Source of the DNA: a virus
Length of the DNA: 64,000 nucleotides
Strand: one strand, 5' to 3'
IMG/VR virus record: IMGVR_UViG_3300025864_000001
Span: 1-64,000 of that record
Shown here: positions 1-64,000 of the stretch, one piece after another
How the letters are laid out: every line of letters begins with the position of its first letter
Numbering within the stretch: the stretch's first letter is position 1
Program-made: the position numbers and the translations under genes
The notes under the pieces: model-generated
Told to the model about the DNA's origin: nothing
The model's database searches: none
What the model saw: the letters and a program-made list of their open reading frames with translations, nothing else

Positions 1-560
1 CCCATAGATTCCTTTATGATCTGTGTGTGATTGGAATATTCCCATGTTCCTGATACTGCACCTGTTGGCTGTCCTGATCCTTCAGAGAAGGCACTGGATA
101 TAATCACAATTTCTTCTCCTGCGGTGAGTGCGGGGAACTGGTCGGTTATCTCATTGAGACGTACCGTTATTACCGGGGCTCCCGGAACGCCTACGTTTCT
201 GGTAATGACTATTCCTGTAACCTCATTTGGAAATAAGATTTCGTCATATAACCTAACATAAAAATTGTTATTAGAGTCAAGGTCAATCGGGTCAAGTGTA
301 AACGATATGTTTGCGCCCACTGCGGGTTGTGCAACATTAGCGAGAACATGAATAACCTCGTGAATATGATTGTCTTCAAAGTGTCCGTATGTGTCTTGTG
401 ATACCGGCAGTTCAAATCCCATGGATCTGATTAACTGAAAGTACGATGCTCCCTGATCTCCGAACCTGTTGAATAACACGTTCATTATCTCCGGCTTATG
501 AATATCAAAGCCTGATACGATATCTGAGGCATATATTTGAGCAATAGCTTCTGGTCCCAT
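1..560 (-). CDS. Major capsid protein, N-terminal part (runs off left edge; absent from ORF track)
   Basis: Manual translation from ATG at 560: MGPEAIAQIYASDIVSGFDIHKPEIMNVLFNRFGDQ...SAFSEGSGQPTGAVSGTWEYSNHTQIIKESM, open to the edge; EG..P...NxTQI.K pattern of HK97-type capsid proteins; follows terminase-portal-scaffold. Confidence 0.8.
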   Translation of the reverse strand, partial: MGPEAIAQIYASDIVSGFDIHKPEIMNVLFNRFGDQGASYFQLIRSMGFELPVSQDTYGHFEDNHIHEVIHVLANVAQPAVGANISFTLDPIDLDSNNNFYVRLYDEILFPNEVTGIVITRNVGVPGAPVITVRLNEITDQFPALTAGEEIVIISSAFSEGSGQPTGAVSGTWEYSNHTQIIKESM

Positions 561-626
561 TTGTTTAATTTTTAATTATGAATACTATCAAAATACATTG
601 CCTCTTGTGATTACTGTCTTAAAAAA

Positions 627-1844
627 CTACCTTTTAAATTCCATCTCGTAAGCCTTCTGACGTTGCTCCTCCTCAGTTGATAACACTTTTGCTGCTGGTG
701 CAGTATCGTTGTTCTTCGGAGAAGGATTGTGGTAAACTTTTAATATCTCCTCTTCGGTCATACTTCTTGCACGCTCAAATATGGCGTGATAGATTTCCTC
801 CCGGTGAGTAAATAATATGTCGGAGTACATTGCTTCTGCAACACTCGTGACGTTTGCTTGGTTAACTTCCATCTGGTTGCTAACTACATAGTCAAGAGCA
901 TTCTTTAATACAACCTTCTGCGACTCCTCTGGTAATACAAAGTTGACGATAGGTTCTTTTCCTCCTTTGAGGGTTATCGGAATCTTTGCAAACTCCGCAC
1001 CCATCTTTTCGTTTACCTCTGTCCATGCGGTTGTCTGGGATTTCTCAATCTCAGGTGTCCACTTGGACTTGTTAGCAGGCTCATCTGCTGAAAACTCTGG
1101 CATTTTAATCTTCCCTTTGAGTTCCTGAAGTTTGGTTTTTGCTTTCCCTCCATCGGTTGTTACACCTATAAGGTTCGACTCATAATCCAACTTGTTTTGT
1201 TCCAGTTCCTCTTGGGTAAGGTCGCCAGATTCTACCCTTTTGGGATCAATCTTTGAAGAATCCACGTTGTATTTCGTCTCGAAATACCTGCGTACCTGTG
1301 GTTCCTTTCCTGCCGATGAAGGATTCTCAATAATGTGCTGCATGACTAAAGCATCCATGTCTCCCATGTTTGCCACATCAGTAACATTTAACTTATTGAA
1401 AACCGCTGCATCTTTAATGCCCGTGTCACGCACAAACTCATTAAGCTTGGCAAGGTCGTCACTCGCGAAATTATGTTTCGGCTTTGCCTTTAACTGAGTC
1501 TCAAGTGTCTGGTTCTTCTGTCTCAGAGTCTCCAGTTCCTGAAGTGATGCGGGTATATTTGCTTTTTTAAAATCCTCAACTGTCTTAAACTGCTCACCCC
1601 ACATCTCATGGAGCATGGCAGCGCGGATAGTCTCTGGGTTTAGTACGTTCTTTGGATCAACCGGAGGCACGGGTGGTGCTGCCGGAGGTGTTGTTGGGGG
1701 TGTAGCAGGTGGAGTTGCCGGAGGTGTTGCCGGAGGTTCTTCGCCTTTCCCTCTTATCTGTTCTGCGATTTTTGCCGAATCGACACCTTCAATGCTCATT
1801 AGAGCTTCCATTTCTGCGTCTCTGCCGTCATTCTTTTTTGCCAT
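627..1844 (-). CDS. Putative capsid scaffold/assembly protein
   Basis: Acidic, coiled-coil, Pro-rich N-terminus; lies between portal and MCP as in crAss-like phages. Confidence 0.6.
   Translation of the reverse strand: MAKKNDGRDAEMEALMSIEGVDSAKIAEQIRGKGEEPPATPPATPPATPPTTPPAAPPVPPVDPKNVLNPETIRAAMLHEMWGEQFKTVEDFKKANIPASLQELETLRQKNQTLETQLKAKPKHNFASDDLAKLNEFVRDTGIKDAAVFNKLNVTDVANMGDMDALVMQHIIENPSSAGKEPQVRRYFETKYNVDSSKIDPKRVESGDLTQEELEQNKLDYESNLIGVTTDGGKAKTKLQELKGKIKMPEFSADEPANKSKWTPEIEKSQTTAWTEVNEKMGAEFAKIPITLKGGKEPIVNFVLPEESQKVVLKNALDYVVSNQMEVNQANVTSVAEAMYSDILFTHREEIYHAIFERARSMTEEEILKVYHNPSPKNNDTAPAAKVLSTEEEQRQKAYEMEFKR
1669..1740. repeat. 12-bp degenerate coding repeat (PPAT/PPTT units)
   Basis: gccggaggtgtt-like units encode PPATPPATPPATPPTTPPAAPP. 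Confidence 0.8.
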
Positions 1845-1867
1845 AGCATCAAATTATTTTGATTTTA

Positions 1868-1875
1868 CAAATGTA
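1868..1875 (-). promoter_or_regulatory. Bacteroidota -7 promoter box TACATTTG for scaffold/MCP
   Basis: Matches TAnnTTTG, 23 nt upstream of ATG at 1844. Confidence 0.6.
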
Positions 1876-1882
1876 AAGAAAA

Positions 1883-4165
1883 TTACTGTGTTGGTGCGGG
1901 TACTTGCTGTTCTGCCGATTTCTGAATTATCCCAAGGCTACTATTAAGTCCGGCCAACTCCATATCTCTTTTGTGTTGTAACTGAGCATAACTCTCATCA
2001 ATCTGTTTTTTGGCTTCATATAATCTTATTGCATCATCCGTCTTAGCTTTTTGTAGAACTTGAGCTGCCTCAGATTTGAGTTTAATATCTCCCTGTTCCC
2101 GTTGTTTATCCAAGTCCATGTTCTCTCTCTGTAACTTTAGCTGTCTCTCTTTGTTCTTTTTGCTTTTATGGTTCAAAAATGCCTCTGCATATTTTAGACT
2201 TCCCGACTCCAAAAGTCTTTCTATCATCAAAAAGTCCGGTAACTCAATTCCGATTATCCCATCCCTATCAGGTGACATTGCTGTGATCGCTGCCTGACGG
2301 ATAACATCTTTTCGTTCCTTGGTCGGTTTTGCCTCATATTTGATGAAATAATCCGCATCCACGGCATCTGCACCAACGCTTATTATCTGCACTCCAATAG
2401 TCCCTATCACTGGCATATAGCCTGTATAAGCCTCTTTATCGTGCTTAATAAGCAGTTGCATCCTCAATGATATATTCTTTGCAGTTTGCTCTTTAATGGT
2501 CAGATAACCACTATAAATATATCGCAATGCGTTATTTGTGGCTGCCATAGCAATCTCTGATCCACCTACCGACTGTTCGGGATTTGGTGTTGAGGCATCA
2601 GCGATCTGACTTATACCCGTCATGTCACGTATGGCATTAGCATTAAAGTCCCATACGGCAATGAACTCGGTTAACTGTGGTCCAATACCTCCTATTAACT
2701 CCTGTATCGGTCTATAACCTCCCGGTGCGTTAGGTATTCCTCTATGCGTGGTGGACTTATATAGTAAGTCTCCGGTCTGTGTCAGTATCTTCAAAAGGTC
2801 TAACGGTTGTAACTTATTACCTCCCAGAGTCATGTTCTGTAATGCGGTAAACTCAATGGCAATACCTGAAGGTCTGGCTTTAGCAATAGCGTTTTGTAGT
2901 TTGAAATAAGCGAGTACCATCTGGTGTACGTGTGTCTCTGCAAGGCTTACAAGTGATCTGAATGGTAGTTTGTAAAGGTGATATGACAACTCCACTTCTT
3001 TCTTGCCCGGACGTGGCACGTCATACTGTAATCCAAAATCGTACGTGTAGTCAGTACCAATTATCCACTTGCATTTATAAACAACTTTTATGTCAAACTT
3101 ATCAGTCTTTTTCTTCTCAGTGTCATAAACGACTCCCCATTTCTCATCGTACATGTTCTCCGTGCCATCGGGTGATTTTCTCTTGGTCTTATAGGTGCTG
3201 TTTGTCGAACACCACTCCGAGTCCATCACATCAACCAAAGTGCCATCATAATTACCCGTATGGGCATCATCGTCATAAGTATAATTATCAAGACCGGGGC
3301 TGTACTGCCGTGCCAGTGCGATTAATTCACTTTCCGGTATGTCAGGATTGAGTTTACGAAGATCCGAGATAAGCACCTGTATGATCTCGCCTCCATATCC
3401 CATGTTTTTATGATTGTTGTGTTTTGAATATTGTCCTACAAAACAGGCAGGATCAACATACCGTACCCTTACTTTTTTGGTGTACTGATCGGTATAGTCT
3501 TTTGTGGCTAAGCAGTTTATCACGCACGCATCCCTGATGATCTGTTTCTTAATCTCTTTCCAGTCGGATATGTAGAACGTGTAATCAAGTCCCTGTTCAA
3601 TCTCTGTCTCTTTTGCGAGTTTAAATCCACCAGCTCCTTCGTATAGATTCAGTTCCTCCATTGACTCAGGGACATACTCTCCTGACCTGTCAATGCCCAT
3701 GGATTTATCAATATAATCAAGTATTTCTTTGAACTTCATCCGGTACTGCATGTCTAACTTAGCAGCCTCTTTTTCATCTGTACTGGAAGGATCAACGGCT
3801 GTGGCGACTACCTGATGATCGGTCTGCTCCATCATGCCCTCAACGACTCTTAGAAACTTAGGAAGGATTGAAGGGATGTCCCAATTGATGTTCATGTAGC
3901 CTGTCATGGCTGCATTGGGATCGGCTATGTCGAGTAGTATTTTCTGATATTGTCTGACGCTCTGTCTGCCATCTGCCAACTCCCGTAATGCCGCAAACTC
4001 ACTTACGCTACTGAATGGTATTGCAGAATTTTTCCCTTGTTTATAACGAGCATACATGGCTTCACACCACTTCTTTCCCCATTTTTCATTCTTGTCAGCA
4101 GGGTTTATGTCATCCTTTGGGAAAGGATACCCGCCTTTGGTGTATGATTCGAGTGAGAATGCCAT
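1883..4165 (-). CDS. Portal protein
   Basis: 760 aa directly after TerL; YMNINWDIPSILPKF and IRDMTGI motifs and C-terminal coiled coil typical of crAss-like portals. Confidence 0.85.
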   Translation of the reverse strand: MAFSLESYTKGGYPFPKDDINPADKNEKWGKKWCEAMYARYKQGKNSAIPFSSVSEFAALRELADGRQSVRQYQKILLDIADPNAAMTGYMNINWDIPSILPKFLRVVEGMMEQTDHQVVATAVDPSSTDEKEAAKLDMQYRMKFKEILDYIDKSMGIDRSGEYVPESMEELNLYEGAGGFKLAKETEIEQGLDYTFYISDWKEIKKQIIRDACVINCLATKDYTDQYTKKVRVRYVDPACFVGQYSKHNNHKNMGYGGEIIQVLISDLRKLNPDIPESELIALARQYSPGLDNYTYDDDAHTGNYDGTLVDVMDSEWCSTNSTYKTKRKSPDGTENMYDEKWGVVYDTEKKKTDKFDIKVVYKCKWIIGTDYTYDFGLQYDVPRPGKKEVELSYHLYKLPFRSLVSLAETHVHQMVLAYFKLQNAIAKARPSGIAIEFTALQNMTLGGNKLQPLDLLKILTQTGDLLYKSTTHRGIPNAPGGYRPIQELIGGIGPQLTEFIAVWDFNANAIRDMTGISQIADASTPNPEQSVGGSEIAMAATNNALRYIYSGYLTIKEQTAKNISLRMQLLIKHDKEAYTGYMPVIGTIGVQIISVGADAVDADYFIKYEAKPTKERKDVIRQAAITAMSPDRDGIIGIELPDFLMIERLLESGSLKYAEAFLNHKSKKNKERQLKLQRENMDLDKQREQGDIKLKSEAAQVLQKAKTDDAIRLYEAKKQIDESYAQLQHKRDMELAGLNSSLGIIQKSAEQQVPAPTQ

Positions 4166-4189
4166 TTGTCTCAGATATTTTCAGTAAAG

Positions 4190-6511
4190 TTAATATTTTC
4201 TCATTGAACTGTAATCCCTTTTAGTCAAATAACTATCAAGGGTGAACTCCTTCTCATTCAACTCGGCAATCTCATCGTACAATCCACGAGTACCAATTAG
4301 TGCGTATCCGGCTGCTGTAAATAGGTCGTAATTAGTCATGTCTTCGGGTCCGTCAATGTCCCTGCATTCCTCCAATATCTCTATGTGAGTTTCTTCATCA
4401 GCCTCATTCTCAATCCATGTCATGTACTCGGTGAAAATATCCTGTTTAGTCCTGTTTGCGGTGTCTCCGGGAGTGACGCTTATCTTGAAAGTGTTCGGGT
4501 CTATCTTGTAAAGAAGATATCCCTCAAATCCCCTGTCACGAAAGTAGTCCCAAAGGAATGGCACATCTATCTCAGGGAACATCGGCACTCCAAAGTATAT
4601 GCACATCATCAGCATATCCTCACCATAAATGTTTTTGTCAAATGTTCTCTGAGCATAGGTGCAGGCAAACTTCCGCTTCATGGAGAAATTACCGTCTTTT
4701 ATCATGCCTTTCTTAACAACGGCACCACCTCCTTTTGACTTGCGGTTACCTTTGGTTATGTTGAATTTGAACGGGTCGCCTCCTGCCACTCCCCAATGCG
4801 AGTTACCAGGTTTGCGTGTTTGTTCTTCATCACTCCAAAAACTCTTATTCGATTCGCTTTCGTTTAGCTGGTGGCTTATCCTGAACTTACCCTGTGGATT
4901 GGCTGTGAATATCACCCTGCTATCACGTATATTGTCCTTCCAACTCATATTGCCTACTGCAATATCCTGCCTTGCCATAGACAGGTTATCAATATAGGTT
5001 TCAAGTTTATTCATATTAAACCCTGATGACTTAGATGCCGTTCTGAAACACTCTGTAAATCGGGTAGGATAAAGCCTTATTTCTTCTGATAGCGATTCCT
5101 GATCGTCAACGAATGCCTTGCGCCTGTTAAACAGAAACTCCTTTGCGCCGACCTGCCTATTGACATATTCAGAGTGTTCGGCTATCAACGTGTTTATGAT
5201 CCTATTGCTTTGTTTATCAGCAGACTCTAACCTGTCATAAGCAATATATTTCGATTGTTCTTTTGTCGGGGTGTTTATAATACTATTACCATGCTTGTCA
5301 ATAAACCCTTCCAACCCATCGTAGGCAGGAATGAATAATGTAGCGAGTCCTGATCTGGTCTGCCCGTTCTGTGTACGTTCATAGAATTTACTCATCATAC
5401 ACTGGTGCTTAAATGCCTTGCCTCCACCCTTCTCCATCTCCCCTACCGTGGATGTCTTAACAGTAAATCCAATTATCTTTGCTCCAATAGAAAGACATTC
5501 TTTTACAACGGTGTGCCTGTCCCAGCACGACAATCCTTTTTTAAGTTTCCCCACCTCATCATCGTGATGAAAATACAACTTATCACCATCATAAGCTGAG
5601 GCATCGGCCATCTCATAATTGATGCTCGATTCAAGTCCAAGTTCTGATGTTGCTAATGCACCACGTGATGAAAGTCTTTTCGCCGGAGGAGAAAATGATA
5701 GTTCGGTTTTTGGAGACGTTGACCCTTCATAGTTAGGTTTGAAGAAGAATGGTAATTTTTTCCATGGTGCTACAAGATGTCTGAGAAAGCATTTGCGAGC
5801 CTGTATGTCATTCATGGACTGTATGCCTCCGAATGCTGCCATCGTGCGTGAGATGATCTCATAGCCGATACACTCAGCCTTATATGTTGCACCTTCACGT
5901 CTGTGTTTTGGGTAATTGAACCCGTAAAATAACCTTCTTCCAAAGTCCACCCAGATGTATTTCCCGTGTTTATCCTGCACCGCAAAGCCATCACTATTGA
6001 CCCTTGGTGCCTTTGCCTCAGTGTAGATATAACGTGCAAATAGAAAGAATCTCCTGTCCCTGTCTCTGTATTCTGGTAATCCGGTGTCTATCTTCCACCA
6101 TCCGCAATAGAAATAGTGCCATCCGTCAATGTATGTAGGTACGCCATTATTGTAAAACCAATAACCATAAAGCCTCCTGTCCCATTGTGTTTTAATAAAA
6201 TCAATCTCCTCAGTATAGATGTCCTTGTGATCTTCTAACTCCTCCCATATCTCATCAAGAGTCTCAAACTTGATCTGCAGTTCCTTTAATCGTTTTGGTA
6301 GTTTTGGAGGATGCCATATTTGTTCACTGGCAGGAAGTCCCCAATTATCTATCAGGTGTGGTTCTGGTGGCTCTGGCAGTGGCAGCAATATCGGTATAAG
6401 GTCTTTGTCATCGGTATTCACCCATACACCTTTCTCTGCATCCTCATACTGCGCGAGTATCTGAGCATCAACTTCTTTATAGTAGCGTTTTAAGAGTGCG
6501 AGATGATTCAT
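4190..6511 (-). CDS. terL: Terminase large subunit
   Basis: KHRREGAT Walker A, HHDDEVGK Walker B, TST coupling motif, FIPAY, GGDPF and C-terminal D of the RNase H nuclease; start taken at the ATGA overlap with the upstream gene. Confidence 0.9.
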   Translation of the reverse strand: MNHLALLKRYYKEVDAQILAQYEDAEKGVWVNTDDKDLIPILLPLPEPPEPHLIDNWGLPASEQIWHPPKLPKRLKELQIKFETLDEIWEELEDHKDIYTEEIDFIKTQWDRRLYGYWFYNNGVPTYIDGWHYFYCGWWKIDTGLPEYRDRDRRFFLFARYIYTEAKAPRVNSDGFAVQDKHGKYIWVDFGRRLFYGFNYPKHRREGATYKAECIGYEIISRTMAAFGGIQSMNDIQARKCFLRHLVAPWKKLPFFFKPNYEGSTSPKTELSFSPPAKRLSSRGALATSELGLESSINYEMADASAYDGDKLYFHHDDEVGKLKKGLSCWDRHTVVKECLSIGAKIIGFTVKTSTVGEMEKGGGKAFKHQCMMSKFYERTQNGQTRSGLATLFIPAYDGLEGFIDKHGNSIINTPTKEQSKYIAYDRLESADKQSNRIINTLIAEHSEYVNRQVGAKEFLFNRRKAFVDDQESLSEEIRLYPTRFTECFRTASKSSGFNMNKLETYIDNLSMARQDIAVGNMSWKDNIRDSRVIFTANPQGKFRISHQLNESESNKSFWSDEEQTRKPGNSHWGVAGGDPFKFNITKGNRKSKGGGAVVKKGMIKDGNFSMKRKFACTYAQRTFDKNIYGEDMLMMCIYFGVPMFPEIDVPFLWDYFRDRGFEGYLLYKIDPNTFKISVTPGDTANRTKQDIFTEYMTWIENEADEETHIEILEECRDIDGPEDMTNYDLFTAAGYALIGTRGLYDEIAELNEKEFTLDSYLTKRDYSSMRKY

Positions 6512-7233
6512 ATCGTAATCCAATATTTGCAATTCACATCATCTGTTTGTACCGGAAGTCCGGGAAACCAATCTGCAGGAAACACTGCCTTTGCCTTAGA
6601 TAGCCATGCACCCCACCAACTGAATGTACTATTTGAACCTATGATGTATTCTGCTTTTGTCAGTAAATAAAAATCTTCTATTGGGGTATTGCTTACATAT
6701 TCAAAATCTTCTTTTATGGTGTCTTTTGCTTTTTGTAAGTCATCAGTGATAACAATTACTTTCCTGTCCGGCAATCTCTTTAATGCCTCCATATAATACG
6801 CCTGACTCATATTATTAAATCCCATTGCAAGATACTGAGGTGCGTAGTTACGGCAATGAAGCAATACACAATCCTTATATGGCGTCTCCCCCCTGTCTTT
6901 TAGCGTGAAATAATGCCTGATCAAATCTGTACAATGTTCAAAATACTTTTCTGACTGCATATATCCCCAAATAGATGAATTATCCGGTATGTTGAATCCC
7001 AAGAAGTTCCCTTCCGGTATCTCCACGTTCTGATAGTTTCCGGGAATTACGGGTGGCAATGGATTGACAAAATAATCCTGATTATTCCATGCCGGAAAAC
7101 CATATGAATAACCATTCTTTACAGCGATACCTATTGTCGAGGCAATAAAAAACAAAATATTACCAAAAGTATTGTCTCCTCTTTGGTCTGCTTTTGGTCG
7201 GTTATTAAACCATTCGTTCCTAAATGTTACCAT
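6508..7233 (-). CDS. Alpha-1,2-fucosyltransferase-like (GT11)
   Basis: FGNILF, GYMQSEKYF, HCR (HxR), SNSTFSWWGAWL motifs of GT11. Confidence 0.9.
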   Translation of the reverse strand: MVTFRNEWFNNRPKADQRGDNTFGNILFFIASTIGIAVKNGYSYGFPAWNNQDYFVNPLPPVIPGNYQNVEIPEGNFLGFNIPDNSSIWGYMQSEKYFEHCTDLIRHYFTLKDRGETPYKDCVLLHCRNYAPQYLAMGFNNMSQAYYMEALKRLPDRKVIVITDDLQKAKDTIKEDFEYVSNTPIEDFYLLTKAEYIIGSNSTFSWWGAWLSKAKAVFPADWFPGLPVQTDDVNCKYWITI

Positions 7234-7847
7234 GGTTTTAGATATAATGCGTCCCCCCATGTTTTCGGGGTATTGTCTGTTAATACTCTGGCAAATCCAA
7301 ACTCTTTCAAAAAGTTATCAAGATCACCTACAAGACAACACCCTTTATAAACTTCTTCAAAGTTAACTTCTGTATAGATAATATCAATGGATGAAAGTGT
7401 TTCGACTGCTCCTTTAAAAACCTCAAGTTCATATCCCTGAACGTCAATATTGATCATGTTATAGAATTTCCTTTGATAGGCAATGTCGTCTAACTTGCAA
7501 ACTTTCACAGTCTCTTTTTTATCAAAGACTATTTCAGGATATTGCTTTAAATGAGTCCCCGGTTCGAGCAATGAACAACTCTGCCCTTTATTAATCGTCT
7601 CTACAAACATTTCTTTTTCACCTACTTCATTCCCAAGGGCTATGTTGAATATCCGTATGTAATCATCTATGGCTATCCTACGATGTAATTCATCACAGTT
7701 CGCAGCGATTGGTTCAAAGAAAATCATGTTCTTAATGCCTTGTTTTTTATAATCCTCATACTCCTCGCCATAATGAGCTCCAATATGCAATACACCTCGT
7801 ATATTCAGATTAAAGTCTTTTACTATTTTATCAAGTTTTATAAGCAT
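7227..7847 (-). CDS. FkbM-family methyltransferase
   Basis: HIGAHYG, FEP, NIDVQGYELEVFKG, WGDALY. Confidence 0.9.
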   Translation of the reverse strand: MLIKLDKIVKDFNLNIRGVLHIGAHYGEEYEDYKKQGIKNMIFFEPIAANCDELHRRIAIDDYIRIFNIALGNEVGEKEMFVETINKGQSCSLLEPGTHLKQYPEIVFDKKETVKVCKLDDIAYQRKFYNMINIDVQGYELEVFKGAVETLSSIDIIYTEVNFEEVYKGCCLVGDLDNFLKEFGFARVLTDNTPKTWGDALYLKPW

Positions 7848-8377
7848 TTTGCAACAAGTATATCGTTTGGATAAAAAATATTCAGATTGTAATCATAACC
7901 ATCTTCAAATGTGAAAACATAACTCGGATTTATTTCCTCTATTTTTTTTATTAAATCAGAGGTGTCAAATCCACGTGTTGCTTTGTGCCATCCACGAAGG
8001 TCATCAATCAATATGGTATGTGTCTTTATGGGATGTTCTTTTATTTCATCCAACTCTTGTAAAAGTGGTGAATTGACCCTTCCTACGGCCGTCCCTACTC
8101 CGCAATAATGACCATCAAGCCAAAAAGTTATCGGAACTGTAATGTTATTTATGACTTTTGATAATTCATTTGAAGAATCGCCTTGTATCAAAATAACTTT
8201 ACTATTATTTATAAATCTTTTTGCACATTGCTCGTGAAGTTCCAAGGATAGTTCAATAGAATAAACCATATTAAATCCCTCATCTAATGCTTGCTGCACG
8301 CCATCCCCATGAAATGTTCCCGTCTCGACGAAAACCGGGTTAGAATACTTTTTAAACAATCCTTTACTTGCTGACAT
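7838..8377 (-). CDS. Class I SAM-dependent methyltransferase-like protein
   Basis: FVETGTFHGDG, SIEL, GDS, FWLDGH, ILIDD. Confidence 0.75.
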   Translation of the reverse strand: MSASKGLFKKYSNPVFVETGTFHGDGVQQALDEGFNMVYSIELSLELHEQCAKRFINNSKVILIQGDSSNELSKVINNITVPITFWLDGHYCGVGTAVGRVNSPLLQELDEIKEHPIKTHTILIDDLRGWHKATRGFDTSDLIKKIEEINPSYVFTFEDGYDYNLNIFYPNDILVAKCL

Positions 8378-8960
8378 TGGTATAACGATTAAAATGATTA
8401 ATGATCTGAGTGTAATCTACGTTCATTTCCTCTATATCTGAAAATCCGGGTCTTTGTGTTGCCACAAGTGGACTAACAATAAAACAATTAAATTTTTCCT
8501 GCACCTCTGTAAAGTAAAACACATCAAGCGTATTACGTTCCAATGAACTCCTAAAAAAACGATCGCAATTATTGAGAATATAATCCACAACCCTTTCGGA
8601 ATTATAGATTATCGCATGTGCGCAATAGGCACCCCTGAGTCTGAATAGATTTTCGGAATATTTTTTAATGGGTTGCATTAATGTTGCTCCAAGGTATAAT
8701 AAGTCCCAATCATCTGGCAATTGGCTCATTGCATTTACTACTACTTCCCATGGATGCAATAATACACAGTCATCCTCAAATATGATAAATGGAAATTCAT
8801 TTTCTATGGCGAGTATAGTGAGTTGCGATTCGGTGCATCCCTGCCATCCTGGGTTTGTCTTAATAGCATTAAACCGTTCAACTTCAAAAGGAAATATGTT
8901 TCCTTGGAACTCAATCATCCTATCAGGTCTGCTTTCAAGATTTATTACATACGCTTTCAT
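8364..8960 (-). CDS. Glycosyltransferase family 25
   Basis: YVINLESRPDR, GC..S, IFEDD, WDLLYLG, Q..GFSDI. Confidence 0.9.
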   Translation of the reverse strand: MKAYVINLESRPDRMIEFQGNIFPFEVERFNAIKTNPGWQGCTESQLTILAIENEFPFIIFEDDCVLLHPWEVVVNAMSQLPDDWDLLYLGATLMQPIKKYSENLFRLRGAYCAHAIIYNSERVVDYILNNCDRFFRSSLERNTLDVFYFTEVQEKFNCFIVSPLVATQRPGFSDIEEMNVDYTQIINHFNRYTNVSK

Positions 8961-10060
8961 AATTCTTGTGACCATTTTAAAAGTTCATTATAAGAGTGCT
9001 CATAGGTATAAAATGGTGCTCCTGACTCCAAATAAACATCATCACTCATCCCATATTCCTTTGCTTTAATGTATAGGCTCGTATTCGGTAGTACCCAAGC
9101 AATGTTTGGCCCATATTGAGTTATCCTGCTCCGAATCCTATTCTTTCGTGTCTCTTCTATATTCAGATACGTGTCGCCCGGTAATCCTACTAAAAATAGA
9201 CTCATTGTACTTATCCCTGCGTTCTCCGCAATCTCTACTCCTCTTAACATCTTTTCTACTGTGGTGTTTTTGCCCATTCGGTCAAGCGCATCCTGACTTA
9301 ATGATTCAATACCAAAATGTACTTTTCTACATCCGGCACGATATAGTTCTACGGCAAGTTCTTCATCCATGGATTCGGCACGTCCTACACACTGCCACTT
9401 CATTTCTCCGTCAAGTGATGAACATATCTCAAAGACTCTTTTTTTATTTGCGGTGAAATTATCATCATAAAATATCCATGTCTTATATCCCTCTGATTTG
9501 CGTTTTTCTATTTCGAGTATTACATTTTCGGCTGAACGCATCCGGTATGTATGACCCCAAAATTCAGTTGACCCACAAAAGTTACACTGAAACGGGCATC
9601 CTCTTGATGATATTACAGGGATGCCTTGTGTGCCATAGAATTTTAATCCAGTGTAATCAGGAAGCGGAATTTCATTTATCCCATAGAAATATTTATGGTC
9701 GCAATTACTCACAATGTCTGATTCGTTTCCCTGAATGATATCAATAATCGCATTCTCTCCCTCTCCTGCCACAACCTGATCGTAACCTATGATTAACATT
9801 TGATTGGGCAATGCTGATGGGTGATGTCCTCCACAAATTAGTTTCCCCTTAAACTTATCCCTTATCTGTCTGGCGTATTTTACCGAAAAACTATGAAACG
9901 AAACTGCTACCAAATCATAACTCTCGGTATCAATCATTGCATCGGGCAAGTCTTTTACCACAACATCAACTTTCCAATGCTTTAGTGTAGCTTGTAGATA
10001 GCCGATTGAAGGTGGTGGAAATTCCCCTGTTTCCCATGGATTGATAAGTAGTACTCTCAT
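8957..10060 (-). CDS. B12-binding radical SAM protein (class B methyltransferase-like)
   Basis: N-terminal cobalamin domain (LLINP..PPSIGY, GGHHPS, GEGE) plus SRGCPFQCNFC, DDNF, GIES, GLPGDT; true start MRVLLINP at 10060. Confidence 0.9.
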   Translation of the reverse strand: MRVLLINPWETGEFPPPSIGYLQATLKHWKVDVVVKDLPDAMIDTESYDLVAVSFHSFSVKYARQIRDKFKGKLICGGHHPSALPNQMLIIGYDQVVAGEGENAIIDIIQGNESDIVSNCDHKYFYGINEIPLPDYTGLKFYGTQGIPVISSRGCPFQCNFCGSTEFWGHTYRMRSAENVILEIEKRKSEGYKTWIFYDDNFTANKKRVFEICSSLDGEMKWQCVGRAESMDEELAVELYRAGCRKVHFGIESLSQDALDRMGKNTTVEKMLRGVEIAENAGISTMSLFLVGLPGDTYLNIEETRKNRIRSRITQYGPNIAWVLPNTSLYIKAKEYGMSDDVYLESGAPFYTYEHSYNELLKWSQEL

Positions 10061-10062
10061 AA

Positions 10063-10695
10063 TCAAAAATCTGTATGCCCATCTGGAATGTGACAAACAT
10101 AGTATTGTGGTGTTGGAATCTTTGCACACTCTTTTGGTAATAGATGTTTTACTATCATGCCCCAATCATGCCCATATCCGTCACCCCATTTTACATTAAG
10201 ACTTTTTTTATGTGCAATAGAACTCGTTCCTATGCGTCCGAGTGCAAGTAAGTTATGACGTTCATCTTTGACTGAATGATCTGCACTCCGAACAACATAG
10301 TCATTGTAATACACCCAATCGTATTTCTCCGTGTTGAAATTCTCGTCAATGATTGCAAGGTGTGATTTGCCAAACATGTCATCATGGTCCAGATAGCATA
10401 TTATCTCGCCTTTTGCCATCTCAATTCCGGTTTGACGTACCACTCCGCTAAACGATTCTTGTTTAGCTATTTTTTTAAACCGGATTCTGGGGTGTGATGA
10501 AAACTCCTCATTATAGATGCGTTCTGCTTCATCACAACCGTCTGCTATAATGATTAACTCGTTATTCGGGTGGAGTTGATGCATGACTGACATTATTGCC
10601 CTGATGAACTTCTCTTCCGGATTTGATGCACTCTGGTTATTCCCCCATGTAGTATAGCCGCCAAGATACACTGGCATGATGACTGATATTCTCAT
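10063..10695 (-). CDS. Glycosyltransferase family 2
   Basis: ISVIMPVY, ELIIIADG, R..GI..AKGEIICYLDHDD. Confidence 0.9.
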   Translation of the reverse strand: MRISVIMPVYLGGYTTWGNNQSASNPEEKFIRAIMSVMHQLHPNNELIIIADGCDEAERIYNEEFSSHPRIRFKKIAKQESFSGVVRQTGIEMAKGEIICYLDHDDMFGKSHLAIIDENFNTEKYDWVYYNDYVVRSADHSVKDERHNLLALGRIGTSSIAHKKSLNVKWGDGYGHDWGMIVKHLLPKECAKIPTPQYYVCHIPDGHTDF

Positions 10696-11327
10696 TAGTC
10701 TTTCAGGTATTGGTCAAAGTTAAGCAGATGTCCCCATACATCACTTATTCCCTCTCTTTGGTACACAAGTCTGGGATTAAAGATATAACAGGGATGCGCT
10801 GCCTGTATATCGGTTAAGATAACATCTCCATTACGAGTAATCACTTCCGGTTTAAATAGTTCAAGTATGAAGTTATATGCTCTCTCATGTATGCCTATTG
10901 CGTGTACATAGTACGCACGTGTGACCCGATTGATATTTGCCGTTACCGGAATAGGCTTATGGACATTTTGCCCTCCTAAGTACAGTAAATTCCAATCCTC
11001 TGGTACCTGCCGTATGCACCTGTCAAACAACTCCACAAAATTCTCATGGAATACCGCATCATCTTCAAAGAATAGAAAGTTTTTTAATCCAAGTTCTTTT
11101 GCCTCTTTCACGGCATTATACATGGTCTGGATTGTACCTATAACACCAACATTGAAGTTACCTGGTTCGCATGGCAGATTATATGGGTTGCCATAGACAA
11201 GTCCTTTAAATCGTTCTGCTACAATCCCAAATTTGGCTATCTCTTCTGTGAATTGAGCCAATCGGTCAGTCCTGTGATCGCAATTAGTGAAAATTGCTTT
11301 GTCGAAAAAAGTATTCACGGTAATCAT
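10695..11327 (-). CDS. Glycosyltransferase family 25 (second copy)
   Basis: N..HRTDR, FFEDD, WNLLYLGG, QREGISD. Confidence 0.85.
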   Translation of the reverse strand: MITVNTFFDKAIFTNCDHRTDRLAQFTEEIAKFGIVAERFKGLVYGNPYNLPCEPGNFNVGVIGTIQTMYNAVKEAKELGLKNFLFFEDDAVFHENFVELFDRCIRQVPEDWNLLYLGGQNVHKPIPVTANINRVTRAYYVHAIGIHERAYNFILELFKPEVITRNGDVILTDIQAAHPCYIFNPRLVYQREGISDVWGHLLNFDQYLKD

Positions 11328-11941
11328 TTTTCTTTTACCTCCTGTGCTTTCTTTGCGTAGTCCTCTGGCCTTAATGCAAGTCGTTCATCCTCAACATAAC
11401 GCAGAATTTCATCCTTCAAATAAGGGTTATTGTCTTGGTTCAGTAATTCAAGTAAACTACTTTCAAGATCATCCCTGAGTTCTTTTGCTACACCTAATTT
11501 TTTGGTGTCACCTCCAATTATTTCGAGCATGAGGTTGTAATAACTGCTCTCGATTGCCACAAGATATGAGTACTTAAAACTCCGGTGCATACGTACAAAC
11601 TGCACGATCTTTTTATTCACAATATCATTTTTCCCTCTCAATATGTCTTCAATCGGGCTTTCAAAATTACCATCCTCGAGAGTTTTAAACTCCAGGTCAT
11701 GGACAATCTCTATTTTTCTTTTTAAGACATCATGGTATTTACCCCTGTAAGGACTCTTACTGTCGTACATCAGTATCACATAGCGATTTACCTTGTCATT
11801 GTCAATACCCTCTCCTGCACTTGCCTTAAACTCTCTTATTTTGCCCAATTCTTTAAAAAACTGCAATACAGTAGTCCCTTCCGGTATCTTATCTACATTG
11901 TACCGGAGTTGCTGATATTCACGTGGGTGAAATTGATTCAT
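11324..11941 (-). CDS. Hypothetical protein, possible terminase small subunit
   Basis: Helical 205-aa protein, first non-enzyme gene upstream of the glycan cluster and TerL; positional inference only. Confidence 0.3.
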   Translation of the reverse strand: MNQFHPREYQQLRYNVDKIPEGTTVLQFFKELGKIREFKASAGEGIDNDKVNRYVILMYDSKSPYRGKYHDVLKRKIEIVHDLEFKTLEDGNFESPIEDILRGKNDIVNKKIVQFVRMHRSFKYSYLVAIESSYYNLMLEIIGGDTKKLGVAKELRDDLESSLLELLNQDNNPYLKDEILRYVEDERLALRPEDYAKKAQEVKEK

Positions 11942-13221
11942 AAGAATAGCCCTATTTCGTTATAAACTCTTTTTTCTGCGATGTCAATGTACTTCGGATT
12001 AAGTTCTATCACTGCATAGTTTCGATTTAGTTTGCGTGATACTAATCCTGTGGTATTTGCTCCTCCAAATGGATCTAATACTAATCCTCCTTCGGGACAT
12101 CCTGCTTTAATACAATCAACTATTAATTCTTCAGGAAATGTTGCAAAGTGAGCTCCTTTAAATGGTTTTGTAGGTACATCCCAAACAGATCTCTTGTTTG
12201 CTTTACCATCGCCTATAAAATTGCCATTAGAATCATAATTTCCTGAATGCCCTGTAAGTGTTTGATCTCCCGTTCCTCTGTGTTTATATCCCTTAAATCC
12301 TTTCTCTCTTCCATTTCGATGAATAGTCCCATGAGATCCTTTTGCAGTATCCCATCCGTCAGGAGTTTTATACTGTTTTATAATTCTCCCTTTGTTATTA
12401 TCAGGGGGACGCCCATCTATTTCCCATGCGCCTGGACTCCCAATAGGAGCTCGTAAATCATCTGGGTAAATTATTGGTGTTTTTATAGCCTCCGCATCAT
12501 AATAATATTTCGATGATTTGCTTAATAGAAAAAAATATTCATGCGCTTTTGTCGGTCTGTCTGTTACTGATTCCGGCATTGGATTTCTTTTATACCAGAT
12601 ATTATCCATTCTTAAATACCAACCATCAGCACGTAACGCAAAGGCAAGCATCCATGGTATTCCGATCAAATCTTTAGGTTTTAAATCACTTCTTTTAAGA
12701 TTTCGTGTTATTCCTTCACTTGCATAACCTCTTTCTGTTCGTGGTTTACCAAAATTAGTTGCTGTCTCTGATTGACCACTTGCGCCACCGCCACCAAAAT
12801 AAGAATCTCCCATATTTACCCAAAGAGTGCCATCGTCCCTGAGTGTACGTTTTGCCTCTCTGAAAATATCTACAAGATGCTTTATGAATAGTTCAGGTGA
12901 TGGTTCTGATCCAAGTTCGCCTCTCCATGCACCACACTCTGAACAAAAGTCACTCTTAGTTGGTACGTCACGTCCAATTGTTCCAATATTTGTTAGTTGT
13001 TTTGTGTTTTGACCTTTATTATCATTACTTCTCCTTTGATATGATTTATCAACCCATTCATGTTGACAATTTTCATCACCATCCCAAATAACCGGAGTAG
13101 TGCCGTATGCTCTGAGTCCGTAATACGGAGGACTTGTAACAATCGTGTTGAATATTTTACTCTCGAATGTTTTTAGAACAGACAGAGCATGACCTTCGTA
13201 TATTTTGTTTACTTCAATCAT
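11938..13221 (-). CDS. DNA N4-cytosine/N6-adenine methyltransferase (beta class)
   Basis: TSPPY, HFATFP, VLDPFGG motifs; large insertions. Confidence 0.92.
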   Translation of the reverse strand: MIEVNKIYEGHALSVLKTFESKIFNTIVTSPPYYGLRAYGTTPVIWDGDENCQHEWVDKSYQRRSNDNKGQNTKQLTNIGTIGRDVPTKSDFCSECGAWRGELGSEPSPELFIKHLVDIFREAKRTLRDDGTLWVNMGDSYFGGGGASGQSETATNFGKPRTERGYASEGITRNLKRSDLKPKDLIGIPWMLAFALRADGWYLRMDNIWYKRNPMPESVTDRPTKAHEYFFLLSKSSKYYYDAEAIKTPIIYPDDLRAPIGSPGAWEIDGRPPDNNKGRIIKQYKTPDGWDTAKGSHGTIHRNGREKGFKGYKHRGTGDQTLTGHSGNYDSNGNFIGDGKANKRSVWDVPTKPFKGAHFATFPEELIVDCIKAGCPEGGLVLDPFGGANTTGLVSRKLNRNYAVIELNPKYIDIAEKRVYNEIGLFL

Positions 13222-13913
13222 ATCTTTGCCAATAAATTGCGTCTCTGTACCCGATAATACTTCGCTCCACCATCAATCTTGGCATGTAAATCGTATTGAA
13301 GTGGGATATCATTAGTTTTTCGTATCACCACCACGTCACCGACTGCAATATCCACACCCTCATCACTTGCGTTTTCATCAACATATCTCCGGTTCGGAAC
13401 TCCCATATACTTCACCCTGCCAAAAATCACTTCATTGCTATTGCGCTTATCCCCGATCTCTACCATCTCCAATCCTATCTTTTTCATTATCTCTCTCTGG
13501 CGTGTCACCTCTGGATTTTCGCATGGTTCAATCAATACATAACCATTTATCGGAATGATGTGACCATTGCGTACAAGTGCGTAAATAAACTGGTATGGGA
13601 TAAGCACATATCGCTCACCATCCTCAATGAAATAACGACCTTCTTTTGGCTTTAAAGCGTTTACTATCGAAAGATAATAGACAATCACACCATCACCCAT
13701 CTTTGCTTCCATTGGTGTCTGCCATGGCATGCCCTTATTTGCCTCACCCGAATAATACAGATGTGATGGCAGTCCCCAAATTGTTCCGGTCACTGTTGTG
13801 TGTCGTTCTGGATCAAAGGACGTATCAATAAACAATCCCTTTACAGTATCATTCTCCGCATCGAGTTTGATCATTACCAGATTATTTAGAGTTCTTTTAG
13901 TTTCCATAGTCAT
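13218..13913 (-). CDS. Tandem GroES-like co-chaperonin
   Basis: Two Cpn10-like repeats (TLNNLVMIK..GT..GDGV and PINGYVLIEP..GRVKYMG..VGDVV..LLAKI). Confidence 0.7.
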   Translation of the reverse strand: MTMETKRTLNNLVMIKLDAENDTVKGLFIDTSFDPERHTTVTGTIWGLPSHLYYSGEANKGMPWQTPMEAKMGDGVIVYYLSIVNALKPKEGRYFIEDGERYVLIPYQFIYALVRNGHIIPINGYVLIEPCENPEVTRQREIMKKIGLEMVEIGDKRNSNEVIFGRVKYMGVPNRRYVDENASDEGVDIAVGDVVVIRKTNDIPLQYDLHAKIDGGAKYYRVQRRNLLAKI

Positions 13914-13916
13914 ATT

Positions 13917-14747
13917 TTAAACATCACACGCATCAGTACAATTACCCCATAGTGTCCCTTGATTCTCATTGAAAATTACTTCTCTCAATGGTTTTAGTGA
14001 GTCGTGCAGATATATTCTTGACTTAATCCCTTTCATACTTGAATCCCGTATAGCCTCATCGACCTGACAGGCAGTCTCAAAATCTTGAGGTTCTGTGGTT
14101 TTCAATCTAATCCAATTCTGATCTGATTGGAATGGACAAAAGGTACATGATGATTTTTCTGGGACCGGTAAATTTTTTTCTTTATACCAGTTTAAAACAT
14201 CATTTCGGGTCATTATCAAAGAATCTATTTTTTCGCATTTAGCATCTGCATAAATTTTATATCCACAGAATGGATAAACATTAATTTTCCATTTCTCCTG
14301 TGGAATCTTCATACGGTGAGCCTCATCTAAAGTTATTCCCTGATATATTTCAATCTTAGGATAACGACTACGCCCGGGCAATGCCAATATCTCTCTGATC
14401 TTTTTATTAACCATCGCTATCTTATACTCATTGGTACATTGACGACGAAGCATACCCTTTTCTCCATTATTCATCGTAAATGCAGGAATAGAAGCAAACC
14501 GATTACCTGATGAATTGGTCTGATTTAATAAGTCTTTTTTTAGATTTTTATAATCTGCCTTATAAAGCGGGATACCTTCATGCTCCTGTTCCCATTTTAA
14601 AAGCAATTCGTAATATACGAGTGTTCTTGTTTTTTCTCCTCCGGTATCTGAAAATACTGCATAGTCACATCTCTCTACCTCACCAAGAGAACTCATGTAA
14701 TATAATGCTGAACTTTGCACACCAACTCCCAAACTAATTATTTTCAT
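13917..14747 (-). CDS. PAPS-reductase-like / adenine nucleotide alpha-hydrolase family protein
   Basis: ISLGVGVQS PP-loop variant, DTGGE, RQCT..YKI, KSSCTFCPF. Confidence 0.75.
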   Translation of the reverse strand: MKIISLGVGVQSSALYYMSSLGEVERCDYAVFSDTGGEKTRTLVYYELLLKWEQEHEGIPLYKADYKNLKKDLLNQTNSSGNRFASIPAFTMNNGEKGMLRRQCTNEYKIAMVNKKIREILALPGRSRYPKIEIYQGITLDEAHRMKIPQEKWKINVYPFCGYKIYADAKCEKIDSLIMTRNDVLNWYKEKNLPVPEKSSCTFCPFQSDQNWIRLKTTEPQDFETACQVDEAIRDSSMKGIKSRIYLHDSLKPLREVIFNENQGTLWGNCTDACDV

Positions 14748-15100
14748 TTTGCCTCCTTTGCCTTATCTGCACGTCTCTGATAGTCTAAATTATTAACGCA
14801 TATCAACTGTCCCTCTACCTCAACAAACTTCACCAATCCCTCTCTTTCAAATTTAGCAAATTTTAGCATGGTGATGCGTTTGTCTTTTCTGGATGATAGT
14901 TTCCATGCAGGATACTCTATTGCACGAGTGAGATTTATTCTCTGCTTGTGGTAGGTGATCACAATGTAGTCTTTCGCAACATCGGTAGCCATAGTGCGTA
15001 ATGGTAGTGTTTTTGGTGGCTTTGCTGTGGGTTTCGTCCATATCCAGAGTTTAATCCACTTTAAGAAATTTTTTATTGCCTGTATTATCTGCTTTTTCAT
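14744..15100 (-). CDS. Hypothetical protein
   Basis: ORF overlapping the next gene by ATGA; own TAATTTTG box at 15106-15113. Confidence 0.6.
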   Translation of the reverse strand: MKKQIIQAIKNFLKWIKLWIWTKPTAKPPKTLPLRTMATDVAKDYIVITYHKQRINLTRAIEYPAWKLSSRKDKRITMLKFAKFEREGLVKFVEVEGQLICVNNLDYQRRADKAKEAK

Positions 15101-15110
15101 TGTGTCAAAA

Positions 15111-15536
15111 TTAAGAAATTTTCTTTAATACCTCAAAATCTATAATATCCATAATGCCTTTATTCTCAGGATGTGGATCATGTACTAATCCATTTTTCCA
15201 AACTACATAATGATTTATTATATCAACTCCACATGGACTTGACTCATTTCTACCTATAAATCTAGGACTCTTACCAAGTGCCAACACATAACCATTAGTA
15301 TCAGGAGAAGATAACATCCCTTCAGTAATACACCTAACTGGATATTGAATGTTTTCCCATCCCATTTCTGCCAGTTTGTTATCCATTTTAAGACAATATT
15401 CGCTCCATGATTCTCTAATAATGGGTATCGGCAAGTCTTCAATATCACACTCAATTACCGAAGCAATAGCAGCCCTCCAACAATCACCGTTTTGTTTCCC
15501 CGGTATATGAAAATATTTTTGATAAACTTTTTTCAT
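15111..15536 (-). CDS. Papain/C39-like fold hypothetical protein
   Basis: Q..GDCWRAAIAS ... HYVV ... HDPHP (Cys-His-Asp). Confidence 0.5.
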   Translation of the reverse strand: MKKVYQKYFHIPGKQNGDCWRAAIASVIECDIEDLPIPIIRESWSEYCLKMDNKLAEMGWENIQYPVRCITEGMLSSPDTNGYVLALGKSPRFIGRNESSPCGVDIINHYVVWKNGLVHDPHPENKGIMDIIDFEVLKKIS

Positions 15537-15559
15537 GCTATAAATGGATTAGAGAGGAG

Positions 15560-15641
15560 ATGCCAAACCCTCCTAAGTACTCGACAAAGGAGGGCATGCT
15601 ATGAAAAAAGAAAAGCAGAATTGTGCAATCGGCATTTGCAC
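15560..15641 (-). ncRNA. Candidate small RNA / structured leader with anti-AUGAAAAAAG seed
   Basis: TATCTTTG box at 15646-15653, 5' hairpin GTGCAA/TTGCAC, single-stranded TCTTTTTTCATAGC, 3' hairpin CCCTCCT/AGGAGGG. Confidence 0.5.
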
Positions 15642-15680
15642 CCGCCAAAGATAGTCTATTTTTATTTTCTGCTTTCATTT

Positions 15681-15929
15681 TTAATATTTTGGTGTATATC
15701 CGGTAATTGATAATTCAATGGTTCTGAGTTGAGGCAGGCTACATTTTAAAAACAATATACTATCGGGAGTGTTAATTGCAAATTCCCCAACATTTCTTTC
15801 ATTTGTTACAATAAGAGATATTTCATCCCCATCGGCTTCCATTATTTTTTTAGCAAAAGGAATAACGGGTTCATCTGTTTCAATAAATCCATATTCCAAT
15901 AATTCTTTTGATGTAATTGATTTGTCCAT
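15681..15929 (-). CDS. Hypothetical protein
   Basis: ORF in operon direction with A-rich leader. Confidence 0.6.
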   Translation of the reverse strand: MDKSITSKELLEYGFIETDEPVIPFAKKIMEADGDEISLIVTNERNVGEFAINTPDSILFLKCSLPQLRTIELSITGYTPKY

Positions 15930-15952
15930 TGTTTTTTAAGTTAGGTTGGTTA

Positions 15953-16249
15953 TTATTCTTTGCTTTCAAATTCGCCGGCTAACATCCGTTTATTCCAATC
16001 ATCTTGGCTTACCTGAACTTCCTTTTCTTTTTTTTCTCTTATCCTTTTTTCTTCGGCAAGAATTTTTGGGTCAATAGGCTTTTCGGGTGGCACTATTCGT
16101 TCTAATTCAGATATGAAGGTGCGATAACAACCTCGCTTAATTGTCAACCGGGATATTTTAGAAACATCATGTGCCTCGTCAATGGTAATTTTCAATTCTT
16201 CATTAACTGTTTTAAGTCTTCTTTTGTAATCTTCTAATAATTGTCTCAT
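15953..16249 (-). CDS. Hypothetical protein
   Basis: ORF in operon direction. Confidence 0.6.
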   Translation of the reverse strand: MRQLLEDYKRRLKTVNEELKITIDEAHDVSKISRLTIKRGCYRTFISELERIVPPEKPIDPKILAEEKRIREKKEKEVQVSQDDWNKRMLAGEFESKE

Positions 16250-16305
16250 GGTTTTTGTTTTTACCTATTTTCTTAATTTAAAAAATAAAAAATCATCTTC
16301 TTTTG

Positions 16306-16365
16306 CTACTTTACTTTTCTCTACTCTCCTATACTCTACTTTACTATACTCTACTCTACTCTACT
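16306..16365. repeat. Pentamer tandem repeat (AGTAG-type on minus strand, about 12 units)
   Basis: ctact/ttact/atact/ctcct units. Confidence 0.9.
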
Positions 16366-16827
16366 ATGTGTATTTTCTCCGTCAGAAATGCCATTTATTC
16401 CGTCAGAAATGCCATTTATTCCGTATTTCTTCCGGCAATTGACGGAAAGTAGTTGACATATTTGATTAAAATTCATACATTTTCTATCTCGACGACGGTA
16501 AACGTCCGTCAATCCTTTAACAAAATTTAATGACCAAATGATTCTATTTTCCCATAATTCGGGATGAATTGCATCAAGGGTTGCGCATGTATTATATATG
16601 GCAATTAATTCCTCATCCGTTACCTTCATTAAGGCCGTGAGATATTCCATGTCTTCCGGTTTTCTACAATCGAAATAATGATTATCTGTTCGTCCTAATA
16701 GTTCAAGGGTTTTAAACCAGACTGTATATCCTTTATGACCATATTTGCTTTCCAAAATGAACATGGTTTTACCAGATTCACATTGGTGTGAAAAAAAATT
16801 CACTACGTTTTTGTCTTTTCGTCCCAT
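16351..16827 (-). CDS. DUF4373 (Lin1244/Lin1753-like) replication initiator-type protein
   Basis: FFSH....K...LESKYG..GY..WF..LE.L N-terminal signature, internal iterons and S(K/R)V repeat tail; start MGRKDK at 16827. Confidence 0.75.
   Translation of the reverse strand: MGRKDKNVVNFFSHQCESGKTMFILESKYGHKGYTVWFKTLELLGRTDNHYFDCRKPEDMEYLTALMKVTDEELIAIYNTCATLDAIHPELWENRIIWSLNFVKGLTDVYRRRDRKCMNFNQICQLLSVNCRKKYGINGISDGINGISDGENTHSRVE
16378..16447. repeat. 21-bp direct repeats plus imperfect palindrome (candidate iterons/origin)
   Basis: TCCGTCAGAAATGCCATTTAT x2, then TCCGT, then TTCCGGCAATTGACGGAA. Confidence 0.7.
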
Positions 16828-16830
16828 TAT

Positions 16831-16985
16831 GCCACGCTTTAAGTAAAAAAAGCCCCCGGACAAAAGAAAACCATAATTAGGAAGCGTGACCGACCCATTA
16901 TGGTATCTGATGCCCGGAGGCAATATTTTAATGAAATAACTTTATTGGTTTTCATACGTCACGCTTTAAATACCCTACAAATATA
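16831..16985 (-). ncRNA. P4 CI / P1 C4-like structured antisense leader RNA upstream of the initiator
   Basis: TATATTTG box; AAAGCGTGAC upstream and AAAGCGTGGC downstream of a long hairpin whose loop carries GTCACGCTT; hairpin followed by T7. Confidence 0.65.
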
Positions 16986-17033
16986 TGTTAATTTTTAATA
17001 TAAAAATAAAAGAAGCAGTCTTTTGGTTAATAA

Positions 17034-17375
17034 TTAACAAATGATTTTATCAATCGTCTGCCCGTCTTGCATGATGTAAATCATAGCGTGTTGGGCAAAC
17101 AAAAATCGACCTTCGTTTTCTTCATCAATAAAATTAATGCGAACGAATTGTGTTTTGTCACCGGCAAGACAGTCACCTACTGGTTCGCCACTTTTAAAAG
17201 ACTCATCGTCTGGCGGAAACATCATAAGCAATTCTATTTCCCTTCCCGGTGCTTTGTATTCCTTAACAAAATCCTGCGTACAGGTATAACCACGCCATTC
17301 ATACTGCAACCATTTCGCAGCGTAAATGCTGGTTTTCTCGTTTCGATCTCCTTGAATAATTTTAATTGTCATCAT
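17034..17375 (-). CDS. Hypothetical protein
   Basis: C-terminal IYIM..GQTIDKI pattern common in phage hypotheticals. Confidence 0.65.
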   Translation of the reverse strand: MMTIKIIQGDRNEKTSIYAAKWLQYEWRGYTCTQDFVKEYKAPGREIELLMMFPPDDESFKSGEPVGDCLAGDKTQFVRINFIDEENEGRFLFAQHAMIYIMQDGQTIDKIIC

Positions 17376-17432
17376 AATTTTTACCTCCTATTTCTAATTT
17401 TTACTTCTAATTCTGACTGCTTCTATTATTTC

Positions 17433-17705
17433 TTAAAGCTTACTTGACCAAAGAACCCATCCATATAACCATAGCATCTCGGCCAATACACAAACCCACA
17501 TTAATATATTTTTGTGTCTGCGAAGCATAGGCAATATAATCGAACTTGGTTTATGGTTACTCATTATAAAGATTATATCCATAGAATCAATGCCTCCTGT
17601 TTTGGATGATATCCATTCTTTATGTTGCTCCAAATCAATCATTGTTAATTGTAATCTATTCCGATTTGGATCATCATCTGGGATAAAGGGAATATTTGTT
17701 TCCAT
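17433..17705 (-). CDS. Hypothetical protein
   Basis: ATG right after the DUF6734 stop; C-terminus uncertain. Confidence 0.4.
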   Translation of the reverse strand: METNIPFIPDDDPNRNRLQLTMIDLEQHKEWISSKTGGIDSMDIIFIMSNHKPSSIILPMLRRHKNILMWVCVLAEMLWLYGWVLWSSKL

Positions 17706-17706
17706 A

Positions 17707-18573
17707 TCAGAGGTTATTTTTCTTACAAAAATCATTTATCCGGTAGAACATCTCGGGGGCATCATCAAGAAGGCGCATCCTCACACGTGCCATATTACCC
17801 CTGTCTGTCTTAGTTGTACCCCAATAATGGGTATATTTATGACGGGCATCTTGTCCGGCTTTTACAGCATCCTTATTGATGACCTTCACCTCTGGTCTTA
17901 ACCCGTGTGCTTTTATCAGCGATGCAGCAAAATACTGCTCATGGAATAGATTCTGGTGTATTACGATATCGCCATACTTCTTGAAAAACAAGTTTTGGTT
18001 CTCCGGTGCAAAGATATACTCCGCACTACATTTTATCCACTCTTTAAAGAACTCCATGTCGTGGCCACCACATATGCCACAGTTATAGGCGAAGTCTGTA
18101 ACTTTATTATCTTTAATTATCTGAGGCTTAACAGGTGCTTTGTCAAAACACGGTCTTAACAAATCATAGTAATGGTATCCCTTTAAGTGCATTGGCTCAT
18201 GCGACTGAAAACACAAACGTGCATTTAATATCCGTGGTGGTAATGGGTCAAAGAGAAACACATCATTATCGAGATGTACAAACGGCACGGTCTGTTCGTT
18301 GTACGCGAGTAACTTACCGTATGCCCAGAAGTATTTGGACACGGATTTCATCTCATTGAGCTTATCGGAATAGCTTGTTATTGGCAATCCGAGAGGTTTT
18401 ATAACATCGAGACCCCATTGAGATGAAATAAACTGCACCTCCTTAAAATGACGGGAGGCGCAGAGTACTGAGAGTGCTGTAGTGAATAGAAAATCACTAT
18501 ACTTCACGAATCCACATCTATTGCCGAAGGATTCATCTGGATTGAAGTATGAGAATACTGCTTTTTTTATCAT
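17707..18573 (-). CDS. DUF6734-like putative glycosyltransferase (GT-A-like)
   Basis: WAYGKL.AY..Q..PFVHLDNDVFL (DxD), NCGICGG, EQY, YTHYWG. Confidence 0.7.
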   Translation of the reverse strand: MIKKAVFSYFNPDESFGNRCGFVKYSDFLFTTALSVLCASRHFKEVQFISSQWGLDVIKPLGLPITSYSDKLNEMKSVSKYFWAYGKLLAYNEQTVPFVHLDNDVFLFDPLPPRILNARLCFQSHEPMHLKGYHYYDLLRPCFDKAPVKPQIIKDNKVTDFAYNCGICGGHDMEFFKEWIKCSAEYIFAPENQNLFFKKYGDIVIHQNLFHEQYFAASLIKAHGLRPEVKVINKDAVKAGQDARHKYTHYWGTTKTDRGNMARVRMRLLDDAPEMFYRINDFCKKNNL

Positions 18574-18594
18574 AGTCTTTGCCGGATTAGATTA

Positions 18595-18837
18595 TTACAC
18601 CCATCCGTGTCCAATCGCATCACCATAACTGGTGTACGTGGTGGTACCTCCACACAGAACAGCGATAGCCTCAGCATAACGCCAGTCCCATTCACTCTTA
18701 CTTACAGCGATGACGCAGTGGTGCATCTGGTGCCACTGAGCTCCTTCTTTCGGTCCATGTGTCGTATGCGCTGTAACAGTGTTTAAGACACAGACACGGG
18801 CTTTCAGGAAAATCCTTGCTTTGACATTGTAAGCCAT
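18595..18837 (-). CDS. Small protein paralogous to the N-terminal domain of the FN3 protein
   Basis: Shared R..VL...V...T..G...G.Q...M...R...A..VL..G pattern. Confidence 0.6.
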   Translation of the reverse strand: MAYNVKARIFLKARVCVLNTVTAHTTHGPKEGAQWHQMHHCVIAVSKSEWDWRYAEAIAVLCGGTTTYTSYGDAIGHGWV

Positions 18838-18879
18838 GATTGCAAATTTTAAGTTAAAAAACTATGATTAAGAAAAAAA

Positions 18880-19404
18880 TTACACTGCTAATGTGGTAAA
18901 TGATTTGACAATACCATACTGGGTCATGTTCGCGCTGGTTACAGTCTTTACCCTGTAATAATACTTGGTGTTTGCTGTTAATCCTGCAAGCACTGCTGTC
19001 ACGGGAGATAAAGTTGCAGATGTTAGTGCACTTTCACCGGCGGTGGCACTTGTTCCAAGTTCTTTTGTGGTGCCATACTCAAAGGTCACAACGGTTGATA
19101 CGCTATGGGTGTTTGCAGATCCTTTCAGCGTTGCTCCAGTTGCAGTTATTGAACCCGCTTCATTGGTAACAGCTACCGCAGGCACATCAAGATCCAGTTC
19201 ATAGCCATCAGCCAGCACCAATGCTGCATTGGAAAGGCGTGTTTGCAGTTCATCCCAAGGCAACTCTATCTCCGGCATGTCGGCAATGATCTTGCCCTGT
19301 GTGCCTTGTCTGCCAGGACGGCTACCTGATTTCGTTCTTTCCCCAACTTCTATGGTGAGAACATTTATTCTGAGTTTTACTCTAACATCTCTTACGATAC
19401 TCAT
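18880..19404 (-). CDS. FN3/Ig-like domain protein (possible virion decoration)
   Basis: ATLKG...FEYGT...LAGLTANTKYYYRV...G...SFTT; Thr/Ser/Ala rich. Confidence 0.8.
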   Translation of the reverse strand: MSIVRDVRVKLRINVLTIEVGERTKSGSRPGRQGTQGKIIADMPEIELPWDELQTRLSNAALVLADGYELDLDVPAVAVTNEAGSITATGATLKGSANTHSVSTVVTFEYGTTKELGTSATAGESALTSATLSPVTAVLAGLTANTKYYYRVKTVTSANMTQYGIVKSFTTLAV

Positions 19405-19441
19405 TTTACTTACGTATTAAATTAGACATGAATTACAGAGA

Positions 19442-19449
19442 CAAAGTTA
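19442..19449 (-). promoter_or_regulatory. -7 box TAACTTTG for the FN3/DUF6734 cassette
   Basis: TAnnTTTG match in the intergenic gap. Confidence 0.6.
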
Positions 19450-19460
19450 TACAAAATATT

Positions 19461-20093
19461 TTAATCAGCATCAAAAAGAGTTTTTTGCGTAATGACTTCT
19501 TTATTCATTGCACAATTCAAAATGTGTAACCCTAACTCCGGGTTTACACAATTTCTTAAAACCTTATCCCGCCTGGATGTAAATTTATAACCGGTAATAT
19601 CAAAACCATGTAATGCCTGCCAGTCAGATATCTTGCCCCTATTAACACAGGCTTCTTTAACGTTGATTTGTTTGATATGGAAATTTGACCAAAATAAATG
19701 CCTTCCGATTTTTATTGAAGGATTTACTAACGGCTCATAAAATGGATTGACATTTTCAACAAGCCAATTACCTTTGAAATAATGTTTTAAAAATAGAATC
19801 TCTTCATAAAGTTTCATGTCTGGGAAAATAGGCTTATATCGCTTACCACTTACAGAAGCCCAAAACCTGGCGCGTGAATGAGACGGGCAATTAATTGAGC
19901 TCCAAATAAAATCAAACTCCTGATAGTGGTTTAAAAGATATTCGTGCGCATCAGTAATAATTACAATATCATTAGGAAAGTGATCTGAATAGAATTTCGC
20001 TATACTTGGATTTAATTCAATAGCAGTAACCTCGACATCCTTCCAGAGTTTACGATTACCACCAAGCCCCGCATAAAGATTTAACGCCTTCAT
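19461..20093 (-). CDS. DNA cytosine-5 methyltransferase-like
   Basis: LYAGLGG, catalytic Cys in SINCPSH, ENV, RH.FW, LRNCV. Confidence 0.8.
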   Translation of the reverse strand: MKALNLYAGLGGNRKLWKDVEVTAIELNPSIAKFYSDHFPNDIVIITDAHEYLLNHYQEFDFIWSSINCPSHSRARFWASVSGKRYKPIFPDMKLYEEILFLKHYFKGNWLVENVNPFYEPLVNPSIKIGRHLFWSNFHIKQINVKEACVNRGKISDWQALHGFDITGYKFTSRRDKVLRNCVNPELGLHILNCAMNKEVITQKTLFDAD

Positions 20094-20512
20094 TCTTTCT
20101 TCCTTAACAGTGCGTACACATCTTTATTTTTACCATCATCAAGAGGCAGTCTGGCAATCCTGAATATAACCGAATAGGGTTTCTCCGCATTCACCGGATG
20201 AGAGACACATCTCTCCCATGTGGCATCAATTATAAACCGTGCCAGACCGACATTATTAAAAATAGCCCCGCCTTCAGGTGCTCGTCTCAGTGGCCATCCC
20301 TCAATATCTTTGAAGATACCAAAGTCAGATTTAGATTTGGTGTCACGGCAGATGTTCACCGTGGCATAGACATCTTTCTTCTTGTCGTATAATCCCAGGT
20401 GTTTAACCGCTGCCTTGTTAAAGAACACCACGCCTTTGACTGTGAACCGTACCGTAGGTTCTCCACGCATGGCATCCATAAAATCCTCTTTGCATAGCTT
20501 TTCTATTTCCAT
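20090..20512 (-). CDS. Hypothetical protein
   Basis: ORF coupled by ATGA overlap. Confidence 0.65.
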   Translation of the reverse strand: MEIEKLCKEDFMDAMRGEPTVRFTVKGVVFFNKAAVKHLGLYDKKKDVYATVNICRDTKSKSDFGIFKDIEGWPLRRAPEGGAIFNNVGLARFIIDATWERCVSHPVNAEKPYSVIFRIARLPLDDGKNKDVYALLRKKE

Positions 20513-20517
20513 AGCGA

Positions 20518-20994
20518 TTAGGAAATATAGTGTTTCAGCAGAACATCAATGGCCTCGATCTGGATGCTTAACCTCTGTTTCTCCTCGAGAAGAAGATCAA
20601 CCATCTGTCCATTGCTTAGCCGTGGATGTGGTTTTTTTTCTTCAATAGGCATCTCTTTTCTGGGATAAGTAGCAAGATCATGCAGATTCATACCAGTTTT
20701 TAGCGGTTCTGGTATAGTTTCTTGTGTTTTTGGAACAATTTTCTCTGGTTTTTTCTTAACTAACACCCCATTCTTTTCAGCGTACTTTGTAATTGACAGT
20801 CCCGAGTTCACCCATTTCTGAAGCACCTCCCATGCCGCATCAGGACATTTGTTTAGTTTCTCAGGGACTACCACACAACTCAGATAAGAAGGATGTATCC
20901 CTATCATTGGCCCTGCCATATTTTTAGACAGTAGTTCTTTACCAAGGGCTTCAATAACCCTTTCGCTGATTCTTTGTTTTGCAATCTCGTTCAT
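20518..20994 (-). CDS. Putative HTH DNA-binding protein
   Basis: LSKNMAGPMIGIHPSYLS resembles a Cro/XRE HTH. Confidence 0.5.
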   Translation of the reverse strand: MNEIAKQRISERVIEALGKELLSKNMAGPMIGIHPSYLSCVVVPEKLNKCPDAAWEVLQKWVNSGLSITKYAEKNGVLVKKKPEKIVPKTQETIPEPLKTGMNLHDLATYPRKEMPIEEKKPHPRLSNGQMVDLLLEEKQRLSIQIEAIDVLLKHYIS

Positions 20995-21005
20995 AGCCGT
21001 AATTA

Positions 21006-21236
21006 TTATTTTAGTAACTCCATTAGTTTTTCTTCAAGCCACTTCACGTAATCTGTGTCAGGTTTATTAAATATGATTGTACCCCGATTCCCTGCCAGAT
21101 CAAATTTCTCTGCATCCGACATATCGAGTATCCACTGTCCTTTTGACCGCCACACCTCAAACTCAACTTCTTCTTCGTCAAAAGCAATATTACTCGTTTC
21201 TGCCTTGTATTTCATCTGCAGCTCGAGTCTGTTCAT
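21006..21236 (-). CDS. Hypothetical protein
   Basis: YK.ET...YV.WLE pattern common in phage small proteins. Confidence 0.65.
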   Translation of the reverse strand: MNRLELQMKYKAETSNIAFDEEEVEFEVWRSKGQWILDMSDAEKFDLAGNRGTIIFNKPDTDYVKWLEEKLMELLK

Positions 21237-21487
21237 TTGCCGTCCTCCATATCAGGTAGCAGAACATCATCATCTGCGGGTTTCTCTTTTGCACCGAACT
21301 CACACCGTTGTCGGCAGAACTCTGAATTGTAATCCGGGCAATCACGATACTTAATCGGTTCCTCACTCTCACACAACTTTTCATTCGGTGCCACGTTTTC
21401 AGAGGACACGTTCTCCACAGTAGGCTGCATTACCGTCAGTTTTGCGCCATAACGTCCTTCCTCTTCTGCTTTATAACTCTTCTTCAT
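21233..21487 (-). CDS. Hypothetical protein
   Basis: ORF with ATGA overlap. Confidence 0.5.
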   Translation of the reverse strand: MKKSYKAEEEGRYGAKLTVMQPTVENVSSENVAPNEKLCESEEPIKYRDCPDYNSEFCRQRCEFGAKEKPADDDVLLPDMEDGK

Positions 21488-21505
21488 AGTATTTCAGGTA
21501 TAAAA

Positions 21506-21835
21506 TTAATATTCAGTACTCTTCTTTATTGTATATCGCTCAATGAACTTCTCCATACCTCCCTTGCCCTTTCTTACTATGCTCTGCCTTCCTTTCTCTA
21601 TCGAAGCAGTACTAACCTTCATTATTACCACATCTTCATCATCATAATAGCTAAACCTCTTTCTCGTGAAGATATCCACTAATACCCCTTCAGAAAGACC
21701 CGTACGCTTACTCAGTATCCTCTTATTTGTACAACCACCACACTTAATACTCTTGTCCCCTATCCCTAATTTTTTATAATAGTAAACAAACAGTTCTTTC
21801 CCCGTTAATCGTATGTCTATCCCCCTTACTCCCAT
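21506..21835 (-). CDS. Hypothetical protein
   Basis: First gene of the leftward block. Confidence 0.6.
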   Translation of the reverse strand: MGVRGIDIRLTGKELFVYYYKKLGIGDKSIKCGGCTNKRILSKRTGLSEGVLVDIFTRKRFSYYDDEDVVIMKVSTASIEKGRQSIVRKGKGGMEKFIERYTIKKSTEY

Positions 21836-22211
21836 GTCTTTTTTCTTCTAAAAACTATTCTATGTGATACCAGTAGTTATTTCAAATTACTAATCGGTGT
21901 TCTATGTGGTGTAAATTAACAACCTTATTTTGAATCTACCAAATAAAATACCACAATTCTGCACTTTACCCTAAGTGTGCGTGTCCTTGCAGTCTATATA
22001 CATGTTTTCGGTTGGTCGCGTATTTCCAAAATCGAAAACGCGAACCCACCAGCCCCCTTCTGGGACTCCGGCAACTTTACCGGACCATATAAAGCGCGTT
22101 ATTGTCTCCTGATCAGCAAATAAAGCGGTTTGTAATACTATTCAATAGGGTAGGGGAGGGCATTACATTAGCACAATGCCGATGCCTGTCTGATCAATGC
22201 AAATACATTCT

Positions 22212-22239
22212 ATTTGACATAATAATTATTATAGGCTTT
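22212..22239 (-). other. dif-like XerC/XerD recombination site
   Basis: Minus strand AAAGCCTATAA-TAATTA-TTATGTCAAAT: 11-6-11 layout, XerD arm one mismatch from TTATGTTAAAT. Confidence 0.75.
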
Positions 22240-22421
22240 ATATGATAGGGGTCTGCATGCGTGCGTTTAGCTGTGTGCTGTGCGTTCTGATTGCCTCATT
22301 AATTGTGCCTTTGCGTGTGCTTTTATCTGTTTGCATGTTAATTATATGCTTTAATATTATGTAAAATAGCACAGTAAACGGGCTAAAAGTGTGTAATATT
22401 GTGGTTTTAAGTGGCTGACGA

Positions 22422-23039
22422 TTGAATACTCACACAAATAACGGACCAATGGCAGGACAAACGCGACCAAATGAGGCAAACGACCTGAATAACGGTCATT
22501 CTCTTTCTTCTCTTCCTTCCTTACCTGTAAGTCTGAATGGTTTATATCAGGTGTTAAATGATGATATGAAGAGGCTATTTATTAAGATGTACAATTATTT
22601 ATGGGGTGTTGTTAATGGTTATTCGGTGCGGTCCTGTGGCGTTGTGTCATATTATTGGCTATTGTCCCGTGTTGCTGCCTCTTCTTCTCTTGCTCCTTCT
22701 TCTCTGGTCCTGCTGTCATATCTTTATATGATGACAAGTAAAGGAACTAAGTTAATACATTCTAATATTGTACATAATAGTGGGGTGTTGCCTGGTGCGC
22801 TGCCGATTACTGTCCAGCGTGTAACATGGGACCTTAAACATGCCGGATACATTACCAGACATACAAAAGATCCCGGCCAACCTTACAGCCAAAGGGCACA
22901 ACATAACAAACAGCCGGTTTATATTCGCCTTACTCCTTTGGGCTTGCGTGTCATTGAAGATATGACAAAGGACATTAACAAACTATTGCTTAATACTTCG
23001 CTTAATGATCTTACAGGGGTGAACATAAAAAAACCCTGA
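22422..23039 (+). CDS. MarR-like winged-helix protein
   Basis: L.LLSYLY...TVQRVTWDLKHAGYITR...VYIRLTPLG; true start uncertain. Confidence 0.65.
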   Translation: MNTHTNNGPMAGQTRPNEANDLNNGHSLSSLPSLPVSLNGLYQVLNDDMKRLFIKMYNYLWGVVNGYSVRSCGVVSYYWLLSRVAASSSLAPSSLVLLSYLYMMTSKGTKLIHSNIVHNSGVLPGALPITVQRVTWDLKHAGYITRHTKDPGQPYSQRAQHNKQPVYIRLTPLGLRVIEDMTKDINKLLLNTSLNDLTGVNIKKP

Positions 23040-23059
23040 TAGTATTGATTTATCAGGGT
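23027..23059 (-). terminator. Intrinsic terminator between convergent genes
   Basis: ACCCTGATA/TATCAGGGT stem with T-tract on the minus strand. Confidence 0.75.
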
Positions 23060-23080
23060 GTTAACTCGTTTAGGCTGCGT

Positions 23081-23587
23081 TTATTCGCTTGTTAACGTGC
23101 CATCATCAGTAAAATAATACTCATTCGCTTCAATGGTATCAATTATTGCCTCCTCGCTGGTCCTGTACTCGTACTCCTTTGTTAATATTATCCTGTAATC
23201 CTCACAAAGAGACTTTAAAAATTCATCTTCTAACTCTTCTATCTCTTCCTCTACTGATTGTTCTATCCTTCCATTTTCTCCGGTCAATGCTTCAAGGTCA
23301 TTTAAAAACTCTTTTGCTGTGTCAAATGTATCACATTCATTGCCGTGACTTACTTTTATTAGTTCGGCTGTGTCTGCTGCTGATACGATAAAATTACCTT
23401 TTACATAACTTGCTCTATCAATGTCAAAGCCTGTTATCTTAAAGTTGATATTTTCTGCATCCTCATATGTTGATTCAAACCAGTTAGAAAATTCCACATT
23501 AATAGCTGATAGTTTATTTATTGCGTTCTTTTTTGCCTCTTCTGATAGTTCGCTGAACTGATACAGGTTAATAGTTTTTGTTTTCAT
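23081..23587 (-). CDS. Conserved phage hypothetical protein
   Basis: Y.F.ELSEEAK...EYEY..SEEAI..TI.ANEY.F..DG pattern. Confidence 0.75.
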   Translation of the reverse strand: MKTKTINLYQFSELSEEAKKNAINKLSAINVEFSNWFESTYEDAENINFKITGFDIDRASYVKGNFIVSAADTAELIKVSHGNECDTFDTAKEFLNDLEALTGENGRIEQSVEEEIEELEDEFLKSLCEDYRIILTKEYEYRTSEEAIIDTIEANEYYFTDDGTLTSE

Positions 23588-23611
23588 CTTATTTTGTGTT
23601 TTTGGTGCCGG

Positions 23612-23884
23612 TTAATATTGTTCTGTAACATCATATACAAGCTGTTCCCATCTATCTAAACCGTTCGGGCGTCCTCCTTCTTTTAATTTGGGGCACAGTT
23701 TAATAAACTTAATAGCATATTGTAAGGCCTTTAATAGGTCCGGGGCTGCTGCAAGTAGTCGCGCGTTGGCTTCCTGTTCTTCGTTATCCTTATCAAAATA
23801 AGGAATAAGGGCAAGCGTTTTCCCTGTCTCTTGTGGGTAAATTTGTCCGTCCTTAGTTATCCATGTTCCTTCTGTGTGTTTCAT
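23612..23884 (-). CDS. KHTxGxW...ANAxLxAAAPDLL family protein, copy 1
   Basis: Family motifs. Confidence 0.8.
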   Translation of the reverse strand: MKHTEGTWITKDGQIYPQETGKTLALIPYFDKDNEEQEANARLLAAAPDLLKALQYAIKFIKLCPKLKEGGRPNGLDRWEQLVYDVTEQY

Positions 23885-23926
23885 CGTCTTGTGTGTTTAA
23901 TGGTTAATACTCTGGTTTACTGTTTA

Positions 23927-24109
23927 TTATAGTCCGCAATCTGCATCAGACTGCATTTCATACTCTAATTCGTAGAGTTCACTGGCTCTGTCTGCGCAAT
24001 CCTCGCAGATATTGACATCAAGAGGGCTAATTTCCCCGTTCTCTATCATATCAACCTCTGTTTTAGATAGTTGAAATTTCTCTTTACATATAATACAGGT
24101 GCGTTTCAT
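23927..24109 (-). CDS. Small Zn-finger protein
   Basis: CxxC...CxxC. Confidence 0.65.
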   Translation of the reverse strand: MKRTCIICKEKFQLSKTEVDMIENGEISPLDVNICEDCADRASELYELEYEMQSDADCGL

Positions 24110-24120
24110 AGTGTTGTGTT

Positions 24121-24213
24121 TTAAAGGTTTTCAACTATTGTTTCTATTTCTTCATCCGTAGACCCTTGGGCCCTGAGGTCCTTTACAAATTCAATTAATT
24201 CACTGGTTTTCAT
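24121..24213 (-). CDS. 30-aa small protein MKTSELIEFVKDLRAQGSTDEEIETIVENL
   Basis: Manual translation; shares the AAACACA leader; first gene after the leftward promoter. Confidence 0.5.
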   Translation of the reverse strand: MKTSELIEFVKDLRAQGSTDEEIETIVENL

Positions 24214-24246
24214 TGGTTTGTGTTTTTAATTAATACTAATCAGATG

Positions 24247-24360
24247 TAAATGTAATACATATATATCATATAAACAAATCTTTTTACATATTTATTTTGC
24301 ATTATTATATTATTATTATTGCTTTTTACTTGTTTATATGATATTTATAGTTTTACTTTG
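24247..24360. promoter_or_regulatory. Back-to-back divergent promoters sharing a 15-bp inverted repeat
   Basis: ATATCATATAAACAA (24263-24277) / TTGTTTATATGATAT (24330-24344); each arm reads TTG + 20 nt + TACATTTA or TTACTTTG. Confidence 0.65.
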
Positions 24361-24387
24361 TACTGTTAACCAATAAAAACACACACA

Positions 24388-24768
24388 ATGAAAATTAAAA
24401 GCAGTAACGCAAGTAGTTTTTTAAATCATCTCAAAACATTGGCCTATCTTGGTAATGTTGATGAGTGGAAAGCAGAGAACCTTTACAAGAAATTAAAAAG
24501 GATCGAATCAAGAATGAACCGTTTAATGTGCGATGAGTGCAACGGGACCAGACCAGGCACCGAAGAAGAGAACGAAAAGAAAGACGAAAAAGTAATTGAT
24601 CGAGTTAAAAAGCTCCTTCCGGTTGCTACTGGCGTATTCCTTAACGGGGACCCTCGCGGCTATACTCTTAAAATCAAGAGCGAAGATGTTAAAACTTTGA
24701 ACGAGGCCGGCAAAATCAATATTTATCAGGATTGGGGCGGCTATGGTATTTTGGCCCCTGAATTTTAA
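24388..24768 (+). CDS. Conserved phage hypothetical protein
   Basis: ECNG, NGDPRGY.LKI, DWGGYGILAP motifs. Confidence 0.75.
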   Translation: MKIKSSNASSFLNHLKTLAYLGNVDEWKAENLYKKLKRIESRMNRLMCDECNGTRPGTEEENEKKDEKVIDRVKKLLPVATGVFLNGDPRGYTLKIKSEDVKTLNEAGKINIYQDWGGYGILAPEF

Positions 24769-24841
24769 AGGTTTGCTGATGATTGTTAAATACATGAAAG
24801 CGGGCTAATTACCCGCTACAAACCAATAAAAACACAAAGAA

Positions 24842-25105
24842 ATGACAAACACACTAATTAACACAGATTACCGGACCTATTTAGTAAGGTTCAAATTTCA
24901 ATCAACATACTGCCGTTTTATCGTGCAGGGTTCCGGGCTTATGGACTGCTTAAAACAGTATGATCAGAACGGGGTGGAATCCATTAAAGAATTTGACCCG
25001 CTCAAAAGTACATTTAAACGCATTTCCCGGGCTGATCTCCTGAAGGCGTTCAAATGGGAAACAGAAACGTATGAGTATTTAAAAAATCATTACTTTTTCA
25101 AATAG
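24842..25105 (+). CDS. Hypothetical protein
   Basis: AACCAATAAAAACAC leader. Confidence 0.65.
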   Translation: MTNTLINTDYRTYLVRFKFQSTYCRFIVQGSGLMDCLKQYDQNGVESIKEFDPLKSTFKRISRADLLKAFKWETETYEYLKNHYFFK

Positions 25106-25167
25106 TTTTTATTGGTTGCTTGGTTAATACTTTGCGCCTGGGGTGTGTTCCTGGGCGCAATTAACCA
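25106..25167 (+). ncRNA. Candidate antisense hairpin complementary to early-gene leaders
   Basis: TTTTTATTGGTT followed by a hairpin with loop GTGTGTT. Confidence 0.4.
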
Positions 25168-25191
25168 CGCTTAACCGTAAATATTAATATT

Positions 25192-25392
25192 ATGGCACGA
25201 AAAAAATGTACTTTGGAATCTATCGCGCTGACTACTTTAAAGCCTGGTGCGTTCCTTTACTCTCATAAGGCCGATAAAGATTTAACGGCTATATCTCATT
25301 ATTATCGGGTGCGGATAGCTACTGAGCGTTTAATATTGATCAATCCGCAGACCTGTAAAGCTCAAAAAATTACAAAAGTTACTTTACTCTAA
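25192..25392 (+). CDS. Hypothetical protein
   Basis: ORF track, operon direction. Confidence 0.55.
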   Translation: MARKKCTLESIALTTLKPGAFLYSHKADKDLTAISHYYRVRIATERLILINPQTCKAQKITKVTLL

Positions 25393-25403
25393 TACCTTAT
25401 ATT

Positions 25404-25493
25404 ATGGAATATCTTTATTTATTAATTCCTGGTGTTCTGATCCTGATGATCTTCTTACCCTCTATTAAACCCTTTAATACTGTGAAAAAATGA
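25404..25493 (+). CDS. 29-aa single-TM peptide
   Basis: MEYLYLLIPGVLILMIFLPSIKPFNTVKK; ATGA overlap with a 59-aa ORF (25490-25669). Confidence 0.45.
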   Translation: MEYLYLLIPGVLILMIFLPSIKPFNTVKK

Positions 25494-25852
25494 CAATAGA
25501 ACGCACCGCAACCAATTTAATGACCGGACAAATAAGAACGGTTATTTTTACACGTGTTGAGGATCATAATTTTAATATTGCCAATCTCTGGCGGTCCTCT
25601 GATGGTGGTTATTATACCTTTGGGATCCTCGGATGGTTTAACGTTGATAAATACCTGAAACATGATTAAGCGCGTTTTAAGGCATCAATTTGCCCCGTTC
25701 CTACTTATCCCCCTGTCTTGTATCTATTGGGGTGTGTTCTGGGCCCTGGGGGTCCTGCTGGGCTTAATGTAGCCGGGAGAATGCAGGGCCAAAGGTTTTA
25801 ATATTACAATCAAATAGTATCACAATTTTTTAATTTATAAAAACACAGAAAA

Positions 25853-26065
25853 ATGAAAGAAATTAAATTTAACAGAAATACGTCATTTTTAGGGCGTAAC
25901 GGCATGTTTAAACAATCCGGTATCCGAATAAATGAGATTACTGGCGCAATAGCTTTGTACCCGATCACCAGTAAAGGACAAATCGGACGAGCATGTTTAA
26001 CTATTCCAAAAGATAAGTTACAGGAATTTATGAATGCACTATTATTAACCCCTCTCACAGATTAA
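25853..26065 (+). CDS. Hypothetical protein
   Basis: PITSKG..GR motif; AAACACA leader. Confidence 0.65.
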   Translation: MKEIKFNRNTSFLGRNGMFKQSGIRINEITGAIALYPITSKGQIGRACLTIPKDKLQEFMNALLLTPLTD

Positions 26066-26145
26066 GTTTTTGCCCGTTACAAGTCGGGAATAATACAGAG
26101 TACAGGGGCGCAAGCCTCTGAAATGTAACCAAAAACATAGAAATT

Positions 26146-26496
26146 ATGAAAGATCAAAAACACACAGCAGGAAATTGGACACGTGGAACTCGTACCAATA
26201 CAAAAGAATGGATGCAAATAGTTAGTGATGGTATTATACCAATTGCAGAAGTAAAACCATTACATAAAACCGGATACAGAGAAAAGGATGACTTTCAAAC
26301 AGAAGAAGCAAACGCAAAATTAATTTGCGCAGCCCCAGACTTACTAAAAGTTTGCATTGACTTACTTAACGCATTTGTCCACAAAGAGAATGACAAGAAA
26401 GGCAACCAGACAAGAACGGACATTTTTAAATACTGTCCTGAATTTGGGGAAATAGCAGTAGCAGCAAGACACGCAATCGAAAAAGCAACGGAATAA
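26146..26496 (+). CDS. KHTxGxW...AAPDLL...KATE family protein, copy 2
   Basis: Family motifs. Confidence 0.8.
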   Translation: MKDQKHTAGNWTRGTRTNTKEWMQIVSDGIIPIAEVKPLHKTGYREKDDFQTEEANAKLICAAPDLLKVCIDLLNAFVHKENDKKGNQTRTDIFKYCPEFGEIAVAARHAIEKATE

Positions 26497-26621
26497 TGAA
26501 AACAATTTGTACACATTGCGGGAAAAAACAAACCGCAAAAGAAAAAGAGTATTCTTTAAATAGCGCAAAATGTAAGTTTTGTAAAAAAGAAGGTACGTTA
26601 ATAGAAATAACAAAGCAATGA
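26496..26621 (+). CDS. 41-aa Zn-ribbon protein
   Basis: MKTICTHCGK...KCKFCK; TAATG and ATGA overlaps at its two ends. Confidence 0.55.
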   Translation: MKTICTHCGKKQTAKEKEYSLNSAKCKFCKKEGTLIEITKQ

Positions 26622-26860
26622 ATAAACCAACCTACACACCGGAACAGATGAACGGCAAATATATTGCCTGTTCTGTATTACTCGATCCTCCCGGCTTGGG
26701 TGCAGTCGAATATGCCACAGGACCACGCGAGGGATTGCCCGTACTCTACAATTCCATAGCATCAGCAGAAGATGATTTGTTTTGGGATGACTTATGGGAT
26801 CACATTATACCCGCAAGTGAATATTTTGAGCGGGTGGCAACAAATAATTTTAAGTTTTAA
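26618..26860 (+). CDS. Hypothetical protein
   Basis: ORF track. Confidence 0.6.
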   Translation: MNKPTYTPEQMNGKYIACSVLLDPPGLGAVEYATGPREGLPVLYNSIASAEDDLFWDDLWDHIIPASEYFERVATNNFKF

Positions 26861-26881
26861 AATATATAAAAAAGCATAATT

Positions 26882-27160
26882 ATGAAACACACACAAGGAG
26901 AATGGATTATGCACAATAACGTGTTTAATTCTGTTGTAATCACAAAAATAGACAGTGGTTATAAAGTTATCGGATCATTCACAAATGATAATAAATTGAT
27001 CCCAGAAAACGAAATGAGGGCAAATGCAAAACTCTGCGCAGCAGCCCCTGACTTACTGGAGTCCTGTATCAAATTATTTGAAATTGTTGATACAAGATCC
27101 CAATCCGATGAAGATATTTGCTTCATGGCATATAAAACCATTAAAAAAGCCACCGAATAA
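26882..27160 (+). CDS. KHTxGxW...AAAPDLL...KATE family protein, copy 3
   Basis: Family motifs. Confidence 0.8.
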   Translation: MKHTQGEWIMHNNVFNSVVITKIDSGYKVIGSFTNDNKLIPENEMRANAKLCAAAPDLLESCIKLFEIVDTRSQSDEDICFMAYKTIKKATE

Positions 27161-27450
27161 TGCCACAATTTAACCTCTTTGGAGAGATAGACGTACAGAC
27201 CATGCCGGAGCCGGAAATGGTTTCCGAAATGCCTGAGCCTGAGATGCCGCACCCTCGCAAGTCAAAGAAGAGAAAGTCTTTTGATATTGGCATTTGTCGT
27301 GCGTGTGGTCAGTTACTACTCGATGATCCTGATAACACCAGGATTAAGATTGATGATGAGTTATGTGAGGATTGCGATGCTACATTAAGGGCAAAATACA
27401 GTCAGTATAAAAATTTTGCTCTTATACGAGCATTGAGAATGCGTAAATAA
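27160..27450 (+). CDS. Zn-finger protein with N-terminal QxNLF motif
   Basis: QFNLF (clamp-binding-like), MPEPEM x2, CxxC..CxxC. Confidence 0.55.
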   Translation: MPQFNLFGEIDVQTMPEPEMVSEMPEPEMPHPRKSKKRKSFDIGICRACGQLLLDDPDNTRIKIDDELCEDCDATLRAKYSQYKNFALIRALRMRK

Positions 27451-27465
27451 CTTAAAAATAATAAC

Positions 27466-27704
27466 ATGAAAACTATTGAAGTTTCAGCCAAATCAATGAC
27501 TGAATTTATTAAAAGCACAAAACTTCATTTTGATAATATTGATAAAATTATGAAGTTGCCGGAATCTAATGAAAGAGGCAGGATGATAGCCAAAGAAATG
27601 AAATGAATCGGATTAATTTCGATTATGATGCTTTTCTTCATTTTGCGCTTAATATCCCAATGGACAAACTCCAATCGGTGAGAAATAAAAGTTTCAAATT
27701 ATAA
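27466..27704 (+). pseudogene. 77-aa gene broken by a 5-bp duplication
   Basis: AAATG AAATG at 27596-27605; removing one copy fuses MKTIEV...AKEM with NRINFDY...FKL. Confidence 0.55.
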
Positions 27705-27714
27705 AAACAATATT

Positions 27715-27945
27715 ATGAAAACAAATCCAAATAATCCAATTAATGCAATAGTAGGAGACAGTACAAAATTTGCCGGACTTACCAAGCGTGAATACTTTGC
27801 AGCAATGGCAATGCAGGGACTTCTTGCAGGACATTACGAATACTTTACAGGTAATGCAGATGTTTCTGTACCAATGGAAATTGCTAAATATGCAGTTTAT
27901 AATGCAGATGCTTTAATTGAAGAACTTAATAAATCAGAATTATGA
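27715..27945 (+). CDS. Conserved phage hypothetical protein
   Basis: GLTKREYFAAMAMQGLL...ADALI family motif. Confidence 0.8.
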   Translation: MKTNPNNPINAIVGDSTKFAGLTKREYFAAMAMQGLLAGHYEYFTGNADVSVPMEIAKYAVYNADALIEELNKSEL

Positions 27946-28442
27946 AAAAACTATTTTTTTTACTTTTGATCAGCGTGTCATTCTCAGCAATGGCACAGCG
28001 TTATCCCTTTGCCCTCTATGTATCACACCAGCCGGTTGACTTTGGTATTGGTGTGCGTGGTGACTATTATATACATGGCTTAGGCTTGTATAGCTCTGTG
28101 TCTTATGGCAATTGGGGACTTTACAGACAGTATGATATAAAACACCATGTAAAGCTATCAACGGGTGTGTTATTGCCTCTGCCAGATTATAATGGTGCTT
28201 CATTTGATGTTACTGCCGGCATTAATTATCATCTTTTAGGATCTGTTATGCTCGATAACTCCCCTCTTGACCCTAAAATCTTTAACCCTTGGAGTTTTGA
28301 GTTAGGGATTACAGCTAAATTAAAGCGTTTTTCATTAGGTTTGCGCACTGACATTTTGCGTTGGGAACCATGCGTGGACGTAGGTTTTAAACTATTTAAA
28401 GGACAATATTATGACAAAGCAAAAAGTAAATCCTGTAAGTAA
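27942..28442 (+). CDS. Putative outer-membrane beta-barrel protein
   Basis: Signal peptide MKKLFFLLLISVSFSAMAQ, alternating aromatic/Gly strands, VDVGFKLF. Confidence 0.55.
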   Translation: MKKLFFLLLISVSFSAMAQRYPFALYVSHQPVDFGIGVRGDYYIHGLGLYSSVSYGNWGLYRQYDIKHHVKLSTGVLLPLPDYNGASFDVTAGINYHLLGSVMLDNSPLDPKIFNPWSFELGITAKLKRFSLGLRTDILRWEPCVDVGFKLFKGQYYDKAKSKSCK

Positions 28443-28635
28443 TCGTAAAATGTGGTGCTATTATGCGCCCGATGGGTGGCCACAAGTAAGAACATTAGCT
28501 GAGTCTCGAGTTGAATGTAGGCTGATGCTTAATAAATATGACTATCCTGCTACATGGCAGAAAGCTGAAAGTCAAGGTGCTTTTATACACAAAGTTGTTG
28601 TAACAATAATTGAACCTTTAAAATTAAGCCAATGA
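28411..28635 (+). CDS. Hypothetical protein
   Basis: ORF track. Confidence 0.5.
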   Translation: MTKQKVNPVSNRKMWCYYAPDGWPQVRTLAESRVECRLMLNKYDYPATWQKAESQGAFIHKVVVTIIEPLKLSQ

Positions 28636-28985
28636 GAAAAAAGCAAATTTTCGTTCAAACGCAGGGTGTAGATAAGAACAGGGTCTCCCCCTTTAAGCCT
28701 ATGGGCTTTGTTGCGCTTAATTTTGACAATATCAAAATGACTATTGATGCGTATGATTATTCAGGTGTGCTTGCTGAACCACGTGAGGACTCTCTTGTTG
28801 AGATCATGGACGAAAAAGAAGTATTTCAATTCACCCCTGCACAATTACTGCAAGCAATAAGATTTTTTCAACGCTATGCCGAAATGGGGAAGGATGTGGT
28901 GCGCTTTAAGAACATCTTCCATGTCATTATGCCAGACAGGTATAAGAATGCCTTACAAGTCACGAAACGAGGTCTTAAATTTTGA
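28632..28985 (+). CDS. Hypothetical protein
   Basis: ATGA overlap. Confidence 0.6.
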   Translation: MRKKQIFVQTQGVDKNRVSPFKPMGFVALNFDNIKMTIDAYDYSGVLAEPREDSLVEIMDEKEVFQFTPAQLLQAIRFFQRYAEMGKDVVRFKNIFHVIMPDRYKNALQVTKRGLKF

Positions 28986-29013
28986 GTTTTAAAAATAGTT
29001 TATCTTTGTACCG

Positions 29014-29439
29014 ATGCAGACACAAGACACCATATCAAAAAAGAAGTTGGACCGGATAAAAATAATTTATAACGGGGACGTGGAGATAATAGATTTCCTT
29101 TCCGATCTGAAAAGCAGGGATGTGATAGCCGGACTACAAGACCTCATCCATGATAATAAAGGACTGCCCTGTGCCCTCCTCTTTAATTGTGGATGTGATG
29201 ATATTGTGGTAATGATACTCTATAAATCACCTTTTGCGTTCAATGATCCGGGTAATACTCTCATGCTTTATGCCGGAAATGAACTACATGAACTGATGGT
29301 GTACTTTAGACATCTTTTGGATAACACTTCAAAAGAGAAAAGCGTTATTAACCAAGCATTAACTGATATTGTGCAACTACTGTACCAGGAATGGAACAGA
29401 TTGCAAGACGATAATGTTCAGTCTGATTTTTTAGGCTGA
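29014..29439 (+). CDS. Hypothetical protein, probably leaderless
   Basis: TATCTTTG at 29001-29008, 5 nt before ATG. Confidence 0.6.
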   Translation: MQTQDTISKKKLDRIKIIYNGDVEIIDFLSDLKSRDVIAGLQDLIHDNKGLPCALLFNCGCDDIVVMILYKSPFAFNDPGNTLMLYAGNELHELMVYFRHLLDNTSKEKSVINQALTDIVQLLYQEWNRLQDDNVQSDFLG

Positions 29440-29442
29440 CAT

Positions 29443-29486
29443 AGAACGGGTGCCGGTTTGTGTGTTCCGGTGCCCTTTCTTTTTTT
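29443..29486 (+). terminator. Intrinsic terminator with TTTGTGTGTT loop
   Basis: AGAACGGGTGCCGG/CCGGTGCCCTTTCT stem plus T-tract. Confidence 0.75.
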
Positions 29487-29513
29487 CTAAACACTATAAT
29501 CAAATTAATTGTA

Positions 29514-30077
29514 ATGAAGATGATCACAGGAACTTTAATAACATGGTTTTGTTTTCTCACTTGCTCGGCACCTCCTCCTTCGGTGGCGCAGCAAAAAGAA
29601 AACATTGAATGGGTTAAAATAGAGATTAATCGCATAGACTGTGAAGAGCAGCTTGCACTCTTTATTGAACACTTGGGTATCCGTGAATCGGGTAATCGGT
29701 GGCAGATAATCAATGCAATCGGATGTATGGGTAAATTTCAATTTGCTCACAATACTCTTGAGTGTCTTGGTTACGGCTACATCACACCTCAGCAGTTCGC
29801 TCATAACCCTGAAATCTTCCCCGAAGCACTACAACGTCAGGTGTTGCTTGCCCTCTTTAAATCAAATGAAATAGCACTTAGAGACTATTTCTATTATTGC
29901 GGGCAGGAAATAGCAGGTGTGACAATAACCAGATCGGGAATGCTTGCTGCGGCTCATCTTGGAGGTGCCTATTCCGTAAAACTCTTTCTGCTTAGCATGG
30001 GGCATGTCAATAGACAAGACCTGAACCAGACATCAATAAAACACTACCTGAGCGAATTTGCCGGGTATAATATTTAA
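29514..30077 (+). CDS. Lysozyme-fold / lytic transglycosylase-like protein with N-terminal signal
   Basis: RESG....N..G.MGKFQF, LAAAHLGG. Confidence 0.75.
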   Translation: MKMITGTLITWFCFLTCSAPPPSVAQQKENIEWVKIEINRIDCEEQLALFIEHLGIRESGNRWQIINAIGCMGKFQFAHNTLECLGYGYITPQQFAHNPEIFPEALQRQVLLALFKSNEIALRDYFYYCGQEIAGVTITRSGMLAAAHLGGAYSVKLFLLSMGHVNRQDLNQTSIKHYLSEFAGYNI

Positions 30078-30087
30078 AAACACGACT

Positions 30088-30405
30088 ATGACAAAAGACA
30101 AGATTATTGAAAAACAGAAAGAACTGATTATCGTATTAACAACGGCCTTGGATTTCTTGGCAGATAACAATCTGATTAAAGAAAAAAAAAATAATAACGA
30201 TATTGATAATGAGCCTTTAATTGATTGCGTGAACAAGGCAGCCAAATTAAGAACTGAGGTTAAAGAACTTGAATCAGAACTTTTTAAAGAAAAAACTCAA
30301 TGCCCTTATAAAGGTGAAGAAGGTAATACATATGATCTATGTCCTTCATGGATCGCTTTTACAAATGGGTGTGCTGATTGTGTTAAATATCATAAAAATC
30401 AATAG
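30088..30405 (+). CDS. Hypothetical protein
   Basis: ORF track. Confidence 0.5.
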   Translation: MTKDKIIEKQKELIIVLTTALDFLADNNLIKEKKNNNDIDNEPLIDCVNKAAKLRTEVKELESELFKEKTQCPYKGEEGNTYDLCPSWIAFTNGCADCVKYHKNQ

Positions 30406-30407
30406 CT

Positions 30408-30551
30408 ATGAAAAAAGACAAAACACCTATTGAATTTGAAGATCCTGATCCCTTTGACGGGATGAAAGCTCTTGGATGTCTGCTTATCGGCTCGGTACTG
30501 ATCGCAGTAGCACTATTTCTGTTTGGAGTACTCATTAAAGTAATACAATGA
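30408..30551 (+). CDS. 47-aa single-TM protein
   Basis: MKKDKTPIEFEDPDPFDGMKALGCLLIGSVLIAVALFLFGVLIKVIQ (manual translation). Confidence 0.55.
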   Translation: MKKDKTPIEFEDPDPFDGMKALGCLLIGSVLIAVALFLFGVLIKVIQ

Positions 30552-30553
30552 CT

Positions 30554-30718
30554 ATGAAACTATTCTTAGCTATTTTAATGGGTGTCATCGCCATTATGTT
30601 CCTGTTCTTTGCCGGATTCGCAGAGGTGGTGGCAGTTGCCTTTGTTTACGTACTGCTCGCAATGTTGAGCATGCTCTTATCATTCTATTTTTACTTTGGT
30701 AATATCGAGTTTAAATGA
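30554..30718 (+). CDS. 54-aa two-TM protein
   Basis: MKLFLAILMGVIAIMFLFFAGFAEVVAVAFVYVLLAMLSMLLSFYFYFGNIEFK (manual translation). Confidence 0.55.
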   Translation: MKLFLAILMGVIAIMFLFFAGFAEVVAVAFVYVLLAMLSMLLSFYFYFGNIEFK

Positions 30719-30978
30719 GCAGACATTACGAGCCACGCCAAAAGAAAGTCATCCCTCCTGTAAGGCGTATGAAGATTATACGGATTGATGCCAGAACGGA
30801 AATTGAGGTACTTGCAAGCATCCCTGATGATGTGGCCAGAGAACGGTTCATCGCAAAACGAAATATGGGGCCACGTGCTCCGTTTGCCTCTCTATATCCT
30901 GCTGATGAAAAGCCGGAAGTGCCACAAGAAGAACTTGCATCAGTTGTAGATGATGAGGATTTACCTGAAACAGAATAA
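30715..30978 (+). CDS. Hypothetical protein
   Basis: IRIDARTEI motif; ATGA overlap. Confidence 0.65.
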   Translation: MSRHYEPRQKKVIPPVRRMKIIRIDARTEIEVLASIPDDVARERFIAKRNMGPRAPFASLYPADEKPEVPQEELASVVDDEDLPETE

Positions 30979-31204
30979 CTATGGACAAAAGACTATTTGC
31001 ATTTTTAAAAGATCGCAAGATATTCACAGGTGGTCATAAAACTTTGCGTGAATACATGGACAATAAAGAGCAAAACACTGAATGGAATGATCGTGCCCGG
31101 AAAGGGCACAAGAAAGCCAAGATGAAATAAATTTGGTTATTAAATCTACACTTCGTACTTTTGAAGTGTTATAACGGCAATATTGCCACAAAACAACAAA
31201 AACA

Positions 31205-31648
31205 ATGCGCATGAAAAAAATGCTTATCCTCGCACTGATCGCACTCTTTTACATAGTGTCCAGTGCGTTGACACCGCCTCAAACGGTGCCCGTTGACCAA
31301 GATGTTGGCTATTCGTTAATTGCGAATCAGAACACATCAGTAATAACAATTCTTCCAGTTCAAAGCCCGGTTATTGCCGGTGAAGTAAGTTACACAATTA
31401 CCAGGGGGTCCAGTGTGATTGACAAGGGTCTGATTAATTCAGATGCCATAGTGTATAATCATCAGGAAAGTTTCACATGTAATACTTACTACACAATTGA
31501 CAGGCTTGATTCAAAACTGCCGATATTAGCAGGATTTGAAAATCAAATAAAGAACCCTCCGGGTAGAAACAGTATGAGCACAGACTTGGGAGGACTGCTA
31601 ATTGAATATGATGTTCCCCGGGACGGGGCAAAGTCCAGACATATCTAA
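31205..31648 (+). CDS. Secreted hypothetical protein
   Basis: Signal peptide; TACTTTTG box at 31156-31163. Confidence 0.6.
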   Translation: MRMKKMLILALIALFYIVSSALTPPQTVPVDQDVGYSLIANQNTSVITILPVQSPVIAGEVSYTITRGSSVIDKGLINSDAIVYNHQESFTCNTYYTIDRLDSKLPILAGFENQIKNPPGRNSMSTDLGGLLIEYDVPRDGAKSRHI

Positions 31649-31672
31649 GAAAAGCCAATTGGCATAAATAAT

Positions 31673-31704
31673 AAAGCACCTCGTAAATGGGGTGCTTCTT
31701 TTTT
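31673..31704 (+). terminator. Terminator at the convergence of the two blocks
   Basis: AAGCACC/GGTGCTT stem plus T-tract. Confidence 0.7.
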
Positions 31705-31721
31705 ATGATGATTAGTATTAA

Positions 31722-32921
31722 TTACCTTATTTCTTCTATATTTCCGACTTGAGCCGTGAATGTTCCTGAGCTACAAATCACTGTTAGATTTATATACCAA
31801 ATTCCTGATATAGTAATTGCAGGAGTAGTGGGTGCTGCCACATAAGTTGGTAATTGAACTGCTCCGGCATAGCCAACTCCCTCTGCTTTAATTGTGGTTG
31901 CTGACCGGATAGTTATTAATACATCAAATCCCGCCCTCGCATTTGCCGCCTGTGCTGCTGACGTTACCGCCGTCCAATCAATTGTATCAGAGATTGTCCC
32001 TAAATTCCCGCATCTTACTTTAAATATCAATGTACCTGTTGACGATGAATTACCAATGATCCATGCTCGGAAAGTTGATCCTACACTTGCACGTGCTGCT
32101 GGTATTTGTAATTGAAGTAATACCTTTTCAGTTGTGCCGGAAGTAACCACCGGAGCCAATAAATTTGCAAATAGCCTTACAGGGGCGTCAGTCCCATTTT
32201 GTCCGGGAACTCCTTGATCCCCTTTATCTCCTTTTAATCCATCAAAATAGTCAATATTTTTAACAGGGGTATTACCGGGAATACCTTGTATGCCCTGATC
32301 TCCTTTAAGTCCTTGCGAACCATCATTGCCGGGCAAACCTTGATCTCCCTTGTCTCCTTTTGAACCCGGAGTCCCAGGAGCACCGTCTTCTCCATTGAAA
32401 TAATCAACATTAAGCACAGGAGTACGCCCATCTTCTCCGTCCGCGCCTGCCTGCCCTGTTGCACCATCATTACCAGGGATGCCCTGCATGCCTCGTGAAC
32501 CCGACTGTCCTGCCTCCCCATTTGTACCATTTTCACCTTTAAGGGATAATAACCATTCCGATTCTATCCCCGTAAAACCATTCTCAACTGCTACCTGATA
32601 TGCTGACTTACCATCAGTAGACGGAATTTGATCTGCAATAGTGGCAATCTGTTCCGGGGTCAACTCAACTGCAGGCGGTGGTATTTGCGCAGCAATCTCC
32701 ATTATCACAGCAGGCACCACGGATAATGCTATTTCTGCTATATGCCCAAGTAGATTAATAACACCCCAGCTACCACGAGGAATCTGAGCCGATGCTGTGC
32801 CAATAACAACATCTCCGAGATTAGCAAAATCAAATGAGTCTTTCTTTGTGGCATGTAGCTTAACCGGATCACCAATTTTGATCGCACGTCCAGAAGCGTT
32901 TAGAAGTCTTTTCTGTGCCAC
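31722..32921 (-). CDS. Collagen-like (G-X-Y) fibre protein
   Basis: G-X-Y runs, DGKSAYQVAVENGF, TPV.N.DYF repeats; TACCTTTG box at 32941-32948. Confidence 0.85.
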   Translation of the reverse strand: MAQKRLLNASGRAIKIGDPVKLHATKKDSFDFANLGDVVIGTASAQIPRGSWGVINLLGHIAEIALSVVPAVIMEIAAQIPPPAVELTPEQIATIADQIPSTDGKSAYQVAVENGFTGIESEWLLSLKGENGTNGEAGQSGSRGMQGIPGNDGATGQAGADGEDGRTPVLNVDYFNGEDGAPGTPGSKGDKGDQGLPGNDGSQGLKGDQGIQGIPGNTPVKNIDYFDGLKGDKGDQGVPGQNGTDAPVRLFANLLAPVVTSGTTEKVLLQLQIPAARASVGSTFRAWIIGNSSSTGTLIFKVRCGNLGTISDTIDWTAVTSAAQAANARAGFDVLITIRSATTIKAEGVGYAGAVQLPTYVAAPTTPAITISGIWYINLTVICSSGTFTAQVGNIEEIR

Positions 32922-32953
32922 GGGAAATAGATTTATCTCCCAAAGGTATGCTT

Positions 32954-33436
32954 TTATTTTAAACTCTCAATAAATTTCTTATTGAAATGTCCAATAACCG
33001 CTTGTTGCTCGTTTAACGTAAACTTATAACCCACGATGCCCCTAACAGTGTATGGGAAGTATTTGCGGTACTCCACGAGTAGTTCTGCCTCTAAACGGCT
33101 TAAAACAGTCCAATCAGCGGTATTCTTTCCCCGTGACTTCTCCTCAAAGTCCAGAGAGTATTGTATTCGCTCTTCTGCTGTGGCTTGCATCCATAATCCT
33201 GCCTCTCCAGGTGTAACCAATGCAATAGCTTTCATATAGTATTTAAAATACGGATATCCCTTTACCGGAAGCACGTGTAGAAAACAATTAGCCCATAGCG
33301 GGGTATTGACGTATTCTCTAAGCCATAGTCCTGACACAACGGATTTATTGGAGAACTGTTGCCAGATAGTCTTGCGTATTAACGTCATAGCCACTTCCGA
33401 TGCCCTGGGTGGCTCTATTTGATGGATGTTCGTCAT
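32954..33436 (-). CDS. Hypothetical protein
   Basis: ORF track. Confidence 0.6.
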   Translation of the reverse strand: MTNIHQIEPPRASEVAMTLIRKTIWQQFSNKSVVSGLWLREYVNTPLWANCFLHVLPVKGYPYFKYYMKAIALVTPGEAGLWMQATAEERIQYSLDFEEKSRGKNTADWTVLSRLEAELLVEYRKYFPYTVRGIVGYKFTLNEQQAVIGHFNKKFIESLK

Positions 33437-33437
33437 A

Positions 33438-33731
33438 TTACTTACCTTTCACTTCTCTAAGCCAGTACTTACGGATTTCATTAAGTGTCATCCAAATAGC
33501 AGGTTGATTCATATCCATTACCATATATTTTGCTTTATTTCTTGTAACGCGGTCAGTCATTGTATTGAGTGGTAGCCACTCGACAAATTCCTTCTCGACA
33601 TACTCACTCTCTATTAGAGCGGTAATCTTCTGTTCTACAATCTTATAATGCGTTTCAGATAGAAATTTCTTACCATTAACCTTTGTTGCGGGGTCTGAAT
33701 AACCTTTTAAAATCTTTATAATTTCTTCCAT
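33438..33731 (-). CDS. Hypothetical protein
   Basis: ORF track. Confidence 0.55.
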   Translation of the reverse strand: MEEIIKILKGYSDPATKVNGKKFLSETHYKIVEQKITALIESEYVEKEFVEWLPLNTMTDRVTRNKAKYMVMDMNQPAIWMTLNEIRKYWLREVKGK

Positions 33732-33756
33732 ATTCTTGTTATTTATGTTCCATTAG

Positions 33757-34281
33757 TTATTTTGTGTAATACATATCACTCTCCGCTTTCAGGTCTTCAG
33801 TTGTGATAGTGTCCTTTGTCCGGTCATGTTCAACTACCCCATTTCTATCAGGTTTGCCCCATTTACGTTTTTTGTTTTTCTCCATTTTCTCTTTTGCATC
33901 AAAAAATAGAGTGTTAAATTCAATCCCGTATTTTGAAGTTGCATTAAGAACAAGAATAAAACAGTCTGCAAGTTCTTCTCTGATCGGAAACAAACTACCG
34001 TCCTGCATTGCCTTAATAGCTTCGTTAACTTCTTTCTTTAAATGATAAAGCGGTGCAATTGCCGTTCTTTCTTTGCCAAAGGTGTTATCAGCCCATTCAT
34101 GTACATCATTCATAAACTCTTGTATGGTCAGTTCCTCTCTTATCTTTTCCTGATGATAGGCTTCCAAAACTTCATTAATTTGTTCTATTGTAAATACATA
34201 TAAATCTGCTTCTATTCCTGTAAGAATTTTAACATTACCTTTGTCCATTTTAAAGGAATTGAAATCTTCTTTTGTTTTCAT
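33757..34281 (-). CDS. MazG-like dATP/dGTP pyrophosphohydrolase (DUF550-like)
   Basis: WADNTFG...HLKKEV.E...EELADC.IL...KM.KNK.RKW..PD..G.VEH. Confidence 0.8.
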   Translation of the reverse strand: MKTKEDFNSFKMDKGNVKILTGIEADLYVFTIEQINEVLEAYHQEKIREELTIQEFMNDVHEWADNTFGKERTAIAPLYHLKKEVNEAIKAMQDGSLFPIREELADCFILVLNATSKYGIEFNTLFFDAKEKMEKNKKRKWGKPDRNGVVEHDRTKDTITTEDLKAESDMYYTK

Positions 34282-34300
34282 TGTTACTGTTTTACGTTGG

Positions 34301-34501
34301 TTATTTAAGCATCCCCTGCTCTTCCATGTATCTATTAACATCCTGCATTCCAAGCAATACGGATAATGCAGCATCAGCCATCCTTCCTGCGAAATCATCA
34401 GGCCAGGTTATATCAAATTCATTCAATAACTCTTCATCATCCATTGCCTTTTCAATTGCATCAGATAATTTTGCTTTGATTTTTGCTTCAATTGTTTTCA
34501 T
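34301..34501 (-). CDS. Hypothetical protein
   Basis: ORF track. Confidence 0.55.
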   Translation of the reverse strand: MKTIEAKIKAKLSDAIEKAMDDEELLNEFDITWPDDFAGRMADAALSVLLGMQDVNRYMEEQGMLK

Positions 34502-34530
34502 ATCTCATTTATTAAATTAACTAACTAATT

Positions 34531-34725
34531 TCATGGCTTTTCGACTGGTTTAAATGCGAACTCTTTCTTATTGACAATATATTCCTGAAAATCATCTTCG
34601 AATAAAACAACCTTTTTTTCAACTGCTTTTATCTGACCGTAAGCCATAAGCGCACCTTTAAAACCCTTTTTTATATATTTAAAAGATGCGGTACCCCAAT
34701 CACCAACTGAATAATTCTCTTCCAT
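34531..34725 (-). CDS. Hypothetical protein
   Basis: ORF track. Confidence 0.55.
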   Translation of the reverse strand: MEENYSVGDWGTASFKYIKKGFKGALMAYGQIKAVEKKVVLFEDDFQEYIVNKKEFAFKPVEKP

Positions 34726-35135
34726 TACAATACCTTTTGAATTAACCGCCAGTAACTTTCACTTGCCTTTTTTGTCCCTGCTTCGCCAGAACACCACGCC
34801 CGTACAATCTTCTCATAACTCCGGCCATTTGTGTAGTACATAAACACTTCTTTTGCTCTCTCATAGTGGTACATGTCAGCCATAACGTAATGATTTCCGG
34901 TCCGCTGGTTATATTCCCGAAGCCGAACAGGCCGGATCTGAAAATAACTAACTGCAATTTCTTTTTTATTGTAAGCTGTCTGCTCGCCTCTGCTTTCCAC
35001 TGTCACTACAGCGTTAATCAGGGGCGTATAGTAATTTATCACTTCCGGTGCAAGGATTACTATGCTCGAACAGTCGGGTGCCTTTAAAGTGGCTGAAAAG
35101 AGGCTTAGTATTAAAATTAAGTTCATACGTTTCAT
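34725..35135 (-). CDS. SLT-like lytic transglycosylase with signal peptide
   Basis: LINAVVTVESRG, A...FQIRP, RAW..G, YW. Confidence 0.75.
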   Translation of the reverse strand: MKRMNLILILSLFSATLKAPDCSSIVILAPEVINYYTPLINAVVTVESRGEQTAYNKKEIAVSYFQIRPVRLREYNQRTGNHYVMADMYHYERAKEVFMYYTNGRSYEKIVRAWCSGEAGTKKASESYWRLIQKVL

Positions 35136-35318
35136 TGCGATTGTTTAAATTCATACTTCAAATTATCTATTACAAAAAATTCCGCATGGTTCTTCATATT
35201 CTTAAGATCACATATTTCGCAATCATCACATCCCGCTCCAAGCCAATATTTAAAACAAAATGACCCGCATGGACCTTGCTTCTTGTTTTTTGATAGTGTT
35301 TTCATATCGCTTATTTGG

Positions 35319-35828
35319 TTACGCGAGTAAATTTAACTTTTTAAATGCGATGTATTCTGCTTTCATCGCTATTACAAGGGCATCCCACTCCGTAAACTTC
35401 CAATTTGGATGATTAGTCTTTTCAAGTGTGGTGCCTTGGTCAACTATCCTGTGAAACTCCGGCAATACCACTCTGATATTCTCTGGGTTTAGTTTGAAGT
35501 AGAGATAATTCTTTTTATTCAGCACGTGCGCAAAACAGTTTACGAACATATCCGTATTATAGAAGCGGTTTAAGCGTTCTCCGGTGTACGGACACGTCAC
35601 AATACCCTTTACGTCTTTTGCTTCATCCCAGAGCCAGTTAAATAGGTCTATTTGCGATTCAAAAGGGAAGTCATAGTCTCTTACACGTGTTTTTTGTGCA
35701 AATGCAGGAGTTTTCTTAGGCTTTTTGTCGGTGCGAAGATACTGATGCCGTTTACAGTAGCCATATCCGGTCTTCTTGTCAGTCCCCCAAACAGACTGAG
35801 TGCAATTATCAAATTCGCAGTATCTCAT
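35319..35828 (-). CDS. NinG/HNH-like nuclease
   Basis: Zn finger C..C..C..H; CP..G, AHVL.K..Y....NPENI, H...D. Confidence 0.6.
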   Translation of the reverse strand: MRYCEFDNCTQSVWGTDKKTGYGYCKRHQYLRTDKKPKKTPAFAQKTRVRDYDFPFESQIDLFNWLWDEAKDVKGIVTCPYTGERLNRFYNTDMFVNCFAHVLNKKNYLYFKLNPENIRVVLPEFHRIVDQGTTLEKTNHPNWKFTEWDALVIAMKAEYIAFKKLNLLA

Positions 35829-36187
35829 TCTGTGGCTTTTTTAATTTCATAAGCAAGGTGAAAAGGACAATTAGTCCCATGATTTTCTTCGCCCCAATCA
35901 TCTTTGTTGCAGAAAGGACATCCTTTATTTTCGTCTCTTTCAAGAAGTTTTTCTACTAATAGCCTCATATCCGGTGCAGCGGCAATTAGTTTCATGTTCG
36001 CCTCTATTTCCGCTTTCTGTTTAATATACTCTTTATCAGAATCAGGTAACATTGAATTGCAGATAAATTCAGTATAAGTTCCACCTATTGGCAATTTAGT
36101 GTTCACCCCAACACCGAGGCATATTTTTTTAGGTTTCCTCTCGTAATATTTAAAAATAAGTTCCCATTTTCCTGCTGTGTGTTTCAT
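35825..36187 (-). CDS. KHTxGxW...AAAPD...KATE family protein, copy 4 (with CxxC..H...C insert)
   Basis: Family motifs. Confidence 0.8.
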   Translation of the reverse strand: MKHTAGKWELIFKYYERKPKKICLGVGVNTKLPIGGTYTEFICNSMLPDSDKEYIKQKAEIEANMKLIAAAPDMRLLVEKLLERDENKGCPFCNKDDWGEENHGTNCPFHLAYEIKKATE

Positions 36188-36528
36188 AATTCCTCCTGTC
36201 TAAATGCGTTTACAACTTCACAGACAAAGTTACCAGCACCAAGTCCTCCGATGACACCTATTACAGCGAATAGCCACCAAGGGGTAAATACTATTATGTA
36301 AAATAGACTCAGCAGAAACACAACCCATGGACTGACACAGAAGCAGCACCGGATAAATTTCACCAGCATTGAATCGGATACATGGTCAATCAGATGACGG
36401 TTATTCACAACCTCAAGGTACTTGCCAAATTTGCGGAAGACCATATTTTTACGAATTATACGAGTCCAGAAGCAGGAGAATAACCCTGCAAGGATTCCGA
36501 GATACATCATGTTTACTATGTGATTCAT
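36184..36528 (-). CDS. DUF1360-like membrane protein
   Basis: TM helices around CCFCVSPW; start MNHIV at 36528. Confidence 0.55.
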   Translation of the reverse strand: MNHIVNMMYLGILAGLFSCFWTRIIRKNMVFRKFGKYLEVVNNRHLIDHVSDSMLVKFIRCCFCVSPWVVFLLSLFYIIVFTPWWLFAVIGVIGGLGAGNFVCEVVNAFRQEEL

Positions 36529-36552
36529 CGTTTTTAAATTTAAGTTGTTAAT

Positions 36553-36635
36553 AAAAAAAGGAGGCACGTTATCATCTCGATATTGTAGCCTCCCTGTTTC
36601 TTTTGCAGTAATCAAAAGAAGTAGCTACAAATATA
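36553..36635 (-). ncRNA. Candidate small RNA or attenuator
   Basis: TATATTTG box, TTCTTTTG/CAAAAGAA hairpin, GGAGGC/GCCTCC stem plus T7. Confidence 0.45.
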
Positions 36636-36638
36636 CTG

Positions 36639-36782
36639 CTAATTTCCTTTTACCAGATACTTTTCGATTTCTTTTGCTAATTTCAATATTGGCTTTTTTG
36701 AGGTCGCTGATAATTGAATAGCCCTGTCAAGTGCAGTTGTCCTTCTTTGAAGTTTAATCTGTTTCTTTTCTTGTTTTGTCAT
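36639..36782 (-). CDS. 47-aa basic protein
   Basis: MTKQEKKQIKLQRRTTALDRAIQLSATSKKPILKLAKEIEKYLVKGN (manual translation). Confidence 0.5.
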   Translation of the reverse strand: MTKQEKKQIKLQRRTTALDRAIQLSATSKKPILKLAKEIEKYLVKGN

Positions 36783-36806
36783 AATGATAATTTTTAAAGG
36801 TTAATA

Positions 36807-38276
36807 TTAATTTGAGTTCAAAAGTTTATTGATTTCATCCACAGATGCCTGTTTAATGAAGGTTTCCTTATCGGCATATAACTTATCAATGCCTAACTTT
36901 GCGCTGAGTTCCATATATCTTGGAGTGGTAATCTGAGGTGTCACGCCCATCATCTTATTGAAAATTCCTTTGACTTCCGAAAAGTCCCTTGGTGTAGTTT
37001 CAGAGATTATCATGCCGTATTTATTGCCCGCAGGCTCTCCTTCCACTGCTTTTGCCTCTTCTTTTTTCACAGGAGCATGAAGAAAATCATCAATCTTCTT
37101 ATCCTCTTTTTCTTTATCAAACTCTTTGTTTGGCGCAATCTCACTTGCCTGAGTATTCACTGCTGATGCCTTCTCTTGCTTTTCTCTTTCCTCATTTGCC
37201 TTCAGATATGGTGCAACATGAGCATCTAATTTGCCTTCTTGGTGTGCAAATATCAGTTCACGTAATTTCTTGTTTGTGTTCTTTCCTCCAATCGTCTCGC
37301 ATCCTTCCATCATGTCCATATCTTCCATGACCGCTTTCAGAAGTATTGGGGTGTCCATGCCTTCCATCTCTTTTAAAGTCCACTGCCCTACAATAACCTC
37401 TTCTTTTACATCTGGCATGACCTCTTTATTCTCATCGGAGGAATAAGAGCCTTTCTGCGGAATAAATGGGGAATCTTCCTCTTTATTTGCCGTGACGCTT
37501 TTTGTATTCTCAGGTGTCTTTTCTTCCACAACCTCTGCATCCTGAATATTGTCCTTCTTCACCTCACCAAACTTATTGTCAGGGATCTTATTCGCTACTC
37601 GCGAAGTGGTTTTTTTGGAATGTTCTTTATCCTGATCAGTAAAAGTAATCTCTTTCCCATCCTCAGTCTTCAGAGTGATCTTTTCAGGTGAACCAGGGAT
37701 TAACCCGTCATAATCATTCAACTCCTCGACTGTTTTCATCCCTTTGAGAATGTCCTGATAGTAGTCAGAGGCATGGAATCCGATATCCCTCCATGCAATC
37801 ATACGTTTGCCGTATTTCTTATAGATGTCCTTCTGCATCAGTCCTGCAGTATTTGCATCGAATACTGAAAACTCAGTCCTGAACTCATTTGGAAGGTCTT
37901 TTCTCTTGCTAACAGTGATATGCTTATATCCTGGCTGTGGGTATTCCCCTTCGGTATATTCAGACCATGACTCGAGTATCCCACTTGCAAAGATCACTGC
38001 TTTCGCTGCCGTTCCCATAATGCCAATACGCCCCTTTACAGGATAGATGTCACTTAATGACTGCATCCATGACAGTCCGAGTTTGCGCCCGGCTTCGATG
38101 CACATTATTGCGCCCACAGCATCCCTTGATGCTTTGAAGTGCTCCGGGCAAAACCCTGAGTTGATAATCACCATCCCGACCTCTTTTACTTTTTCAAGGT
38201 CTTCGGCATGCTCAATAAGCCTTTCGATGAATGATTGCGGATTTTCTTGTCTTACTAATGATTTTTCTGTTTCCAT
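36807..38276 (-). CDS. RecT-like ssDNA annealing protein with long acidic C-terminus
   Basis: SGFCP.HF, G..LGLS.MQSL..IY.V.GR, FS..DA..AGL, Y.KRM..WR, L.GM...EEL. Confidence 0.75.
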   Translation of the reverse strand: METEKSLVRQENPQSFIERLIEHAEDLEKVKEVGMVIINSGFCPEHFKASRDAVGAIMCIEAGRKLGLSWMQSLSDIYPVKGRIGIMGTAAKAVIFASGILESWSEYTEGEYPQPGYKHITVSKRKDLPNEFRTEFSVFDANTAGLMQKDIYKKYGKRMIAWRDIGFHASDYYQDILKGMKTVEELNDYDGLIPGSPEKITLKTEDGKEITFTDQDKEHSKKTTSRVANKIPDNKFGEVKKDNIQDAEVVEEKTPENTKSVTANKEEDSPFIPQKGSYSSDENKEVMPDVKEEVIVGQWTLKEMEGMDTPILLKAVMEDMDMMEGCETIGGKNTNKKLRELIFAHQEGKLDAHVAPYLKANEEREKQEKASAVNTQASEIAPNKEFDKEKEDKKIDDFLHAPVKKEEAKAVEGEPAGNKYGMIISETTPRDFSEVKGIFNKMMGVTPQITTPRYMELSAKLGIDKLYADKETFIKQASVDEINKLLNSN

Positions 38277-38288
38277 GTCGTTTTTAAT

Positions 38289-38873
38289 TTATAGTTTGTA
38301 ATTATATTCTCCTTTTGTGTCAACCCATGATCTTTCTTGTGGCCGAATCCATTTTGCACCAATGAACTCGAAGAACTTTTCTTCGGTGTCGAATGCTGGT
38401 GGTAGTGTAGGGTTTGCTTTGTACTCCGGTTTGATTTTCCATGTGCTTTTCCGATCACACTCAGATTTTCTCCTTAAGCCATCAGAAGTCCCGGCCCAGC
38501 CAACCCGATTCCATTGCATAGCGAGTGCGGTGTGCGAATAAAAACTCGATCCGGTCCGAATGGCAAGTATTCTGCCATAATCTCGTTCCGTGGTCACGTA
38601 TAACTCTATCTGTATGCCCGATTCAGGATATTTGAAACGTTTTAAGCGACTGCCATTGACGACCATACCCTTGAAGCCTTCCGGGAAAATTGCGCCTAAT
38701 ACGAACTCGTCACGTGGCACACAAACAACTTCGATATCTCCTACATACTCCACTTCTCTACGCACTGATCCGGCAATAGAAATATAAAGGCATACCGTAT
38801 CAATGTAAGCCATGAATCGTTTCGCCACGTTCTGTGCTACTGCTAATGGTATCTTATTCTCTGTGGTGCTCAT
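38289..38873 (-). CDS. DNA polymerase X-family nucleotidyltransferase
   Basis: IAGSVRR...VGDIEVV, IELY, RTGS, EE..F..IG..WI.P.ER. Confidence 0.85.
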   Translation of the reverse strand: MSTTENKIPLAVAQNVAKRFMAYIDTVCLYISIAGSVRREVEYVGDIEVVCVPRDEFVLGAIFPEGFKGMVVNGSRLKRFKYPESGIQIELYVTTERDYGRILAIRTGSSFYSHTALAMQWNRVGWAGTSDGLRRKSECDRKSTWKIKPEYKANPTLPPAFDTEEKFFEFIGAKWIRPQERSWVDTKGEYNYKL

Positions 38874-38874
38874 T

Positions 38875-39117
38875 TTACCAGTTTGTAAATACTTTTTCAA
38901 AAGAATAATGGAAGAATACCATCATATAAAACACCTTCCATCCTATCCAACAAAGTATTTGATAGAAGAATAATCCAAGGACAGTAAAAATAGGCTTCCA
39001 TCCGAAACACCACCAATCAATCTCTGGGAACTGAGGTATAATTCTTTTTATTACCCACCATATCCCAATAATAGGGATGCACATCTTAATGATTTCAATT
39101 TTAACTGATTTTTCCAT
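38875..39117 (-). CDS. Small membrane protein
   Basis: Two hydrophobic segments. Confidence 0.5.
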   Translation of the reverse strand: MEKSVKIEIIKMCIPIIGIWWVIKRIIPQFPEIDWWCFGWKPIFTVLGLFFYQILCWIGWKVFYMMVFFHYSFEKVFTNW

Positions 39118-39509
39118 TATTTCTGTGAATTAATTGGTTTGATGTAGCAGGAATTATACTGCCATGTGCGGTTATCCTTGCCAAAATTACCCATCTCTCT
39201 TAAATCCCATGGACATTTGATCAAGCGTCCTGCCTTTGTAAGATTGGTGATGCTCCGTCTTACAGAATTAAGCAGTATCTTCTCCCCTTCGGACGTAAGT
39301 ATCTCATGTACCTTTGGTGGTGTGAACCGATATGCAAATCTCTTTTGGAAGAAATTCAAAACAATACCATTCTGCTTTGCTGCGTTCTCCCGCGCCTGGG
39401 GAAGTTGTTCTTCTGGCAATGGCACGGTGTCGTGGAATACAAGTTCCTGTTCTTTTGCAGGCGGTAATACCTCTGCTTTTCTTGGTGTGCGCTGATCAAA
39501 TAGTCCCAT
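39117..39509 (-). CDS. Winged-helix protein
   Basis: FTP..V......LLNSVRRSITNLT..G.L.K. Confidence 0.65.
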   Translation of the reverse strand: MGLFDQRTPRKAEVLPPAKEQELVFHDTVPLPEEQLPQARENAAKQNGIVLNFFQKRFAYRFTPPKVHEILTSEGEKILLNSVRRSITNLTKAGRLIKCPWDLREMGNFGKDNRTWQYNSCYIKPINSQK

Positions 39510-39533
39510 GTCTTTATGATTTTTAGGTGAATA

Positions 39534-39845
39534 TTAACCTCGCAAAACTGTTAAGCCCTCCAATCGTGGCCACCATTTAGCCTTGCCATCCTTAATAGTC
39601 TTGTTACCTTTCAGACAGAAATTTACGGTCAACCAATCACCGTCTTTCGACTGAAGTAACTGATTCATATTATTTTCTGCAAATTCAAACACCACTTCAT
39701 TTGAGTAGGTGCCTGAGAATACCTCCAGAACCAATATCCTGGATGCCTTGGTCTGTCCATTACGATTTGTGTATTGCTCCGGCTGCCCTACATGTAAGGC
39801 TTTGCCGCTTATTTCAAAGTTATTAACCTGCGAATTGTTTCCCAT
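39534..39845 (-). CDS. Single-stranded DNA-binding protein (DUF3127-like OB fold)
   Basis: ISGK, Y...V.FEF, GD..TV.F.LKG, W...LEG. Confidence 0.75.
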   Translation of the reverse strand: MGNNSQVNNFEISGKALHVGQPEQYTNRNGQTKASRILVLEVFSGTYSNEVVFEFAENNMNQLLQSKDGDWLTVNFCLKGNKTIKDGKAKWWPRLEGLTVLRG

Positions 39846-39849
39846 GATT

Positions 39850-40134
39850 TTAGTGTCTATATAGTTTTAAAACTTCATCCGTGCAGGGTACACATCTTCT
39901 GATATGTTCCTTATTAGTTACCTTATCTCCATGTTGCCTTATCCAGTCCTCGTCATGTTCATCCCAATGGCAGTAGATAGCCCAATCATCAATGTCACCC
40001 TTTTTAGCGACCCATCTTAATGTTCCTCCGCCACGAGTCATAAATAGTCCTTTTGGTGAATTTGGTAATACCCCTGTGGCAAATATCTCACCTCTTGGTA
40101 ATGCCTTAAATTGTTCTTCTGTTAGTTGTTTCAT
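39850..40134 (-). CDS. Conserved phage hypothetical protein
   Basis: WVA..G...DWAIY, GDK, YR motifs. Confidence 0.7.
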   Translation of the reverse strand: MKQLTEEQFKALPRGEIFATGVLPNSPKGLFMTRGGGTLRWVAKKGDIDDWAIYCHWDEHDEDWIRQHGDKVTNKEHIRRCVPCTDEVLKLYRH

Positions 40135-40137
40135 TGA

Positions 40138-41055
40138 TTAATCTTTTAGATTATTAACAAAATCTTTTAACTCAGTTATATATTTGATTCGCTCGTTACC
40201 TTCCTGCTCAATAAGTTCTTTATGCAAGGTTTCATTAAAAATATCTTTTATGGCATCCTCACATAGTTTCATAAGTTGTTCGGGTTTTACAGCATCGAGT
40301 TCTACTTGGCCTAATCCGCTCCATTCCTTATCTCTTGAATCTCCAATATACCCGGTAGTCCCATTTTTTCTCTTTCCTATTTTATATTCTTTTGTTGGTG
40401 CAGGCGGTAAGTTCCATTCGACTACCTGCTCTTCCATTAATGCAATTCTCCTTACTTCAACATCTACCCCAAACCTTAAAAGATTAGCCTGAATACTTCG
40501 GGGGATGTCCTCACCAGAGGGATCGTAATCGCCAAAATAAAGGATTATAGGATTTTTATCTTGATAAACAGCATTATCAAATCTCTTATAAGTATCATGT
40601 AAGAAAGTCAGAGAAGGATATCCCTTACAAGCTCCGAGGGCTATTGACCATTTACTGCACATCTTTTGAAAAACTCCTTGTAATGCTTTCTTTTCAATAA
40701 ATATCTCAGGGTAATAAGGCTGATTCTCCCATCTGTTTTTATGGTAACTTGTCATCCATGCCTCAACCTGGTCGCATGCGTTCTCGATCTCTGATTCAAC
40801 CACCGTTTCCCTATATTCAGTATCTCCAACCATTTCACGGTCAAGGTCAGAGAATTGATCGAACGTAATCTTATCATCCCACCTGGCATCAATCATTGCA
40901 CCCACAACCCTTTTATAATGTTGTATGTCATTTGTCATGCCTCTGCCTACGAGTTGATAATGCAATCCGCGAAGTGTTAAAATTCCCTTTTCATACTGAT
41001 TGCAAATCTCAATAGAGTTTGTAATGATCCAATCTTTTGTAAAAATATCTTTCAT
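40138..41055 (-). CDS. Topoisomerase VI-A/Spo11-like TOPRIM protein
   Basis: TLRGLHYQLV, EKKAL, GYPS, YFGDYDPSG.DI, VELDA. Confidence 0.8.
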   Translation of the reverse strand: MKDIFTKDWIITNSIEICNQYEKGILTLRGLHYQLVGRGMTNDIQHYKRVVGAMIDARWDDKITFDQFSDLDREMVGDTEYRETVVESEIENACDQVEAWMTSYHKNRWENQPYYPEIFIEKKALQGVFQKMCSKWSIALGACKGYPSLTFLHDTYKRFDNAVYQDKNPIILYFGDYDPSGEDIPRSIQANLLRFGVDVEVRRIALMEEQVVEWNLPPAPTKEYKIGKRKNGTTGYIGDSRDKEWSGLGQVELDAVKPEQLMKLCEDAIKDIFNETLHKELIEQEGNERIKYITELKDFVNNLKD

Positions 41056-41468
41056 AGTGTCTGAATTAATATGTATGTCCGTGGTGACTCTGAATAAAGT
41101 TTCTCTGAGAATAGTCTGCATATCTGAGAATCATCTTTGTAGAATATGTGATTCATAGAATCTGTTGCAAATTTTACACAGTTATCCAAGTCTTTCTTAC
41201 AGGTATGGAACTCCGGTGCGGAATCCTTTAGCATGGAACTCTTTGCACCCGTGCCGTAATGACTATGAGGTCTGCCGAAATAGAATATGATGGTTATTCC
41301 TATAGGTCCCGTCAGTGGCTCCTTTGGTGCCTTCTCTTGAATCACTGAAAGAAAGTCATTCTTCTTATCCATTGAGGGATCGTAATTGCCACGAAAGTTA
41401 CCCTTATTCACTGTGCGGTGTCTCATCTGAGCATTTGGCTCTCCAAGCATTGTCAGTTCTATTTCCAT
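41052..41468 (-). CDS. rusA: RusA-family Holliday junction resolvase
   Basis: K.DLDN..K...D......YKDDSQI...K.Y. Confidence 0.9.
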   Translation of the reverse strand: MEIELTMLGEPNAQMRHRTVNKGNFRGNYDPSMDKKNDFLSVIQEKAPKEPLTGPIGITIIFYFGRPHSHYGTGAKSSMLKDSAPEFHTCKKDLDNCVKFATDSMNHIFYKDDSQICRLFSEKLYSESPRTYILIQTL

Positions 41469-41707
41469 TATTTTTTTATTTCAGTTCCTAAAATTCTGAT
41501 TTGTGATGGATCGAACATTTCCAATTGTCCGGTCTTGTAGTGCTGGCAGATAGCTACACTATAATTCGCTACTGCTACCGTCCCATCGCCTCTGTCAATT
41601 ATCTCATGTCGTAATCCGAAGTGAAGTAAAAAGTATTTCTCTTTTACCATAATAGGATCTTCTTCGGTGTCCTCTTTTTGCCAACTTACTTCACAGAGTT
41701 CTCTCAT
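41468..41707 (-). CDS. Hypothetical protein
   Basis: ORF track. Confidence 0.6.
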   Translation of the reverse strand: MRELCEVSWQKEDTEEDPIMVKEKYFLLHFGLRHEIIDRGDGTVAVANYSVAICQHYKTGQLEMFDPSQIRILGTEIKK

Positions 41708-41958
41708 TTGATTATAATTTCATAGGTGAGTGACGTGTCCTCCGCAAGTTTCTTCAACTGCTGATACAAGGCATTACTGATAACCTTATCTTTTAACATC
41801 GTATGAAGAAACTCAGTACCAGGGAGTGGCTTAGTTGCTGATGTGTCCTTGATCTCATTCAGCGTCCTTGCACGCTTAATAAACAAGTCAATGAGTATCT
41901 TCCACTCATGCTTCATACTTGCCATTAACTTATTCTTACTGATGTTTATCGTCTCCAT
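41704..41958 (-). CDS. Hypothetical protein
   Basis: ORF track. Confidence 0.55.
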   Translation of the reverse strand: METINISKNKLMASMKHEWKILIDLFIKRARTLNEIKDTSATKPLPGTEFLHTMLKDKVISNALYQQLKKLAEDTSLTYEIIIK

Positions 41959-42099
41959 TTTCTGCGTATTTCCCGCATCTTTTTATCAATTTCCTCTGCC
42001 AGTATTGGATTAATTGCATTAAATTCCAACATCCTGGCATGCTCTTGTCTTAAATCAGGATTCATTTTCATCATATAATCCCAATCGTCTGAAGTAAAC

Positions 42100-42450
42100 T
42101 CAATCCTTTCCATTGTCTGCGTATTTCCAAATATGTCCTTCTTTTGTGTGCTTGTACCTTCCTGATAAAACATTCAGGATAGTAAGCTCTCCTCCTCTGT
42201 ACTTATGTTCATAGCCAACCGCTTTCCCCGCCTCTCTGATACTGTCATACTCACCTAACTTCTTCCCCTGTAATGAATATTGAACTATCTTTGTTTTATG
42301 GTGTGCCTGTGCCTCCTTAATGGTCTGTTCCCTGCATGCTGCCCATAATTGATTCATAAACTGTTTTGTCTGCTCGGCATCAACCGGATCAATAATCTCA
42401 AAGAGTTTCATATCCCTGACAATCCTGTTTATGATCAAGTCTTTCTCCAT
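42100..42450 (-). CDS. NUMOD1-domain protein
   Basis: IVQYSLQG..LGEYDSIREA...G.IWKY. Confidence 0.75.
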   Translation of the reverse strand: MEKDLIINRIVRDMKLFEIIDPVDAEQTKQFMNQLWAACREQTIKEAQAHHKTKIVQYSLQGKKLGEYDSIREAGKAVGYEHKYRGGELTILNVLSGRYKHTKEGHIWKYADNGKD

Positions 42451-42771
42451 CCTATCCTTAATCAAATAAGATATTAGCACAAACCCATCCCATTAAGAAT
42501 GAAAACAACCACCAGTATCCAATAAATTCTGGACAATATAAAGATACAAGAACTGCTCCCCCTATGAGCAATATTAAAAATACGAGTATCACGCTTGTCA
42601 CAAAAAGTATTTTTTTGATTATACTTAAAACTCTTGTTTTTAATGGAATTTTTTCAATTCTATCCATTGAATAGCATGGCTCTATCAAAAAAGAGGATTG
42701 CGGATGGCTTACCCCGATTCTCTCGTAACGCAACTTATGTTCTTTGTACGTATCTTCCATTTTTCTTTGAT

Positions 42772-42999
42772 TTAGTTTATCTGTTTCGCAAACCAATATC
42801 TTACTTTAATCCAGAATAATCTTAATGCTGTAATAATCCAATATTTTGATACAGGGAAAAGATAAACAGTAATTTCGGCATATAGTACTCTATCTTTTCG
42901 ATCAACAACAAAGACTCTTTCTCCATTGGGGAATAAAACAATATCATTCTTCTCGATACTGTCGTCGGTTTTCTTTATTTCAAAACTTATTTTTCCCAT
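42772..42999 (-). CDS. Hypothetical protein
   Basis: ORF track. Confidence 0.5.
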   Translation of the reverse strand: MGKISFEIKKTDDSIEKNDIVLFPNGERVFVVDRKDRVLYAEITVYLFPVSKYWIITALRLFWIKVRYWFAKQIN

Positions 43000-43000
43000 G

Positions 43001-44104
43001 TTAGTAACATTCTAAGTTCAGTTTCTTAAACTCTGCCAGTAGTTGATCATCGCTTGGTTTCTCTTTGATGCGGTTATTAAATGTACGTGACTTTGCACCT
43101 TTGCGCTCTGACCATGTTGCACTTCCTAATCTTCCAAAATCAATCATTTCTGCTCCGGCAACGGTAAGTTCTTTTATCAAGGTGTTTTTCAATCCGCTTC
43201 TTTTTTCTTCTATCAATCCTGATATGCCATTGAGAACTTTATCCTGCTTACAGATGTCATAAAGACGCATATTACCCTCAATGGTGTCTCTTTCTTTAAG
43301 AAACTTTTCGCTCTGAAACTCTCGATATGCTTCCGTGGTGTCTGGCTCAGGTTCATGCTTTTGTATTTCAGCATCCCACTTCTCTACTTCAGAAATATTT
43401 CCTACCTTTTCTGCTTCGAGTTTTTTTATCTGTGCCTGTTTTCCGGGAATGACAAGTTTTTCCCAAAATGACTGAGTTATGTTTAAGATTTTTTCACATA
43501 GACCTTCATCACGGGTATATTTTTCAACAATAAATTCTGACCCGTCCTTTAGAATAGCTATTTCAGCATAATCACATTCGAGAATAATCATGTAAACATG
43601 TATCTGGATCAGATATGACAGGGGAATACCTCCCTCCCACATTTGCGAACTCCAATAGCTTAATGTCTTAATTTCAAGTACCGCCTCCGTCTTTAGAGGT
43701 TCCCCTGTGAGTAGGTTTATACCGCCCTTAATGTTCTGCACCCTGTCGAAAGAACCAAATAACCACGGATATTTTGGATTGACCACAAAACCATTTACGG
43801 CACGACAATCCCTGATGATCTTTTTATTCTTGTAGTTCTCAATCCACCCATCAGTAGTCCCATCATAATACTTCCAGAGTTCAGCAATATTGTCCTCCAT
43901 GTATCTTCCGAAGAACATCTTCGCATTATCAAAATGCCGTGGTTCAGTTGCGCCTATTTTTTCATAATAAGTTCGAGTTACGGTATCATAACGATTCAGC
44001 CCCAATACGGTTGCTGTCTCGCTTCCCCCAATACCTGATTCACGGTACTTAAACCATTCGGGGCTATGAGGAGGGATTCGTGTTATTTGTAAATCTGATC
44101 TCAT
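43001..44104 (-). CDS. YqaJ-like recombination exonuclease
   Basis: EW..YR..GIGGSE, GRYME, SFD, LEIKT, Y.IQ...YM. Confidence 0.9.
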   Translation of the reverse strand: MRSDLQITRIPPHSPEWFKYRESGIGGSETATVLGLNRYDTVTRTYYEKIGATEPRHFDNAKMFFGRYMEDNIAELWKYYDGTTDGWIENYKNKKIIRDCRAVNGFVVNPKYPWLFGSFDRVQNIKGGINLLTGEPLKTEAVLEIKTLSYWSSQMWEGGIPLSYLIQIHVYMIILECDYAEIAILKDGSEFIVEKYTRDEGLCEKILNITQSFWEKLVIPGKQAQIKKLEAEKVGNISEVEKWDAEIQKHEPEPDTTEAYREFQSEKFLKERDTIEGNMRLYDICKQDKVLNGISGLIEEKRSGLKNTLIKELTVAGAEMIDFGRLGSATWSERKGAKSRTFNNRIKEKPSDDQLLAEFKKLNLECY

Positions 44105-44105
44105 A

Positions 44106-44552
44106 TTATTTCATATTAAGTGCTGCCGGCGGTTTCATCCCTTCCAACCCAAGCGGTTTCAATTCATTGAATATTTCTAAAAATATCTCATTAAGCCAAT
44201 CTGCCTGACATGACATCAACTCCACTTCTTGCCTGCCTTCATTACTGATGTCTTTGTACCATTTGTCGTACACCTTTGACATCTTATCAACAAGTTGCTC
44301 ATGCTGTGTGCATAGCTTCAGTCCCTCATCGTAGAAAGTCTGGTAGTACACCTGCCATGCCTTGTAAGAGTCGTACCGTGCCTGTCCAGACTTCTTCTTG
44401 TCCTCACTATCCCATGCGTAGTTTGGGTCGTGCATTATCACTCTTGCCTCCTCTGTCTTGGCAATATGGGTGTCGAGAATCTTTTCTTTGAAGCCTTGTA
44501 GCTTGTTGGCAAAGGCATAATTATTGGCGTTGCTCATAATTAAAATCCCCAT
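44106..44552 (-). CDS. Hypothetical protein
   Basis: ORF track. Confidence 0.6.
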   Translation of the reverse strand: MGILIMSNANNYAFANKLQGFKEKILDTHIAKTEEARVIMHDPNYAWDSEDKKKSGQARYDSYKAWQVYYQTFYDEGLKLCTQHEQLVDKMSKVYDKWYKDISNEGRQEVELMSCQADWLNEIFLEIFNELKPLGLEGMKPPAALNMK

Positions 44553-44770
44553 CTTTTAAGGTTACGATCTTTTTCATCCTGTGTTAATTCTCTTCCGAAA
44601 AGCAATGCGAGATTTATTTCCTCCTGCATTGCATATTCCTGTCTTGCCAATTTAAAAAATTCAAGCGTCATCTCTTTGGCCTTTTCACGGATACGTGTGT
44701 TATAACTTGCTTCAGGAAAATGTTCATCAAGCAAATCGTCGATAAGCGGTTTCTGTTTTTCGTTGCTCAT
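44540..44770 (-). CDS. Hypothetical protein
   Basis: ORF track. Confidence 0.55.
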   Translation of the reverse strand: MSNEKQKPLIDDLLDEHFPEASYNTRIREKAKEMTLEFFKLARQEYAMQEEINLALLFGRELTQDEKDRNLKRWGF

Positions 44771-44781
44771 ATACTCCTTCT

Positions 44782-45141
44782 TTAAAATGTTATGTCAATT
44801 ATGGCAGGACTGACCCATTGCTTAAATAGTTCTTCTTGTTTTTCCGCTTCCCCTACTTCTAAAGGACAAGCATCTGAACTTCTTTGCCAAAATTCATAAA
44901 GAAGCTTACGGGGGTCTGAATCAAACGCTGATAGTCCTTCTGTCGTTACCTTGTGATGCTCAAGTTTGGAATAATTATCAACAAATCTTTGGAGCAAATC
45001 AAACCACGTTTGCGCTATATTGCCGTTGTCGTTTTCCAGAAGATAATTTAAGGCATCAATAACGGTTTCCTGTTCAGCCAATGATAATGGCATTACCTTC
45101 ATCCTTCGATCACTTGCATCATTAAATTTAATTTTATTCAT
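44782..45141 (-). CDS. Hypothetical protein
   Basis: ORF track. Confidence 0.55.
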   Translation of the reverse strand: MNKIKFNDASDRRMKVMPLSLAEQETVIDALNYLLENDNGNIAQTWFDLLQRFVDNYSKLEHHKVTTEGLSAFDSDPRKLLYEFWQRSSDACPLEVGEAEKQEELFKQWVSPAIIDITF

Positions 45142-45404
45142 ATCTTTTCTTTTATGTAAAACAATCGGTGTTCATTGGTGATGAAAAAATCCTCGCCATC
45201 TATCGTGATGACATTGGCACTCCTGCGAGGGAAGTGTATTCTCTCCCCTACCTTCACGGTGTCACACTCACTGCCACAATCCTGCACTACACCCCATTCC
45301 GGTAACATCTCTACGGAGTTCTCTGGTATGATGAGCGTTCCTGTTTTTGTCCTCTCAGGTAGTTTGTCTGGCTTTATTAATACTGCGCTTCCGAGTACAA
45401 TCAT
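45138..45404 (-). CDS. groES: Co-chaperonin GroES
   Basis: LG..VLIKP....ERTKTG.LIIP.......GVV...G......VKVGE......DGE.F. Confidence 0.85.
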   Translation of the reverse strand: MIVLGSAVLIKPDKLPERTKTGTLIIPENSVEMLPEWGVVQDCGSECDTVKVGERIHFPRRSANVITIDGEDFFITNEHRLFYIKEKI

Positions 45405-45797
45405 GGTTTAGAATTTATATAAAGTAAATAAAATATGCGACCCAAAAGAGCACTGACTATAATTGCACCCAATACATAAGAATAAACTGATGCTATCATA
45501 TTAGAAATAGGCGGATTATAATTACTTTGAACAACACAGAATATCATAGGTGATATTAGTGTTAAGCACAAAACAATATACATGAAAATCTTCATTACTT
45601 CTTATTTATCAAATAATTATATGCCTTAATAATATGGTCAGGAATTTCTTTTTTTAAATCCATTGCTTCCTGAATAGTAAGAATAAGACAATCAAGATTA
45701 ATAATAATATCTTCACCCTTTGGCAAATATTTTGATTTTTCTACATCAGAAAGTTTCTGCCATTCTTCAAATGACATTGGCTGAACAACGCTGTTTT

Positions 45798-46382
45798 TCA
45801 TTTTTTGCCTCCTTTCTTTTCTTCTTTTGGTGCAAAGGTTTTATCAATGAACTCTTCATTAGCACCCATTTGACTCCAAATTTCCGTTTTTTCGGAATCA
45901 ACGATCTCCCTGATAAGGCAAAGCCTCAATGAACCATCAATGTAGGTGTAGAAATAGAATCTGCCCTGATATGGAATCCTATACGTGTACTTCTCATCCA
46001 GAATCATGTCTTTTAAGCCTCTTTTAGCCTCAGCTGCGAGATTCTTGGCACGGTTAATAGTGAAGTCGTATGCCTCCTGTGAGTTCTTTAAAGTGGCCTT
46101 TGCGTTCGCCAGAGCAAGTTCTGCTGCTGATAGTTCCTTCTCATACACCGGCACAAGGTTTTCAAGGACATCCTGGTAGTCATCCCTGCATGTTTTCTTT
46201 TCAAAGGCATCCATATGGCGTGACACCGTCACTCCACGATTCAATGCTGTGAGATTTGAGCCAATAAATTTACCGGCTTCTTCAGGTGTTGCAAATTCAC
46301 CAAGGCTTTCTGGGATGTTTGTTCCGTCTTTACTGACGTTAAATTCGATGTTGTCTGGTCTGTAATCTTCGTTGTTTGTCAT
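45798..46382 (-). CDS. Coiled-coil hypothetical protein
   Basis: ORF track. Confidence 0.65.
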   Translation of the reverse strand: MTNNEDYRPDNIEFNVSKDGTNIPESLGEFATPEEAGKFIGSNLTALNRGVTVSRHMDAFEKKTCRDDYQDVLENLVPVYEKELSAAELALANAKATLKNSQEAYDFTINRAKNLAAEAKRGLKDMILDEKYTYRIPYQGRFYFYTYIDGSLRLCLIREIVDSEKTEIWSQMGANEEFIDKTFAPKEEKKGGKK

Positions 46383-46405
46383 GTCAAATAGTTTTATAGT
46401 TTATA

Positions 46406-46741
46406 TTAAAATGAGGTTACGCAAAATAAATCATAATGAGGAAGCATCTCTGTTTCTATGTCATACCGATCAGTCTTATTATTGTACCGGATAACCTTTC
46501 CGTTCTTAACCTTAAAAAGATGATGTACGTTTTTTGTTTTAAGTTTCAAACTACGTCCTTTGTTTAAATCATCCTGCGTTGCGTCAATATATCCTTTACG
46601 CCTGCCCCAAGGTAACTGTTTCTCGATACTCCGCTTATAATGATAAGCACATAGTCCGTCTTTATATTCAGGCTTCTGGCATTGCTCTGTTCCTACAACT
46701 CCCCAATTAGCCATTGATATTTTATTCTGTTTTGTACACAT
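46406..46741 (-). CDS. Zn-finger hypothetical protein
   Basis: C...C........C..H. Confidence 0.5.
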   Translation of the reverse strand: MCTKQNKISMANWGVVGTEQCQKPEYKDGLCAYHYKRSIEKQLPWGRRKGYIDATQDDLNKGRSLKLKTKNVHHLFKVKNGKVIRYNNKTDRYDIETEMLPHYDLFCVTSF

Positions 46742-46752
46742 ATTATTATATT

Positions 46753-48765
46753 TTAGAAAGGCAGGTCGCTTAGTTCATCCTTGCCGTTATCGAATACTTC
46801 GTCTTTATCCTGTTTGGGATTGAGTTTTCCGTCAATGGGTTTTACTTCGGTTTTCTTCTTCTCGTCCTCCACGACAAAGAATCTTCCTCCCTTTGCAAAG
46901 TCCATGCGCATCTTAACCTTCCCCATCCTACCAATCTCCTCAAATCTTATCTTTTCAATATTCACAATAGTCGGTGCGTCTTTGTCAATGATTATCTTAT
47001 CATCATCAGTAGCATCATCGGGTATCTCATCTGCCGGACGTTTTCTATTAATATAGCGGTGAAGTATTATTCCAATATCCGGTTTTTCCTTCCATGCTGA
47101 ACTCCCTTTTATGTCATATAAGCAGGGCATCCGATAATTTATCCCTACCTTCTCAATCTTTGTCGGATGTGCTACAAGGATACAATGAACATCATAAACA
47201 TCGCAGAAATTTATAAGAAAATCCAATTGTTTGCTTATGAACGTGGTCTCAGTCTGGTTCTTTGGTTGCTCATGCTCGATCTTATTCCACGCATCAATGA
47301 CAAACCCAAAGATATTCTCAGTCTTTTTTAGATAGATAAGATACTGTAATAGTGACTCCATGCTATTCACATGATCTGAATCTACCTTTCCCATCCATGT
47401 CTCAAAACTAAGTTTATTTGGTGAGATGAAGAAGAAATGCTTCTGAATATAACGCATGGTCTTATTCCTCAATTCCTCTGACATTGAGTTTCGATAACCT
47501 CTCTTGAATGACTGACCTGTTATTACCTCTGCTATCTTTGCCTGTTCTCTTGATACTGGACGATTCTCAGGAGTGAATAGTGCCCATTTGATAGTCTCCT
47601 CGGTGTTATGCCGTACAAACTCAGACAGATACCACCGTACCCATACCGATTTCCCTGCGCTCGGTAGTCCCGTAACTACTGTAAACTGCTTTCTTTTGAG
47701 TGTAAACAACTCATCTATTGAGGGTACCCCTATTCCAAGACCTGGAGTGAACCCATCGGCTGCGATCAACTCCAATTCTTCCCTGACATCCTGCGGTCTT
47801 ACTATACCCTTTACCGGGAATGATGATAGATTCTGATAACACTCATCAACACCTGCTTTACCAAGTGCCGGAAGTAATACCTCAGTCTTATTATTGCCCT
47901 TAAATACGTCATTGATGTCCTTATAGCCTCCCGGATATTGGATGTACTTACACCTCTCTTTCCCAAAGATAAGGGCTAATTGGTTGCGTAATACATGTCC
48001 GGGCTTATCATTATCGGTGCTGAAGATGATGCTGTCAATGCCTATGTAACCCTTTTGTGGATCAGATGGAGCAAAGAAACTCTGCACGTATTTATCATTG
48101 GCATAATCAAACTCATGTTCAAACTCCTTTGCATTGGGATTCGGTGCTCCCATAGGCACGCTCACCACATTCTTATAACCACATTGTTTCCATGTCAGCC
48201 AGTCCCATTCACCTTCTGTTATAATGACCTCTTTCTTTTCATCCACATCAAAGGATAAGTTCTGCATACCAAGGAATATTGCCTTTGTGCCAAGGTCTCT
48301 TTTCATCTGCCACCACTTTGGACCATCCTGACCTGCCTTCCATCTCATATCAAAGTATTTTACATTGACAAGCGTCATGTTGATATAAAATGGAAATCCC
48401 ATTATTGGTTTTGAACCATTAGGGATTCGCATAGCGAACTCGTAAATCTTCTCTTTGAGTGCGGTCTTCTGATCTATGCCTCGCTTCTCCAAGTACTCCC
48501 TGACCTCTTTTGAATATGTCTCAGCGATTTGTTTTGGCATACGAGACTTTTCTGCAACCTTATCATACTTATCCATCAAATCAAGATTGCCTGAGTATCC
48601 ACAAGTCGGATGGTTACAATGGAACCACCTGTTATCCGGTTCATTATTAACAGTAAGACATGGGACGTTCTTATGCTTCTGACGGGTGTCATTACACTTC
48701 GGGCACGTGGTGCTATAACGCACCTTGCCACTCTTTACCTCAATATTTAGTTCCTCAAAGGTCAT
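46753..48765 (-). CDS. Bifunctional primase-helicase (T7 gp4/Twinkle-like)
   Basis: Zn finger CPKC..CNH..C, TOPRIM EGEWD/DND, KDIND, Walker A GLPSAGKS, VIDAWN, VAHP, GS..W. Confidence 0.92.
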   Translation of the reverse strand: MTFEELNIEVKSGKVRYSTTCPKCNDTRQKHKNVPCLTVNNEPDNRWFHCNHPTCGYSGNLDLMDKYDKVAEKSRMPKQIAETYSKEVREYLEKRGIDQKTALKEKIYEFAMRIPNGSKPIMGFPFYINMTLVNVKYFDMRWKAGQDGPKWWQMKRDLGTKAIFLGMQNLSFDVDEKKEVIITEGEWDWLTWKQCGYKNVVSVPMGAPNPNAKEFEHEFDYANDKYVQSFFAPSDPQKGYIGIDSIIFSTDNDKPGHVLRNQLALIFGKERCKYIQYPGGYKDINDVFKGNNKTEVLLPALGKAGVDECYQNLSSFPVKGIVRPQDVREELELIAADGFTPGLGIGVPSIDELFTLKRKQFTVVTGLPSAGKSVWVRWYLSEFVRHNTEETIKWALFTPENRPVSREQAKIAEVITGQSFKRGYRNSMSEELRNKTMRYIQKHFFFISPNKLSFETWMGKVDSDHVNSMESLLQYLIYLKKTENIFGFVIDAWNKIEHEQPKNQTETTFISKQLDFLINFCDVYDVHCILVAHPTKIEKVGINYRMPCLYDIKGSSAWKEKPDIGIILHRYINRKRPADEIPDDATDDDKIIIDKDAPTIVNIEKIRFEEIGRMGKVKMRMDFAKGGRFFVVEDEKKKTEVKPIDGKLNPKQDKDEVFDNGKDELSDLPF

Positions 48766-49100
48766 ACAGATTCTCTTTCAGCAAATGCACTTGCTATAAC
48801 ACAAGTATCTCCTGCGTATTTTGGGTCTTCCGCAAGAGCATCTAAACTTGAGATTACAAAAAAAGGATAATATTCATTTGAAATTACCATCCAGCATCCA
48901 TTCCCATTAGGAATAAGGAGTACGTCATTTTTTCTAACTTTTTCAGGATTACTAAAACTAACAACTGCCTCAAAAAAACATTTCTCTACTGGCAGGGGAA
49001 TACTGAATGTTTTGCAGATGAATTTTTGGAATCGGCTTATTCCTTTATATTTGGTGGTATTAGTTGTTGCCCAGCTTCTTATCTGAATAGTATCGTTCAT
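48762..49100 (-). CDS. Hypothetical protein
   Basis: ATGA overlaps. Confidence 0.55.
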   Translation of the reverse strand: MNDTIQIRSWATTNTTKYKGISRFQKFICKTFSIPLPVEKCFFEAVVSFSNPEKVRKNDVLLIPNGNGCWMVISNEYYPFFVISSLDALAEDPKYAGDTCVIASAFAERESV

Positions 49101-49423
49101 GCCTTCAGGTATTTTTCTGCTTTCTCATTTCTTACAATGAATTTGGGGCTATCCCCATTTATGTTTTGATAAGGATAGCAGTAATCCAACTCCGTGCCGT
49201 ACTTACCATCTATCATCAATGGACGAGTCTTGTTTGTGATAGTGGATATCGCTAATTGTGATAAATCAGCAAATTGGCTTACCGTAAACATGTTGTATCT
49301 TAACATGTGCTTCATGTGATCAATAGGAATACCTAACCTCTTAGACATTCCCTCAATGATAGTTGGGTCAGTTTTCGCAAACTTACATTCAACATCTTTT
49401 AATAATCCGTATTTCTCTTCCAT
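49097..49423 (-). CDS. Putative HTH regulator heading the replication operon
   Basis: FTVSQFADLSQLAISTI. Confidence 0.55.
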   Translation of the reverse strand: MEEKYGLLKDVECKFAKTDPTIIEGMSKRLGIPIDHMKHMLRYNMFTVSQFADLSQLAISTITNKTRPLMIDGKYGTELDYCYPYQNINGDSPKFIVRNEKAEKYLKA

Positions 49424-49445
49424 GGGGATAAATAAATTTATTTGT

Positions 49446-49501
49446 CAAAATTAATAAACATTTTCGTTTAAACAAATAAAATAAACAAATAGTTTTAAAC
49501 A
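49446..49501 (-). promoter_or_regulatory. Promoter (TAATTTTG) with four phased TAAACA boxes
   Basis: TAAACA at 49455, 49469, 49482, 49496. Confidence 0.55.
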
Positions 49502-49507
49502 ATGCCC

Positions 49508-49538
49508 AAAATAAAAGAGTCCCGTTGCTGAGACTCCC
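49508..49538 (-). terminator. Terminator after the giant virion protein gene
   Basis: GAGTC/GACTC stem plus TTTTATTTT on the minus strand. Confidence 0.65.
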
Positions 49539-49563
49539 ATTATACGCATAGATGATACGGTTT

Positions 49564-52500
49564 TTATTTTTTAGACCTGATTGATTCATTTGCTATGTCA
49601 CGAGCTGAACTTGCAGCATCGGCAGCCATCTCCTGTAATGTTGTGGTCTTTTCTGGCACTGGACGTGTCGTGGATTCGATGATGTTGGTTATGCTCTTTT
49701 TCGCCTCATCCATCTCCTCCTGTATGGTTAGTCCCATGGAATTAAGATTCCTTAGATACTCTGACCAATAGACATTTGAGTAGGTTTTTCTATCTTCTTC
49801 ACTCAGTTGTACACCCTGCCAGTATGAGGGTATTACAGGCTTATTTAACAGGTCATTCTTTTTGAGGATAGAATACTCGGCTGGGTACTTCTTCTGCAGG
49901 TCAACGTCATTGAGAACATTAAATCTCTGGTTTTTTCCCGACTCGAGATGTTGAAAGTTTGTGCCAATAGATTCATCTTTCGGGTACCAACCTGCATATA
50001 CCTTAGTGAGCCTTTCGAGTTCCTGCATTACCGGCACCTGCTCATCCATGGACTTCTGTAACTGTCCTGATCGCTTCTTATCTGCCACGGTGTATGCACG
50101 TGCCAGTGCCTCTGCGGATAACCCTTTTTCTTCAGCATTTTTTATTGTTTTGAGAAAATCGGAATTTGCATCTCCCATTCTCTGAGCAAGTGCGGTGTAT
50201 CTGTTTGTCAGATAATCAATATTTCGTTCCACATATACCTTTAATTCGGGTTTATCGAACTCTTGAATCTTTATAACATTATTAAGTATAGTCTGTTTCC
50301 AATCTCTTTTCCTTCCATAATAGTCCAGATTGCCACGGATGCCATCATACATGTCCTGTGCGCCTTTAAAGAATGGCACCTGACTTCTGGCAATGTATGT
50401 CATAACATTTAATATCCTTTCATCTGTGGTGATATTGGCATTATGATAGGCAGATGCGTTGGGGTTCTGAATCGAGATGCCACGATAATCCCTGTCAAAC
50501 GCTACCGATCCTATCCATCCCCATGTAGCATCAGCAAAAGCCGGAAGGTTAGAAGTCTCCCCTAATATTGGTCTGTTGACTTTTGATAATTGAATTGGAA
50601 GGAACTTACTTACCTCTGATAACTGCGTGCCTGCATCTGCATAGTTGTAGTTATATAATGGAGACAAATATCTTGCAACATTCACCTCTGATTTACCTAC
50701 TTTAAAACTCAATGGGATATTGACAAGCGGTATCTTAGCCACTCCTTTCCTGCCCTCTCTGACCTTTCTTTCTTCTTCTGTCTCACCGGATAAGGTACTT
50801 GCAAGTATCCCTCCCATTTTGATAAGCATAAGAGTGCCTATCAATGTTAGGGGTGTTGTGGTAATGTTATTCACAAGTATCCTTTGCAAGTCTGCCTGGA
50901 ACTTTGCAAATGTCGGACCAATCAATGGTATTTTTGATGTAAAGTCCCATGTCTTGCCTACCGTAGAGTAGTTCTGAAACGCATCATAAGCCCTTCTGAC
51001 AGACGCATCATGGCTCATGCCCTGCTCTCTGAAAACCAAGTATGCGGAAATCTTAGCGATATTATCTGCACCTACATACGCTTTTGTAGCGAGTTCATCG
51101 GCTTTGCTTAACTTGCCTCCCTCTTTGCTTTTAATGATTGCAAGTGGCTTCATTTCTCCGGTGAAAGCTACATCGCCTATCAGTCCGGTTTTTAATAATG
51201 CCTTATATACTTCGGGACTCTTGTGATATAATTTTATTGCTTCAGGAAACTTACCTAAGAATGATACTGGATTAATGCCATTAGCCGATGCAAAGAATAT
51301 ATTTCCTGTGACGTTCCCAAGTTGTACCATGGGATTATAGACAGTCCTTAGTTTCTTGTAAAACTGATTTACATTCGATCTGTCAACCTTCTTAAAAGCA
51401 TTGTAAAGGTCATTAGCAACTGCATTGGAGTAATAAAACCCTGTGAAGTCCTCAACGACATGGTTTATCACTGCCTTGTTTCGGAACGGGCCCCAACTGT
51501 ATGAACTTCCAAGCTTGGTGTATCCCTTTGGCACTGCTTCACCCTTCTTAAGCGATAACACGAAGTCGGGATGTTCCTGTATCACTAAGTCCATATAACC
51601 CTTTATAGCCACATTCTGTATCGTCTGCATGACTCTTTTTGCAGTAAGATAAGTCGGGTCACGTATGGCATGTTCCTTTTTCCATTCCGTACTTTCCTCA
51701 CGTGCCTTAAACATATCGGTCATCATCTTTGTAGTGATGGCACTATTTCCCCTGTTAATAAACTCCTGTATGGCAGGGTCAAGTAATGTCTCCCCTTCAT
51801 ATTTATCGTACATGCGGGCAATGTATTTTGAGTCACCCGTCACATCTTTGTTTTTCAGATATGTCTCGGTGTCAAGGAACCCATTGGCATAGTTTGTCTC
51901 ATGTACCCATGTATTCCAGTCCCTCATCTTAAAATATAGATTCTTTTCAGCAAGTGACAAGTCACCATAACTCAGTTTCTCTATTGCAAACTCAGGATCA
52001 GGGTCAAGCACATCAAGCACCCTGCGTAATGATTCGGGATCTGAATGAACTATATCCAACCATTTCCCTCTTAGTTCTTTCGCTTCATAAGGTGCAAATG
52101 ACTTAACTGTACCTGTGAATGCAAGTTTCCCTGGTTTCCCTCCTTTGCCATGTATGTCAGCCTGTGTACGTCCCAATCCACCCCAGAAGTTAGTAATGGC
52201 TTTGCTTGGCCATCTCAATAAGTCCATTTGACTTTTCATGCCTGCCTGTAATACATTGGCAATACGATTATTTAAAGCATCTCTGACCTTTACCAACTGT
52301 TTGTAGAGTACGGTGTTCATCAGTGGAATAGGATCGGGTGGCAGAAACCTTATTGCTACTTTACCATTACCTCCTTTTTTCTTACCGAATGTCTTTAGCA
52401 TCTCGTCCTCGGCATCCTTGGTGTGGTTGCCCATCTTCTTATCCATGTTGGTGGAGTTATTGGTAGCCTGTTTGCGCAAATCATCCTCAAACTTGCCTAC

Positions 52501-55500
52501 ATCTTCACGTAACTGTTTGGATTCCTCAAAAGTGATATCCCCCTTATCAAGAGCATCTAATACCTGATCTACTTCGGTGTATGTCTTGTCTTTGAACTTA
52601 ATTCCTTGTGTTGGCGATGTTTCTATCTTAGGTGCTTTTAATCCTGCACTTTCGAGAACTGCATCTGCATCCGCTTGTGTTATTCTACCTTCTTCTACGA
52701 ATTTCTTTAGATAGCCTCTGTCAAGTTCTCTCTGGTACTGAACCCTTAAATTTTCCTTGGTTGCTTCCGTAACTTGCTTCTCCCCAAATCTCTCTTTCAA
52801 CCTTTCGTTAAAAGTAAGCATAGACTCTTCTTTGGGATTGCCTAATAAATCTTTTGATATATCTTGTACTATTTCCGGTTTTGTGTTAAAATAACTATTA
52901 CCGAGTTCTTCATATCCAAGTTCCTTCTCAATCTGAAGTATTTTATCTTTCGTTTTCTGATTCGGACTCTTTTCGTATGATTCAAGTAGTCTTTGGTAAT
53001 GATCAACCTTTGCGCCTCTGGATTGTAGTTCTGCAATTTTCCCCCCAACTCCTGCAATCAGTTTACCTTGCGTTGTATTTTTGAGTTCTTCAATATTCGG
53101 CTTCACCTCTTTCGCATAATACATGTCCTTCAGAAGTTTCTCCGCACTCTTTTCAAGTTGTCCTCTGCCATCCATCAGTTTTGTCCCTGACATGTCAAGG
53201 AACTTATATGTGCCTTTTTTGGTGTTCATAACTACTTTCACCACGGGTTTACCGTCTTTGTTCTGCAACCAAAAACCTTCTGGATTCTTTACTGCACTCC
53301 ATCCGTATTTTGATACTGCATCATTGAGAGTGGTGCTTACTTTTTCTCCGGTGGCTGTGATAGGTTTTATTTGTGCTTCAATTCTTGATATTGCTTCTTT
53401 TAGGTCAGCGATATTTTGTTTCCGCAACTGATTCTCCCCTATGCCACCCTTTTCCCAATCTGCTCCCTTTTCTTCAATACTGAGATTTGTTTTTAATTTA
53501 TCTAATAGATCAGTTGGGTTTTCTCCCTGTTTCACCTTATCATTAAAACTATTTAGAGTGTTTACAACTATCTTTTCTATTGGGGTAATGGGTAATTCAG
53601 AACCTTTTTTATCAATAACAGACTTGGTGTATTGCGTCCATTCTTCGGGAGTGTATTCTGATTTATTTTTTAATATCCCATCTGTGCGTCTTGCAAATTT
53701 TATTTCTTCGGGTTTTGTGATAGGTTTTGCTTCACCTTCTGTAACAACTGGTTCCTTACCTGCCTCTGTGCCTCCTGAAACGATATTTTCTTCTCCTTTG
53801 CTAATTGGAGGATTTGCTGTGTCAATTGGTTTTTCATCTATGATGGGTTTTACTTCTTCTGGCTTTCCAGTTTCTTTTGGTCCATTTTCTCCCGCAGGAG
53901 TCTCAATTCTTCCAGATACGATGTCCCCTTTGCCTTTGCCTTCAATAACAGGAGGCTGTGCAACCCTTTCGCTAAATTCGATTTTTTCTCCATTGTTTGA
54001 TAGTATTTCGTTTAACTTTTTAATCTGTTCCGGTTTTAAATCAAATAACCAGTTATTGACAAAAAATTCAGGATCGGTTTTTATCTTATCCTTTATATAA
54101 TCCCAATCGAACTCGCCACTGCCTAACTCAGTCTGGAAGGCTTTTATGGCATCCTCTACGTCCTTGTCTCCCTCTGCTGCCTTTACGAGATCAGTAAATT
54201 CTCCGGTGCTTTTGACTATTTCCAGGTCATCATCCATGTCTCTCTTTGCTCTTTCTTCGGGACTGAGAACTTCTTTATCCTGCCAGTCAATCTCTTTATG
54301 ACGTTCCTTGAACTTCTGAATTATAGTCCCTTTATTTAGTTTGCCGTCAACTTTAAGTGCGTCAATAGCCTTGAGAATGTCATCTGGTGTTATCTCTCCA
54401 CCATTTTTTCTACCATATTCTTCTGCTAATCTCTCATGCAACACATCAAATGCCACACCCTTCTCTTTATTAAGGTAGAAACTCAACCCTCCACCTACAA
54501 TATCCTTATTACCATAGTTTGAATGCCTGAGAAAATCAGCCCTACTTAAAGTGCCTCCACTTAAAAGAAACTGAGCCATAGAATCCGTAAAATCACTCGG
54601 GGTTGCATTGACTATCTTTCCCGACTCACTATTTGGGGATATTTTAACAGTTCTTTTCGGCTTACTTGACTTCTCAAGTGCTGCCTGAGCTCTGTCTACT
54701 TCTGCCTGTTGTTTTTTAGTGAGTTTTTTAGGCTCAACAATAGGTTCTTCTGTCTTGGCTTTTGGCTTATCCGGTGCGGGTTCTATTGGCTTCTCTGGCT
54801 TATTGAACGACCACGTTTTATCAGGTAACTGTACTGCCTCCCCTGCCTCAACAAGTTTCTCCCATGCCTTTTGCATATCGGATGAGTTCTTACCTTCAAC
54901 ATCAGACATCAATACCTTTCCTTCTTTTAATGCCTCTTTATTCAAGAGTATCATTGCATCCCTTCCTGCTCCACGAGTATCTTTATCCGGTCTGGCTGCC
55001 TCAATCCATTTGATTCTCCATCCATCGGGGGTGTCCTCAATAGTGGCTTTTCCTACTTGTTCTTTGCCCTTTAAAATAGGTATATTGAATGAACTCTCGG
55101 ATTTGATCTTTAAGATGTTTTTTTCTGACTGAGTTACAATATCCCGTTCTCCGATTGATACTTTATCCGTACCCTTTTCTTTTGCTTTCTCTTTCGGTAT
55201 CATTGAATAGTAGTCACCAACCATCTTACTTTCTTCGGGTGTGCGTTCCTTAACTGGCTTATCAACGGCCATTAACAACTTATCAACATCAGTTCCCTTA
55301 GATTTTAAGTCAGAGATAATCTTAACCCTGTCAACATCCGGTTCTGCGGAACGTCTTTGCATCTTATTGTCTTCCAACTGCAAACCCATTTCAAGAGATG
55401 CCTGATCTGCCTCTTGCTTTGATGCGTACTTCCTCTTATCAACTAATACGCCCTCTTTGTTATAGATATCCACAAACTCCTCATTTGGGACGACTTTTTC

Positions 55501-57423
55501 AGCATTGATATTGACATCCTGTATCGCAACTCCTCTTGCTCCCCAGAGTAGTTTCTGCTTTAGTAATGCAGGCACTTTATCTGAATTTAAAATATCAGCA
55601 AGTACTTTATCATCTTTCGATGCGATATCCATTACTGATTTATAGTCTTTTCCTCCCATGGCATCAACCTCCCATGGTTCAATATCGACTTCAAATTGTC
55701 CCTGTCCGGGTTTCTTTGGGTCGTATTGCAATGACCGATATAGATTAGTCAGGGTTTCTTTAGGTTTTGTAACTGCCTCTGGAATATTCCCTGCTACATT
55801 TGATACTTTCAATAGTCCGAGTAATGCCACTGTTTCGAGAAACTCTTTGCCTGTGACTTCATTTGGCGCACGTCCGTCCAATAATGCGCCTCCATAGGTG
55901 AATAATGCACTCTCGGCAGTTAATCCTCCGGTTGCAACACCAACCTTAGTTCCTATTCTTGCTGCCGCATTTGGTATTGCAGATGCCTTAGATGCTATCG
56001 CTGCACTTCCAAGTCCTAATCCTCCGACACCAACTCCAAGAGCAAAGTTTTTTACCCCTTTTTTAAGTGACTGCCCCCATTTAATATCATCAAAGTTTGC
56101 ATCCGGTACTGCCCATTGATTTAATGCGTCTGATACTGAGGTATATGAACCAAGTGCTACACCTGATGATGTCATTCCTGCAATGCTCTGAGATACCTTT
56201 GTAGCTGCATTTAGAGTGAGCTTTTTTGCAAGGGTTTCCTCTATGCCTGCTTTCATAAGTTTCTCAACACCTTTAGCCATTACCCTATCCACAATAGGCT
56301 TTGCTGCAACCTTGCCTATCTCTGCACCTACCTTGCCCATGCCACCAAAGAAAGGCATATCAATCATAAACCCAAGTGCGGTGGCTGTGGCATCGGTAAG
56401 CGTCCCTGCATCATATTTAGCCAACCATTCGGGAGATGTAAGTTCGCTTCCCGTCATAATCTTATTCGCTAATCCTATAAGGGACTGACTGTATGCTTTC
56501 CCAAAGAGATACTGTGCTTTTGTAGGAGTCGTTATCGCCTCAGTCAGTTTTGTTCTTTCTTGCTGTAATTTCAGTTTCTCATCTTCTTCGGGGGTTGATG
56601 CAAATTTAAAATCTGTACCTGCACCGACATCCCCTGTCTGCATCTGTGCCTTCGGAAGTTCCTTTAACTTAGTATCAATCTCGCTTATTCTTTTTTCGGC
56701 TTCCGCCTTGTATTCCCTATCAGTTATTCTCTTTCCAGATACATAAGCAGCAACGGTCCCGCTTAATGTTTCAAGTTCGGGTCCTTTAAACTCTGGTGAT
56801 TTTAATGATAAATTAGGGGTGTCAAATTGATGCGTTTTTGGACGAGTTCTTAATGTACTTTCTTCATCAACATATAACTCATTGCCCATTTGTTCTTCGC
56901 CTTGCAATGTTTTTTCAAAAGTGGGATGATCAGGAGATTTTAATACTTTCCCATTTAAACCTATTGAACCAAAATGAAAATCAGGGTCTGATTTTAAATA
57001 ATCCCCCATTGAAGGTTTTAATGTTCCGCTTTGCTTTTCAGCCTCGTAAAATCCACGAAAATCATATAAATCATTCTCTGGTTCTCCTGCTGTCCATTTT
57101 TCAAAATTAACTTCATCTGATGGGCTTAATGTTGTTTTATTTAGTTTTGGACGTTGACTTACCTCTTTTGAAATATTGCCAAACATCTCTGAAAAAACTT
57201 CTTTGCTTGGCAGTCCATAGTCTGCCGGAGATTCTTTTTTTTTTACATAACCCTCATAGGTCTTGTAATCACCAAGGTCTAATTCGCTACCTGCCTGATC
57301 GAAAATAGCTTTACGAAACTTCTCATCAGTACCTATCTGCTTTTCAAAATCAGCCTGTGTTCCTAATTCAAGTTTAGAACTAAGTTGGTCATATAATGCC
57401 TTGGTGTATTTAGGATCTTCCAT
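49564..57423 (-). CDS. Giant internal virion/ejection protein (polyvalent type)
   Basis: 2619 aa, last structural gene; Gly/Ala-rich membrane-like segment, low-complexity linkers, GNAT-like segment. Confidence 0.7.
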   Translation of the reverse strand: MEDPKYTKALYDQLSSKLELGTQADFEKQIGTDEKFRKAIFDQAGSELDLGDYKTYEGYVKKKESPADYGLPSKEVFSEMFGNISKEVSQRPKLNKTTLSPSDEVNFEKWTAGEPENDLYDFRGFYEAEKQSGTLKPSMGDYLKSDPDFHFGSIGLNGKVLKSPDHPTFEKTLQGEEQMGNELYVDEESTLRTRPKTHQFDTPNLSLKSPEFKGPELETLSGTVAAYVSGKRITDREYKAEAEKRISEIDTKLKELPKAQMQTGDVGAGTDFKFASTPEEDEKLKLQQERTKLTEAITTPTKAQYLFGKAYSQSLIGLANKIMTGSELTSPEWLAKYDAGTLTDATATALGFMIDMPFFGGMGKVGAEIGKVAAKPIVDRVMAKGVEKLMKAGIEETLAKKLTLNAATKVSQSIAGMTSSGVALGSYTSVSDALNQWAVPDANFDDIKWGQSLKKGVKNFALGVGVGGLGLGSAAIASKASAIPNAAARIGTKVGVATGGLTAESALFTYGGALLDGRAPNEVTGKEFLETVALLGLLKVSNVAGNIPEAVTKPKETLTNLYRSLQYDPKKPGQGQFEVDIEPWEVDAMGGKDYKSVMDIASKDDKVLADILNSDKVPALLKQKLLWGARGVAIQDVNINAEKVVPNEEFVDIYNKEGVLVDKRKYASKQEADQASLEMGLQLEDNKMQRRSAEPDVDRVKIISDLKSKGTDVDKLLMAVDKPVKERTPEESKMVGDYYSMIPKEKAKEKGTDKVSIGERDIVTQSEKNILKIKSESSFNIPILKGKEQVGKATIEDTPDGWRIKWIEAARPDKDTRGAGRDAMILLNKEALKEGKVLMSDVEGKNSSDMQKAWEKLVEAGEAVQLPDKTWSFNKPEKPIEPAPDKPKAKTEEPIVEPKKLTKKQQAEVDRAQAALEKSSKPKRTVKISPNSESGKIVNATPSDFTDSMAQFLLSGGTLSRADFLRHSNYGNKDIVGGGLSFYLNKEKGVAFDVLHERLAEEYGRKNGGEITPDDILKAIDALKVDGKLNKGTIIQKFKERHKEIDWQDKEVLSPEERAKRDMDDDLEIVKSTGEFTDLVKAAEGDKDVEDAIKAFQTELGSGEFDWDYIKDKIKTDPEFFVNNWLFDLKPEQIKKLNEILSNNGEKIEFSERVAQPPVIEGKGKGDIVSGRIETPAGENGPKETGKPEEVKPIIDEKPIDTANPPISKGEENIVSGGTEAGKEPVVTEGEAKPITKPEEIKFARRTDGILKNKSEYTPEEWTQYTKSVIDKKGSELPITPIEKIVVNTLNSFNDKVKQGENPTDLLDKLKTNLSIEEKGADWEKGGIGENQLRKQNIADLKEAISRIEAQIKPITATGEKVSTTLNDAVSKYGWSAVKNPEGFWLQNKDGKPVVKVVMNTKKGTYKFLDMSGTKLMDGRGQLEKSAEKLLKDMYYAKEVKPNIEELKNTTQGKLIAGVGGKIAELQSRGAKVDHYQRLLESYEKSPNQKTKDKILQIEKELGYEELGNSYFNTKPEIVQDISKDLLGNPKEESMLTFNERLKERFGEKQVTEATKENLRVQYQRELDRGYLKKFVEEGRITQADADAVLESAGLKAPKIETSPTQGIKFKDKTYTEVDQVLDALDKGDITFEESKQLREDVGKFEDDLRKQATNNSTNMDKKMGNHTKDAEDEMLKTFGKKKGGNGKVAIRFLPPDPIPLMNTVLYKQLVKVRDALNNRIANVLQAGMKSQMDLLRWPSKAITNFWGGLGRTQADIHGKGGKPGKLAFTGTVKSFAPYEAKELRGKWLDIVHSDPESLRRVLDVLDPDPEFAIEKLSYGDLSLAEKNLYFKMRDWNTWVHETNYANGFLDTETYLKNKDVTGDSKYIARMYDKYEGETLLDPAIQEFINRGNSAITTKMMTDMFKAREESTEWKKEHAIRDPTYLTAKRVMQTIQNVAIKGYMDLVIQEHPDFVLSLKKGEAVPKGYTKLGSSYSWGPFRNKAVINHVVEDFTGFYYSNAVANDLYNAFKKVDRSNVNQFYKKLRTVYNPMVQLGNVTGNIFFASANGINPVSFLGKFPEAIKLYHKSPEVYKALLKTGLIGDVAFTGEMKPLAIIKSKEGGKLSKADELATKAYVGADNIAKISAYLVFREQGMSHDASVRRAYDAFQNYSTVGKTWDFTSKIPLIGPTFAKFQADLQRILVNNITTTPLTLIGTLMLIKMGGILASTLSGETEEERKVREGRKGVAKIPLVNIPLSFKVGKSEVNVARYLSPLYNYNYADAGTQLSEVSKFLPIQLSKVNRPILGETSNLPAFADATWGWIGSVAFDRDYRGISIQNPNASAYHNANITTDERILNVMTYIARSQVPFFKGAQDMYDGIRGNLDYYGRKRDWKQTILNNVIKIQEFDKPELKVYVERNIDYLTNRYTALAQRMGDANSDFLKTIKNAEEKGLSAEALARAYTVADKKRSGQLQKSMDEQVPVMQELERLTKVYAGWYPKDESIGTNFQHLESGKNQRFNVLNDVDLQKKYPAEYSILKKNDLLNKPVIPSYWQGVQLSEEDRKTYSNVYWSEYLRNLNSMGLTIQEEMDEAKKSITNIIESTTRPVPEKTTTLQEMAADAASSARDIANESIRSKK

Positions 57424-57425
57424 GA

Positions 57426-58757
57426 TTATTCAAATTTACCTGTTTTGGGATTATATGCCTTTTTCTTTGCGGTGGCTGCCTCTGCCGGAAGAATATCCTT
57501 TAATGTCTTTTTCTTTCCGTCAACCATTACCGGAAGGTCGTCTGCCTTGGCAAGGTTTTTACGAGGTATTGAAATGGTGGTGTTGTTTTTTATCCACGGA
57601 TAACGTGCGTCCTGAGACACCTTAAACACAACTGAATCAGTATTCGGATCGTAGAAAAGCACATTACCCTCTACTGGACCTCCTGCCTCTGGAATAGGTT
57701 TCCACTCTGTTTCCGTTGAATATTTTCCTCCTGCAGGCGGTATGAAAAATGGCTTATTGGAAGAAATATCATATCTGTCATTAAAGTTTATGCCTCCATA
57801 CACAAGATCATTTGTCTGGTGTTCTCCCGGAGTTATTTTTGCTTGCGCACCAAGGAAAGTAAAAGGAACTCCTCCACTACCACTGGACGTTGCTGCCTTC
57901 TGACTGAATTTCTCTTTATATGCGGGTCTGGCTATTGCGAGAAAACGATCTTCATCAGTAAACCCTACTGGCTCATTGCCCTTGTTTAACTCGCCTTGCT
58001 GTTTGATATAGTTCTTAACCTCGGTAGGTGCGTACTTATATTGAGCACGTAAATCTTTGTATATTTGCTCTTCTGTTTTAGAATCGGACACCTCAGATGT
58101 ATATGTCTGAAGTACCCCATCAGCATCAGGACTTTGCCATGTCTTAACCGGAAGTTTTGTGATACGGTCTTTAATGGAACTGATGAATTTCTGCACGTCC
58201 CCAATCTGTGGATTCAACACCAATGCGTTATTCAGGATCTCATCCCTCTCCTCAATAGTCTTACCCTTCAGTGCCAATGATAAGTTCGCTTGGGTCTTTT
58301 CCCTGTTTACCGTCTGATCTTCTGGATTCTTTACTTCATCCGCTTTTAATAAGGCATAGATGGCATCTGTTTTGACTTTCTGATTATTACGGATATCGGC
58401 CAACTCTTTGGTCTTTGCAATATAGTCCGATGCTGCCTTATAAGCGGTGACATCTTCTTTTGTTGTAGGGCTGAATATATTTACCCCCTTACCTGAGAGT
58501 TCTGTGACAAAATTCTTAGACTGCTGCAGACGTTCATTGATCTGGTCAAATCCTCCTTTGTCATTCCATCCATCCAACTTAACTTTTAACTGATCCAATC
58601 CAATAGCAACATTTCTTTTGATTTCTTCCTGACGCTGCATTCCCCTCTGATATTTAATCATGGTCTGACGTCTCGTAAACTCAATAGGATCATGGGATGA
58701 ATCGCCAAGATAAGGTGCTGCTTGCATTGCGGGGTCTATATTGCCTTTATTTGCCAT
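57426..58757 (-). CDS. Internal virion/ejection protein
   Basis: Position between the Gly/Ala-rich protein and the giant protein. Confidence 0.55.
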   Translation of the reverse strand: MANKGNIDPAMQAAPYLGDSSHDPIEFTRRQTMIKYQRGMQRQEEIKRNVAIGLDQLKVKLDGWNDKGGFDQINERLQQSKNFVTELSGKGVNIFSPTTKEDVTAYKAASDYIAKTKELADIRNNQKVKTDAIYALLKADEVKNPEDQTVNREKTQANLSLALKGKTIEERDEILNNALVLNPQIGDVQKFISSIKDRITKLPVKTWQSPDADGVLQTYTSEVSDSKTEEQIYKDLRAQYKYAPTEVKNYIKQQGELNKGNEPVGFTDEDRFLAIARPAYKEKFSQKAATSSGSGGVPFTFLGAQAKITPGEHQTNDLVYGGINFNDRYDISSNKPFFIPPAGGKYSTETEWKPIPEAGGPVEGNVLFYDPNTDSVVFKVSQDARYPWIKNNTTISIPRKNLAKADDLPVMVDGKKKTLKDILPAEAATAKKKAYNPKTGKFE

Positions 58758-58762
58758 GGTGT

Positions 58763-59575
58763 TTAATTTTTACTACCACTATTAAGATACTTGCTGACTG
58801 CATTGGTAATATCATCCATACTGACATTTCCCGCAACTCCGCTATTTTTGCCCTTTCCCCATGCGAGTGAAGAATGAAAGTCATTGTTTTGATTCAGGGA
58901 ACTGACATATTCTGCACCCGATCCAAGCACGTTCTTAACCCCTGAGTTAATATTCTTCAGTCCTGAGTCTCTTAACATCGCTGCTATCTGTGCTGCCTGC
59001 ATATATGGTTGTGCTTTATTCCAATCCCATACACGGTTTTCTTCTCCGGCTTTTACTTCCAATGAGCGACCATAGACATCCTTCTTTCCTGCGACATCCT
59101 GTGCTGTCATTTTTGCAAGGTCTCCAAATGAGTTTTGTTCCCTGCCAACCATTTCACCAAGCATACCATAAGCCTCTGAACCACTACCAAGTTCCGATGC
59201 AGTTTTCATGCCTGCTGCGGTTGCTCCTTTTATCTCATTGCGGTACATCTCACCACCGGGGATATCCTGATTAAGAGTCTGTCCATACGAGTAATTGACA
59301 AGTTTTTCAATACTCGGTGCTATCGTTGCCTCCGGACGTGGACTCTGATCTTCAATCTTCTGTGCCTTCTTTAATTGTGAAGCACCTGTGATACCTTGAA
59401 ATATCGAAGGAATAAGATTAAGCACCTGAGCGATGATCTCACTTGTGCCTCCTGATGCTGCACCCATTCCTATACGTGCTGCTGTACCTACTGCTGAAGA
59501 CATGGCATTTCCTCCACCTCCTCCCCATTGAGATACAGGCTTAAATAAATTGGCTTTTGGTAAAGTATAGTCCAT
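58763..59575 (-). CDS. Internal virion/ejection protein (Gly/Ala-rich)
   Basis: Gly/Ala-rich N-terminus and helical Gln/Ala-rich body typical of podophage ejection proteins. Confidence 0.6.
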   Translation of the reverse strand: MDYTLPKANLFKPVSQWGGGGGNAMSSAVGTAARIGMGAASGGTSEIIAQVLNLIPSIFQGITGASQLKKAQKIEDQSPRPEATIAPSIEKLVNYSYGQTLNQDIPGGEMYRNEIKGATAAGMKTASELGSGSEAYGMLGEMVGREQNSFGDLAKMTAQDVAGKKDVYGRSLEVKAGEENRVWDWNKAQPYMQAAQIAAMLRDSGLKNINSGVKNVLGSGAEYVSSLNQNNDFHSSLAWGKGKNSGVAGNVSMDDITNAVSKYLNSGSKN

Positions 59576-59620
59576 GACTTTAAATATTAATCAATTTTGG
59601 GGTAATTAGGTTTTTAGTTT

Positions 59621-59917
59621 TCATACCCATTCTATTTTATTGTTTGTAATATAGTAATGTGCATGATAGGGGTTTTGTCCTTTCCAATTTCCTATTGAGG
59701 GGCGCAATGTAACAGTGCCATTTATGTTTTCAGTTAAATCCCAGCCGTCCTTCCATTCGGGTTTAAGATCACAAACAGTTAATCCTCCGCAGCCACAGGC
59801 ACATAAATGAGTGGCGAAGCCTCTTATTTTTGTAATGTATAACTTACCCTCTTCAAAATCCTTAAAAGCGGGGGTTTGTTCAACAAATACGGGTATTATT
59901 TCAGCTAATTTACTCAT
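59621..59917 (-). CDS. DUF6527-like protein
   Basis: HLCACGCG, W.L......TLRPSI, HY.I....I.W. Confidence 0.7.
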   Translation of the reverse strand: MSKLAEIIPVFVEQTPAFKDFEEGKLYITKIRGFATHLCACGCGGLTVCDLKPEWKDGWDLTENINGTVTLRPSIGNWKGQNPYHAHYYITNNKIEWV

Positions 59918-59920
59918 TTT

Positions 59921-62731
59921 TTAAATATTTCGTTCGCTTGGTGTTGAAAATATTACTATCGAATCAATTCTTACTTTCTCATCGTGTTCCTCGGTGTTCA
60001 ACTTCACAAAACAGTATCTTCCTCTCATTGCCCTTCCATTCATCTTTCTGTCATTAAGACTTATAAAACTACCCTTTGAGTTTTCATCTTTAAGTACCTC
60101 TCCAAAGAACACCCCTTCTCTCCTGTCCCAAATCGGAACATTGCTTTCCATGATGTCATTGCCTCCCGATGCTTCTGTGGGTATGTAAACATATTTGGGT
60201 AATGAGTTCATCTCGTGATCTGCAAACAGCGCAATCGCATTATAAACCTTATTCCTGACAGGTTCTATGTTCGACACAACCTCTATCTCTGCATAAGTAG
60301 GCACTCCGACCCATGAAAGATAATCCTGTCCCTCATCAACATTCATTATCCAAACCCTTTGATGATACAAATGTGCGAAGAAATTTCCTAAGTGGACGTA
60401 TGATTCGGTTATTTGATTGATTCGCGATATGTACCGACCCTGCTTCTCACTGAAAATAACACCCCGTACCTCGTCTCCCATCCTGAACGTCAACCATATC
60501 TCATCATGCTCATTATTAGCACCTGTGCGTGTCTCTAAGGTCTTACCGCCACCGTTTGCCTGTATCCACTTAATAAGGTCTTTGAACCACCGCTTCATCT
60601 TAATATCCAAGACTATCTGACCATTGGGTGCTGACCGAATAAATTTACCCTGTGAGTGATCCCAATAATAAAGATTCCTGCCATTGACCATGATACTATC
60701 GGGGTGCTGACATCCATAATCCGATTCCATAGGTCGTTGTTCTGCAAGGAACTTATCTGTAAGGGTGAACTGCTCCGTGCCATCAGGATTAAAAGTCTGT
60801 ATGCGGTTGATGTAGATGCTCGTCTCTTTATACATCTGAATGACTTTCAGCGTGTATCCTACCTCCCTGAGTCCTGTAATATCACCGTTCCTCTTTGGTA
60901 AGTCCATAAAGTCATCAAAAGTAAAATGAGCGATGTTGTTTGTCCGCGTGCCGGTTATCAGGAATCCACCGTGGCGTATTCTCTCATCCAACACCCTCTG
61001 TCTCTGACTGAGATCGTCAAGGAACGGAAATCCTATGGATGTTAGTCTATTTGTAACAATCTGGTCTCTCCACCAATCGCTCGGGAACATGCTCTCGGCC
61101 CAGAATGGTTGTATCTCGGTTGACTCAAACTTATAGTTTAGTCTATAATATTTCCAACTATCATTTGCAGTATTATTAACCTCGGCAGCAACAATACATA
61201 CTCCATTTGCATCGAAGGACTGATCAACGTCTCCTTTATGATACCTATTGCCAAATACATCAGTTGCAATATCAAATACCATCCCCGTGCCATAAGCAAC
61301 CGTCTGAGACAGTCCTTTACGTGGTCGATAAACCTCTACAAGAATATTAGTTTCGTTGACAAATAGATTAGGGCGGTGTGTAGCTTGAAAAATCAACCAA
61401 TCACCACCAATAGGTTCTTCATCGTACTGAGTTCCTGTTGCTTCAATCTCATAATCATAAACGAACCCGCCACCAATGGCCTCTCCATAATATGTTGTCT
61501 GATTAATAATTCCCATAAGCCTTAACCGATCTCCTGCGAGCCAATCATAAGGGGGCACTCTCCACCTATTATTTTGAGTCTGCGTCCATACAATAGTATC
61601 TGCAATATTTAATGAGAATCGGTTCACTGCGCCTGCAAGTGCGGTAATATTATTTGCCCTCATCTGCAAAAAATAATCCATAGAGACGTTACCAAAATAA
61701 ACTATCTCATAAGACTCTGCCCATGAAGGAGGTTTATGATTAATCTTAAAGACCAGTTTTGCTATTGTCTCAAAAAGATTATTAGAATCTTCCGAATAGA
61801 AAGGTATATAAACTGTAAATATTGGTGTTTTAATTACGGAACAACACCTCCCTGCCCGATCTTTATATACTATTCCAAAAGCATGAGTAGCACCACATTT
61901 AAGAATCGGAAAAGTTACTGTATTGCCATAAGAGAGAATGTATGCGGCAAAATAAAAATCTTTAAATACTGTGGTTACGTCTCCCGCTTCAAGTGTCGGT
62001 GTTTGCTTAAATAGTCTGTATCTTGTGTATATCCATATAGAATGCCCATCTGCGGAAACACCTACATATTCAAATCCTCTTGCATTAAGATCGACAATAA
62101 GTCCTCCTACAACTGTTGTATAAATATCTCCGGGTGCTGCTGTATATGATGCGGTCATATTGGCAATACCCTCCGAGTCATTCTCTACAGTGATATTATA
62201 AGATGATCCTTCTACAATTATATCAGGAATTGTCACTACGGCAACACCTACTATCTTACGAAAGGTCATCTCCCCTACCCTACCTAACTGATACCAATAA
62301 AGATTAGCAGGGTCACCAACACCACTTGATTCAGGTATCTGCCCTATTGGAGAAGTTGCTATACAGGCATAGTAATACGCATTATAAGTAACTACATCGC
62401 CTTTATAATACTGAGTAAAATCATTCCATACGGGTGCTACTGAATTTGCTATTGTTGTGCCAATTTGATGAAACGTCAATGCAAGATCAGTTCTCGGAGA
62501 CCGTAACGACACATTCTCATAAGAGAGTTCAACCTCTATATTCGCCTCAACAACATCATAACCCTCGGTGATCTTACCAAACACCACGGCATTGCCTCCT
62601 ACAAGTTCCATGTGACCTGCTACAATAGGCACATAGGTAAATGGCTCTGCGATACTGCTTGCAGGAATGATCTCCTTTACCCTGTCATTGTAAAAGGCTA
62701 CGTCAATATCCGTGTTGTGAGAACCAATCAT
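59921..62731 (-). CDS. Tail stabilization (nozzle) protein, C-terminal part
   Basis: FYND..VP..A....GN..VFG...EGYD, FGIVYKD..GR, YGCQHP.S, REG.F, NG..MRG. Confidence 0.75.
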   Translation of the reverse strand: MIGSHNTDIDVAFYNDRVKEIIPASSIAEPFTYVPIVAGHMELVGGNAVVFGKITEGYDVVEANIEVELSYENVSLRSPRTDLALTFHQIGTTIANSVAPVWNDFTQYYKGDVVTYNAYYYACIATSPIGQIPESSGVGDPANLYWYQLGRVGEMTFRKIVGVAVVTIPDIIVEGSSYNITVENDSEGIANMTASYTAAPGDIYTTVVGGLIVDLNARGFEYVGVSADGHSIWIYTRYRLFKQTPTLEAGDVTTVFKDFYFAAYILSYGNTVTFPILKCGATHAFGIVYKDRAGRCCSVIKTPIFTVYIPFYSEDSNNLFETIAKLVFKINHKPPSWAESYEIVYFGNVSMDYFLQMRANNITALAGAVNRFSLNIADTIVWTQTQNNRWRVPPYDWLAGDRLRLMGIINQTTYYGEAIGGGFVYDYEIEATGTQYDEEPIGGDWLIFQATHRPNLFVNETNILVEVYRPRKGLSQTVAYGTGMVFDIATDVFGNRYHKGDVDQSFDANGVCIVAAEVNNTANDSWKYYRLNYKFESTEIQPFWAESMFPSDWWRDQIVTNRLTSIGFPFLDDLSQRQRVLDERIRHGGFLITGTRTNNIAHFTFDDFMDLPKRNGDITGLREVGYTLKVIQMYKETSIYINRIQTFNPDGTEQFTLTDKFLAEQRPMESDYGCQHPDSIMVNGRNLYYWDHSQGKFIRSAPNGQIVLDIKMKRWFKDLIKWIQANGGGKTLETRTGANNEHDEIWLTFRMGDEVRGVIFSEKQGRYISRINQITESYVHLGNFFAHLYHQRVWIMNVDEGQDYLSWVGVPTYAEIEVVSNIEPVRNKVYNAIALFADHEMNSLPKYVYIPTEASGGNDIMESNVPIWDRREGVFFGEVLKDENSKGSFISLNDRKMNGRAMRGRYCFVKLNTEEHDEKVRIDSIVIFSTPSERNI

Positions 62732-62732
62732 T

Positions 62733-63185
62733 TTAACTTATATAAATTAGGCCAAGGGTGTTCCACTTTATTGTGCTTGTGCCATTATTGACTACTTCGT
62801 TACCGGTTATGTCTCCCGTGAACTCTATCTGGGCCCTTATTTTTGATGTTGCCTGAACACCTGTGTTCTCAAACAAAATACCAAATTTATAATTCAGCGT
62901 GGCTCCGGGACCAATAACCTTATCATCTAAGTCGAGATAATAGTTATACACTCCTGCACTCGGACTATGCTCTACCGATATCTTGCCTGAGACAGCCACT
63001 CCACCTGTGGTGTATTTACCACCGACATCAGTAATCTCTTTTGCCACAACATCAGATACAAATTGCTGTGTGCTGGCATTGGGAACATGTGTGCTATTGA
63101 GAAGCATGAGATACAATGTCTCCGCGACAAACTTATCAGCGACTTCTTTTTTTACAAACTTTGGAATACAACTTAAATTTGCCAT
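62733..63185 (-). CDS. Conserved tail-associated hypothetical protein
   Basis: L.LML.......EI....YTTGG...D......T....IEF......G...I.W...G pattern. Confidence 0.55.
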   Translation of the reverse strand: MANLSCIPKFVKKEVADKFVAETLYLMLLNSTHVPNASTQQFVSDVVAKEITDVGGKYTTGGVAVSGKISVEHSPSAGVYNYYLDLDDKVIGPGATLNYKFGILFENTGVQATSKIRAQIEFTGDITGNEVVNNGTSTIKWNTLGLIYIS

Positions 63186-63197
63186 ATCATTATATTT

Positions 63198-64000
63198 TTA
63201 TGTCCATCTACCATAAAAAGTTTCATATACACGACCCTCCCCGACCCTGTCAGCATAGAAGGTAACATAATCTCCACTGGTGTAATCTCCTGTATAATAG
63301 AGTTCAATTTCAGTAGCAGAAAGTATATTATAAACATGTATCCAGTCATTTTCAGATGGCCATAATATACCCCATGAGTCACCAGTTGTGGTTACTGTAA
63401 TTGTTTTTCTATGACCTTCTCCTGCACCTTCGAAGTTCCATGAAGCAGGACTAATTGAAATTGACAAAGCAGTACTATAAGTGGTTGTAAGCGTTGCGGT
63501 AGTGGAATTTGCACCCGTGCCACCGGTACTATAAGCCCTTACACGATAATAGTAGAATGTATGCTCAGTTAATCCAATAACATCAGCATTTAGAACAGTG
63601 CCAAGAATCTTGCTATCATATCCTGCTACAAACGTGGCAAAATTATCAGTAGACACGTCAAGATAATATCCTACTGCCCCTGATACTGCCTGCCATTTAG
63701 CCCTGAAACTTGTTGACAAGACATTATCTGCACCCATATTTATTGGCACACCAAAACTCACGTTCTCCACGGTTGGAATCATCACCGCCATAGTTAAGGT
63801 TATATATCCCGGTTCAGATGTTACTGATACCTCTCCACCACGTTCCTGTTCTTCAAACTTATTGATAGTCTCAATCAGGAACCACTTGGATGGGTCTTGG
63901 CTACTCCTGCCTATGATCTCTATGGCACGTACTTCTTCTCCACCTGAGTTAACCTTTATGTTTAATTGATTATTCAGTGAGATCATCTCATTAGCGAGTC
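63198..64000 (-). CDS. Tail stabilization protein N-terminal part ending in FN3 and Ig-like domains (open at right edge)
   Basis: Frame open to the edge; NN.L.I.VNSG..EV..IEI..R......WFLIETI.K, then FN3 (W.AV.GA.GY.LDVS..GL...T.YYYRVRAY). Confidence 0.65.
   Translation of the reverse strand, partial: LANEMISLNNQLNIKVNSGGEEVRAIEIIGRSSQDPSKWFLIETINKFEEQERGGEVSVTSEPGYITLTMAVMIPTVENVSFGVPINMGADNVLSTSFRAKWQAVSGAVGYYLDVSTDNFATFVAGYDSKILGTVLNADVIGLTEHTFYYYRVRAYSTGGTGANSTTATLTTTYSTALSISISPASWNFEGAGEGHRKTITVTTTGDSWGILWPSENDWIHVYNILSATEIELYYTGDYTSGDYVTFYADRVGEGRVYETFYGRWT

Follow-up and report, generated by a model that had tools for sequence, protein, structure and literature searches.

A glycan gene cassette ahead of terL in a peat phage is one allele of a hypervariable island at a recombination hotspot

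What do seven sugar-enzyme genes do beside the terminase gene of a phage, how did they come to lie there, and what would carry their product? The phage in question, a peat phage related to crAss-like phages, has a complete 78-kb genome, and we analysed a stretch of 64,000 nucleotides (the window). Seven co-directional genes occupy positions 11327 to 6508 on the minus strand, directly ahead of the gene for the large terminase (TerL). An earlier reading of the letters (the sequence-only reading) had taken them for a candidate virion glycosylation system that makes a fucosylated, methylated glycan on capsid or fibre proteins. We confirmed the cassette itself; the interpretation was partly supported. 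The genes and their neighbors are as follows.

11938-13221, minus strand: DNA N6/N4-methyltransferase (PF01555, E 1.2e-39)
11324-11941, minus strand: h205, 205 aa, left border of the island
10695-11327, minus strand: GT25a, GT25-like GT-A glycosyltransferase
10063-10695, minus strand: GT2, family-2 glycosyltransferase
8957-10060, minus strand: rSAM, class-B-like (B12-domain) radical SAM enzyme
8364-8960, minus strand: GT25b, second GT25-like glycosyltransferase
7838-8377, minus strand: MT179, 179 aa, predicted class I SAM-methyltransferase fold
7227-7847, minus strand: FkbM-family methyltransferase (PF05050)
6508-7233, minus strand: GT11-like, short (241 aa), fucosyltransferase superfamily
4190-6511, minus strand: TerL, right border of the island (phrog_6681, E 7e-72)
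1883-4165, minus strand: portal, next gene of the array after TerL (phrog_6547, E 2.7e-63)

The open reading frames and junctions, read directly, were as tightly packed as had been described. ATGA overlaps join h205 to GT25a, rSAM to GT25b, and GT11-like to TerL. GT25a and GT2 overlap by 1 nt (TAATG), GT25b and MT179 by 14 nt, MT179 and FkbM by 10 nt, and FkbM and GT11-like by 7 nt. GT2 and rSAM are 2 nt apart; the rSAM start codon is the ATG at 10060, and an upstream TTG is not used. The identities of TerL and portal also held, and portal is collinear across all relatives.

The cassette is part of a gap-free, terminator-free array that runs from ~15536 through a PAPS-reductase-like gene, the DNA N6/N4-methylase, h231 and h205 into the cassette and then TerL, portal and capsid. 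A C5-methylase fragment lies further upstream. The N6/N4-methylase overlaps h205 by 4 nt and is accessory cargo between h231 and h205; in most relatives these two genes are adjacent and the methylase is missing from that position. The sequence-only reading had placed the cassette in the packaging transcript and not with the replication genes. Fusion to the packaging genes stands, but separation from DNA-related genes does not. Because DNA-methylase genes share the uninterrupted array, the argument from a late transcript is weak, and gene position by itself cannot tell whether the target is the virion or DNA. The architecture of the phage is crAss-like and of virulent type, no integrase was found in the complete genome, and the host is probably a member of the Bacteroidota.

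We found that the cassette genes are intact. Pairwise dN/dS against orthologues was 0.04-0.27 for the cassette genes (0.035 for GT25a) and 0.06 for TerL, values that indicate purifying selection on all genes tested. The cassette genes are therefore not decayed, and the earlier view of them as a real glycan-building and methylating cassette holds. The family names GT2, FkbM, radical SAM core and GT11-like are solid, whereas the GT25 pair and the B12-binding domain, which had been named with them, fell below the Pfam cut-offs.

The two GT25-like proteins are 32% identical to each other and scored 21.6 bits (GT25a) and 17.8 bits (GT25b) against PF01755, under the 24-bit cut-off; GT25b also matched phrog_24091 (E 3.5e-12). 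An alignment of both with two relatives (A2) has an invariant E-D-D motif. The best solved relative of its profile is mimivirus R655 (9crz, E 6e-13), and it also matches human ColGalT1 (E ~1e-5). GT2 matched PF00535 (44.3 bits, cut-off 23.3, E 2.4e-11), contains a D-H-D-D motif and is WcaA/TuaG-like in NCBIfam.

The rSAM protein scored 84.4 bits against Radical_SAM (PF04055, cut-off 29.5) and 29.2 bits against the B12-binding domain (PF02310), under its cut-off of 32.1. It has a C-x3-C-x2-C motif, and the cluster cysteines are invariant in a family of 787 homologues of ~367 aa. Its best solved relative is the sugar dehydratase AprD4 (6fd2, E 7e-18). GenK and GenD1 are class B (cobalamin) radical SAM sugar C-methyltransferases. 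The probable role of rSAM is to modify a sugar carbon, either C-methylating or deoxygenating it. Its close relatives among 185,579 species genomes were found only on MAG contigs of 2-73 kb with inconsistent taxonomy.

MT179, which had been called a SAM methyltransferase, had no Pfam or PHROG match and no PDB sequence match. Its assignment comes from the predicted fold: in the ESM Atlas it resembles class I SAM methyltransferase and FkbM clusters (structural TM 0.83-0.86), and its own clusters are 96-100% viral. The FkbM protein matched PF05050 (60.2 bits, cut-off 22.7, E 3.6e-16), TIGR01444 (63 bits) and phrog_8156 (E 1e-26). The GT11-like protein matched phrog_2644 (E 1e-31) and, over its C-terminal third only, PF01531 (42.4 bits, cut-off 23.9, E 6.6e-11). 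It belongs to a short GT11 family (511 homologues, ~240 aa) with a conserved G-N motif, H-x-R motif and NSTFSWW block. All matches of its AlphaFold model (pLDDT 92.9) are fucosyltransferases (NodZ, FUT8, AtFUT1 and POFUT1), which supports a fold of the fucosyltransferase type for this last enzyme.

Comparison with relatives indicated how these genes came to lie ahead of terL. The h205/TerL junction, which the sequence-only reading had missed as a site of variation, is a fixed recombination hotspot in a clade of crAss-related peat phages, and the cassette represents one allele of the hypervariable, accessory glycan island found there. The hotspot was called from 68 related loci. In 28 related loci with h205, the distance from h205 to TerL ranged from 4 nt to 9.4 kb; h205 was either immediately upstream of an island or abutted TerL with a gap of 4-44 nt. 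DNA homology with relatives restarts exactly at the TerL start codon. The protein h205 is conserved and all-helical, with no Pfam, PHROG or PDB sequence match and no fold match for its model (pLDDT 86.7); by its position it is a candidate small terminase.

Island gene content differs wholly between relatives and consists of soluble glycan genes. We collected 190 island ORFs, which formed 79 clusters, and most annotated cluster representatives were glycan enzymes. They included GT2, GT2_4- and GT92-like and GT10 transferases, a 4,6-dehydratase, a DegT aminotransferase, a sugar C-methyltransferase, CmcI-type O-methyltransferases fused to GT2, an LbH acyltransferase, and a FabH, MaoC and ACP-sized set. 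Some islands contain complete pathways for rare acylated amino sugars. The non-glycan cargo comprised unknown genes and, in L033, a PAPS-reductase-like gene next to TerL. Only 6 of the 190 ORFs had even one, marginal, hydrophobic segment, and none was polytopic. As had been noted for the cassette, no membrane flippase, polymerase or Gtr-type protein was found in the window, nor was one found among the 190 ORFs.

Synteny beside terL had been proposed earlier as a check. One other genome (L086) shares all seven genes and their order. At this spot other relatives carry either nothing or a quite different set of sugar genes, so the island is swappable and accessory. The closest TerL relative (L003, 88%) has a completely different island. 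At least nine relatives have no island, which is therefore dispensable for making particles. The TerL tree implies at least 4-5 changes of island state.

The cassette is itself a mosaic of two mobile sub-modules with breakpoints at gene borders. The left part is common to L004: GT25a is 93% identical to its counterpart there (96% in L086), and GT2 is 68% identical (63% in L086). The right part, rSAM-GT25b-MT179-GT11, is common to an unrelated 52-kb phage (L070) at 71-74% nucleotide identity, where it lies upstream of TerS(Sf6-like)-TerL-portal. The rSAM protein is 75% identical to that of L070 (86% in L086), and GT25b is 73% identical (93% in L086). FkbM, present in L086 and L087, is missing from the otherwise collinear L070 sub-module, and the breakpoints there are the gene borders. 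MT179 homologues occur in islands of L004, L048, L070 and L086. L070 also shares a fibre tip (93% aa) and endolysin (63% aa) with this phage. Related glycan genes in three other unrelated phages lie upstream of TerL (L073), between portal and head genes (L076), and upstream of the prohead protease (L074). The MT179, DUF8361, short GT11 and rSAM families are largely virus-specific.

Where would the glycan go? Glycosylation of the virion, as first proposed, is the best reading, and we hold it tentatively. The soluble cassette enzymes would work in the infected cell's cytoplasm, where they would use host nucleotide sugars to make a short oligosaccharide with decorations. Hexoses would come from three GT-A transferases (the two GT25-like enzymes and GT2), and a fucose-type 6-deoxy sugar from the short GT11-like enzyme. 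The two SAM methyltransferases would O-methylate the chain, and the B12-type rSAM would act on a sugar carbon that is not activated, either C-methylating it or deoxygenating it as AprD4 does. Because the cassette is translationally coupled to TerL, its products would appear at the same time as the packaging and head proteins. At least one virion protein would be the likeliest acceptor, and particles would thereby gain a strain-specific sugar coat. Consistent with a protein acceptor, a protein glycosyltransferase, ColGalT1, is among the solved proteins closest to the GT25 pair, and protein-acting POFUT1 is one of the folds that the GT11-like model matches; R655 is a putative protein glycosyltransferase (PMC9546862). 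We found no acceptor for the glycan: no protein of the phage has Ser/Thr-rich tags, the capsid and the 405-aa and 309-aa head-module proteins occur equally in relatives that have an island and in those that lack one, and in other phages GT25 genes do not accompany the collagen-like fibre that this one has.

It is also conceivable, if rather unlikely, that the enzymes remodel a host envelope glycan (O-antigen, capsule, or the Bacteroidota general O-glycan on undecaprenyl phosphate). Lipid-linked intermediates would be modified at the inner membrane face and exported by host flippase and ligase, and the changed surface would block superinfection or stop progeny from sticking to dying cells. GT2 (WcaA/TuaG-like), GT25 and GT11 are the soluble enzymes that classically assemble LOS, O-antigen and capsule. 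The sub-module travels with a receptor-type fibre tip and endolysin, both host-interface functions; island diversity could mirror that of host surface glycans; and cyanomyophage accessory regions have similar GT11, GT25 and GDP-fucose clusters. The sequence-only reading had argued against serotype conversion from the missing sugar-synthesis, flippase and GtrA/B genes. A missing flippase does not speak against action on host lipid-linked glycans, since bacterial GT2, GT25 and GT11 enzymes are themselves soluble, but the lack of an integrase and the virulent-type architecture leave no lysogen to convert. In addition, the gene families are largely virus-specific and not recent captures from bacterial loci, they are found repeatedly within or next to the modules for heads and packaging, where they are coupled to late genes, and the complete rare acylated amino-sugar pathways of some relatives would be costly for a late lytic surface change.

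The neighboring methylases raise the idea that the cassette attaches a methylated glycan to the phage's DNA, a hypermodification that would evade restriction. It lies directly downstream of the N6/N4-methylase and PAPS-reductase-like genes, with the C5-methylase fragment upstream. Phage glycosyltransferases are known to attach a variety of glycans to DNA (Pyle et al. 2024, as cited in PMC12619734), and radical SAM enzymes participate in thymidine hypermodification (PMC8989533). We consider a DNA target very improbable. The complete genome lacks the known routes to a sugar-accepting base: we found no thymidylate-synthase (ThyA)-like hydroxymethylase, TET/JBP dioxygenase or TGT/DpdA, in searches whose controls were positive for PF00303 and PF01702 and, for TET/JBP, gave a hit in 1 of 14 control genomes, below cut-off. 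The adenine and cytosine methylases are of the ordinary kind, which implies ordinary bases, and we know of no multi-enzyme rare-sugar pathways or fucosyltransferase-type enzymes that serve DNA. Since a DNA methylase and a PAPS-reductase-like gene share the array, and the latter lies inside the hotspot in L033, the site may simply be a permissive cargo slot. The island could then be generic cargo that acts on neither virion, envelope nor DNA, with a small molecule or a cytoplasmic protein of host or phage as its target, such as a defence or translation factor that glycosylation would inactivate. The non-glycan genes in the hotspot, the DNA methylase one slot upstream, the island's dispensability and the activity of B12 radical SAM enzymes on peptides and natural products as well fit this picture. 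Against it, islands have 3-6 transferases each, as in multi-step oligosaccharide assembly, whereas known inactivating transferases of toxins and anti-defence systems add a single sugar, and glycan genes dominate the slot in ~20 different islands. We judge it decidedly doubtful.

The precedent cited for virion glycosylation was that of mycobacteriophages; the virions of Che8, Corndog and Myrna are glycosylated (Freeman et al. 2023, Cell Host Microbe; PMC12619734). So far as that account extends, soluble phage glycosyltransferases and methyltransferases are encoded in or next to late structural genes, as here, and glycan assembly takes place in the cytoplasm with no export genes for a lipid carrier, as the genes here suggest. 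The precedent is an analogy only: we found no homologues of the cassette enzymes in mycobacteriophages, and no homology to the enzymes proven there. In contrast to the mycobacteriophage systems, the host here is probably a member of the Bacteroidota and not of the Actinobacteria, there are no C-terminal acceptor tags, the genes form a presence/absence, content-swapping island with a B12-type radical SAM enzyme, and the system is known from genes alone.

The only cultured-phage homologues are in T4-like cyanophages, for the short GT11 (33% aa) and GT25b (25-29% aa). In Synechococcus phage ACG-2014f (KJ019107.1), for example, GDP-mannose 4,6-dehydratase, epimerase, GT11, GT6 and GT25 genes form one accessory cluster, which, like the cassette, unites GT11 and GT25. 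Unlike the cassette, it encodes its own GDP-fucose pathway, with the GT11-like homologue adjoining the GDP-mannose dehydratase and epimerase; it lacks a radical SAM enzyme, and it lies among photosynthesis-type accessory genes and not at the terminase.

AprD4, a radical SAM diol-dehydratase from the apramycin pathway, shares its two-domain layout with rSAM and acts on a sugar carbon, the class of site proposed for rSAM. Identity between the two is low, and in other phages the partners of rSAM are an SDR epimerase/dehydratase or GT25b and not an AprD3-type protein as for AprD4.

Giant viruses are eukaryotic viruses, unlike this phage, and the activity of R655 is putative. Chlorovirus PBCV-1 capsid glycans contain fucose and O-methylated rhamnose, and mimivirus has fibril glycans and the collagen-modifying enzymes L230, R699 and R655 (PMC9546862). 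As in the phage described here, cytoplasmic glycosyltransferases and sugar methyltransferases are encoded by the virus itself, and the rare amino-sugar pathways of the Megavirinae have their counterpart in the islands of its relatives.

We document a new hotspot of island presence, absence and content swapping in a clade of crAss-related phages, at the junction between h205 (a conserved 205-aa gene) and the terminase gene TerL. Also new are the mosaic origin of the island allele in the window and its mobile, virus-specific core of a B12-type radical SAM gene (rSAM), a GT25-type gene and a GT11-like gene. The locus is well supported as an entity; its target and chemistry are what we infer from gene content and context.

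The window makes up the first 64 kb of a contig of 78,468 bp. The contig ends overlap by ~128 bp, so this is a complete phage genome; IMG/VR classes the record as having direct terminal repeats and 100% completeness. TerL (phrog_6681) and the portal (phrog_6547) resemble those of podophages of Cellulophaga, Flavobacterium and Maribacter (26-30% identity). The phage is uncultured, and the sequencing runs that contain it are peat metagenomes only, none of them an RNA run. Nearly the whole circle is transcribed from the minus strand. Upstream, replication genes are followed by DNA methylases, the replication initiator, the genes h141 and h118, a PAPS-reductase-like gene, the gene h231, a DNA methylase and h205. 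Downstream of h205 come the cassette, TerL, the portal, a 405-aa head-module protein, capsid and tail. The features of the window that are discussed here are:

11327-6508, minus strand, the seven-gene cassette (GT25a, GT2, rSAM, GT25b, MT179, FkbM, GT11-like)
11938-13221, minus strand, DNA N6/N4-methylase gene
13917-14747, minus strand, PAPS-reductase-like gene
31722-32921, minus strand, collagen-repeat tail fibre gene (399 aa)
1-560, minus strand, part of the major capsid gene

The methylase and PAPS-reductase-like genes are insertions relative to most relatives, in which h118, h231 and h205 are adjacent without them. A PAPS-reductase-like gene that is 78% identical lies inside the hotspot of another locus, adjoining TerL (L033:9153-9998). 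The major capsid gene is in two frames at the terminal overlap, the second part being at genome positions 77528-78468 (L001:15528-16468). The two 128-bp end copies are not identical and the capsid frame is continuous in every relative. Most likely, the split is an assembly artefact at the repeat and not a real frameshift.

The seven co-directional, tightly packed genes described in the sequence-only reading all exist, and reading of the ORFs and junctions confirmed the packing. The junctions are, in order, ATGA (joining h205 to GT25a), TAATG, a 2-nt gap, ATGA, and then overlaps of 14, 10 and 7 nt; the last gene overlaps TerL by ATGA, as claimed. By this arrangement, the cassette is translationally coupled to TerL. 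Between position 15623 and the capsid gene, the coding strand has no terminator-like hairpin. The assignment of the glycan genes to a packaging and structural array therefore holds as far as the overlap into TerL and the hairpin-free stretch to the capsid gene are concerned, but the same array also holds DNA-methylase genes. In a sigma-70 promoter scan, with a consensus unsuited to Bacteroidota, matches were no commoner than in shuffled sequences. The dN/dS ratios of the cassette genes against their orthologues (0.04-0.27) were comparable to that of TerL (0.06), with dS saturated. By its position, h205 is a candidate small terminase; its confident structural model had no fold match, and there was no sequence match either.

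A scan of IMG/VR based on TerL gave 68 related loci for comparison. The backbone of these loci reads h118-h231-h205-[X]-TerL-portal-405aa-capsid. In nine loci X is a gap of 4-44 nt; elsewhere it measures 3.1, 3.4, 4.0, 6.5-6.9, 7.4, 8.4-8.6 or 9.4 kb, and all of the inserted genes are co-directional. The 190 island ORFs collected fell into 79 clusters. Among the cluster representatives are many transferases of the GT2, GT2_4 and GT92-like types and a GT10 fucosyltransferase, as well as sugar-synthesis enzymes (Polysacc_synt_2 4,6-dehydratase, DegT aminotransferase, sugar C-methyltransferase). There are also CmcI/Methyltransf_24 O-methyltransferases fused to GT2, a hexapeptide acyltransferase, and a FabH-MaoC-(ACP-sized) set. 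Typically, the island begins with a DUF8361 protein and, in most cases, ends with a short GT2.

Islands have come and gone within the clade. In the TerL tree, the basal lineages have no island and island-free loci are interspersed in the crown clade, indicating at least 4-5 changes of island state. The closest TerL relative of the window (L003, 88%) has an entirely different island. Over window positions 4000-13500, summed contig depth was higher at TerL and h205 than across the island, ~2-fold in one peat metagenome run (X1) and several-fold in another (X2), a comparison of contig data that is to be read with caution. Loose contig ends were found at 11333 (the h205/GT25a border, where contigs diverge) and at 11101. 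Based on the excess backbone depth and the divergence at 11333, strains with the same backbone and other islands coexist in the same peat samples.

Several features of the relatives' islands are of interest in their own right. DUF8361 (PF27674; ~207 aa) is almost exclusively viral and is the usual first gene, sometimes with two per island (L003:870-1493, L005:3219-3848, L010:3412-4047 and 10 others in our alignment). Its invariant residues are a His, a Cys, a Lys, His-x-Lys and the F-S-G-N-F-W-W motif. It had no match in the Pfam release that was searched with the island ORFs, and the idea that it is a divergent GT25 was rejected (hhalign probability 0.2%). We also considered DUF6734 for the role of initiating transferase, but no PDB sequence matches it, and since relatives without an island also have it, it is not tied to the island. 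The islands at L011:3280-8676, L035:2634-7127, L027:1397-5963 and L015:84-2356 encode a FabH-like ketosynthase, a MaoC dehydratase and an ACP-sized ORF of 77-86 aa, together with a DegT aminotransferase and a hexapeptide acyltransferase; a methyltransferase-GT2 fusion comes next. Judging from these genes, the set resembles a pathway that makes an amino sugar with N-acyl and O-methyl groups.

The island in the window is a mosaic. DNA homology with a related locus (L004) runs through h205, GT25a and GT2, ends at the start of rSAM, and resumes exactly at the start of TerL. The right half, rSAM-GT25b-MT179-GT11, is collinear with locus L070 of the unrelated phage G007 (71-74% nt and 61-79% aa identity), with FkbM being a clean gene-border indel between the two. 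G007 is a complete 52-kb phage, and its TerL (phrog_2) and portal (phrog_7376) differ from those of the window. In G007, the sub-module is directly upstream of a 151-aa gene that is followed by an Sf6-type small terminase, TerL and portal. The TerL at this locus (L070:12128-14581) has 817 aa, compared to 480-493 aa for relatives of the same PHROG in L073 and L076, and its PHROG match falls into two parts, residues 10-167 and 465-806, which suggests an intein or other large insertion.

Apart from the sub-module, the window phage and G007 have only a few small ORFs (27-39% identity) and two genes of note in common. One is an endolysin (63% aa). The other is a fibre tip: the last 152 aa of the window's collagen-like fibre also end a 334-aa protein of G007 (93% aa, 82% nt), whose gene immediately follows the portal gene. 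Relatives in the window's own clade have neither this tip nor the collagen part. The sharing of sub-module, fibre tip and endolysin suggests that these phages have a common host and exchange host-interface modules jointly.

The whole cassette also occurs beside terL in a relative, a form of synteny that had been proposed as a check. L086, a 72.7-kb contig assigned to the bin of a Prolixibacteraceae MAG, carries all seven between h205 and TerL, with the gene order unchanged (63-96% aa). A 6-kb contig (L087) has rSAM-GT25b-FkbM-GT11. These contents define a conserved core of rSAM, GT25b and the GT11-like gene, accompanied by one or two methyltransferase genes. rSAM homologues at a greater distance (52-59%) are beside GT2/GT17-like transferases and an SDR epimerase/dehydratase, and in other phages such homologues adjoin TerL, lie between portal and head genes, or are upstream of the prohead protease. 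Among 185,579 species genomes, rSAM relatives of at least 60% identity were found only on MAG contigs of 2-73 kb with inconsistent taxonomy, the signature of phage contigs. Among cultured phages, the short GT11 is limited to T4-like cyanophages (33%), GT25b-like genes are found in cyanophages (and in uncultured huge phages), and the only rSAM relative, a remote one (23.5%), is in Streptomyces phage SF3. A separate observation is that a 17-kb Riflebacteria MAG contig (L092) has five paralogous B12-type radical SAM genes around a 41%-identical rSAM relative.

Family names given from sequence alone held up to different degrees. The scores of GT2, FkbM and the radical SAM core are above the Pfam thresholds, as is that of GT11 with partial coverage, but GT25a and GT25b, at 21.6 and 17.8 bits, do not reach the PF01755 gathering threshold of 24. 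A profile of this pair and two relatives matches the solved R655 protein of mimivirus along its whole length (positions 5-181, E 6e-13), as well as the GT25 domain of human ColGalT1 (procollagen galactosyltransferase 1; E ~1e-5), and the acidic metal-binding motif E88-D89-D90 is invariant. That is, the pair resembles the GT25-type catalytic domain over its full length, acidic motif included. The cassette GT2 matches a GtrB-like PHROG only in part (E 1.6e-9). The GT11-like protein scores 42.4 bits against a PF01531 threshold of 23.9, over residues 152-226 only (the C-terminal third), and is ~60 residues shorter than typical GT11 enzymes. It keeps H126, R128 and the NSTFSWW block; the R-G-D part of H-x-R-R-G-D is replaced. 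Its family, more than 500 proteins of ~240 aa, conserves the G-N, H-x-R and NSTFSWW motifs. The protein is predicted to have a fucosyltransferase-superfamily fold: the top Foldseek matches of its model (pLDDT 92.9) are all fucosyltransferases (NodZ, FUT8, AtFUT1 and POFUT1; probability 0.97-1.0, TM ~0.5).

For the proposed B12 radical SAM enzyme, the core (PF04055, 84.4 bits) and the cluster motif were borne out, C155, C159 and C162 of C-x3-C-x2-C being invariant in 18 homologues, but the N-terminal B12 domain is below threshold (PF02310, 29.2 bits versus a cut-off of 32.1). The best solved relative is AprD4 (E 7e-18), the sugar C3'-deoxygenating dehydratase of apramycin synthesis. AprD4 has a cobalamin-binding domain but is not known as a methylase. 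Because the nearest relative is a dehydratase, "B12 methylase" is only one of two plausible chemistries. The 179-aa MT179, called a SAM methyltransferase, has no family match and no PDB sequence match; support for the name comes from its fold in the ESM Atlas (TM 0.83-0.86 to clusters of class I SAM and FkbM methyltransferases), where the clusters to which it belongs are 96-100% viral. Three families are nearly confined to viruses, namely MT179, the short GT11-like transferase and DUF8361, and a conserved radical SAM partner may perform a new sugar modification.

What does the cassette modify? Glycosylation of the virion is our tentative reading, just short of evenly balanced because there is supporting context, yet no acceptor signal was found and the array carries DNA-methylase cargo. 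The context is the coupling to TerL, the hairpin-free stretch to the capsid gene, and the repeated occurrence of glycan cassettes with the same rSAM family next to head and packaging genes of unrelated phages. We found no Ser/Thr tags in this phage that could serve as acceptors, and no head-gene differences between relatives with and without the island. The collagen-repeat fibre (~33 G-X-Y triplets, with Lys and Thr in Y positions; PF01391, E 7e-16) was considered as an acceptor, prompted by the likeness of GT25 to collagen galactosyltransferases. However, none of ten phages tested, the GT25-bearing complete phages G006 and G007 and eight other records (five complete, three 76-94%), has a collagen domain, so co-occurrence of GT25 and collagen is not supported. 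A further-reaching version, possible though doubtful, is that, in a clade of crAss-related soil and peat phages, the h205|TerL junction is a dedicated glyco-serotype locus that decorates the virion and is equivalent in function to a bacterial O-antigen locus. Its content would turn over far faster than the backbone, and its sub-modules, among them a virus-specific trio of rSAM, GT25 and short fucosyltransferase-like genes, would move along with fibre tips and endolysins among unrelated phages that infect the same host.

The glycan might instead be built on the host envelope, which we consider rather unlikely. Bacterial GT2, GT25 and GT11 enzymes are soluble and act on lipid-linked acceptors, and co-transfer with the fibre tip fits a role in masking receptors. 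However, the cassette families are mainly viral, the complete genome has no PF00589 integrase, and no polytopic membrane protein was found among the 190 ORFs scanned, including the window's cassette. The latter agrees with the earlier statement that flippase and GtrA/B genes are absent, and the locus does not form a Gtr-type serotype-conversion module (GtrA/GtrB/GtrC or Wzx/Wzy plus integrase). Modification of phage DNA is highly improbable. Known thymidine and cytosine hypermodifications begin at hydroxymethylated bases (PMC8989533, PMC5889632). The complete genome has no match to PF00303, PF12851 or PF01702 (thymidylate-synthase-like hydroxymethylase, TET/JBP, TGT/DpdA), with positive controls for PF00303 and PF01702 and a PF12851 control that matched in 1 of 14 genomes, below cut-off. 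The phage does encode ordinary adenine and cytosine methylases; this, with the lack of an enzyme that makes a sugar-accepting base, argues against DNA. Some target other than virion, envelope or DNA is improbable.

If the glyco-serotype reading is true, particles would carry heritable, diversifying sugar coats, made partly by radical chemistry undescribed for viral glycans. If the target is the host envelope or DNA, crAss-related phages would still have in this locus a new kind of variable island for host interaction. Natural variation already probes it, as there are close relatives with no island, with this island, or with about twenty others at the same junction. Such phages could readily be compared in particle chemistry, stability, adsorption and host range as soon as one of them is grown or the cassette is expressed.

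Glycosylated phage particles are known in general from mycobacteriophages, and to our knowledge sugar-coated particles have been shown experimentally for only a few of these. In the literature searched, we found no paper linking crAss-like phages with virion glycosylation. A tblastn search of 50,697 phage records with the GT11-like, rSAM and GT25b proteins as queries gave no mycobacteriophage match, and so no homology to the glycosyltransferases of Che8, Corndog or Myrna. In cyanophage ACG-2014f, a GT11 homologue (33%) is just downstream of GDP-mannose dehydratase and epimerase genes, with GT6 and GT25 genes in the same cluster; this neighbourhood is an indirect hint that the window's enzyme may use a GDP-fucose donor and form an alpha-1,2 linkage. 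In mycobacteriophages, glycosyltransferase genes for virion glycosylation are in the late or structural operon, and the window's glycosyltransferase genes likewise adjoin its packaging genes. By analogy, the logic of the cassette would match that of particle glycosylation in mycobacteriophages and giant viruses.

Follow-up and report, generated by a model that had tools for sequence, protein, structure and literature searches.

A conserved RNA cassette in the gap between two phage genes

What is encoded in the 144 nt that separate an 82-aa gene (15929..15681) from a 141-aa gene (15536..15111) of an environmental phage: a free small RNA, a leader that acts on the gene behind it, or a small protein? 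The window analyzed here is a stretch of 64,000 nt (positions 1 to 64,000 of IMG/VR record IMGVR_UViG_3300025864_000001) and belongs to a phage genome of 78.5 kb that has direct terminal repeats. The DNA of this phage is present in a peat metagenome run, which could be the source. All features of the element are on the minus strand, the one that encodes the neighboring genes. The gene start regions of the phage carry no Shine-Dalgarno sequences. Its closest whole relative was binned with a Prolixibacteraceae genome, and the host is likely to be a member of the Bacteroidota. A first-pass annotation had proposed that the gap specifies a small RNA (sRNA) with a seed antisense to AUG-AAA-AAA start regions, acting as a cis start-codon-sequestering leader, as a type I antitoxin-like RNA, or as a broad silencer of mRNAs beginning with MKK codons.

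Inspection of the gap revealed a cassette of approximately 125 nt, comprised of a promoter box, a 5' hairpin (P2), a U-rich segment (segment B), a 3' hairpin (P3), and a tail (Table 1). All four parts described in the annotation (the box, the 5' hairpin, the unpaired seed, and the GC-rich 3' hairpin) were present. What had been missed is a 46-codon open reading frame that covers the cassette. The outer AUGCC/GGCAU pairs around P3 extend to 15560, and the sequence CUUUUUUCAU lies within segment B. The head of the cassette, block A, resembles the start of a 118-aa gene (AUGAAAAAGCAGA) located further downstream; three homologues have it unchanged, and the rest have a similar sequence.

Table 1. 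Features of the cassette and of its putative partners, in window coordinates.
Feature	Position	Strand	Remarks
Leader open reading frame	15538..15678	-	46 codons plus stop; fills the gap exactly
Block A, AUGAAAGCAGAA, start of the leader frame	15667..15678	-	Complements segment B
Promoter-like motif AAAAATAG-NN-TATCTTTG	15646..15663	-	
Bacteroidota-type -7 box TAnnTTTG, here TATCTTTG	15653..15646	-	
Predicted transcription start	15641	-	First G of the 5' hairpin; 5 bases past the last G of the box (15646)
5' hairpin P2	15623..15641	-	GUGCAA-AUGCCGA-UUGCAC; 6-bp stem, loop AUGCCGA
Segment B, anti-start stretch	15595..15622	-	UUCUGC-U-run-CAUAG
Seed UCUUUUUUCAUAGC, unpaired, within segment B	15611..15598	-	
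3' hairpin P3	15568..15594	-	GC-rich, CCCUCC...GGAGGG
Conserved tail UUUGGCAUCUC	15557..15567	-	Homology with relatives stops here
141-aa gene, phrog_5845	15111..15536	-	Function unknown; start AUGAAAAAAG at 15536..15527
Full-consensus promoter TTTG-N20-TAATTTTG	15106..15137	-	5 nt before the ATG of the 118-aa gene (15100)
Candidate trans target	30405..30418	+	Start of the gene (30408-30551) for a 47-aa protein with one membrane helix

The cassette recurs in other gene contexts

The phage is nearly a singleton, and the first searches for relatives therefore gave nothing useful. Among GenBank phages, neither the 1.6-kb region at the DNA level nor the 118-aa gene at the protein level had a match, and pattern scans of IMG/VR returned chance matches only (L085-L087 and L095-L096) or none. 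The element was absent near relatives of the 141-aa gene and of the PAPS-reductase-like gene, as well as near relatives of the gene upstream of the L094 copy (80 loci). Models of the element found no match in 150 genomes from the family of the metagenome-assembled genome (MAG) that holds L094 (R2) or in 150 from its order (R3). Among the listed public runs containing the locus there was no RNA run.

Relatives were present on Logan contigs of peat and soil runs. One contig, from run X2, joins 15557 to 15101 and lacks the 141-aa gene while keeping the end of the cassette; another joins 15679 to 15932 and lacks the 82-aa gene. Full copies in other gene contexts were found on a metagenome contig (L088) and on a 72.7-kb MAG contig (L094). 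The covariance model from related phages that the annotation had suggested as a check was built, and it added L093, L092, and L083 at E values of 5e-11 to 5e-7. In all, the model recovered one copy in each of five other phage loci (E = 3e-30 to 5e-7), and the L083 copy is identical in L084 and L089. The element is present once in each of three whole genomes. The 141-aa gene is absent at this place in L088, L094, L092, L093, and the X2 contig, and by this comparison it appears to have been inserted between the cassette and the 118-aa gene in the window phage.

The surroundings of these copies vary. The space from the cassette to the 118-aa gene is hypervariable, with the 141-aa gene (15111-15536) in the window, a 31-aa membrane ORF in L088 (454-549), a 136-aa gene in L094 (6985-7395), and nothing in L092 and L093. 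At L083 (1971-2990), a 339-aa frame with an HNH_3 domain runs in frame through the element. The loci L089, L090, and L091 are one locus found three times, 72,083 bp apart, on contig C687J13896_1000012 (216 kb), which looks like an assembled concatemer of a phage genome of approximately 72 kb.

Both hairpins are supported by compensatory changes

The stems of P2 and P3 differ plainly in sequence between homologues, yet all of them pair. In the six-sequence alignment, five of the six pairs of P2 and all six pairs of P3 had changed on both sides, and every cell was paired in both stems. Taken together, 11 of the 12 pairs showed compensatory changes with 100% pairing, counts that come from six homologues only and from an alignment fitted to the model itself. 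When the pairing partners were slid as a control, 41 to 55% of cells were paired over all 22 pairs. The G-U pairs, three of which lie in P2, are compatible with the coding strand only. A variant of P2 on a Logan contig replaces an A-U pair with G-C and a C-G pair with U-G. At the nucleotide level, conservation was seen in the UGCCG core of the P2 loop, in UUCUGC, in the U-run with CAUAG, and in the tail; the UGCCG core is invariant even at a synonymous site. A plus-strand reading of the element was considered and rejected, as its 17-codon ORF is not conserved (7 codons in L094) and the G-U pairs favor the minus strand.

Segment B also can pair with block A. This helix (A:B) was 87% paired, with a duplex energy of -14.0 kcal/mol. 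Neither A:B nor the helix between segment B and the following start (B:start) showed any compensatory change in the six-sequence alignment, because both strands are simply conserved. The overall fold was only modestly better than that of shuffled sequences (z = -2.3 and -1.4), which we count against the leader reading set out below. A terminator scan did not flag P3, which is followed by no U-tract; the sequence after it, UUUGGCAU, has four U residues in eight.

Permissive Rfam scans of the element (in the window and in L094) gave chance-level matches only, with E values of at least 0.6. In a scan of the whole window against Rfam 15, a single hit passed its gathering threshold: a twister-P3 ribozyme at 26066-26136 on the plus strand (59.6 bits against a gathering score of 39.9), whose first base opens an 80-nt gap between plus-strand genes. 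With a twister in the genome, a self-cleaving ribozyme was considered for the cassette and set aside, as no family matched the element. A pseudoknot between the P2 loop AUGCCGA and the tail sequence UUGGCAU also was discarded; it fits three homologues, and the changes in L092 and L093 are unsupportive. On this comparative evidence, we regard the cassette as a real, conserved, and so far undescribed phage RNA element that is absent from Rfam.

A Bacteroidota-type promoter box is held at a fixed distance from P2

The consensus of the box is TAnnTTTG, and its last G corresponds to position -5 (PMC6847099). The box was kept in five of the six homologues, even where the reading frame differs: it reads TATCTTTG in four, TATATTTG in one, and TACCTTTA in the degenerate copy. 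The spacer between the box and P2 is variable in sequence and exactly 4 nt long in all six. Placing the last G of the box at -5 puts the predicted transcript start at the first G of the hairpin.

The longer motif, AAAAATAG-NN-TATCTTTG, recurs at 28991-29008 on the plus strand with all 16 specified bases matching (0.16 matches expected), 5 nt before the ATG of a 141-aa gene at 29014. Looser copies precede other genes, including the replication initiator. The motif also occurs at 16995 (minus strand), at genome position 76464 (minus strand), and in the relatives G001 and G152, and AAAAATAG-NN-TA..TTTG may represent one promoter class of these phages. More generally, TTTG-N18-22-TAnnTTTG was enriched, with 10 sites in the window versus 2.5 expected.

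A second box, TAATTTTG, was located 4 to 5 nt before an ATG in L088, L094, L092, and L093 and before the 118-aa gene of the window; the TAATTTTG-N4-5-ATG spacing was found in five relatives. In L088, L094, and the window, a TTTG element lies 20 nt upstream of this box, and in the first two it coincides with the tail of the cassette. No TAATTTTG box was found before the 141-aa gene of the window. A promoter of this geometry predicts leaderless transcripts that would lack segment B.

Segment B is predicted to mask the start of the following gene

The seed pairs over 10 nt with AUGAAAAAAG, the start of the 141-aa gene, confirming what the annotation had reported. In fold predictions this start had a mean pairing probability of 0.96, ranking first among 116 rough gene calls (median, 0.45), and segment B accounted for pairing at approximately 0.9. 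The same calculation was extended to five loci, in which the predicted leader from a 15641-type start is 102 to 108 nt long. The start of the following gene was paired at 0.98, 0.96, 0.83, 0.74, and 0.68, mostly with segment B; the 90th percentile for the genes of the genome was 0.65. The following genes in these loci are the 141-aa gene, the 118-aa gene (twice), the 31-aa ORF, and the 136-aa gene. The seed core is kept in all six homologues, as are UUCUGC, the U-run, and CAUAG, which are read in two frames.

The 118-aa gene appears to be the ancestral partner. Duplexes of segment B with its start had energies of -16.4 (L092), -14.5 (L093), and -15.1 (L083) kcal/mol. In the two loci with the cassette directly before this gene, segment B complements its start, AUGAAAAAGCAGA or CUAUGAAGCAGAA, over 13 to 15 bp. 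The same start is found in the window at 15100, behind the inserted 141-aa gene. Segment B also complements the cassette head AUGAAAGCAGAA, itself a look-alike of the 118-aa gene start. When the head was left out of L093, the fold switched from A:B to B:start. In L092 the mask forms even with block A present, and an A/B/C switch is therefore not general.

These observations support the first of the three proposals in the annotation, a cis-acting leader that sequesters a start codon, with predicted pairing in five loci before four different downstream genes. In the form that we favor, and to which we give roughly even chances on these models, the cassette would be a start-codon-masking leader whose own reading frame is coupled to the masked gene. 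Two further findings weigh against it. Masking was weaker in L088 and L094 (0.55 and 0.50) when 160 nt of upstream context was included. Furthermore, the most stable duplex predicted for segment B in either genome with an intact element was with the start of a distant membrane-protein gene and not with the neighbor (-19.0 and -17.7 kcal/mol versus -12.0 and -8.4 kcal/mol).

The seed also matches the start of a distant membrane-protein gene

The distant site is the one noted in the annotation as a 14/14 match. It is present as described: the seed complements 30405-30418 of the plus strand at 14 of 14 positions (-19.0 kcal/mol), at the start of a gene encoding a 47-aa protein with one membrane helix. 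A possible, if doubtful, alternative to the masking leader, or a further role beside it, is built on this match. The cassette would give rise to a discrete trans-acting sRNA of approximately 85 to 95 nt, running from 15641 to past P3, which would repress the 47-aa gene in an opposite-strand operon 15 kb away, and pairing with the neighbor would be secondary. The anatomy fits an sRNA, with a promoter box, a hairpin at the predicted 5' end, a linear seed, and a stable 3' hairpin, and this anatomy is conserved. The discreteness of the RNA, which the annotation also had proposed, fared less well, since P3 lacks a U-tract and a maintained reading frame runs through it.

The 14/14 match alone proves little. 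Shuffled sequences gave an expectation of 0.06 matches to the 14-mer with up to one mismatch, a null that is too generous because the 14-mer was chosen after looking. Conversely, an exact complement of at least 14 nt occurs elsewhere in the genome for 2.7% of its 28-nt windows, and for 7.8% when the window contains a T6 run, so that a match of such length is not rare; the corresponding range in G001 is 8.6 to 14%. The annotation had asked whether the match might arise by chance, and the answer is divided: it is rare against shuffles, but matches of this kind are not rare among windows of real sequence.

In the relative G001, the orthologous membrane-protein gene starts with GACUAUGAAAAAAGA, and the G001 seed pairs with it over 15 bp, including one G-U pair, at -17.7 kcal/mol. 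Outside the locus, the start of this gene is the longest exact complement of the seed region in each of the two genomes with an intact element (14 nt here, 13 nt in G001), and its duplexes are the most stable of those with the candidate partners. The pair next to CUAUG is G:C in the window phage and A:U in G001, i.e., one flanking pair has changed on both sides. CAUAG is invariant in the six homologues, and its last two bases have no conserved cis partner. Finally, the promoter motif of the element also heads the gene cluster of the target. These points argue for the trans-acting sRNA. However, other reasons account for conservation of the 11-nt core on both sides, leaving only the flanks informative. 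An unconstrained genome-wide duplex scan with segment B singled out no start and was dominated by long G-U-rich duplexes, with at least 12 sites of lower energy in each genome. In G152 the complementarity to the start of the membrane-protein gene is not kept; its element is degenerate: the box is broken, the seed contains an insertion, and the element is fused in frame to an ORF with an HNH_3 domain. The broad silencing of MKK mRNAs suggested in the annotation found no support, as AUGAAAAAA is found at only approximately six gene starts per genome.

Known phage antisense RNAs blocking a start region are P22 sar and the C4 RNA of P1 and P7, the latter encoded on the same strand as its target. 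The cassette would resemble them as a short phage RNA with its own putative promoter or processing that complements the ribosome-loading region of a phage gene, and it shares with C4 the placement of element and cis target on one strand. It differs from both in that it has no homology to them, its seed lies in a linear linker instead of hairpin loops, and no Rfam match was found. Within the phylum there is a precedent for the sRNA in GibS of Bacteroides thetaiotaomicron, which pairs with translation initiation regions through a long single-stranded seed (PMC7366714). The cassette would be alike in being a Bacteroidota RNA with a seed that, by prediction, is directed against translation initiation regions. 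GibS, unlike the cassette, is chromosomal, has its seed at the 5' end, and ends in a Rho-independent terminator, and there is no sequence similarity between the two. The regulatory element described here is new, although its general kind is known, and it is not a proven free small RNA. Should the trans pairing be borne out, the cassette also would be an early example of a phage sRNA in this phylum, possibly aimed at a lysis-cluster gene.

The target gene lies in a plus-strand group (29460-30978) of genes for proteins of 205 aa (with a sub-threshold Transglycosylase-like match), 115 aa, 47 aa (one membrane helix), 56 aa (two membrane helices), and 87 aa, which is possibly a lysis cluster. In G001, a protein with a weak muramidase-like match is encoded directly before the small membrane proteins.

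It also is conceivable, though we consider it unlikely, that segment B is shared by three look-alike starts (the decoy head, the cis neighbor, and the membrane protein in trans), with the partner set by promoter choice. The choice would lie between upstream read-through, the internal promoter at P2, and the leaderless promoter behind P3. If this were so, the cassette would be a phage anti-start riboregulator that times translation and serves as both leader and small RNA.

An open reading frame without a conserved peptide runs through the cassette

The leader frame begins 2 nt past the stop codon of the 82-aa gene, and its TAG is separated by 1 nt from the ATG of the 141-aa gene. All six homologues keep it open (46, 44, 39, 42, and 48 codons, and fused in one; overall size, 39 to 49 codons). 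Across them the frame contains no stop codons, compared with 17 and 14 in the other two frames; the chance of an open frame in a single shuffled copy is 8 to 10%. The leader starts 1 to 2 nt past the upstream stop, or in an ATGA overlap, behind four different upstream genes. It covers segment B and P3, and its stop codon either lies 1, 10, 19, or 10 nt ahead of the following ATG or overlaps with that ATG.

The peptide itself is not conserved, and the frame in which the conserved nucleotide blocks are read differs between homologues. CAUAG specifies His-Ser in two homologues and Ile-Val/Ala in four, the tail gives GFGIS in two and VWHL in a third, and the promoter box of L093 is read in another frame. 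The longest hydrophobic runs are 7 to 13 residues, too short to span a membrane. The leader carries two to four consecutive Phe codons because the U-run is needed for pairing with AAAAAA. An antitoxin-like RNA of type I, as the annotation had suggested, is not borne out here, since the overlapping ORF has neither a membrane-spanning stretch nor a conserved peptide. With the frame kept open and the peptide free to change, selection seems to act on being translated and not on the product.

We also considered whether the locus is an ordinary small protein gene encoding a functional peptide of 39 to 49 aa, with hairpins that are incidental or stabilize the mRNA, and judge this to be quite improbable. 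The uninterrupted frame would be expected of such a gene, as would the tight coupling of its ATG to the upstream stop and the closeness of its own stop to the next start; in addition, the block KNRLSL has two substitutions, both of them synonymous, and one indel measures 3 nt. However, the C-terminal halves are unrelated between homologues, and CAUAG, GUUUGGCAUCUC, and the TAnnTTTG box are read in different frames. Covariation of the stems costs amino acid changes, the UGCCG loop does not vary even where the change would be silent, and no hydrophobic stretch has the length of a membrane helix. The ORF was not called by the source gene callers, and the peptide had no homologue among 5.8 billion proteins or 1.84 billion representatives.

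A model for start-codon masking and its relation to known systems

To our knowledge, little has been reported for the Bacteroidota and their phages on how individual genes are switched on and off at the start of translation. The host phylum does not use Shine-Dalgarno sequences, and initiation relies on unstructured, A-rich start regions. Translation initiation in Bacteroidetes depends on RNA structure (PMC6847099).

The computations show that the cassette is conserved, that P2 and P3 covary, that the promoter box has a fixed spacing, and that the frame stays open, and they predict the masking; the transcript ends, the coupling, and the timing are what we infer. In the masking-leader model, the Bacteroidota-type box would set the transcript start at the base of P2. 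In transcripts that contain segment B, this segment would pair with the AUG-AAA region of the next gene (the 141-aa gene here, the 118-aa gene in the ancestral arrangement), forming a long-range helix that encloses P3 and hides the start codon. On transcripts reading through from upstream, the short leader frame would be translated through segment B and P3 to its end, 0 to 19 nt short of the next AUG. In doing so, the ribosomes would unwind the mask and pass to the next gene, resulting in translational coupling. Block A, as a look-alike of the target start, may serve as an alternative partner for segment B. A second promoter between segment B and the AUG, found in relatives and at the 118-aa gene here, would yield leaderless transcripts that escape the mask. 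The cassette moves as a unit while both of its flanks swap, which suggests that it may be a portable translational gate for new genes. It offers a compact, comparison-backed case of gene control in a phylum without Shine-Dalgarno sequences and would add a new phage RNA motif to Rfam.

The closest parallel is provided by the T4 genes e, soc, 49, and I-TevI, the starts of which are masked in early transcripts (PMC3014915). There, the AUG of long transcripts lies in a helix with an upstream segment, and a second promoter between the strands of the helix gives transcripts without the masking strand; a like geometry is predicted for the cassette, with TTTG-N20-TAATTTTG-N4-5-ATG between segment B and the start. 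The two systems are not related in sequence. Unlike the T4 helices, the cassette masks only the AUG-AAA region, there being no Shine-Dalgarno sequence; its helix spans approximately 70 nt and encloses a conserved hairpin, and its masking strand is overlapped by a predicted translated leader frame. A further difference is that the escape promoter of the window is at the 118-aa gene and not at the masked 141-aa gene.

Coupling through the ribosome-driven unwinding of a long-range helix is known from the coat and replicase genes of MS2 and from rpmI-rplT of Escherichia coli. There, as here, an upstream frame crosses the masking strand and ends beside the next start. The cassette differs in that this frame is a leader of 39 to 49 codons without a conserved peptide and in that the coupling is a prediction. 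In the leader-peptide attenuators ermC and pheA, a short leader frame likewise overlaps alternative pairings that govern the next start. In contrast to these, the Phe run of the cassette leader follows from its U-run, and we saw no sign of stalling or sensing.

Genes around the cassette

Almost every homologue has different flanking genes, the break in homology falls exactly at the ends of the cassette, and promoter boxes lie inside and just behind it. These features could suggest that the cassette is a module boundary (a terminator plus a promoter, as in the PeSL cassettes of T4) that is a recombination hotspot without any anti-start function, but we consider this very improbable, since there is one copy per genome, as opposed to the several copies between small genes in T4 that shuffling of the PeSL type requires, neither P2 nor P3 has a terminator-type U-tract, and this reading offers no explanation for the exceptional masking of the downstream start.

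Several further observations concern the neighborhood. The 82-aa gene has an 83%-identical relative on a 568-bp contig. The 118-aa and 231-aa genes are adjacent in L083, L088, and L093. At 13917-14747 and 11938-13221 of the window, both on the minus strand, are a PAPS-reductase-like gene (phrog_424), located between the 118-aa and 231-aa genes, and an N6/N4 DNA methylase, which follows.

Follow-up and report, generated by a model that had tools for sequence, protein, structure and literature searches.

The initiator-like gene in the window (the whole 64,000-nucleotide stretch of phage DNA analysed here) is preceded on the minus strand by a leader cassette that belongs to a real, uncatalogued RNA family, undetected by any Rfam model. 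The cassette is very probably a switch that sets the output of the next gene. On balance, its sequence and that of its relatives are best read as those of a self-contained leader or attenuator that would mask itself, would be coupled to translation and would act in cis first.

The cassette in front of the initiator-like gene

All the elements named in a preliminary description of this DNA were recovered in a check of the sequence (Table 1). The 158-aa protein encoded behind the cassette has profile matches to Pfam Lin1244_N (1.6e-7) and phrog_2562 (6.8e-16), in line with its earlier naming as a replication initiator. Its ATG at 16827 lies 3 nt downstream of site C.

Table 1. Features of the leader cassette and of the gene that follows it
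Feature	Sequence	Position	Strand	Basis or remark
Promoter box, Bacteroidota-type -7	TATATTTG	16978..16985	minus	sequence
Site A	AAAGCGTGAC	16958..16967	minus	at the 5' end of the leader; -12 to -3 relative to the uORF ATG
Leader ORF (uORF), 38 codons		16839..16955	minus	ATG at 16955, TAA at 16841-16839
Two-tier hairpin, 70 nt, -36.8 kcal/mol		16852..16921	minus	folding
Outer stem of the hairpin	GCCTCCGGGCA/TGTCCGGGGGC		minus	sequence
Inner stem of the hairpin	ACCATAAT/ATTATGGT		minus	sequence
Anti-A in the apical loop	GTCACGCTT	16882..16890	minus	complementarity to site A
T7 run, end resembling an intrinsic terminator		16845..16851	minus	directly 3' of the hairpin
Site C	AAAGCGTGGC	16831..16840	minus	second loop target, -13 to -4 of the initiator start
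Initiator-like gene, 158 aa		16351..16827	minus	Lin1244_N (DUF4373) / phrog_2562 'replication initiation protein'

The last G of the promoter box TATATTTG is 22 nt from the ATG of the uORF, so transcription is expected to start a few nt 5' of site A. The uORF traverses the entire hairpin, and its TAA, 11 nt 5' of the initiator ATG, shares bases with the beginning of site C. The loop sequence GTCACGCTT is the exact complement of site A and is also complementary to site C if one G-U pair is included (loop/site C duplex of -14.6 kcal/mol in the window). Only 24 nt separate the hairpin from the initiator ATG, which is too short for a promoter; the initiator thus lacks a promoter of its own, and its expression has to cross the hairpin and the T-run. 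A generic terminator scanner, which is limited to loops of 3-8 nt, did not list the hairpin with its T7 run.

Against 0.47 copies expected, the 64-kb window contains three of the 9-mer AAGCGTGRC, all within 136 nt and inside the cassette. The complete genome has 78,468 bp (78.5 kb) with direct terminal repeats; in it, the corresponding 8-mer has one extra copy only, which is antisense to a gene, and no other sense-strand target of the loop was found. The leader stretch folds as RNA at -45.9 kcal/mol (z = -2.6), and none of 200 shuffled sequences was as stable. Repeat counts and fold statistics exclude a chance origin of the cassette features in the window.

The stretch was found in DNA sequencing runs of peat and soil metagenomes and in no RNA run. 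The nearest relatives of the large terminase subunit (TerL) belong to Cellulophaga phages of the phi18:3 type and to Flavobacterium phages, with further relatives in phages of Tenacibaculum and Maribacter, all below 30% identity. Together with the TAnnTTTG boxes, these relatives support a Bacteroidota host. The TerL comparison lends no support to the earlier assignment to crAss-like phages.

An RNA family with a co-varying loop and an open leader frame

By pattern scans and a covariance model, we detected at least 35 copies of the cassette in viral and metagenome contigs. Between 29 and 32 of these are unique, a count that varies with the length of flank used to separate copies. Copies were collected by exact-word scans of the viral and metagenome contigs with the 5' arm AAAATAYTGCCTCCGGGC, by a gapped pattern scan whose matches, among those listed, were mostly chance G+C-rich sequences and were filtered by blastn, and by a scan anchored on the 3' arm, which gave three members only. 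For most members the search pattern itself prescribed the 5' arm, so that the conservation of this arm is partly forced. Alignment with MAFFT and RNAalifold recovered 6 pairs only and misaligned the inner stem; a hand-given structure and a covariance model were used instead. The covariance model scores the members at 85-134 bits (E = 1.5e-13 to 4e-23) and detects exactly one copy in the complete genome. No second copy was found with it in the window or in the genome, where the stretch 15596-15733 matches with only 13.8 bits.

The cassette is present in five phage records, including the one studied here; four of the five carry a single copy and one carries two. The two cassettes of that phage form an orthogonal pair (-15 kcal/mol for cognate and -8 kcal/mol for crossed pairing). 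The initiator itself has two relatives in IMG/VR, of which L002 has the leader (site A AACACGTGAC, loop GTCACGTGTT) and L001 does not. A scan of 185,579 species genomes for the same 5'-arm word gave 27 matches and no members, so the element is unseen in the prophages of reference genomes. Rfam gave no match in four member loci at E <= 0.1, blastn of the 1.1-kb region against deposited phages gave none either, and we found no description of this leader motif in the literature.

A sense-strand TAnnTTTG box is located 17-24 nt 5' of the leader ATG in 30 of 32 members, often accompanied by TTTG 17-21 nt further upstream. This conserved position implies that site A should be the extreme 5' end of the transcript. 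On the opposite strand, a search for the same promoter type, TAnnTTTG, identified a box in none of the 32 members.

The hairpin measures 67-81 nt across the family and averages -37 kcal/mol; the U-rich tail behind it (a mean of 5.6 T among the first 8 nt past the stem) is interrupted in many members. In the model-based alignment, 88.8% of the stem cells pair, against 38-56% in slid controls, and two-sided changes occur in 58 cells, a number reached by none of 500 shuffles. Many stem pairs are G-U and would read A-C on the opposite strand. This co-variation and the sense-only G-U pairs indicate that the hairpin works as sense-strand RNA, and the proposed RNA device on this strand is thereby borne out, as a conserved one.

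The loop complements site A in every member, across at least 24 different site-A sequences. The mean duplex energy calculated with RNAduplex is -16.3 kcal/mol for cognate and -8.7 kcal/mol for non-cognate partners, a difference reached by none of 20,000 permutations. When the model alignment is read in fixed columns, both sides have changed at 8 of the 9 pairs, and 79.6% of the cells pair (22-56% in slid controls). The pairing between site A and the loop is thus established through co-variation, and the co-variation is unusually clear for an element known from metagenomes alone. The helix extends over 7-13 nt and comprises, over the family, 275 Watson-Crick pairs, one G-T, one A-C and four other mismatches. 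With a single G-T among these pairs, G-U pairing is unusable as proof that this helix forms in RNA; a purely structural helix in cis would not usually be so poor in G-U pairs, of which the stems of the same RNAs have many. Nor do site A and the loop diverge faster than the remainder, as diversifying selection would make them do: all segments of the element have a mean pairwise identity of 0.60-0.70. Being as variable as the other segments, site A and the loop do not distinguish action in cis from action in trans.

Of the co-variation test suggested for the loop with sites A and C, the part on site A is passed; site C is an optional feature that most members lack. Besides the window, the L072 group has a complement of the site C type, a 12-nt stretch, GGAAAGCGTGATG, that spans the Shine-Dalgarno sequence and the start codon of three unrelated genes; that of L188 is weak. 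The candidate 'site C' of L127 was rejected as chance, since the identical TTTAGCGTATG follows cassettes with unrelated loops. A second complementarity, GAAAACCA/TGGTTTTC, had been put forward as an alternative fold. It exists in the window, where an A-rich segment faces a U-rich one at -10.1 kcal/mol, and ranks 9th of 28 against non-cognate partners. As a feature of the family it was rejected, with no convincing co-variation: cognate partners average -5.6 and non-cognate ones -5.0 kcal/mol, and 822 of 20,000 permutations reach this difference.

The leader start codon is kept 0-3 nt 3' of site A (it is GTG in one member) and 30-36 nt ahead of the hairpin. From the ATG to the end of the hairpin, its frame has no stop in any of the 29 unique members; the other two frames contain 74 and 52 stops and are open in just 1 and 4 members. 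The uORF, already suggested to be part of the device, is thus a selected part of it. Relative to the hairpin, the members fall into three frame classes, and the same bases encode the peptides LKYCLRA, ILPPG and IASGQ; class-2 members have altered TTAAAAT and so avoid an in-frame TAA. Since the frame differs between copies with respect to the hairpin, we conclude that translation through the hairpin is under selection and the peptide is not. The open frame is always present and spans 35-49 codons, with a C-terminal part that is hydrophobic because the 3' arm is U-rich. Its stop codon lies 2-40 nt past the stem and between -15 and +20 nt from the main start, with an ATGA or TGATG overlap in 9 members. 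In five members the ATG frame does not end before a gene and continues for ~100 codons into a conserved block.

The genes behind the cassette are diverse. Lin1244_N initiators follow it in the window, L002, L188 and L210, and the L001 homologue has no cassette. Elsewhere we detected DUF6291 and DUF1376 proteins, methyltransferases of the MT-A70, N6_N4 and Dam types, HNH and GIY-YIG nucleases, and proteins without a family match. L127 and L190 have flanks that are 96-98% identical and share 80.6% identity in the upper cassette over 170 nt, with different methyltransferases behind. The variety of downstream genes and the difference between L127 and L190 indicate that the cassette is the portable head of a DNA-replication/modification module. 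Judging from these neighbours, it is tied neither to one gene nor to replication genes, and the earlier view that it gates a replication gene in particular does not extend to the family.

A proposed self-masking leader and its alternatives

From the conserved parts, the co-varying pairing and the selection on the open frame, we infer the following working. Transcription from the Bacteroidota promoter would produce an RNA that opens with site A, within its first 10-15 nt, followed by the start of the leader ORF. With no promoter behind the stable ~70-nt hairpin and its U-rich tail, the downstream gene could be reached only through them. A ribosome loaded on the leader ORF during RNA synthesis would trail the polymerase into the hairpin and block or melt it, leaving unpaired the 5' arm, which begins 31-36 nt after the ATG, and transcription would then read through. 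The ribosome would stop within ~20 nt of the next start and hand over by translational coupling. Once finished, the loop would seize site A, in the same molecule first, and close the start of the leader ORF; terminated leaders, which would lack the uORF stop codon, and messages that have already been read would be shut in this way. Pairing of the loop with a free 5' end would meet no topological hindrance, so that the full helix of 9-13 bp can form. In the window and one other lineage, the loop may in addition cover the gene's own start region, at site C. The cassette is predicted to restrict the output of the first gene in a DNA-replication/modification module and to set its timing. We prefer this leader model because it is the simplest one that uses all conserved parts. 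Points against it are the interrupted U-tails of many members, the scarcity of G-U pairs in the site A-loop helix and the five members whose leader frame runs on.

Parts of this working are familiar from known systems. In pyrBI attenuation of E. coli (the Turnbough model), the leader frame extends across an intrinsic terminator, and termination is prevented by a ribosome close behind the polymerase; UTP is sensed through polymerase pausing, and no antisense loop masks the leader start. The likeness lies in a leader ORF of ~40 codons that crosses the hairpin of the terminator and stops short of the structural gene. A G+C-rich hairpin with a U-run, a leader frame running through it and the lack of an intervening promoter were likewise found in the window and in the family. 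In IS10, the long hairpin RNA-OUT pairs through its loop with the extreme 5' end of the message (RNA-IN) and covers the start region. As in the cassette, this geometry of loop and 5' end permits a full helix; the difference is that RNA-OUT is a trans-acting product of the opposite strand, whereas both partners of the cassette are on one RNA.

A trans-acting immunity or shut-off RNA of the P4 CI or P1 C4 type is possible as the main function of the cassette, but we regard it as doubtful. Hairpin-terminated leaders, probably shortened to a ~75-nt hairpin RNA by trimming within the AU-rich linker, would accumulate, and their loops would bind site A (and site C) of new transcripts from the same or a superinfecting phage; the leader ORF would be blocked and termination forced, yielding more repressor RNA. 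The order of target, antisense hairpin and target on one strand before a replication gene is indeed that of P4 (PMC4825925), and the loop offers a free 5' end a complement that is fully Watson-Crick over 9-13 nt. The specificities, at least 24 in number, the orthogonal pair in the sole phage with two cassettes and the single copy in the other four phage records also fit such an RNA. So does the missing counter-transcript promoter (TAnnTTTG), which means that any antisense determinant must be the loop. However, site A and the loop are on the same RNA in every member, where an unprocessed leader would mask its own loop, and their divergence is no faster than that of the rest of the element. Homology with C4 or CI is lacking, as is site C in most members; methyltransferase and nuclease genes, and not replication genes only, follow the cassette in relatives, and no integrase or lysogeny module was seen adjoining it. 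With similar reserve we consider a self-reinforcing shut-off or immunity switch, in which trimmed, terminated hairpins would block later leader starts that share their 9-13-nt code. The cis attenuator and the trans switch are not mutually exclusive.

The remaining readings dispense with regulation of the leader start by the loop or with RNA altogether. A pseudoknot of 5' end and loop that stabilises the RNA or aids termination, with the short frame as an incidental feature, is unlikely. A paired 5' end would shield the RNA from RNases that depend on the 5' end, and the hairpin with its T-run could end the transcripts of the upstream genes, there being no other terminator from 17034 to the promoter box; such a structure would nevertheless leave unexplained why the conserved-ATG frame is open in 29/29 members across three frames, with would-be stops removed, why the ATG and its spacing of 30-36 nt from the hairpin are kept, and why the frame ends at or beside the start of the next gene. 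We give very little credence to an element that works as DNA, with sites A and C and the loop as operator or iteron sites bound by the initiator or a repressor. It would account for the arrangement of A and C as direct repeats with an inverted copy in the loop and for the initiator gene behind the cassette, and it gains from the almost exclusively Watson-Crick pairing, in which G-U pairs provide no proof of RNA for the site A-loop helix. Against it, the half-sites are ~65 bp apart and exist in at least 24 sequence versions among cassettes that have no common neighbour gene, two different versions occur in one phage, and the inverted copy is always in the loop of a hairpin with co-varying stems and sense-only G-U pairs. 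Equally improbable is a functional small protein, for instance a membrane peptide, in whose gene the hairpin would be only an internal structure: the frame of 35-49 codons with its hydrophobic C-terminal part is always there, but its peptide is not conserved and the frame in which the hairpin is read differs between members.

Relation to known systems and biological meaning

In P4 immunity, the leader of the replication operon contains the CI RNA (seqB) together with seqA and seqC (PMC4825925), and the C4 antisense RNA of P1/P7 (Rfam RF01695) is listed in PMC2864571. The cassette resembles both in having the antisense determinant on the same strand, within the leader of the operon to be controlled. 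In the window it shares with P4 one target upstream, one downstream and a replication gene behind, and with P1 a target placed where a small upstream frame begins, the next gene being coupled to that frame (icd, with the a/b sites before icd-ant). The likeness to P4 CI and P1 C4 noted in the preliminary description therefore stands for the layout, which resembles seqA-CI-seqC, and not for sequence or structure homology. A cmscan of positions 16000-18000 against 4227 families of Rfam 15 at E <= 10 gave no C4 (RF01695), and its best hit, mir-268, was spurious (26 bits against a gathering threshold of 47). Further differences are the downstream target, which is missing in most members of the cassette family, the translated frame, which here runs through the antisense hairpin itself, and the hairpin, which has neither tRNA-like RNase P features nor a CCA end. 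The hosts of the cassette are Bacteroidota, theirs are Proteobacteria, and for the cassette action in trans and processing would be hypothetical. The cassette is not a homologue of C4 or CI: their Rfam models give no match, and its downstream site is dispensable in the family.

Plasmid initiators offer a second comparison. In R1 (tap/CopA) and in IncI-alpha/IncB (repY-repZ, or repB-repA), control involves a leader peptide, together, in IncI-alpha/IncB, with an activating pseudoknot and Inc RNA (PMC8053102; primary reports PMC556743 and PMC1170848). As in these plasmids, expression of the initiator would require a short leader frame ending where the initiator begins, a leader hairpin has a loop complementary to bases beside the initiator start (site C, in the window), and RNA pairing at the leader would decide translation. 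The plasmid antisense RNA, however, is a counter-transcript from the opposite strand, whereas the loop of the cassette pairs with the leader's own 5' end; most members of the cassette family lack a pseudoknot partner next to the start of the gene, and the leader frame of the cassette crosses a terminator-like hairpin. In the IsrK system of the Salmonella prophage Gifsy-1, a single promoter serves both a short RNA that terminates and a long message that reads through (PMC4825925). There too the next gene is coupled to a small frame, orf45, and leader RNA pairing decides whether this frame is open, but the short RNA acts in trans as an activator of the long form, and IsrK has no sequence relation to the cassette and no complement between loop and 5' end.

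The cassette would thus be a new mix: a translated leader that runs through a terminator-like hairpin whose loop masks the leader's own start, all on one strand. It is portable: the genes found behind it encode initiators, DNA methyltransferases and homing-type nucleases, and the unrelated genes that follow it in one lineage receive their ribosome site and start codon from it. The orthogonal pairs of loop and target on one scaffold may represent natural riboregulator parts for Bacteroidota. If the self-reinforcing switch were true, the replication/modification module would be turned off as templates multiply and co-infecting relatives with the same code would be excluded; at least 24 mutually orthogonal codes would then have been built on one scaffold, in bacteria that initiate translation mostly without a Shine-Dalgarno sequence. 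Control by leader peptides and antisense loops is known from plasmids and from P1 and P4 in Proteobacteria; the cassette would extend it to phages of Bacteroidota, in which initiation proceeds largely without Shine-Dalgarno pairing.

Genes joined to the 3' end of the cassette

In one lineage of cassette-bearing contigs (L072:880-910, L158, L204, L215, L208 and L216), the 3' end of the cassette, a leader RNA element with a short reading frame and a hairpin, reads GGAGGAAAGCGTGATG, that is, a Shine-Dalgarno box, site C (the second target of the hairpin loop) and a start codon. This same end is joined to three unrelated genes, encoding an unknown protein, a Cys-rich protein and HNH nucleases. In the L072 lineage, the cassette provides the translation start of any gene that follows it.

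The two phage contigs L127 (1-5409) and L190 (2718-8593) share 96-98% identity on either side of a differing region, whereas the upper part of the cassette is 80.6% identical and the DNA methyltransferase encoded behind it is MT-A70 in L127 but N6_N4 in L190. L127 also carries approximately 420 nt extra immediately upstream. The cassette in these contigs lies at a mosaic junction.

A conserved block in place of a gene start

Five members (L159, L166, L176/L177, L214 and L222) have, directly after the cassette and in place of a gene start, a block of approximately 290 nt whose nucleotide sequence is conserved, with AGGGTGTTCTACATAGCTCTTCCC as its first and AGTCTGCAAGGGTTAAAAGGT as its last bases. 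The reading frame set by the ATG of the cassette continues through the block without a stop, over 98-107 codons; this frame differs between members, and the lengths of indels within the block are not multiples of three. An Rfam search with the block gave no match at E <= 0.1. The block may be a structured RNA of a new type.

Loci of the conserved block after the cassette
Contig	Positions	Strand
L159	540-835	minus
L166	241-560	
L176	840-1153	minus
L222	100-400	minus

The initiator operon and a homolog without the cassette

The initiator-like protein (Lin1244_N/phrog_2562) encoded behind the cassette in the window (16351-16827, minus strand) has only 158 aa, compared with 175-336 aa in cassette-bearing homologs (L188, L210 and L002), and its C-terminus includes a tandem repeat, GINGISD GINGISD, that represents direct DNA repeats in translation. 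A second, unrelated leader lies 1.2 kb downstream of the cassette in the same operon (15540-15700, minus strand), where a short open frame crosses a hairpin ahead of the next gene, the same design idea as in the cassette. Because it scores only 13.8 bits with R1, the covariance model built on cassette copies, it is placed outside the cassette family.

The initiator homolog in L001 (region 1270-1500), 61% identical, lacks the cassette. Upstream of it, in place of the cassette, is a small reading frame of approximately 58 codons (MKRVIERKDLMSKSEYSKQYGINRV...), whose product looks like a helix-turn-helix protein, and this frame may be a protein-based substitute for the RNA leader.

Follow-up and report, generated by a model that had tools for sequence, protein, structure and literature searches.

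A dif-type site with an adjacent candidate FtsK-guide motif in the control region of an integrase-less tailed phage

The DNA analysed here, referred to as the window, is a stretch of 64,000 nucleotides that corresponds to bases 1-64000 of a 78,468-bp virus record in IMG/VR. The ends of this record overlap by 127 bp and the assembly is therefore circular, the repeat being an assembly overlap. Proteins encoded by the record include a portal, a large terminase, a primase-helicase, RecE-like and RecT-like proteins, and tail fibre proteins, and the virus is a 78-kb tailed double-stranded DNA phage with terminase and portal. There was no near-identical DNA among GenBank phages. The closest cultured relatives by terminase sequence (27-30% identity) are phages of Flavobacteriia, comprising Cellulophaga Pachyviridae and phages of Flavobacterium, Maribacter, and Tenacibaculum, and a terminase search led to 68 related viral loci. 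One relative with 86% terminase identity is a phage-sized contig binned in a metagenome-assembled genome (MAG) of Prolixibacteraceae, and another, with 57% identity, is a phage-sized contig binned in a Planctomycetota MAG.

Nearly all genes of the phage are on the minus strand except for a block at 22.4-31.6 kb, so that the gap at 21836-22421 is the sole divergent control region. The leftward block that begins at this gap runs through the start of the record and includes the terminase and portal genes. The features in and around the gap are as follows.

21506 to 21835, minus strand: first gene of the long leftward block, taken from the open reading frame map, with no family match
21937 to 22147, no strand assigned: conserved non-coding block upstream of the guide motif, in the same control region, from an alignment of 11 relatives
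22148 to 22160, plus strand: candidate FtsK-orienting (KOPS-like) motif GGGTAGGGGAGGG, made of two overlapping GGGNAGGG octamers, GGGTAGGG and GGGGAGGG
22208 to 22211, plus strand: conserved TTCT flank directly outside the XerD arm
22212 to 22222, minus strand: putative XerD-binding arm, reading TTATGTCAAAT, identical to the E. coli XerD arm at 10 of 11 positions
22223 to 22228, no strand assigned: 6-bp central (strand-exchange) region, TAATTA
22229 to 22239, minus strand: putative XerC-binding arm, reading AAAGCCTATAA
22355 to 22369, plus strand: second, inverted XerD-type half-site, with TTATGTAAAAT at 22357-22367
22422 to 23039, plus strand: first gene of the rightward early block, for a predicted MarR-like winged-helix DNA-binding protein

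The likely true start of the rightward gene is an ATG at 22450. Its product had no match in Pfam and PHROG searches, and 34 homologues were identified, all of them on contigs of related phages. An AlphaFold model of the protein has a mean pLDDT of 70, and the top matches to this model in Foldseek are regulators of the MarR family (E 1e-4, TM to target 0.5-0.67). Modelling thus makes the product a candidate regulator of the control region; a MarR-like neighbour would suit such a region, and tells little about lifestyle. Used as a probe for relatives in IMG/VR, this neighbouring 205-aa protein led to none that could be confirmed, and a replication initiator sought among the ten rightward open reading frames was absent there. 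The conserved non-coding block at 21937-22147 contains AAGTGAG, CCGAACCCGCCCCC, and two ATAAAGCG boxes. In metagenomes from peat and soil its summed contig depth is 3-10-fold that of its flanks. Searches of Rfam and for tRNAs found nothing in the block, nor did consensus folding reveal a conserved fold.

Within the control region, positions 22212-22239 read ATTTGACATAA TAATTA TTATAGGCTTT on the plus strand and, as the reverse complement, AAAGCCTATAA TAATTA TTATGTCAAAT on the minus strand. The preliminary description of this DNA had reported a full 28-bp dif-like site on the minus strand here, and the sequence is as claimed, with arms of the Bacteroidota type. The layout consists of an 11-bp arm, a 6-bp spacer, and a second 11-bp arm, with an inner palindrome ATAA-N6-TTAT and a XerD arm of the form TTATGTnAAAT. 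Its XerD arm is the one predicted for Capnocytophaga, and the inner CCTATAA of its XerC arm is that of the Flavobacterium johnsoniae dif; the predicted sites for these two Bacteroidetes are AATGGTTATAA TGTATA TTATGTCAAAT and TTGACCTATAA TTTATA TTATGTAAAAT, respectively (Kono et al., PMC3025954 supplement). Allowing up to three mismatches, the 28-mer still occurs just once in the window, and no shuffled sequence matched it; in IMG/VR, no exact copy of the 28-mer was present. With a weight matrix built from 13 chromosomal dif sites of Prolixibacteraceae, the phage site ranks first in the 78-kb genome at 16.7 bits, the runner-up reaching 10.0 and the highest score on 20 shuffles being 10.7. These comparisons support the identification of a genuine dif-type XerC/XerD site of the Bacteroidota type; binding by XerCD, dependence on FtsK, and the biological role are inferred.

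The site is retained in related phages in a manner that resembles dif itself. Conservation among relatives had been named beforehand as the point on which the description could fall, and all 12 distinct relatives (terminase identity 57-87%) keep the site, each with a single ATTTNACATAA-N6-TTAT per genome at the syntenic spot. Five complete relatives have exactly one perfect copy each in the syntenic gap, and the same is found in seven further relatives, one of which (G017) has one changed base. The flanks around the site are 67-71% identical where they can be aligned (G003 and G001), align in short pieces only in G002, and fail to align in G004 and G005; on the XerC side the flank is GT-rich and poorly conserved. 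Across the 12 relatives the XerD arm is invariant save for position 5 (G, A, or T), which is also variable among dif sites of Bacteroidota. Five different spacers occur (TAATTA, TATTAA, TGATAA, TAATAG, and TAATAA), and the arms beside the spacer are fixed. The XerC arm follows TTAT[AG][AG]G[ACT].. before drifting, and in six relatives it reads TTAT[AG]GGAC... A TTCT flank or a close variant occurs in most relatives and in several host dif sites, and in E. coli the DNA just outside the XerD arm affects activation by FtsK (PMC2673442). The pattern of change, with a fixed XerD arm, a free spacer, and a fixed, host-like inner XerC arm, is that of dif as judged from the aligned sites. The site was absent from more distant phages, at terminase identities of 39% or less, and from four GenBank phages (three cultured and one metagenome-assembled).

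Comparison with dif profiles of Bacteroidota, a check proposed at the outset, placed both arms close to the dif of the host lineage. The chromosomal dif of Prolixibacteraceae reads ATTTAACATAA TAT[TC]AA TTATA[AG]GACAA, with one perfect match in 13 of the 61 genomes of that family. In two complete genomes the GC skew switches sign exactly at dif (from +0.05 to -0.05 and from +0.03 to -0.06), and a contig of a third genome shows the switch likewise. The core dif pattern occurs in 226 of 401 Bacteroidia genomes, mostly once each, or in 224 of 399 when G263 and G177 are left out. The site in the window matches the host dif at 21 of 28 positions and the closest relatives at 25 of 28, and the GGAC in the XerC arm of six phage relatives is the host sequence, the host family having TTATA[AG]GACAA. 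Some pattern matches in host genomes were set aside: second dif-like sites with a TAATTA spacer in G396 and G423 represent a near-palindrome conserved in chromosomes, where neither a skew switch nor phage genes occur, and the 12 matches in G277 are one dif and a dispersed repeat.

A further element lies beside the site. The octamer GGGNAGGG is the consensus of the E. coli FtsK-guide sequence (KOPS), and its two overlapping copies at 22148-22160 point at the XerD arm and end 51-56 bp from it. The preliminary description overlooked this motif, which we rate as the most informative feature of the locus. On the plus strand of the 78-kb genome there is no GGGNAGGG other than these two, and the remaining six in the genome are all on the coding (minus) strand; guide motifs do not converge on the site across the replicon, the other copies just following the coding strand. 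In 11 of 12 relatives GGGNAGGG is found in the same orientation at 26-56 bp outside the XerD arm, with variation in N only (T, C, or G), and in G008 the site is present and the motif absent. In E. coli, FtsK loaded on one arm of the DNA suffices for XerCD-dif recombination only if that arm extends from the XerD side, and a triple KOPS less than 114 bp from dif raised recombination more than 10-fold on short DNA (PMC2673442). FtsK halts at the XerCD-dif complex (PMC2800217), and KOPS, which run from origin to terminus, have a skew of 0.91 and occur once every 12.6 kb (PMC3384302).

Around host dif sites, 18 copies of GGGNAGGG point towards dif and 2 away from it (90%), and for octamers of the same composition the figure is 78%, which is not significantly lower; the density of GGGNAGGG around dif in G063 is ∼1 per 12 kb. 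It is the most skewed arrangement of its composition near host dif, at a level not significantly above background, and when skewed octamers were sought de novo in the 400 kb surrounding two host dif sites, the result was too noisy to use. The helix of the FtsK gamma domain reads IGYNRAGRIMDQLE in the host family and IGYNRAARIIEQME in E. coli, and, judging by the residues that we take to read the bases, the host-family domain presumably keeps the E. coli recognition helix. Since the difference between 90% and 78% is not significant, the identity of the guide in Bacteroidota rests mainly on the phage modules and on the similarity of the gamma domain. The guide reading thus appears well supported from the phage side and is consistent with the host side. 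None of the 401 Bacteroidota genomes has an adjacent guide motif at its chromosomal dif.

A second, inverted XerD arm had also been reported. The half-site is real: it falls within an inverted repeat of 15 nt with 93% complementarity to 22210-22224, the sequence before it is TTAATA, which is spacer-like and corresponds to the commonest host spacer, and its XerC side (AATTATATGCT, 22340-22350) is degenerate, as stated. The bare 11-mer with one free position is not a rare sequence in itself: the window has 3 occurrences where 0.65 are expected, and as many were reached in 8 of 100 shuffles. In relatives its presence is patchy, with a second half-site on the XerC side in 6 of 12, inverted in four (+145, +145, +147, and +75) and direct in two (+86 and +87). 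On these sequences it recurs too often for chance, yet it is not a fixed part of the module; extra binding of XerD and a relic of past recombination are candidate roles. The analogy with CTXphi that had been built on it fails, as CTXphi requires a single-stranded DNA hairpin formed by two inverted sites and the genome here is double-stranded and 78 kb long, which makes the hairpin model inapplicable to this tailed phage. In general terms the initial account stands in so far as it described a conserved Xer site in a phage with no recombinase, and does not in its use of CTXphi or in treating the second arm, found in half of the relatives, as a fixed feature.

The combination of guide and dif extends beyond this clade. 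In a scan of IMG/VR for dif cores with an inward-pointing motif 25-55 bp further on, at least 118 contigs have the motif on the XerD side and pointing at the site. Two control layouts, with the motif inverted on the XerD side or pointing at the site from the XerC side, gave 17 and 37 contigs, respectively. Among the matches listed, ∼97 of the 118 module contigs have no protein in common with this phage, and ten proteins sampled from such unrelated contigs point to tailed phages of three distinct terminase and portal types. Many module contigs carry the motif two or three times, in tandem or overlapping (for example GGGTAGGGGGTAGGGTAGGGGAGGGG), and a few contigs have XerC arms of the proteobacterial type (TTATGCGC) in GC-rich DNA. 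A Firmicutes-type module, with a dif arm of the B. subtilis/S. aureus type and the SpoIIIE motif GAGNAGGG, had 0 matches in IMG/VR with two strict patterns, a result that counts neither for nor against the FtsK reading. The literature searched contained no description of such a module for tailed phages.

The genes of the phage, and those of other phages with the module, are relevant to how the site might be used. The absence of a visible integrase, noted initially for the window, holds for the whole 78,468-bp record, where searches for tyrosine and serine recombinases with PF00589 and PF00239 gave no match at E<=1 and the controls were positive. Pfam and PHROG searches of 102 open reading frames gave no ParA/ParB, no repressor of a known family, and no other lysogeny or maintenance families. 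PF00589 was likewise absent from 20 further contigs with the module, of which 8 are at least 90% complete, and a ParA-type ATPase (PF01656) from 15 near-complete module-bearing genomes. With no partition ATPase and no known-family repressor, a stable plasmid state is without independent support. A temperate or carrier lifestyle, as suggested in the preliminary description, is plausible.

With no recombinase of its own and a conserved host-type dif that has an FtsK signpost, the phage probably borrows the recombination machinery of host cell division. We lean towards the reading that this is an FtsK-activated XerCD site, a phage-borne Bacteroidota dif, that would act on the phage's own episomal DNA in multimer resolution or circle formation. 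Host XerD would bind at 22212-22222 and XerC at 22229-22239. The guide motif, 51-56 bp from the XerD arm on its outer side, would be where the septal DNA pump FtsK loads; FtsK would then translocate to the site, where it would stop at the XerCD complex and its gamma domain would activate XerD for the first strand exchange, with XerC finishing the reaction. Where a dimeric or multimeric circle, a concatemer, or a terminally redundant molecule contains the site twice, recombination between the copies would yield monomer circles. Since the closing septum is the place of FtsK action, the genome of the phage is proposed to exist as a free circular episome through host divisions, in a carrier or plasmid-like state; FtsK action at the septum only would fit poorly with a fast lytic cycle. 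The phage would depend wholly on host enzymes for a job that P1 performs with its own Cre-lox. We know of no biochemical studies of XerCD and FtsK from Bacteroidota.

Integration of the phage into the chromosome would be a different use of the same enzymes. In integrase-free lysogeny of the kind known from integrative mobile elements exploiting Xer (IMEX), XerCD would insert the whole 78-kb genome at the chromosomal dif, in the terminus, as filamentous vibriophages and microviruses of Bacteroidota do. The phage has no recombinase, both arms of its site are host-like, and there is a precedent in the same phylum in microvirus proviruses flanked by dif-like sites (PMC3091885). The spacers bear on the question in both directions: TATTAA is the commonest host spacer and is borne by four relatives (G002, G005, G010, and the phage contig of the Prolixibacteraceae MAG), but TAATTA, the spacer in the window, and three of the other four clade spacers, that is four of five, were not seen in true host dif sites among the matches listed. 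Such a mismatch would hinder recombination with the chromosome and be harmless for recombination of phage with phage. Furthermore, contigs with a related terminase (68 viral, 80 from metagenomes, and 3 from genomes) are all 78 kb or shorter, several are circular, and none was seen to be an integrated copy; the one exception in size is a 216-kb contig that consists of three exact tandem repeats of 72,083 bp. Related prophages flanked by dif, the search for which had been recommended, were found neither in these ∼150 contigs nor in 401 Bacteroidota genomes, and the composite module occurs in none of the 401, though integration would leave it intact. Contigs of four metagenome runs contained no junction of phage and host, contigs being unable to show rare forms, and runs with small shares were kept out of statements on habitat. 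A complete dif with an FtsK guide would also make a prophage prone to excision at division, in view of E. coli and Neisseria. Phage-sized or circular contigs, the 0 of 401 genomes, and the spacer mismatch together favour action on the phage's own DNA over integration. We therefore regard integration at the host dif as unlikely, and as less likely than action on episomal phage DNA, with rare or unsampled lysogens being possible.

A variant of the preferred reading, action on the phage's own DNA, places it at a different moment. The site could serve cyclisation near the packaging start, like loxP near pac in P1, with XerCD circularising the injected, terminally redundant linear genome. The position of the module in other phages is in keeping with this, as it is 51-1822 bp upstream of terL, the usual place of pac or cos, in all 54 of the other module contigs in which a large terminase, from one of three unrelated families, can be recognised. 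In the present clade, however, ∼15.7 kb separate the site from terL, and the record's 127-bp repeat reflects overlap in the assembly. Complete relatives recorded as ‘linear’ have the site away from the contig ends, and small whole contigs have it within 5% of an end in 15% of cases compared with 10% expected, which is no end enrichment. An activator bound to the septum would also be ill-suited to a reaction right after injection, and we consider cyclisation at that moment to be improbable.

The location of the site raises the matter of gene regulation. In the sole divergent intergenic region of the genome, its conservation could have regulatory causes, and the site might be a promoter or an operator for a phage protein such as the MarR-like neighbour, with the likeness to dif arising by chance or through AT-rich palindromy. 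A gene for a winged-helix regulator adjoins the site, TTGACA is present on the plus strand and TATAAT on the minus strand, and TTCTAT[GT]TG occurs three times on the plus strand (at 21858, 21900, and 22208), in this region alone. A consensus scan, however, finds no promoter of the sigma-70 type and no terminator at the site. Promoters of Bacteroidota have TTTG at -33 and TAnnTTTG at -7, and the G of TTTG is not conserved here, with A or T in its place in seven relatives. In relatives TATAAT is replaced by CATAAT or TATAAC, changes that dif tolerates and a -10 box does not, and TTGACA becomes TTAACA or TTTACA. The outer XerC arm copies the host GGAC, and, among the matches listed, the same module is present in ∼97 contigs unrelated in their proteins, including unrelated tailed phages with regulators of their own. 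As the explanation of the site, a promoter or operator is thus very doubtful; as a second function it is still possible, because TTCTAT[GT]TG occurs three times only here. It is highly improbable that the cassette acts as a decoy that diverts XerCD and FtsK from the chromosome, or stalls FtsK, and so disturbs host division or segregation, for although a replicating phage would offer a high-affinity site and its loading motif in many copies, each genome has a single copy and no array, and nothing in the data calls for a decoy.

If XerCD and FtsK do process the episome of this phage, a wider proposal can be put forward, to which we give less weight. Many integrase-less tailed phages, including the crAss-related clade from peat and unrelated lineages of Bacteroidota and Proteobacteria phages, may carry a portable cassette of FtsK guide plus dif that couples a free circular genome to host cell division, and so provides carriage that is free of recombinase and partition genes, as a carrier state or pseudolysogeny. 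The long persistence with their hosts of phages that seem virulent and lack lysogeny genes, crAss-like ones included, has yet to be explained, and a XerCD site with an FtsK signal would be a testable molecular handle, predicting a circular episome on which the division machinery acts at the host septum. The use of Xer by viruses would be extended from small single-stranded DNA and non-tailed phages to large tailed phages. The modules also suggest that GGGNAGGG is an FtsK guide in Bacteroidota, a phylum in which we know of no experimental study of dif and KOPS. Furthermore, the arm sequences track the host lineage and could aid host assignment for uncultured phages.

Several known systems share parts of this arrangement. 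The dif sites of chromosomes and chromids with KOPS-guided FtsK, such as E. coli dif and dif1 and dif2 of Vibrio cholerae, have the same 28-bp layout, similar arms, and GGGNAGGG aimed at the site. Chromosomes use converging motifs genome-wide, whereas the phage site is on a 78-kb genome and has a single dedicated guide 26-56 bp off the XerD arm. IMEX, which include CTXphi, VGJphi, and TLCphi of Vibrio, the microvirus proviruses of Bacteroidota (Krupovic and Forterre 2011), and enterobacterial gokushoviruses, likewise are recombinase-less viruses with a dif-like site. They are small single-stranded DNA or satellite elements that are integrated at dif and have imperfect sites (a hairpin attP, or no XerD arm and the activator XafT); here, in contrast, a large tailed double-stranded DNA phage has both arms complete, an FtsK guide, and no integrated copy found.

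Among extrachromosomal circles, the Cre-loxP system of P1 is likewise a site-specific recombination site on a circular phage genome, and the site described here would similarly serve dimer resolution and possibly cyclisation. The lox site is near pac, and the module is near packaging genes in many other phages that carry it. P1, however, encodes its own recombinase and a partition system, functions that here would have to be supplied by the host or be absent. The cer site of ColE1 and the psi site of pSC101 resemble the present proposal in that host XerCD act on an extrachromosomal circle. These plasmid sites are independent of FtsK and use ∼180 bp of accessory sequences on the XerC side that are bound by PepA and ArgR or ArcA, whereas the conserved accessory feature of the phage module is the FtsK guide on the XerD side. 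A matching layout exists in the 3xKOPS-dif substrates engineered for work in vitro (Bonne et al. 2009, PMC2673442), which have one to three KOPS a few tens of base pairs outside the XerD arm, and which gave efficient FtsK-activated recombination on short DNA; those substrates were designed, and the phage module is natural. The exploitation of Xer by mobile elements and the presence of dif with KOPS on replicons are thus already known, and what appears new, against the literature searched, is a guide-aimed dif on a tailed phage.

Several elements lie in or beside the control region, the divergent gap that holds the 28-bp dif-like site and the candidate FtsK-orienting (KOPS-like) guide motif, and one lies further along the window:

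21858, 21900 and 22208, + strand: TTCTAT[GT]TG box, the third copy overlapping the start of the XerD arm
21937-22147: conserved block of non-coding DNA, upstream of the guide motif, containing AAGTGAG, CCGAACCCGCCCCC and two copies of ATAAAGCG
22422-23039, + strand: first rightward gene, without a family match
36294-36304, + strand: third copy of the 11-mer TTATGTAAAAT, inside a minus-strand gene and without a partner arm

Of the four copies of the TTCTAT[GT]TG box in the 78-kb genome, three fall inside the control region, all on the + strand; these may be a regulator or promoter box, or possibly degenerate XerD half-sites. Within the conserved block the two ATAAAGCG boxes are 31 bp apart, and summed contig depth in peat and soil metagenomes is 3-10x that of the flanks. 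The block matches nothing in Rfam, and a conserved fold was not found. The product of the first rightward gene is predicted to adopt a MarR-type winged-helix regulator fold (model pLDDT 70; Foldseek E 1e-4), and JGI names one of its homologues a Fur-type regulator. All 34 homologues are found in related phage contigs. The isolated 11-mer at 36294-36304 is probably a chance occurrence.

Sequences resembling dif also occur in Bacteroidia chromosomes. One genome (G277) has, in addition to a single true dif, 11 copies of a dispersed repeat starting with ATTTAACATAAATCC[ATC]ATTAT that imitate the dif core; the repeat may be where a small mobile element ends. A near-palindrome, ATTTAACATAA TAATTA TTATTTAAATA, is conserved at a chromosomal gene end in two further genomes (G396:C1:467421 and G423:C71:31539), with no phage genes near either locus and no GC-skew switch at the site; despite its dif-like appearance it is not the terminus dif. 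In Prolixibacteraceae, the candidate host family, chromosomal dif immediately follows a conserved gene's terminator hairpin, and in many cases TTCT or TCCT stands just before it; the same flank is kept at the phage sites.

Metagenome contig C687J13896_1000012 (216,338 bp) carries three terminase loci spaced by exactly 72,083 bp, and thus consists of three head-to-tail units of a 72-kb relative. It is either a real concatemer or an artefact that the assembler produced from a circular genome. Among the matches listed, all 54 module-bearing IMG/VR contigs with a recognisable large terminase have the KOPS-dif module upstream of terL, at a distance of 51-1822 bp, and these terL genes belong to three unrelated terminase families. 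This is the usual place of pac or cos sites. The position of the module upstream of terL in these other contigs resembles the arrangement in phage P1, where loxP lies near pac.
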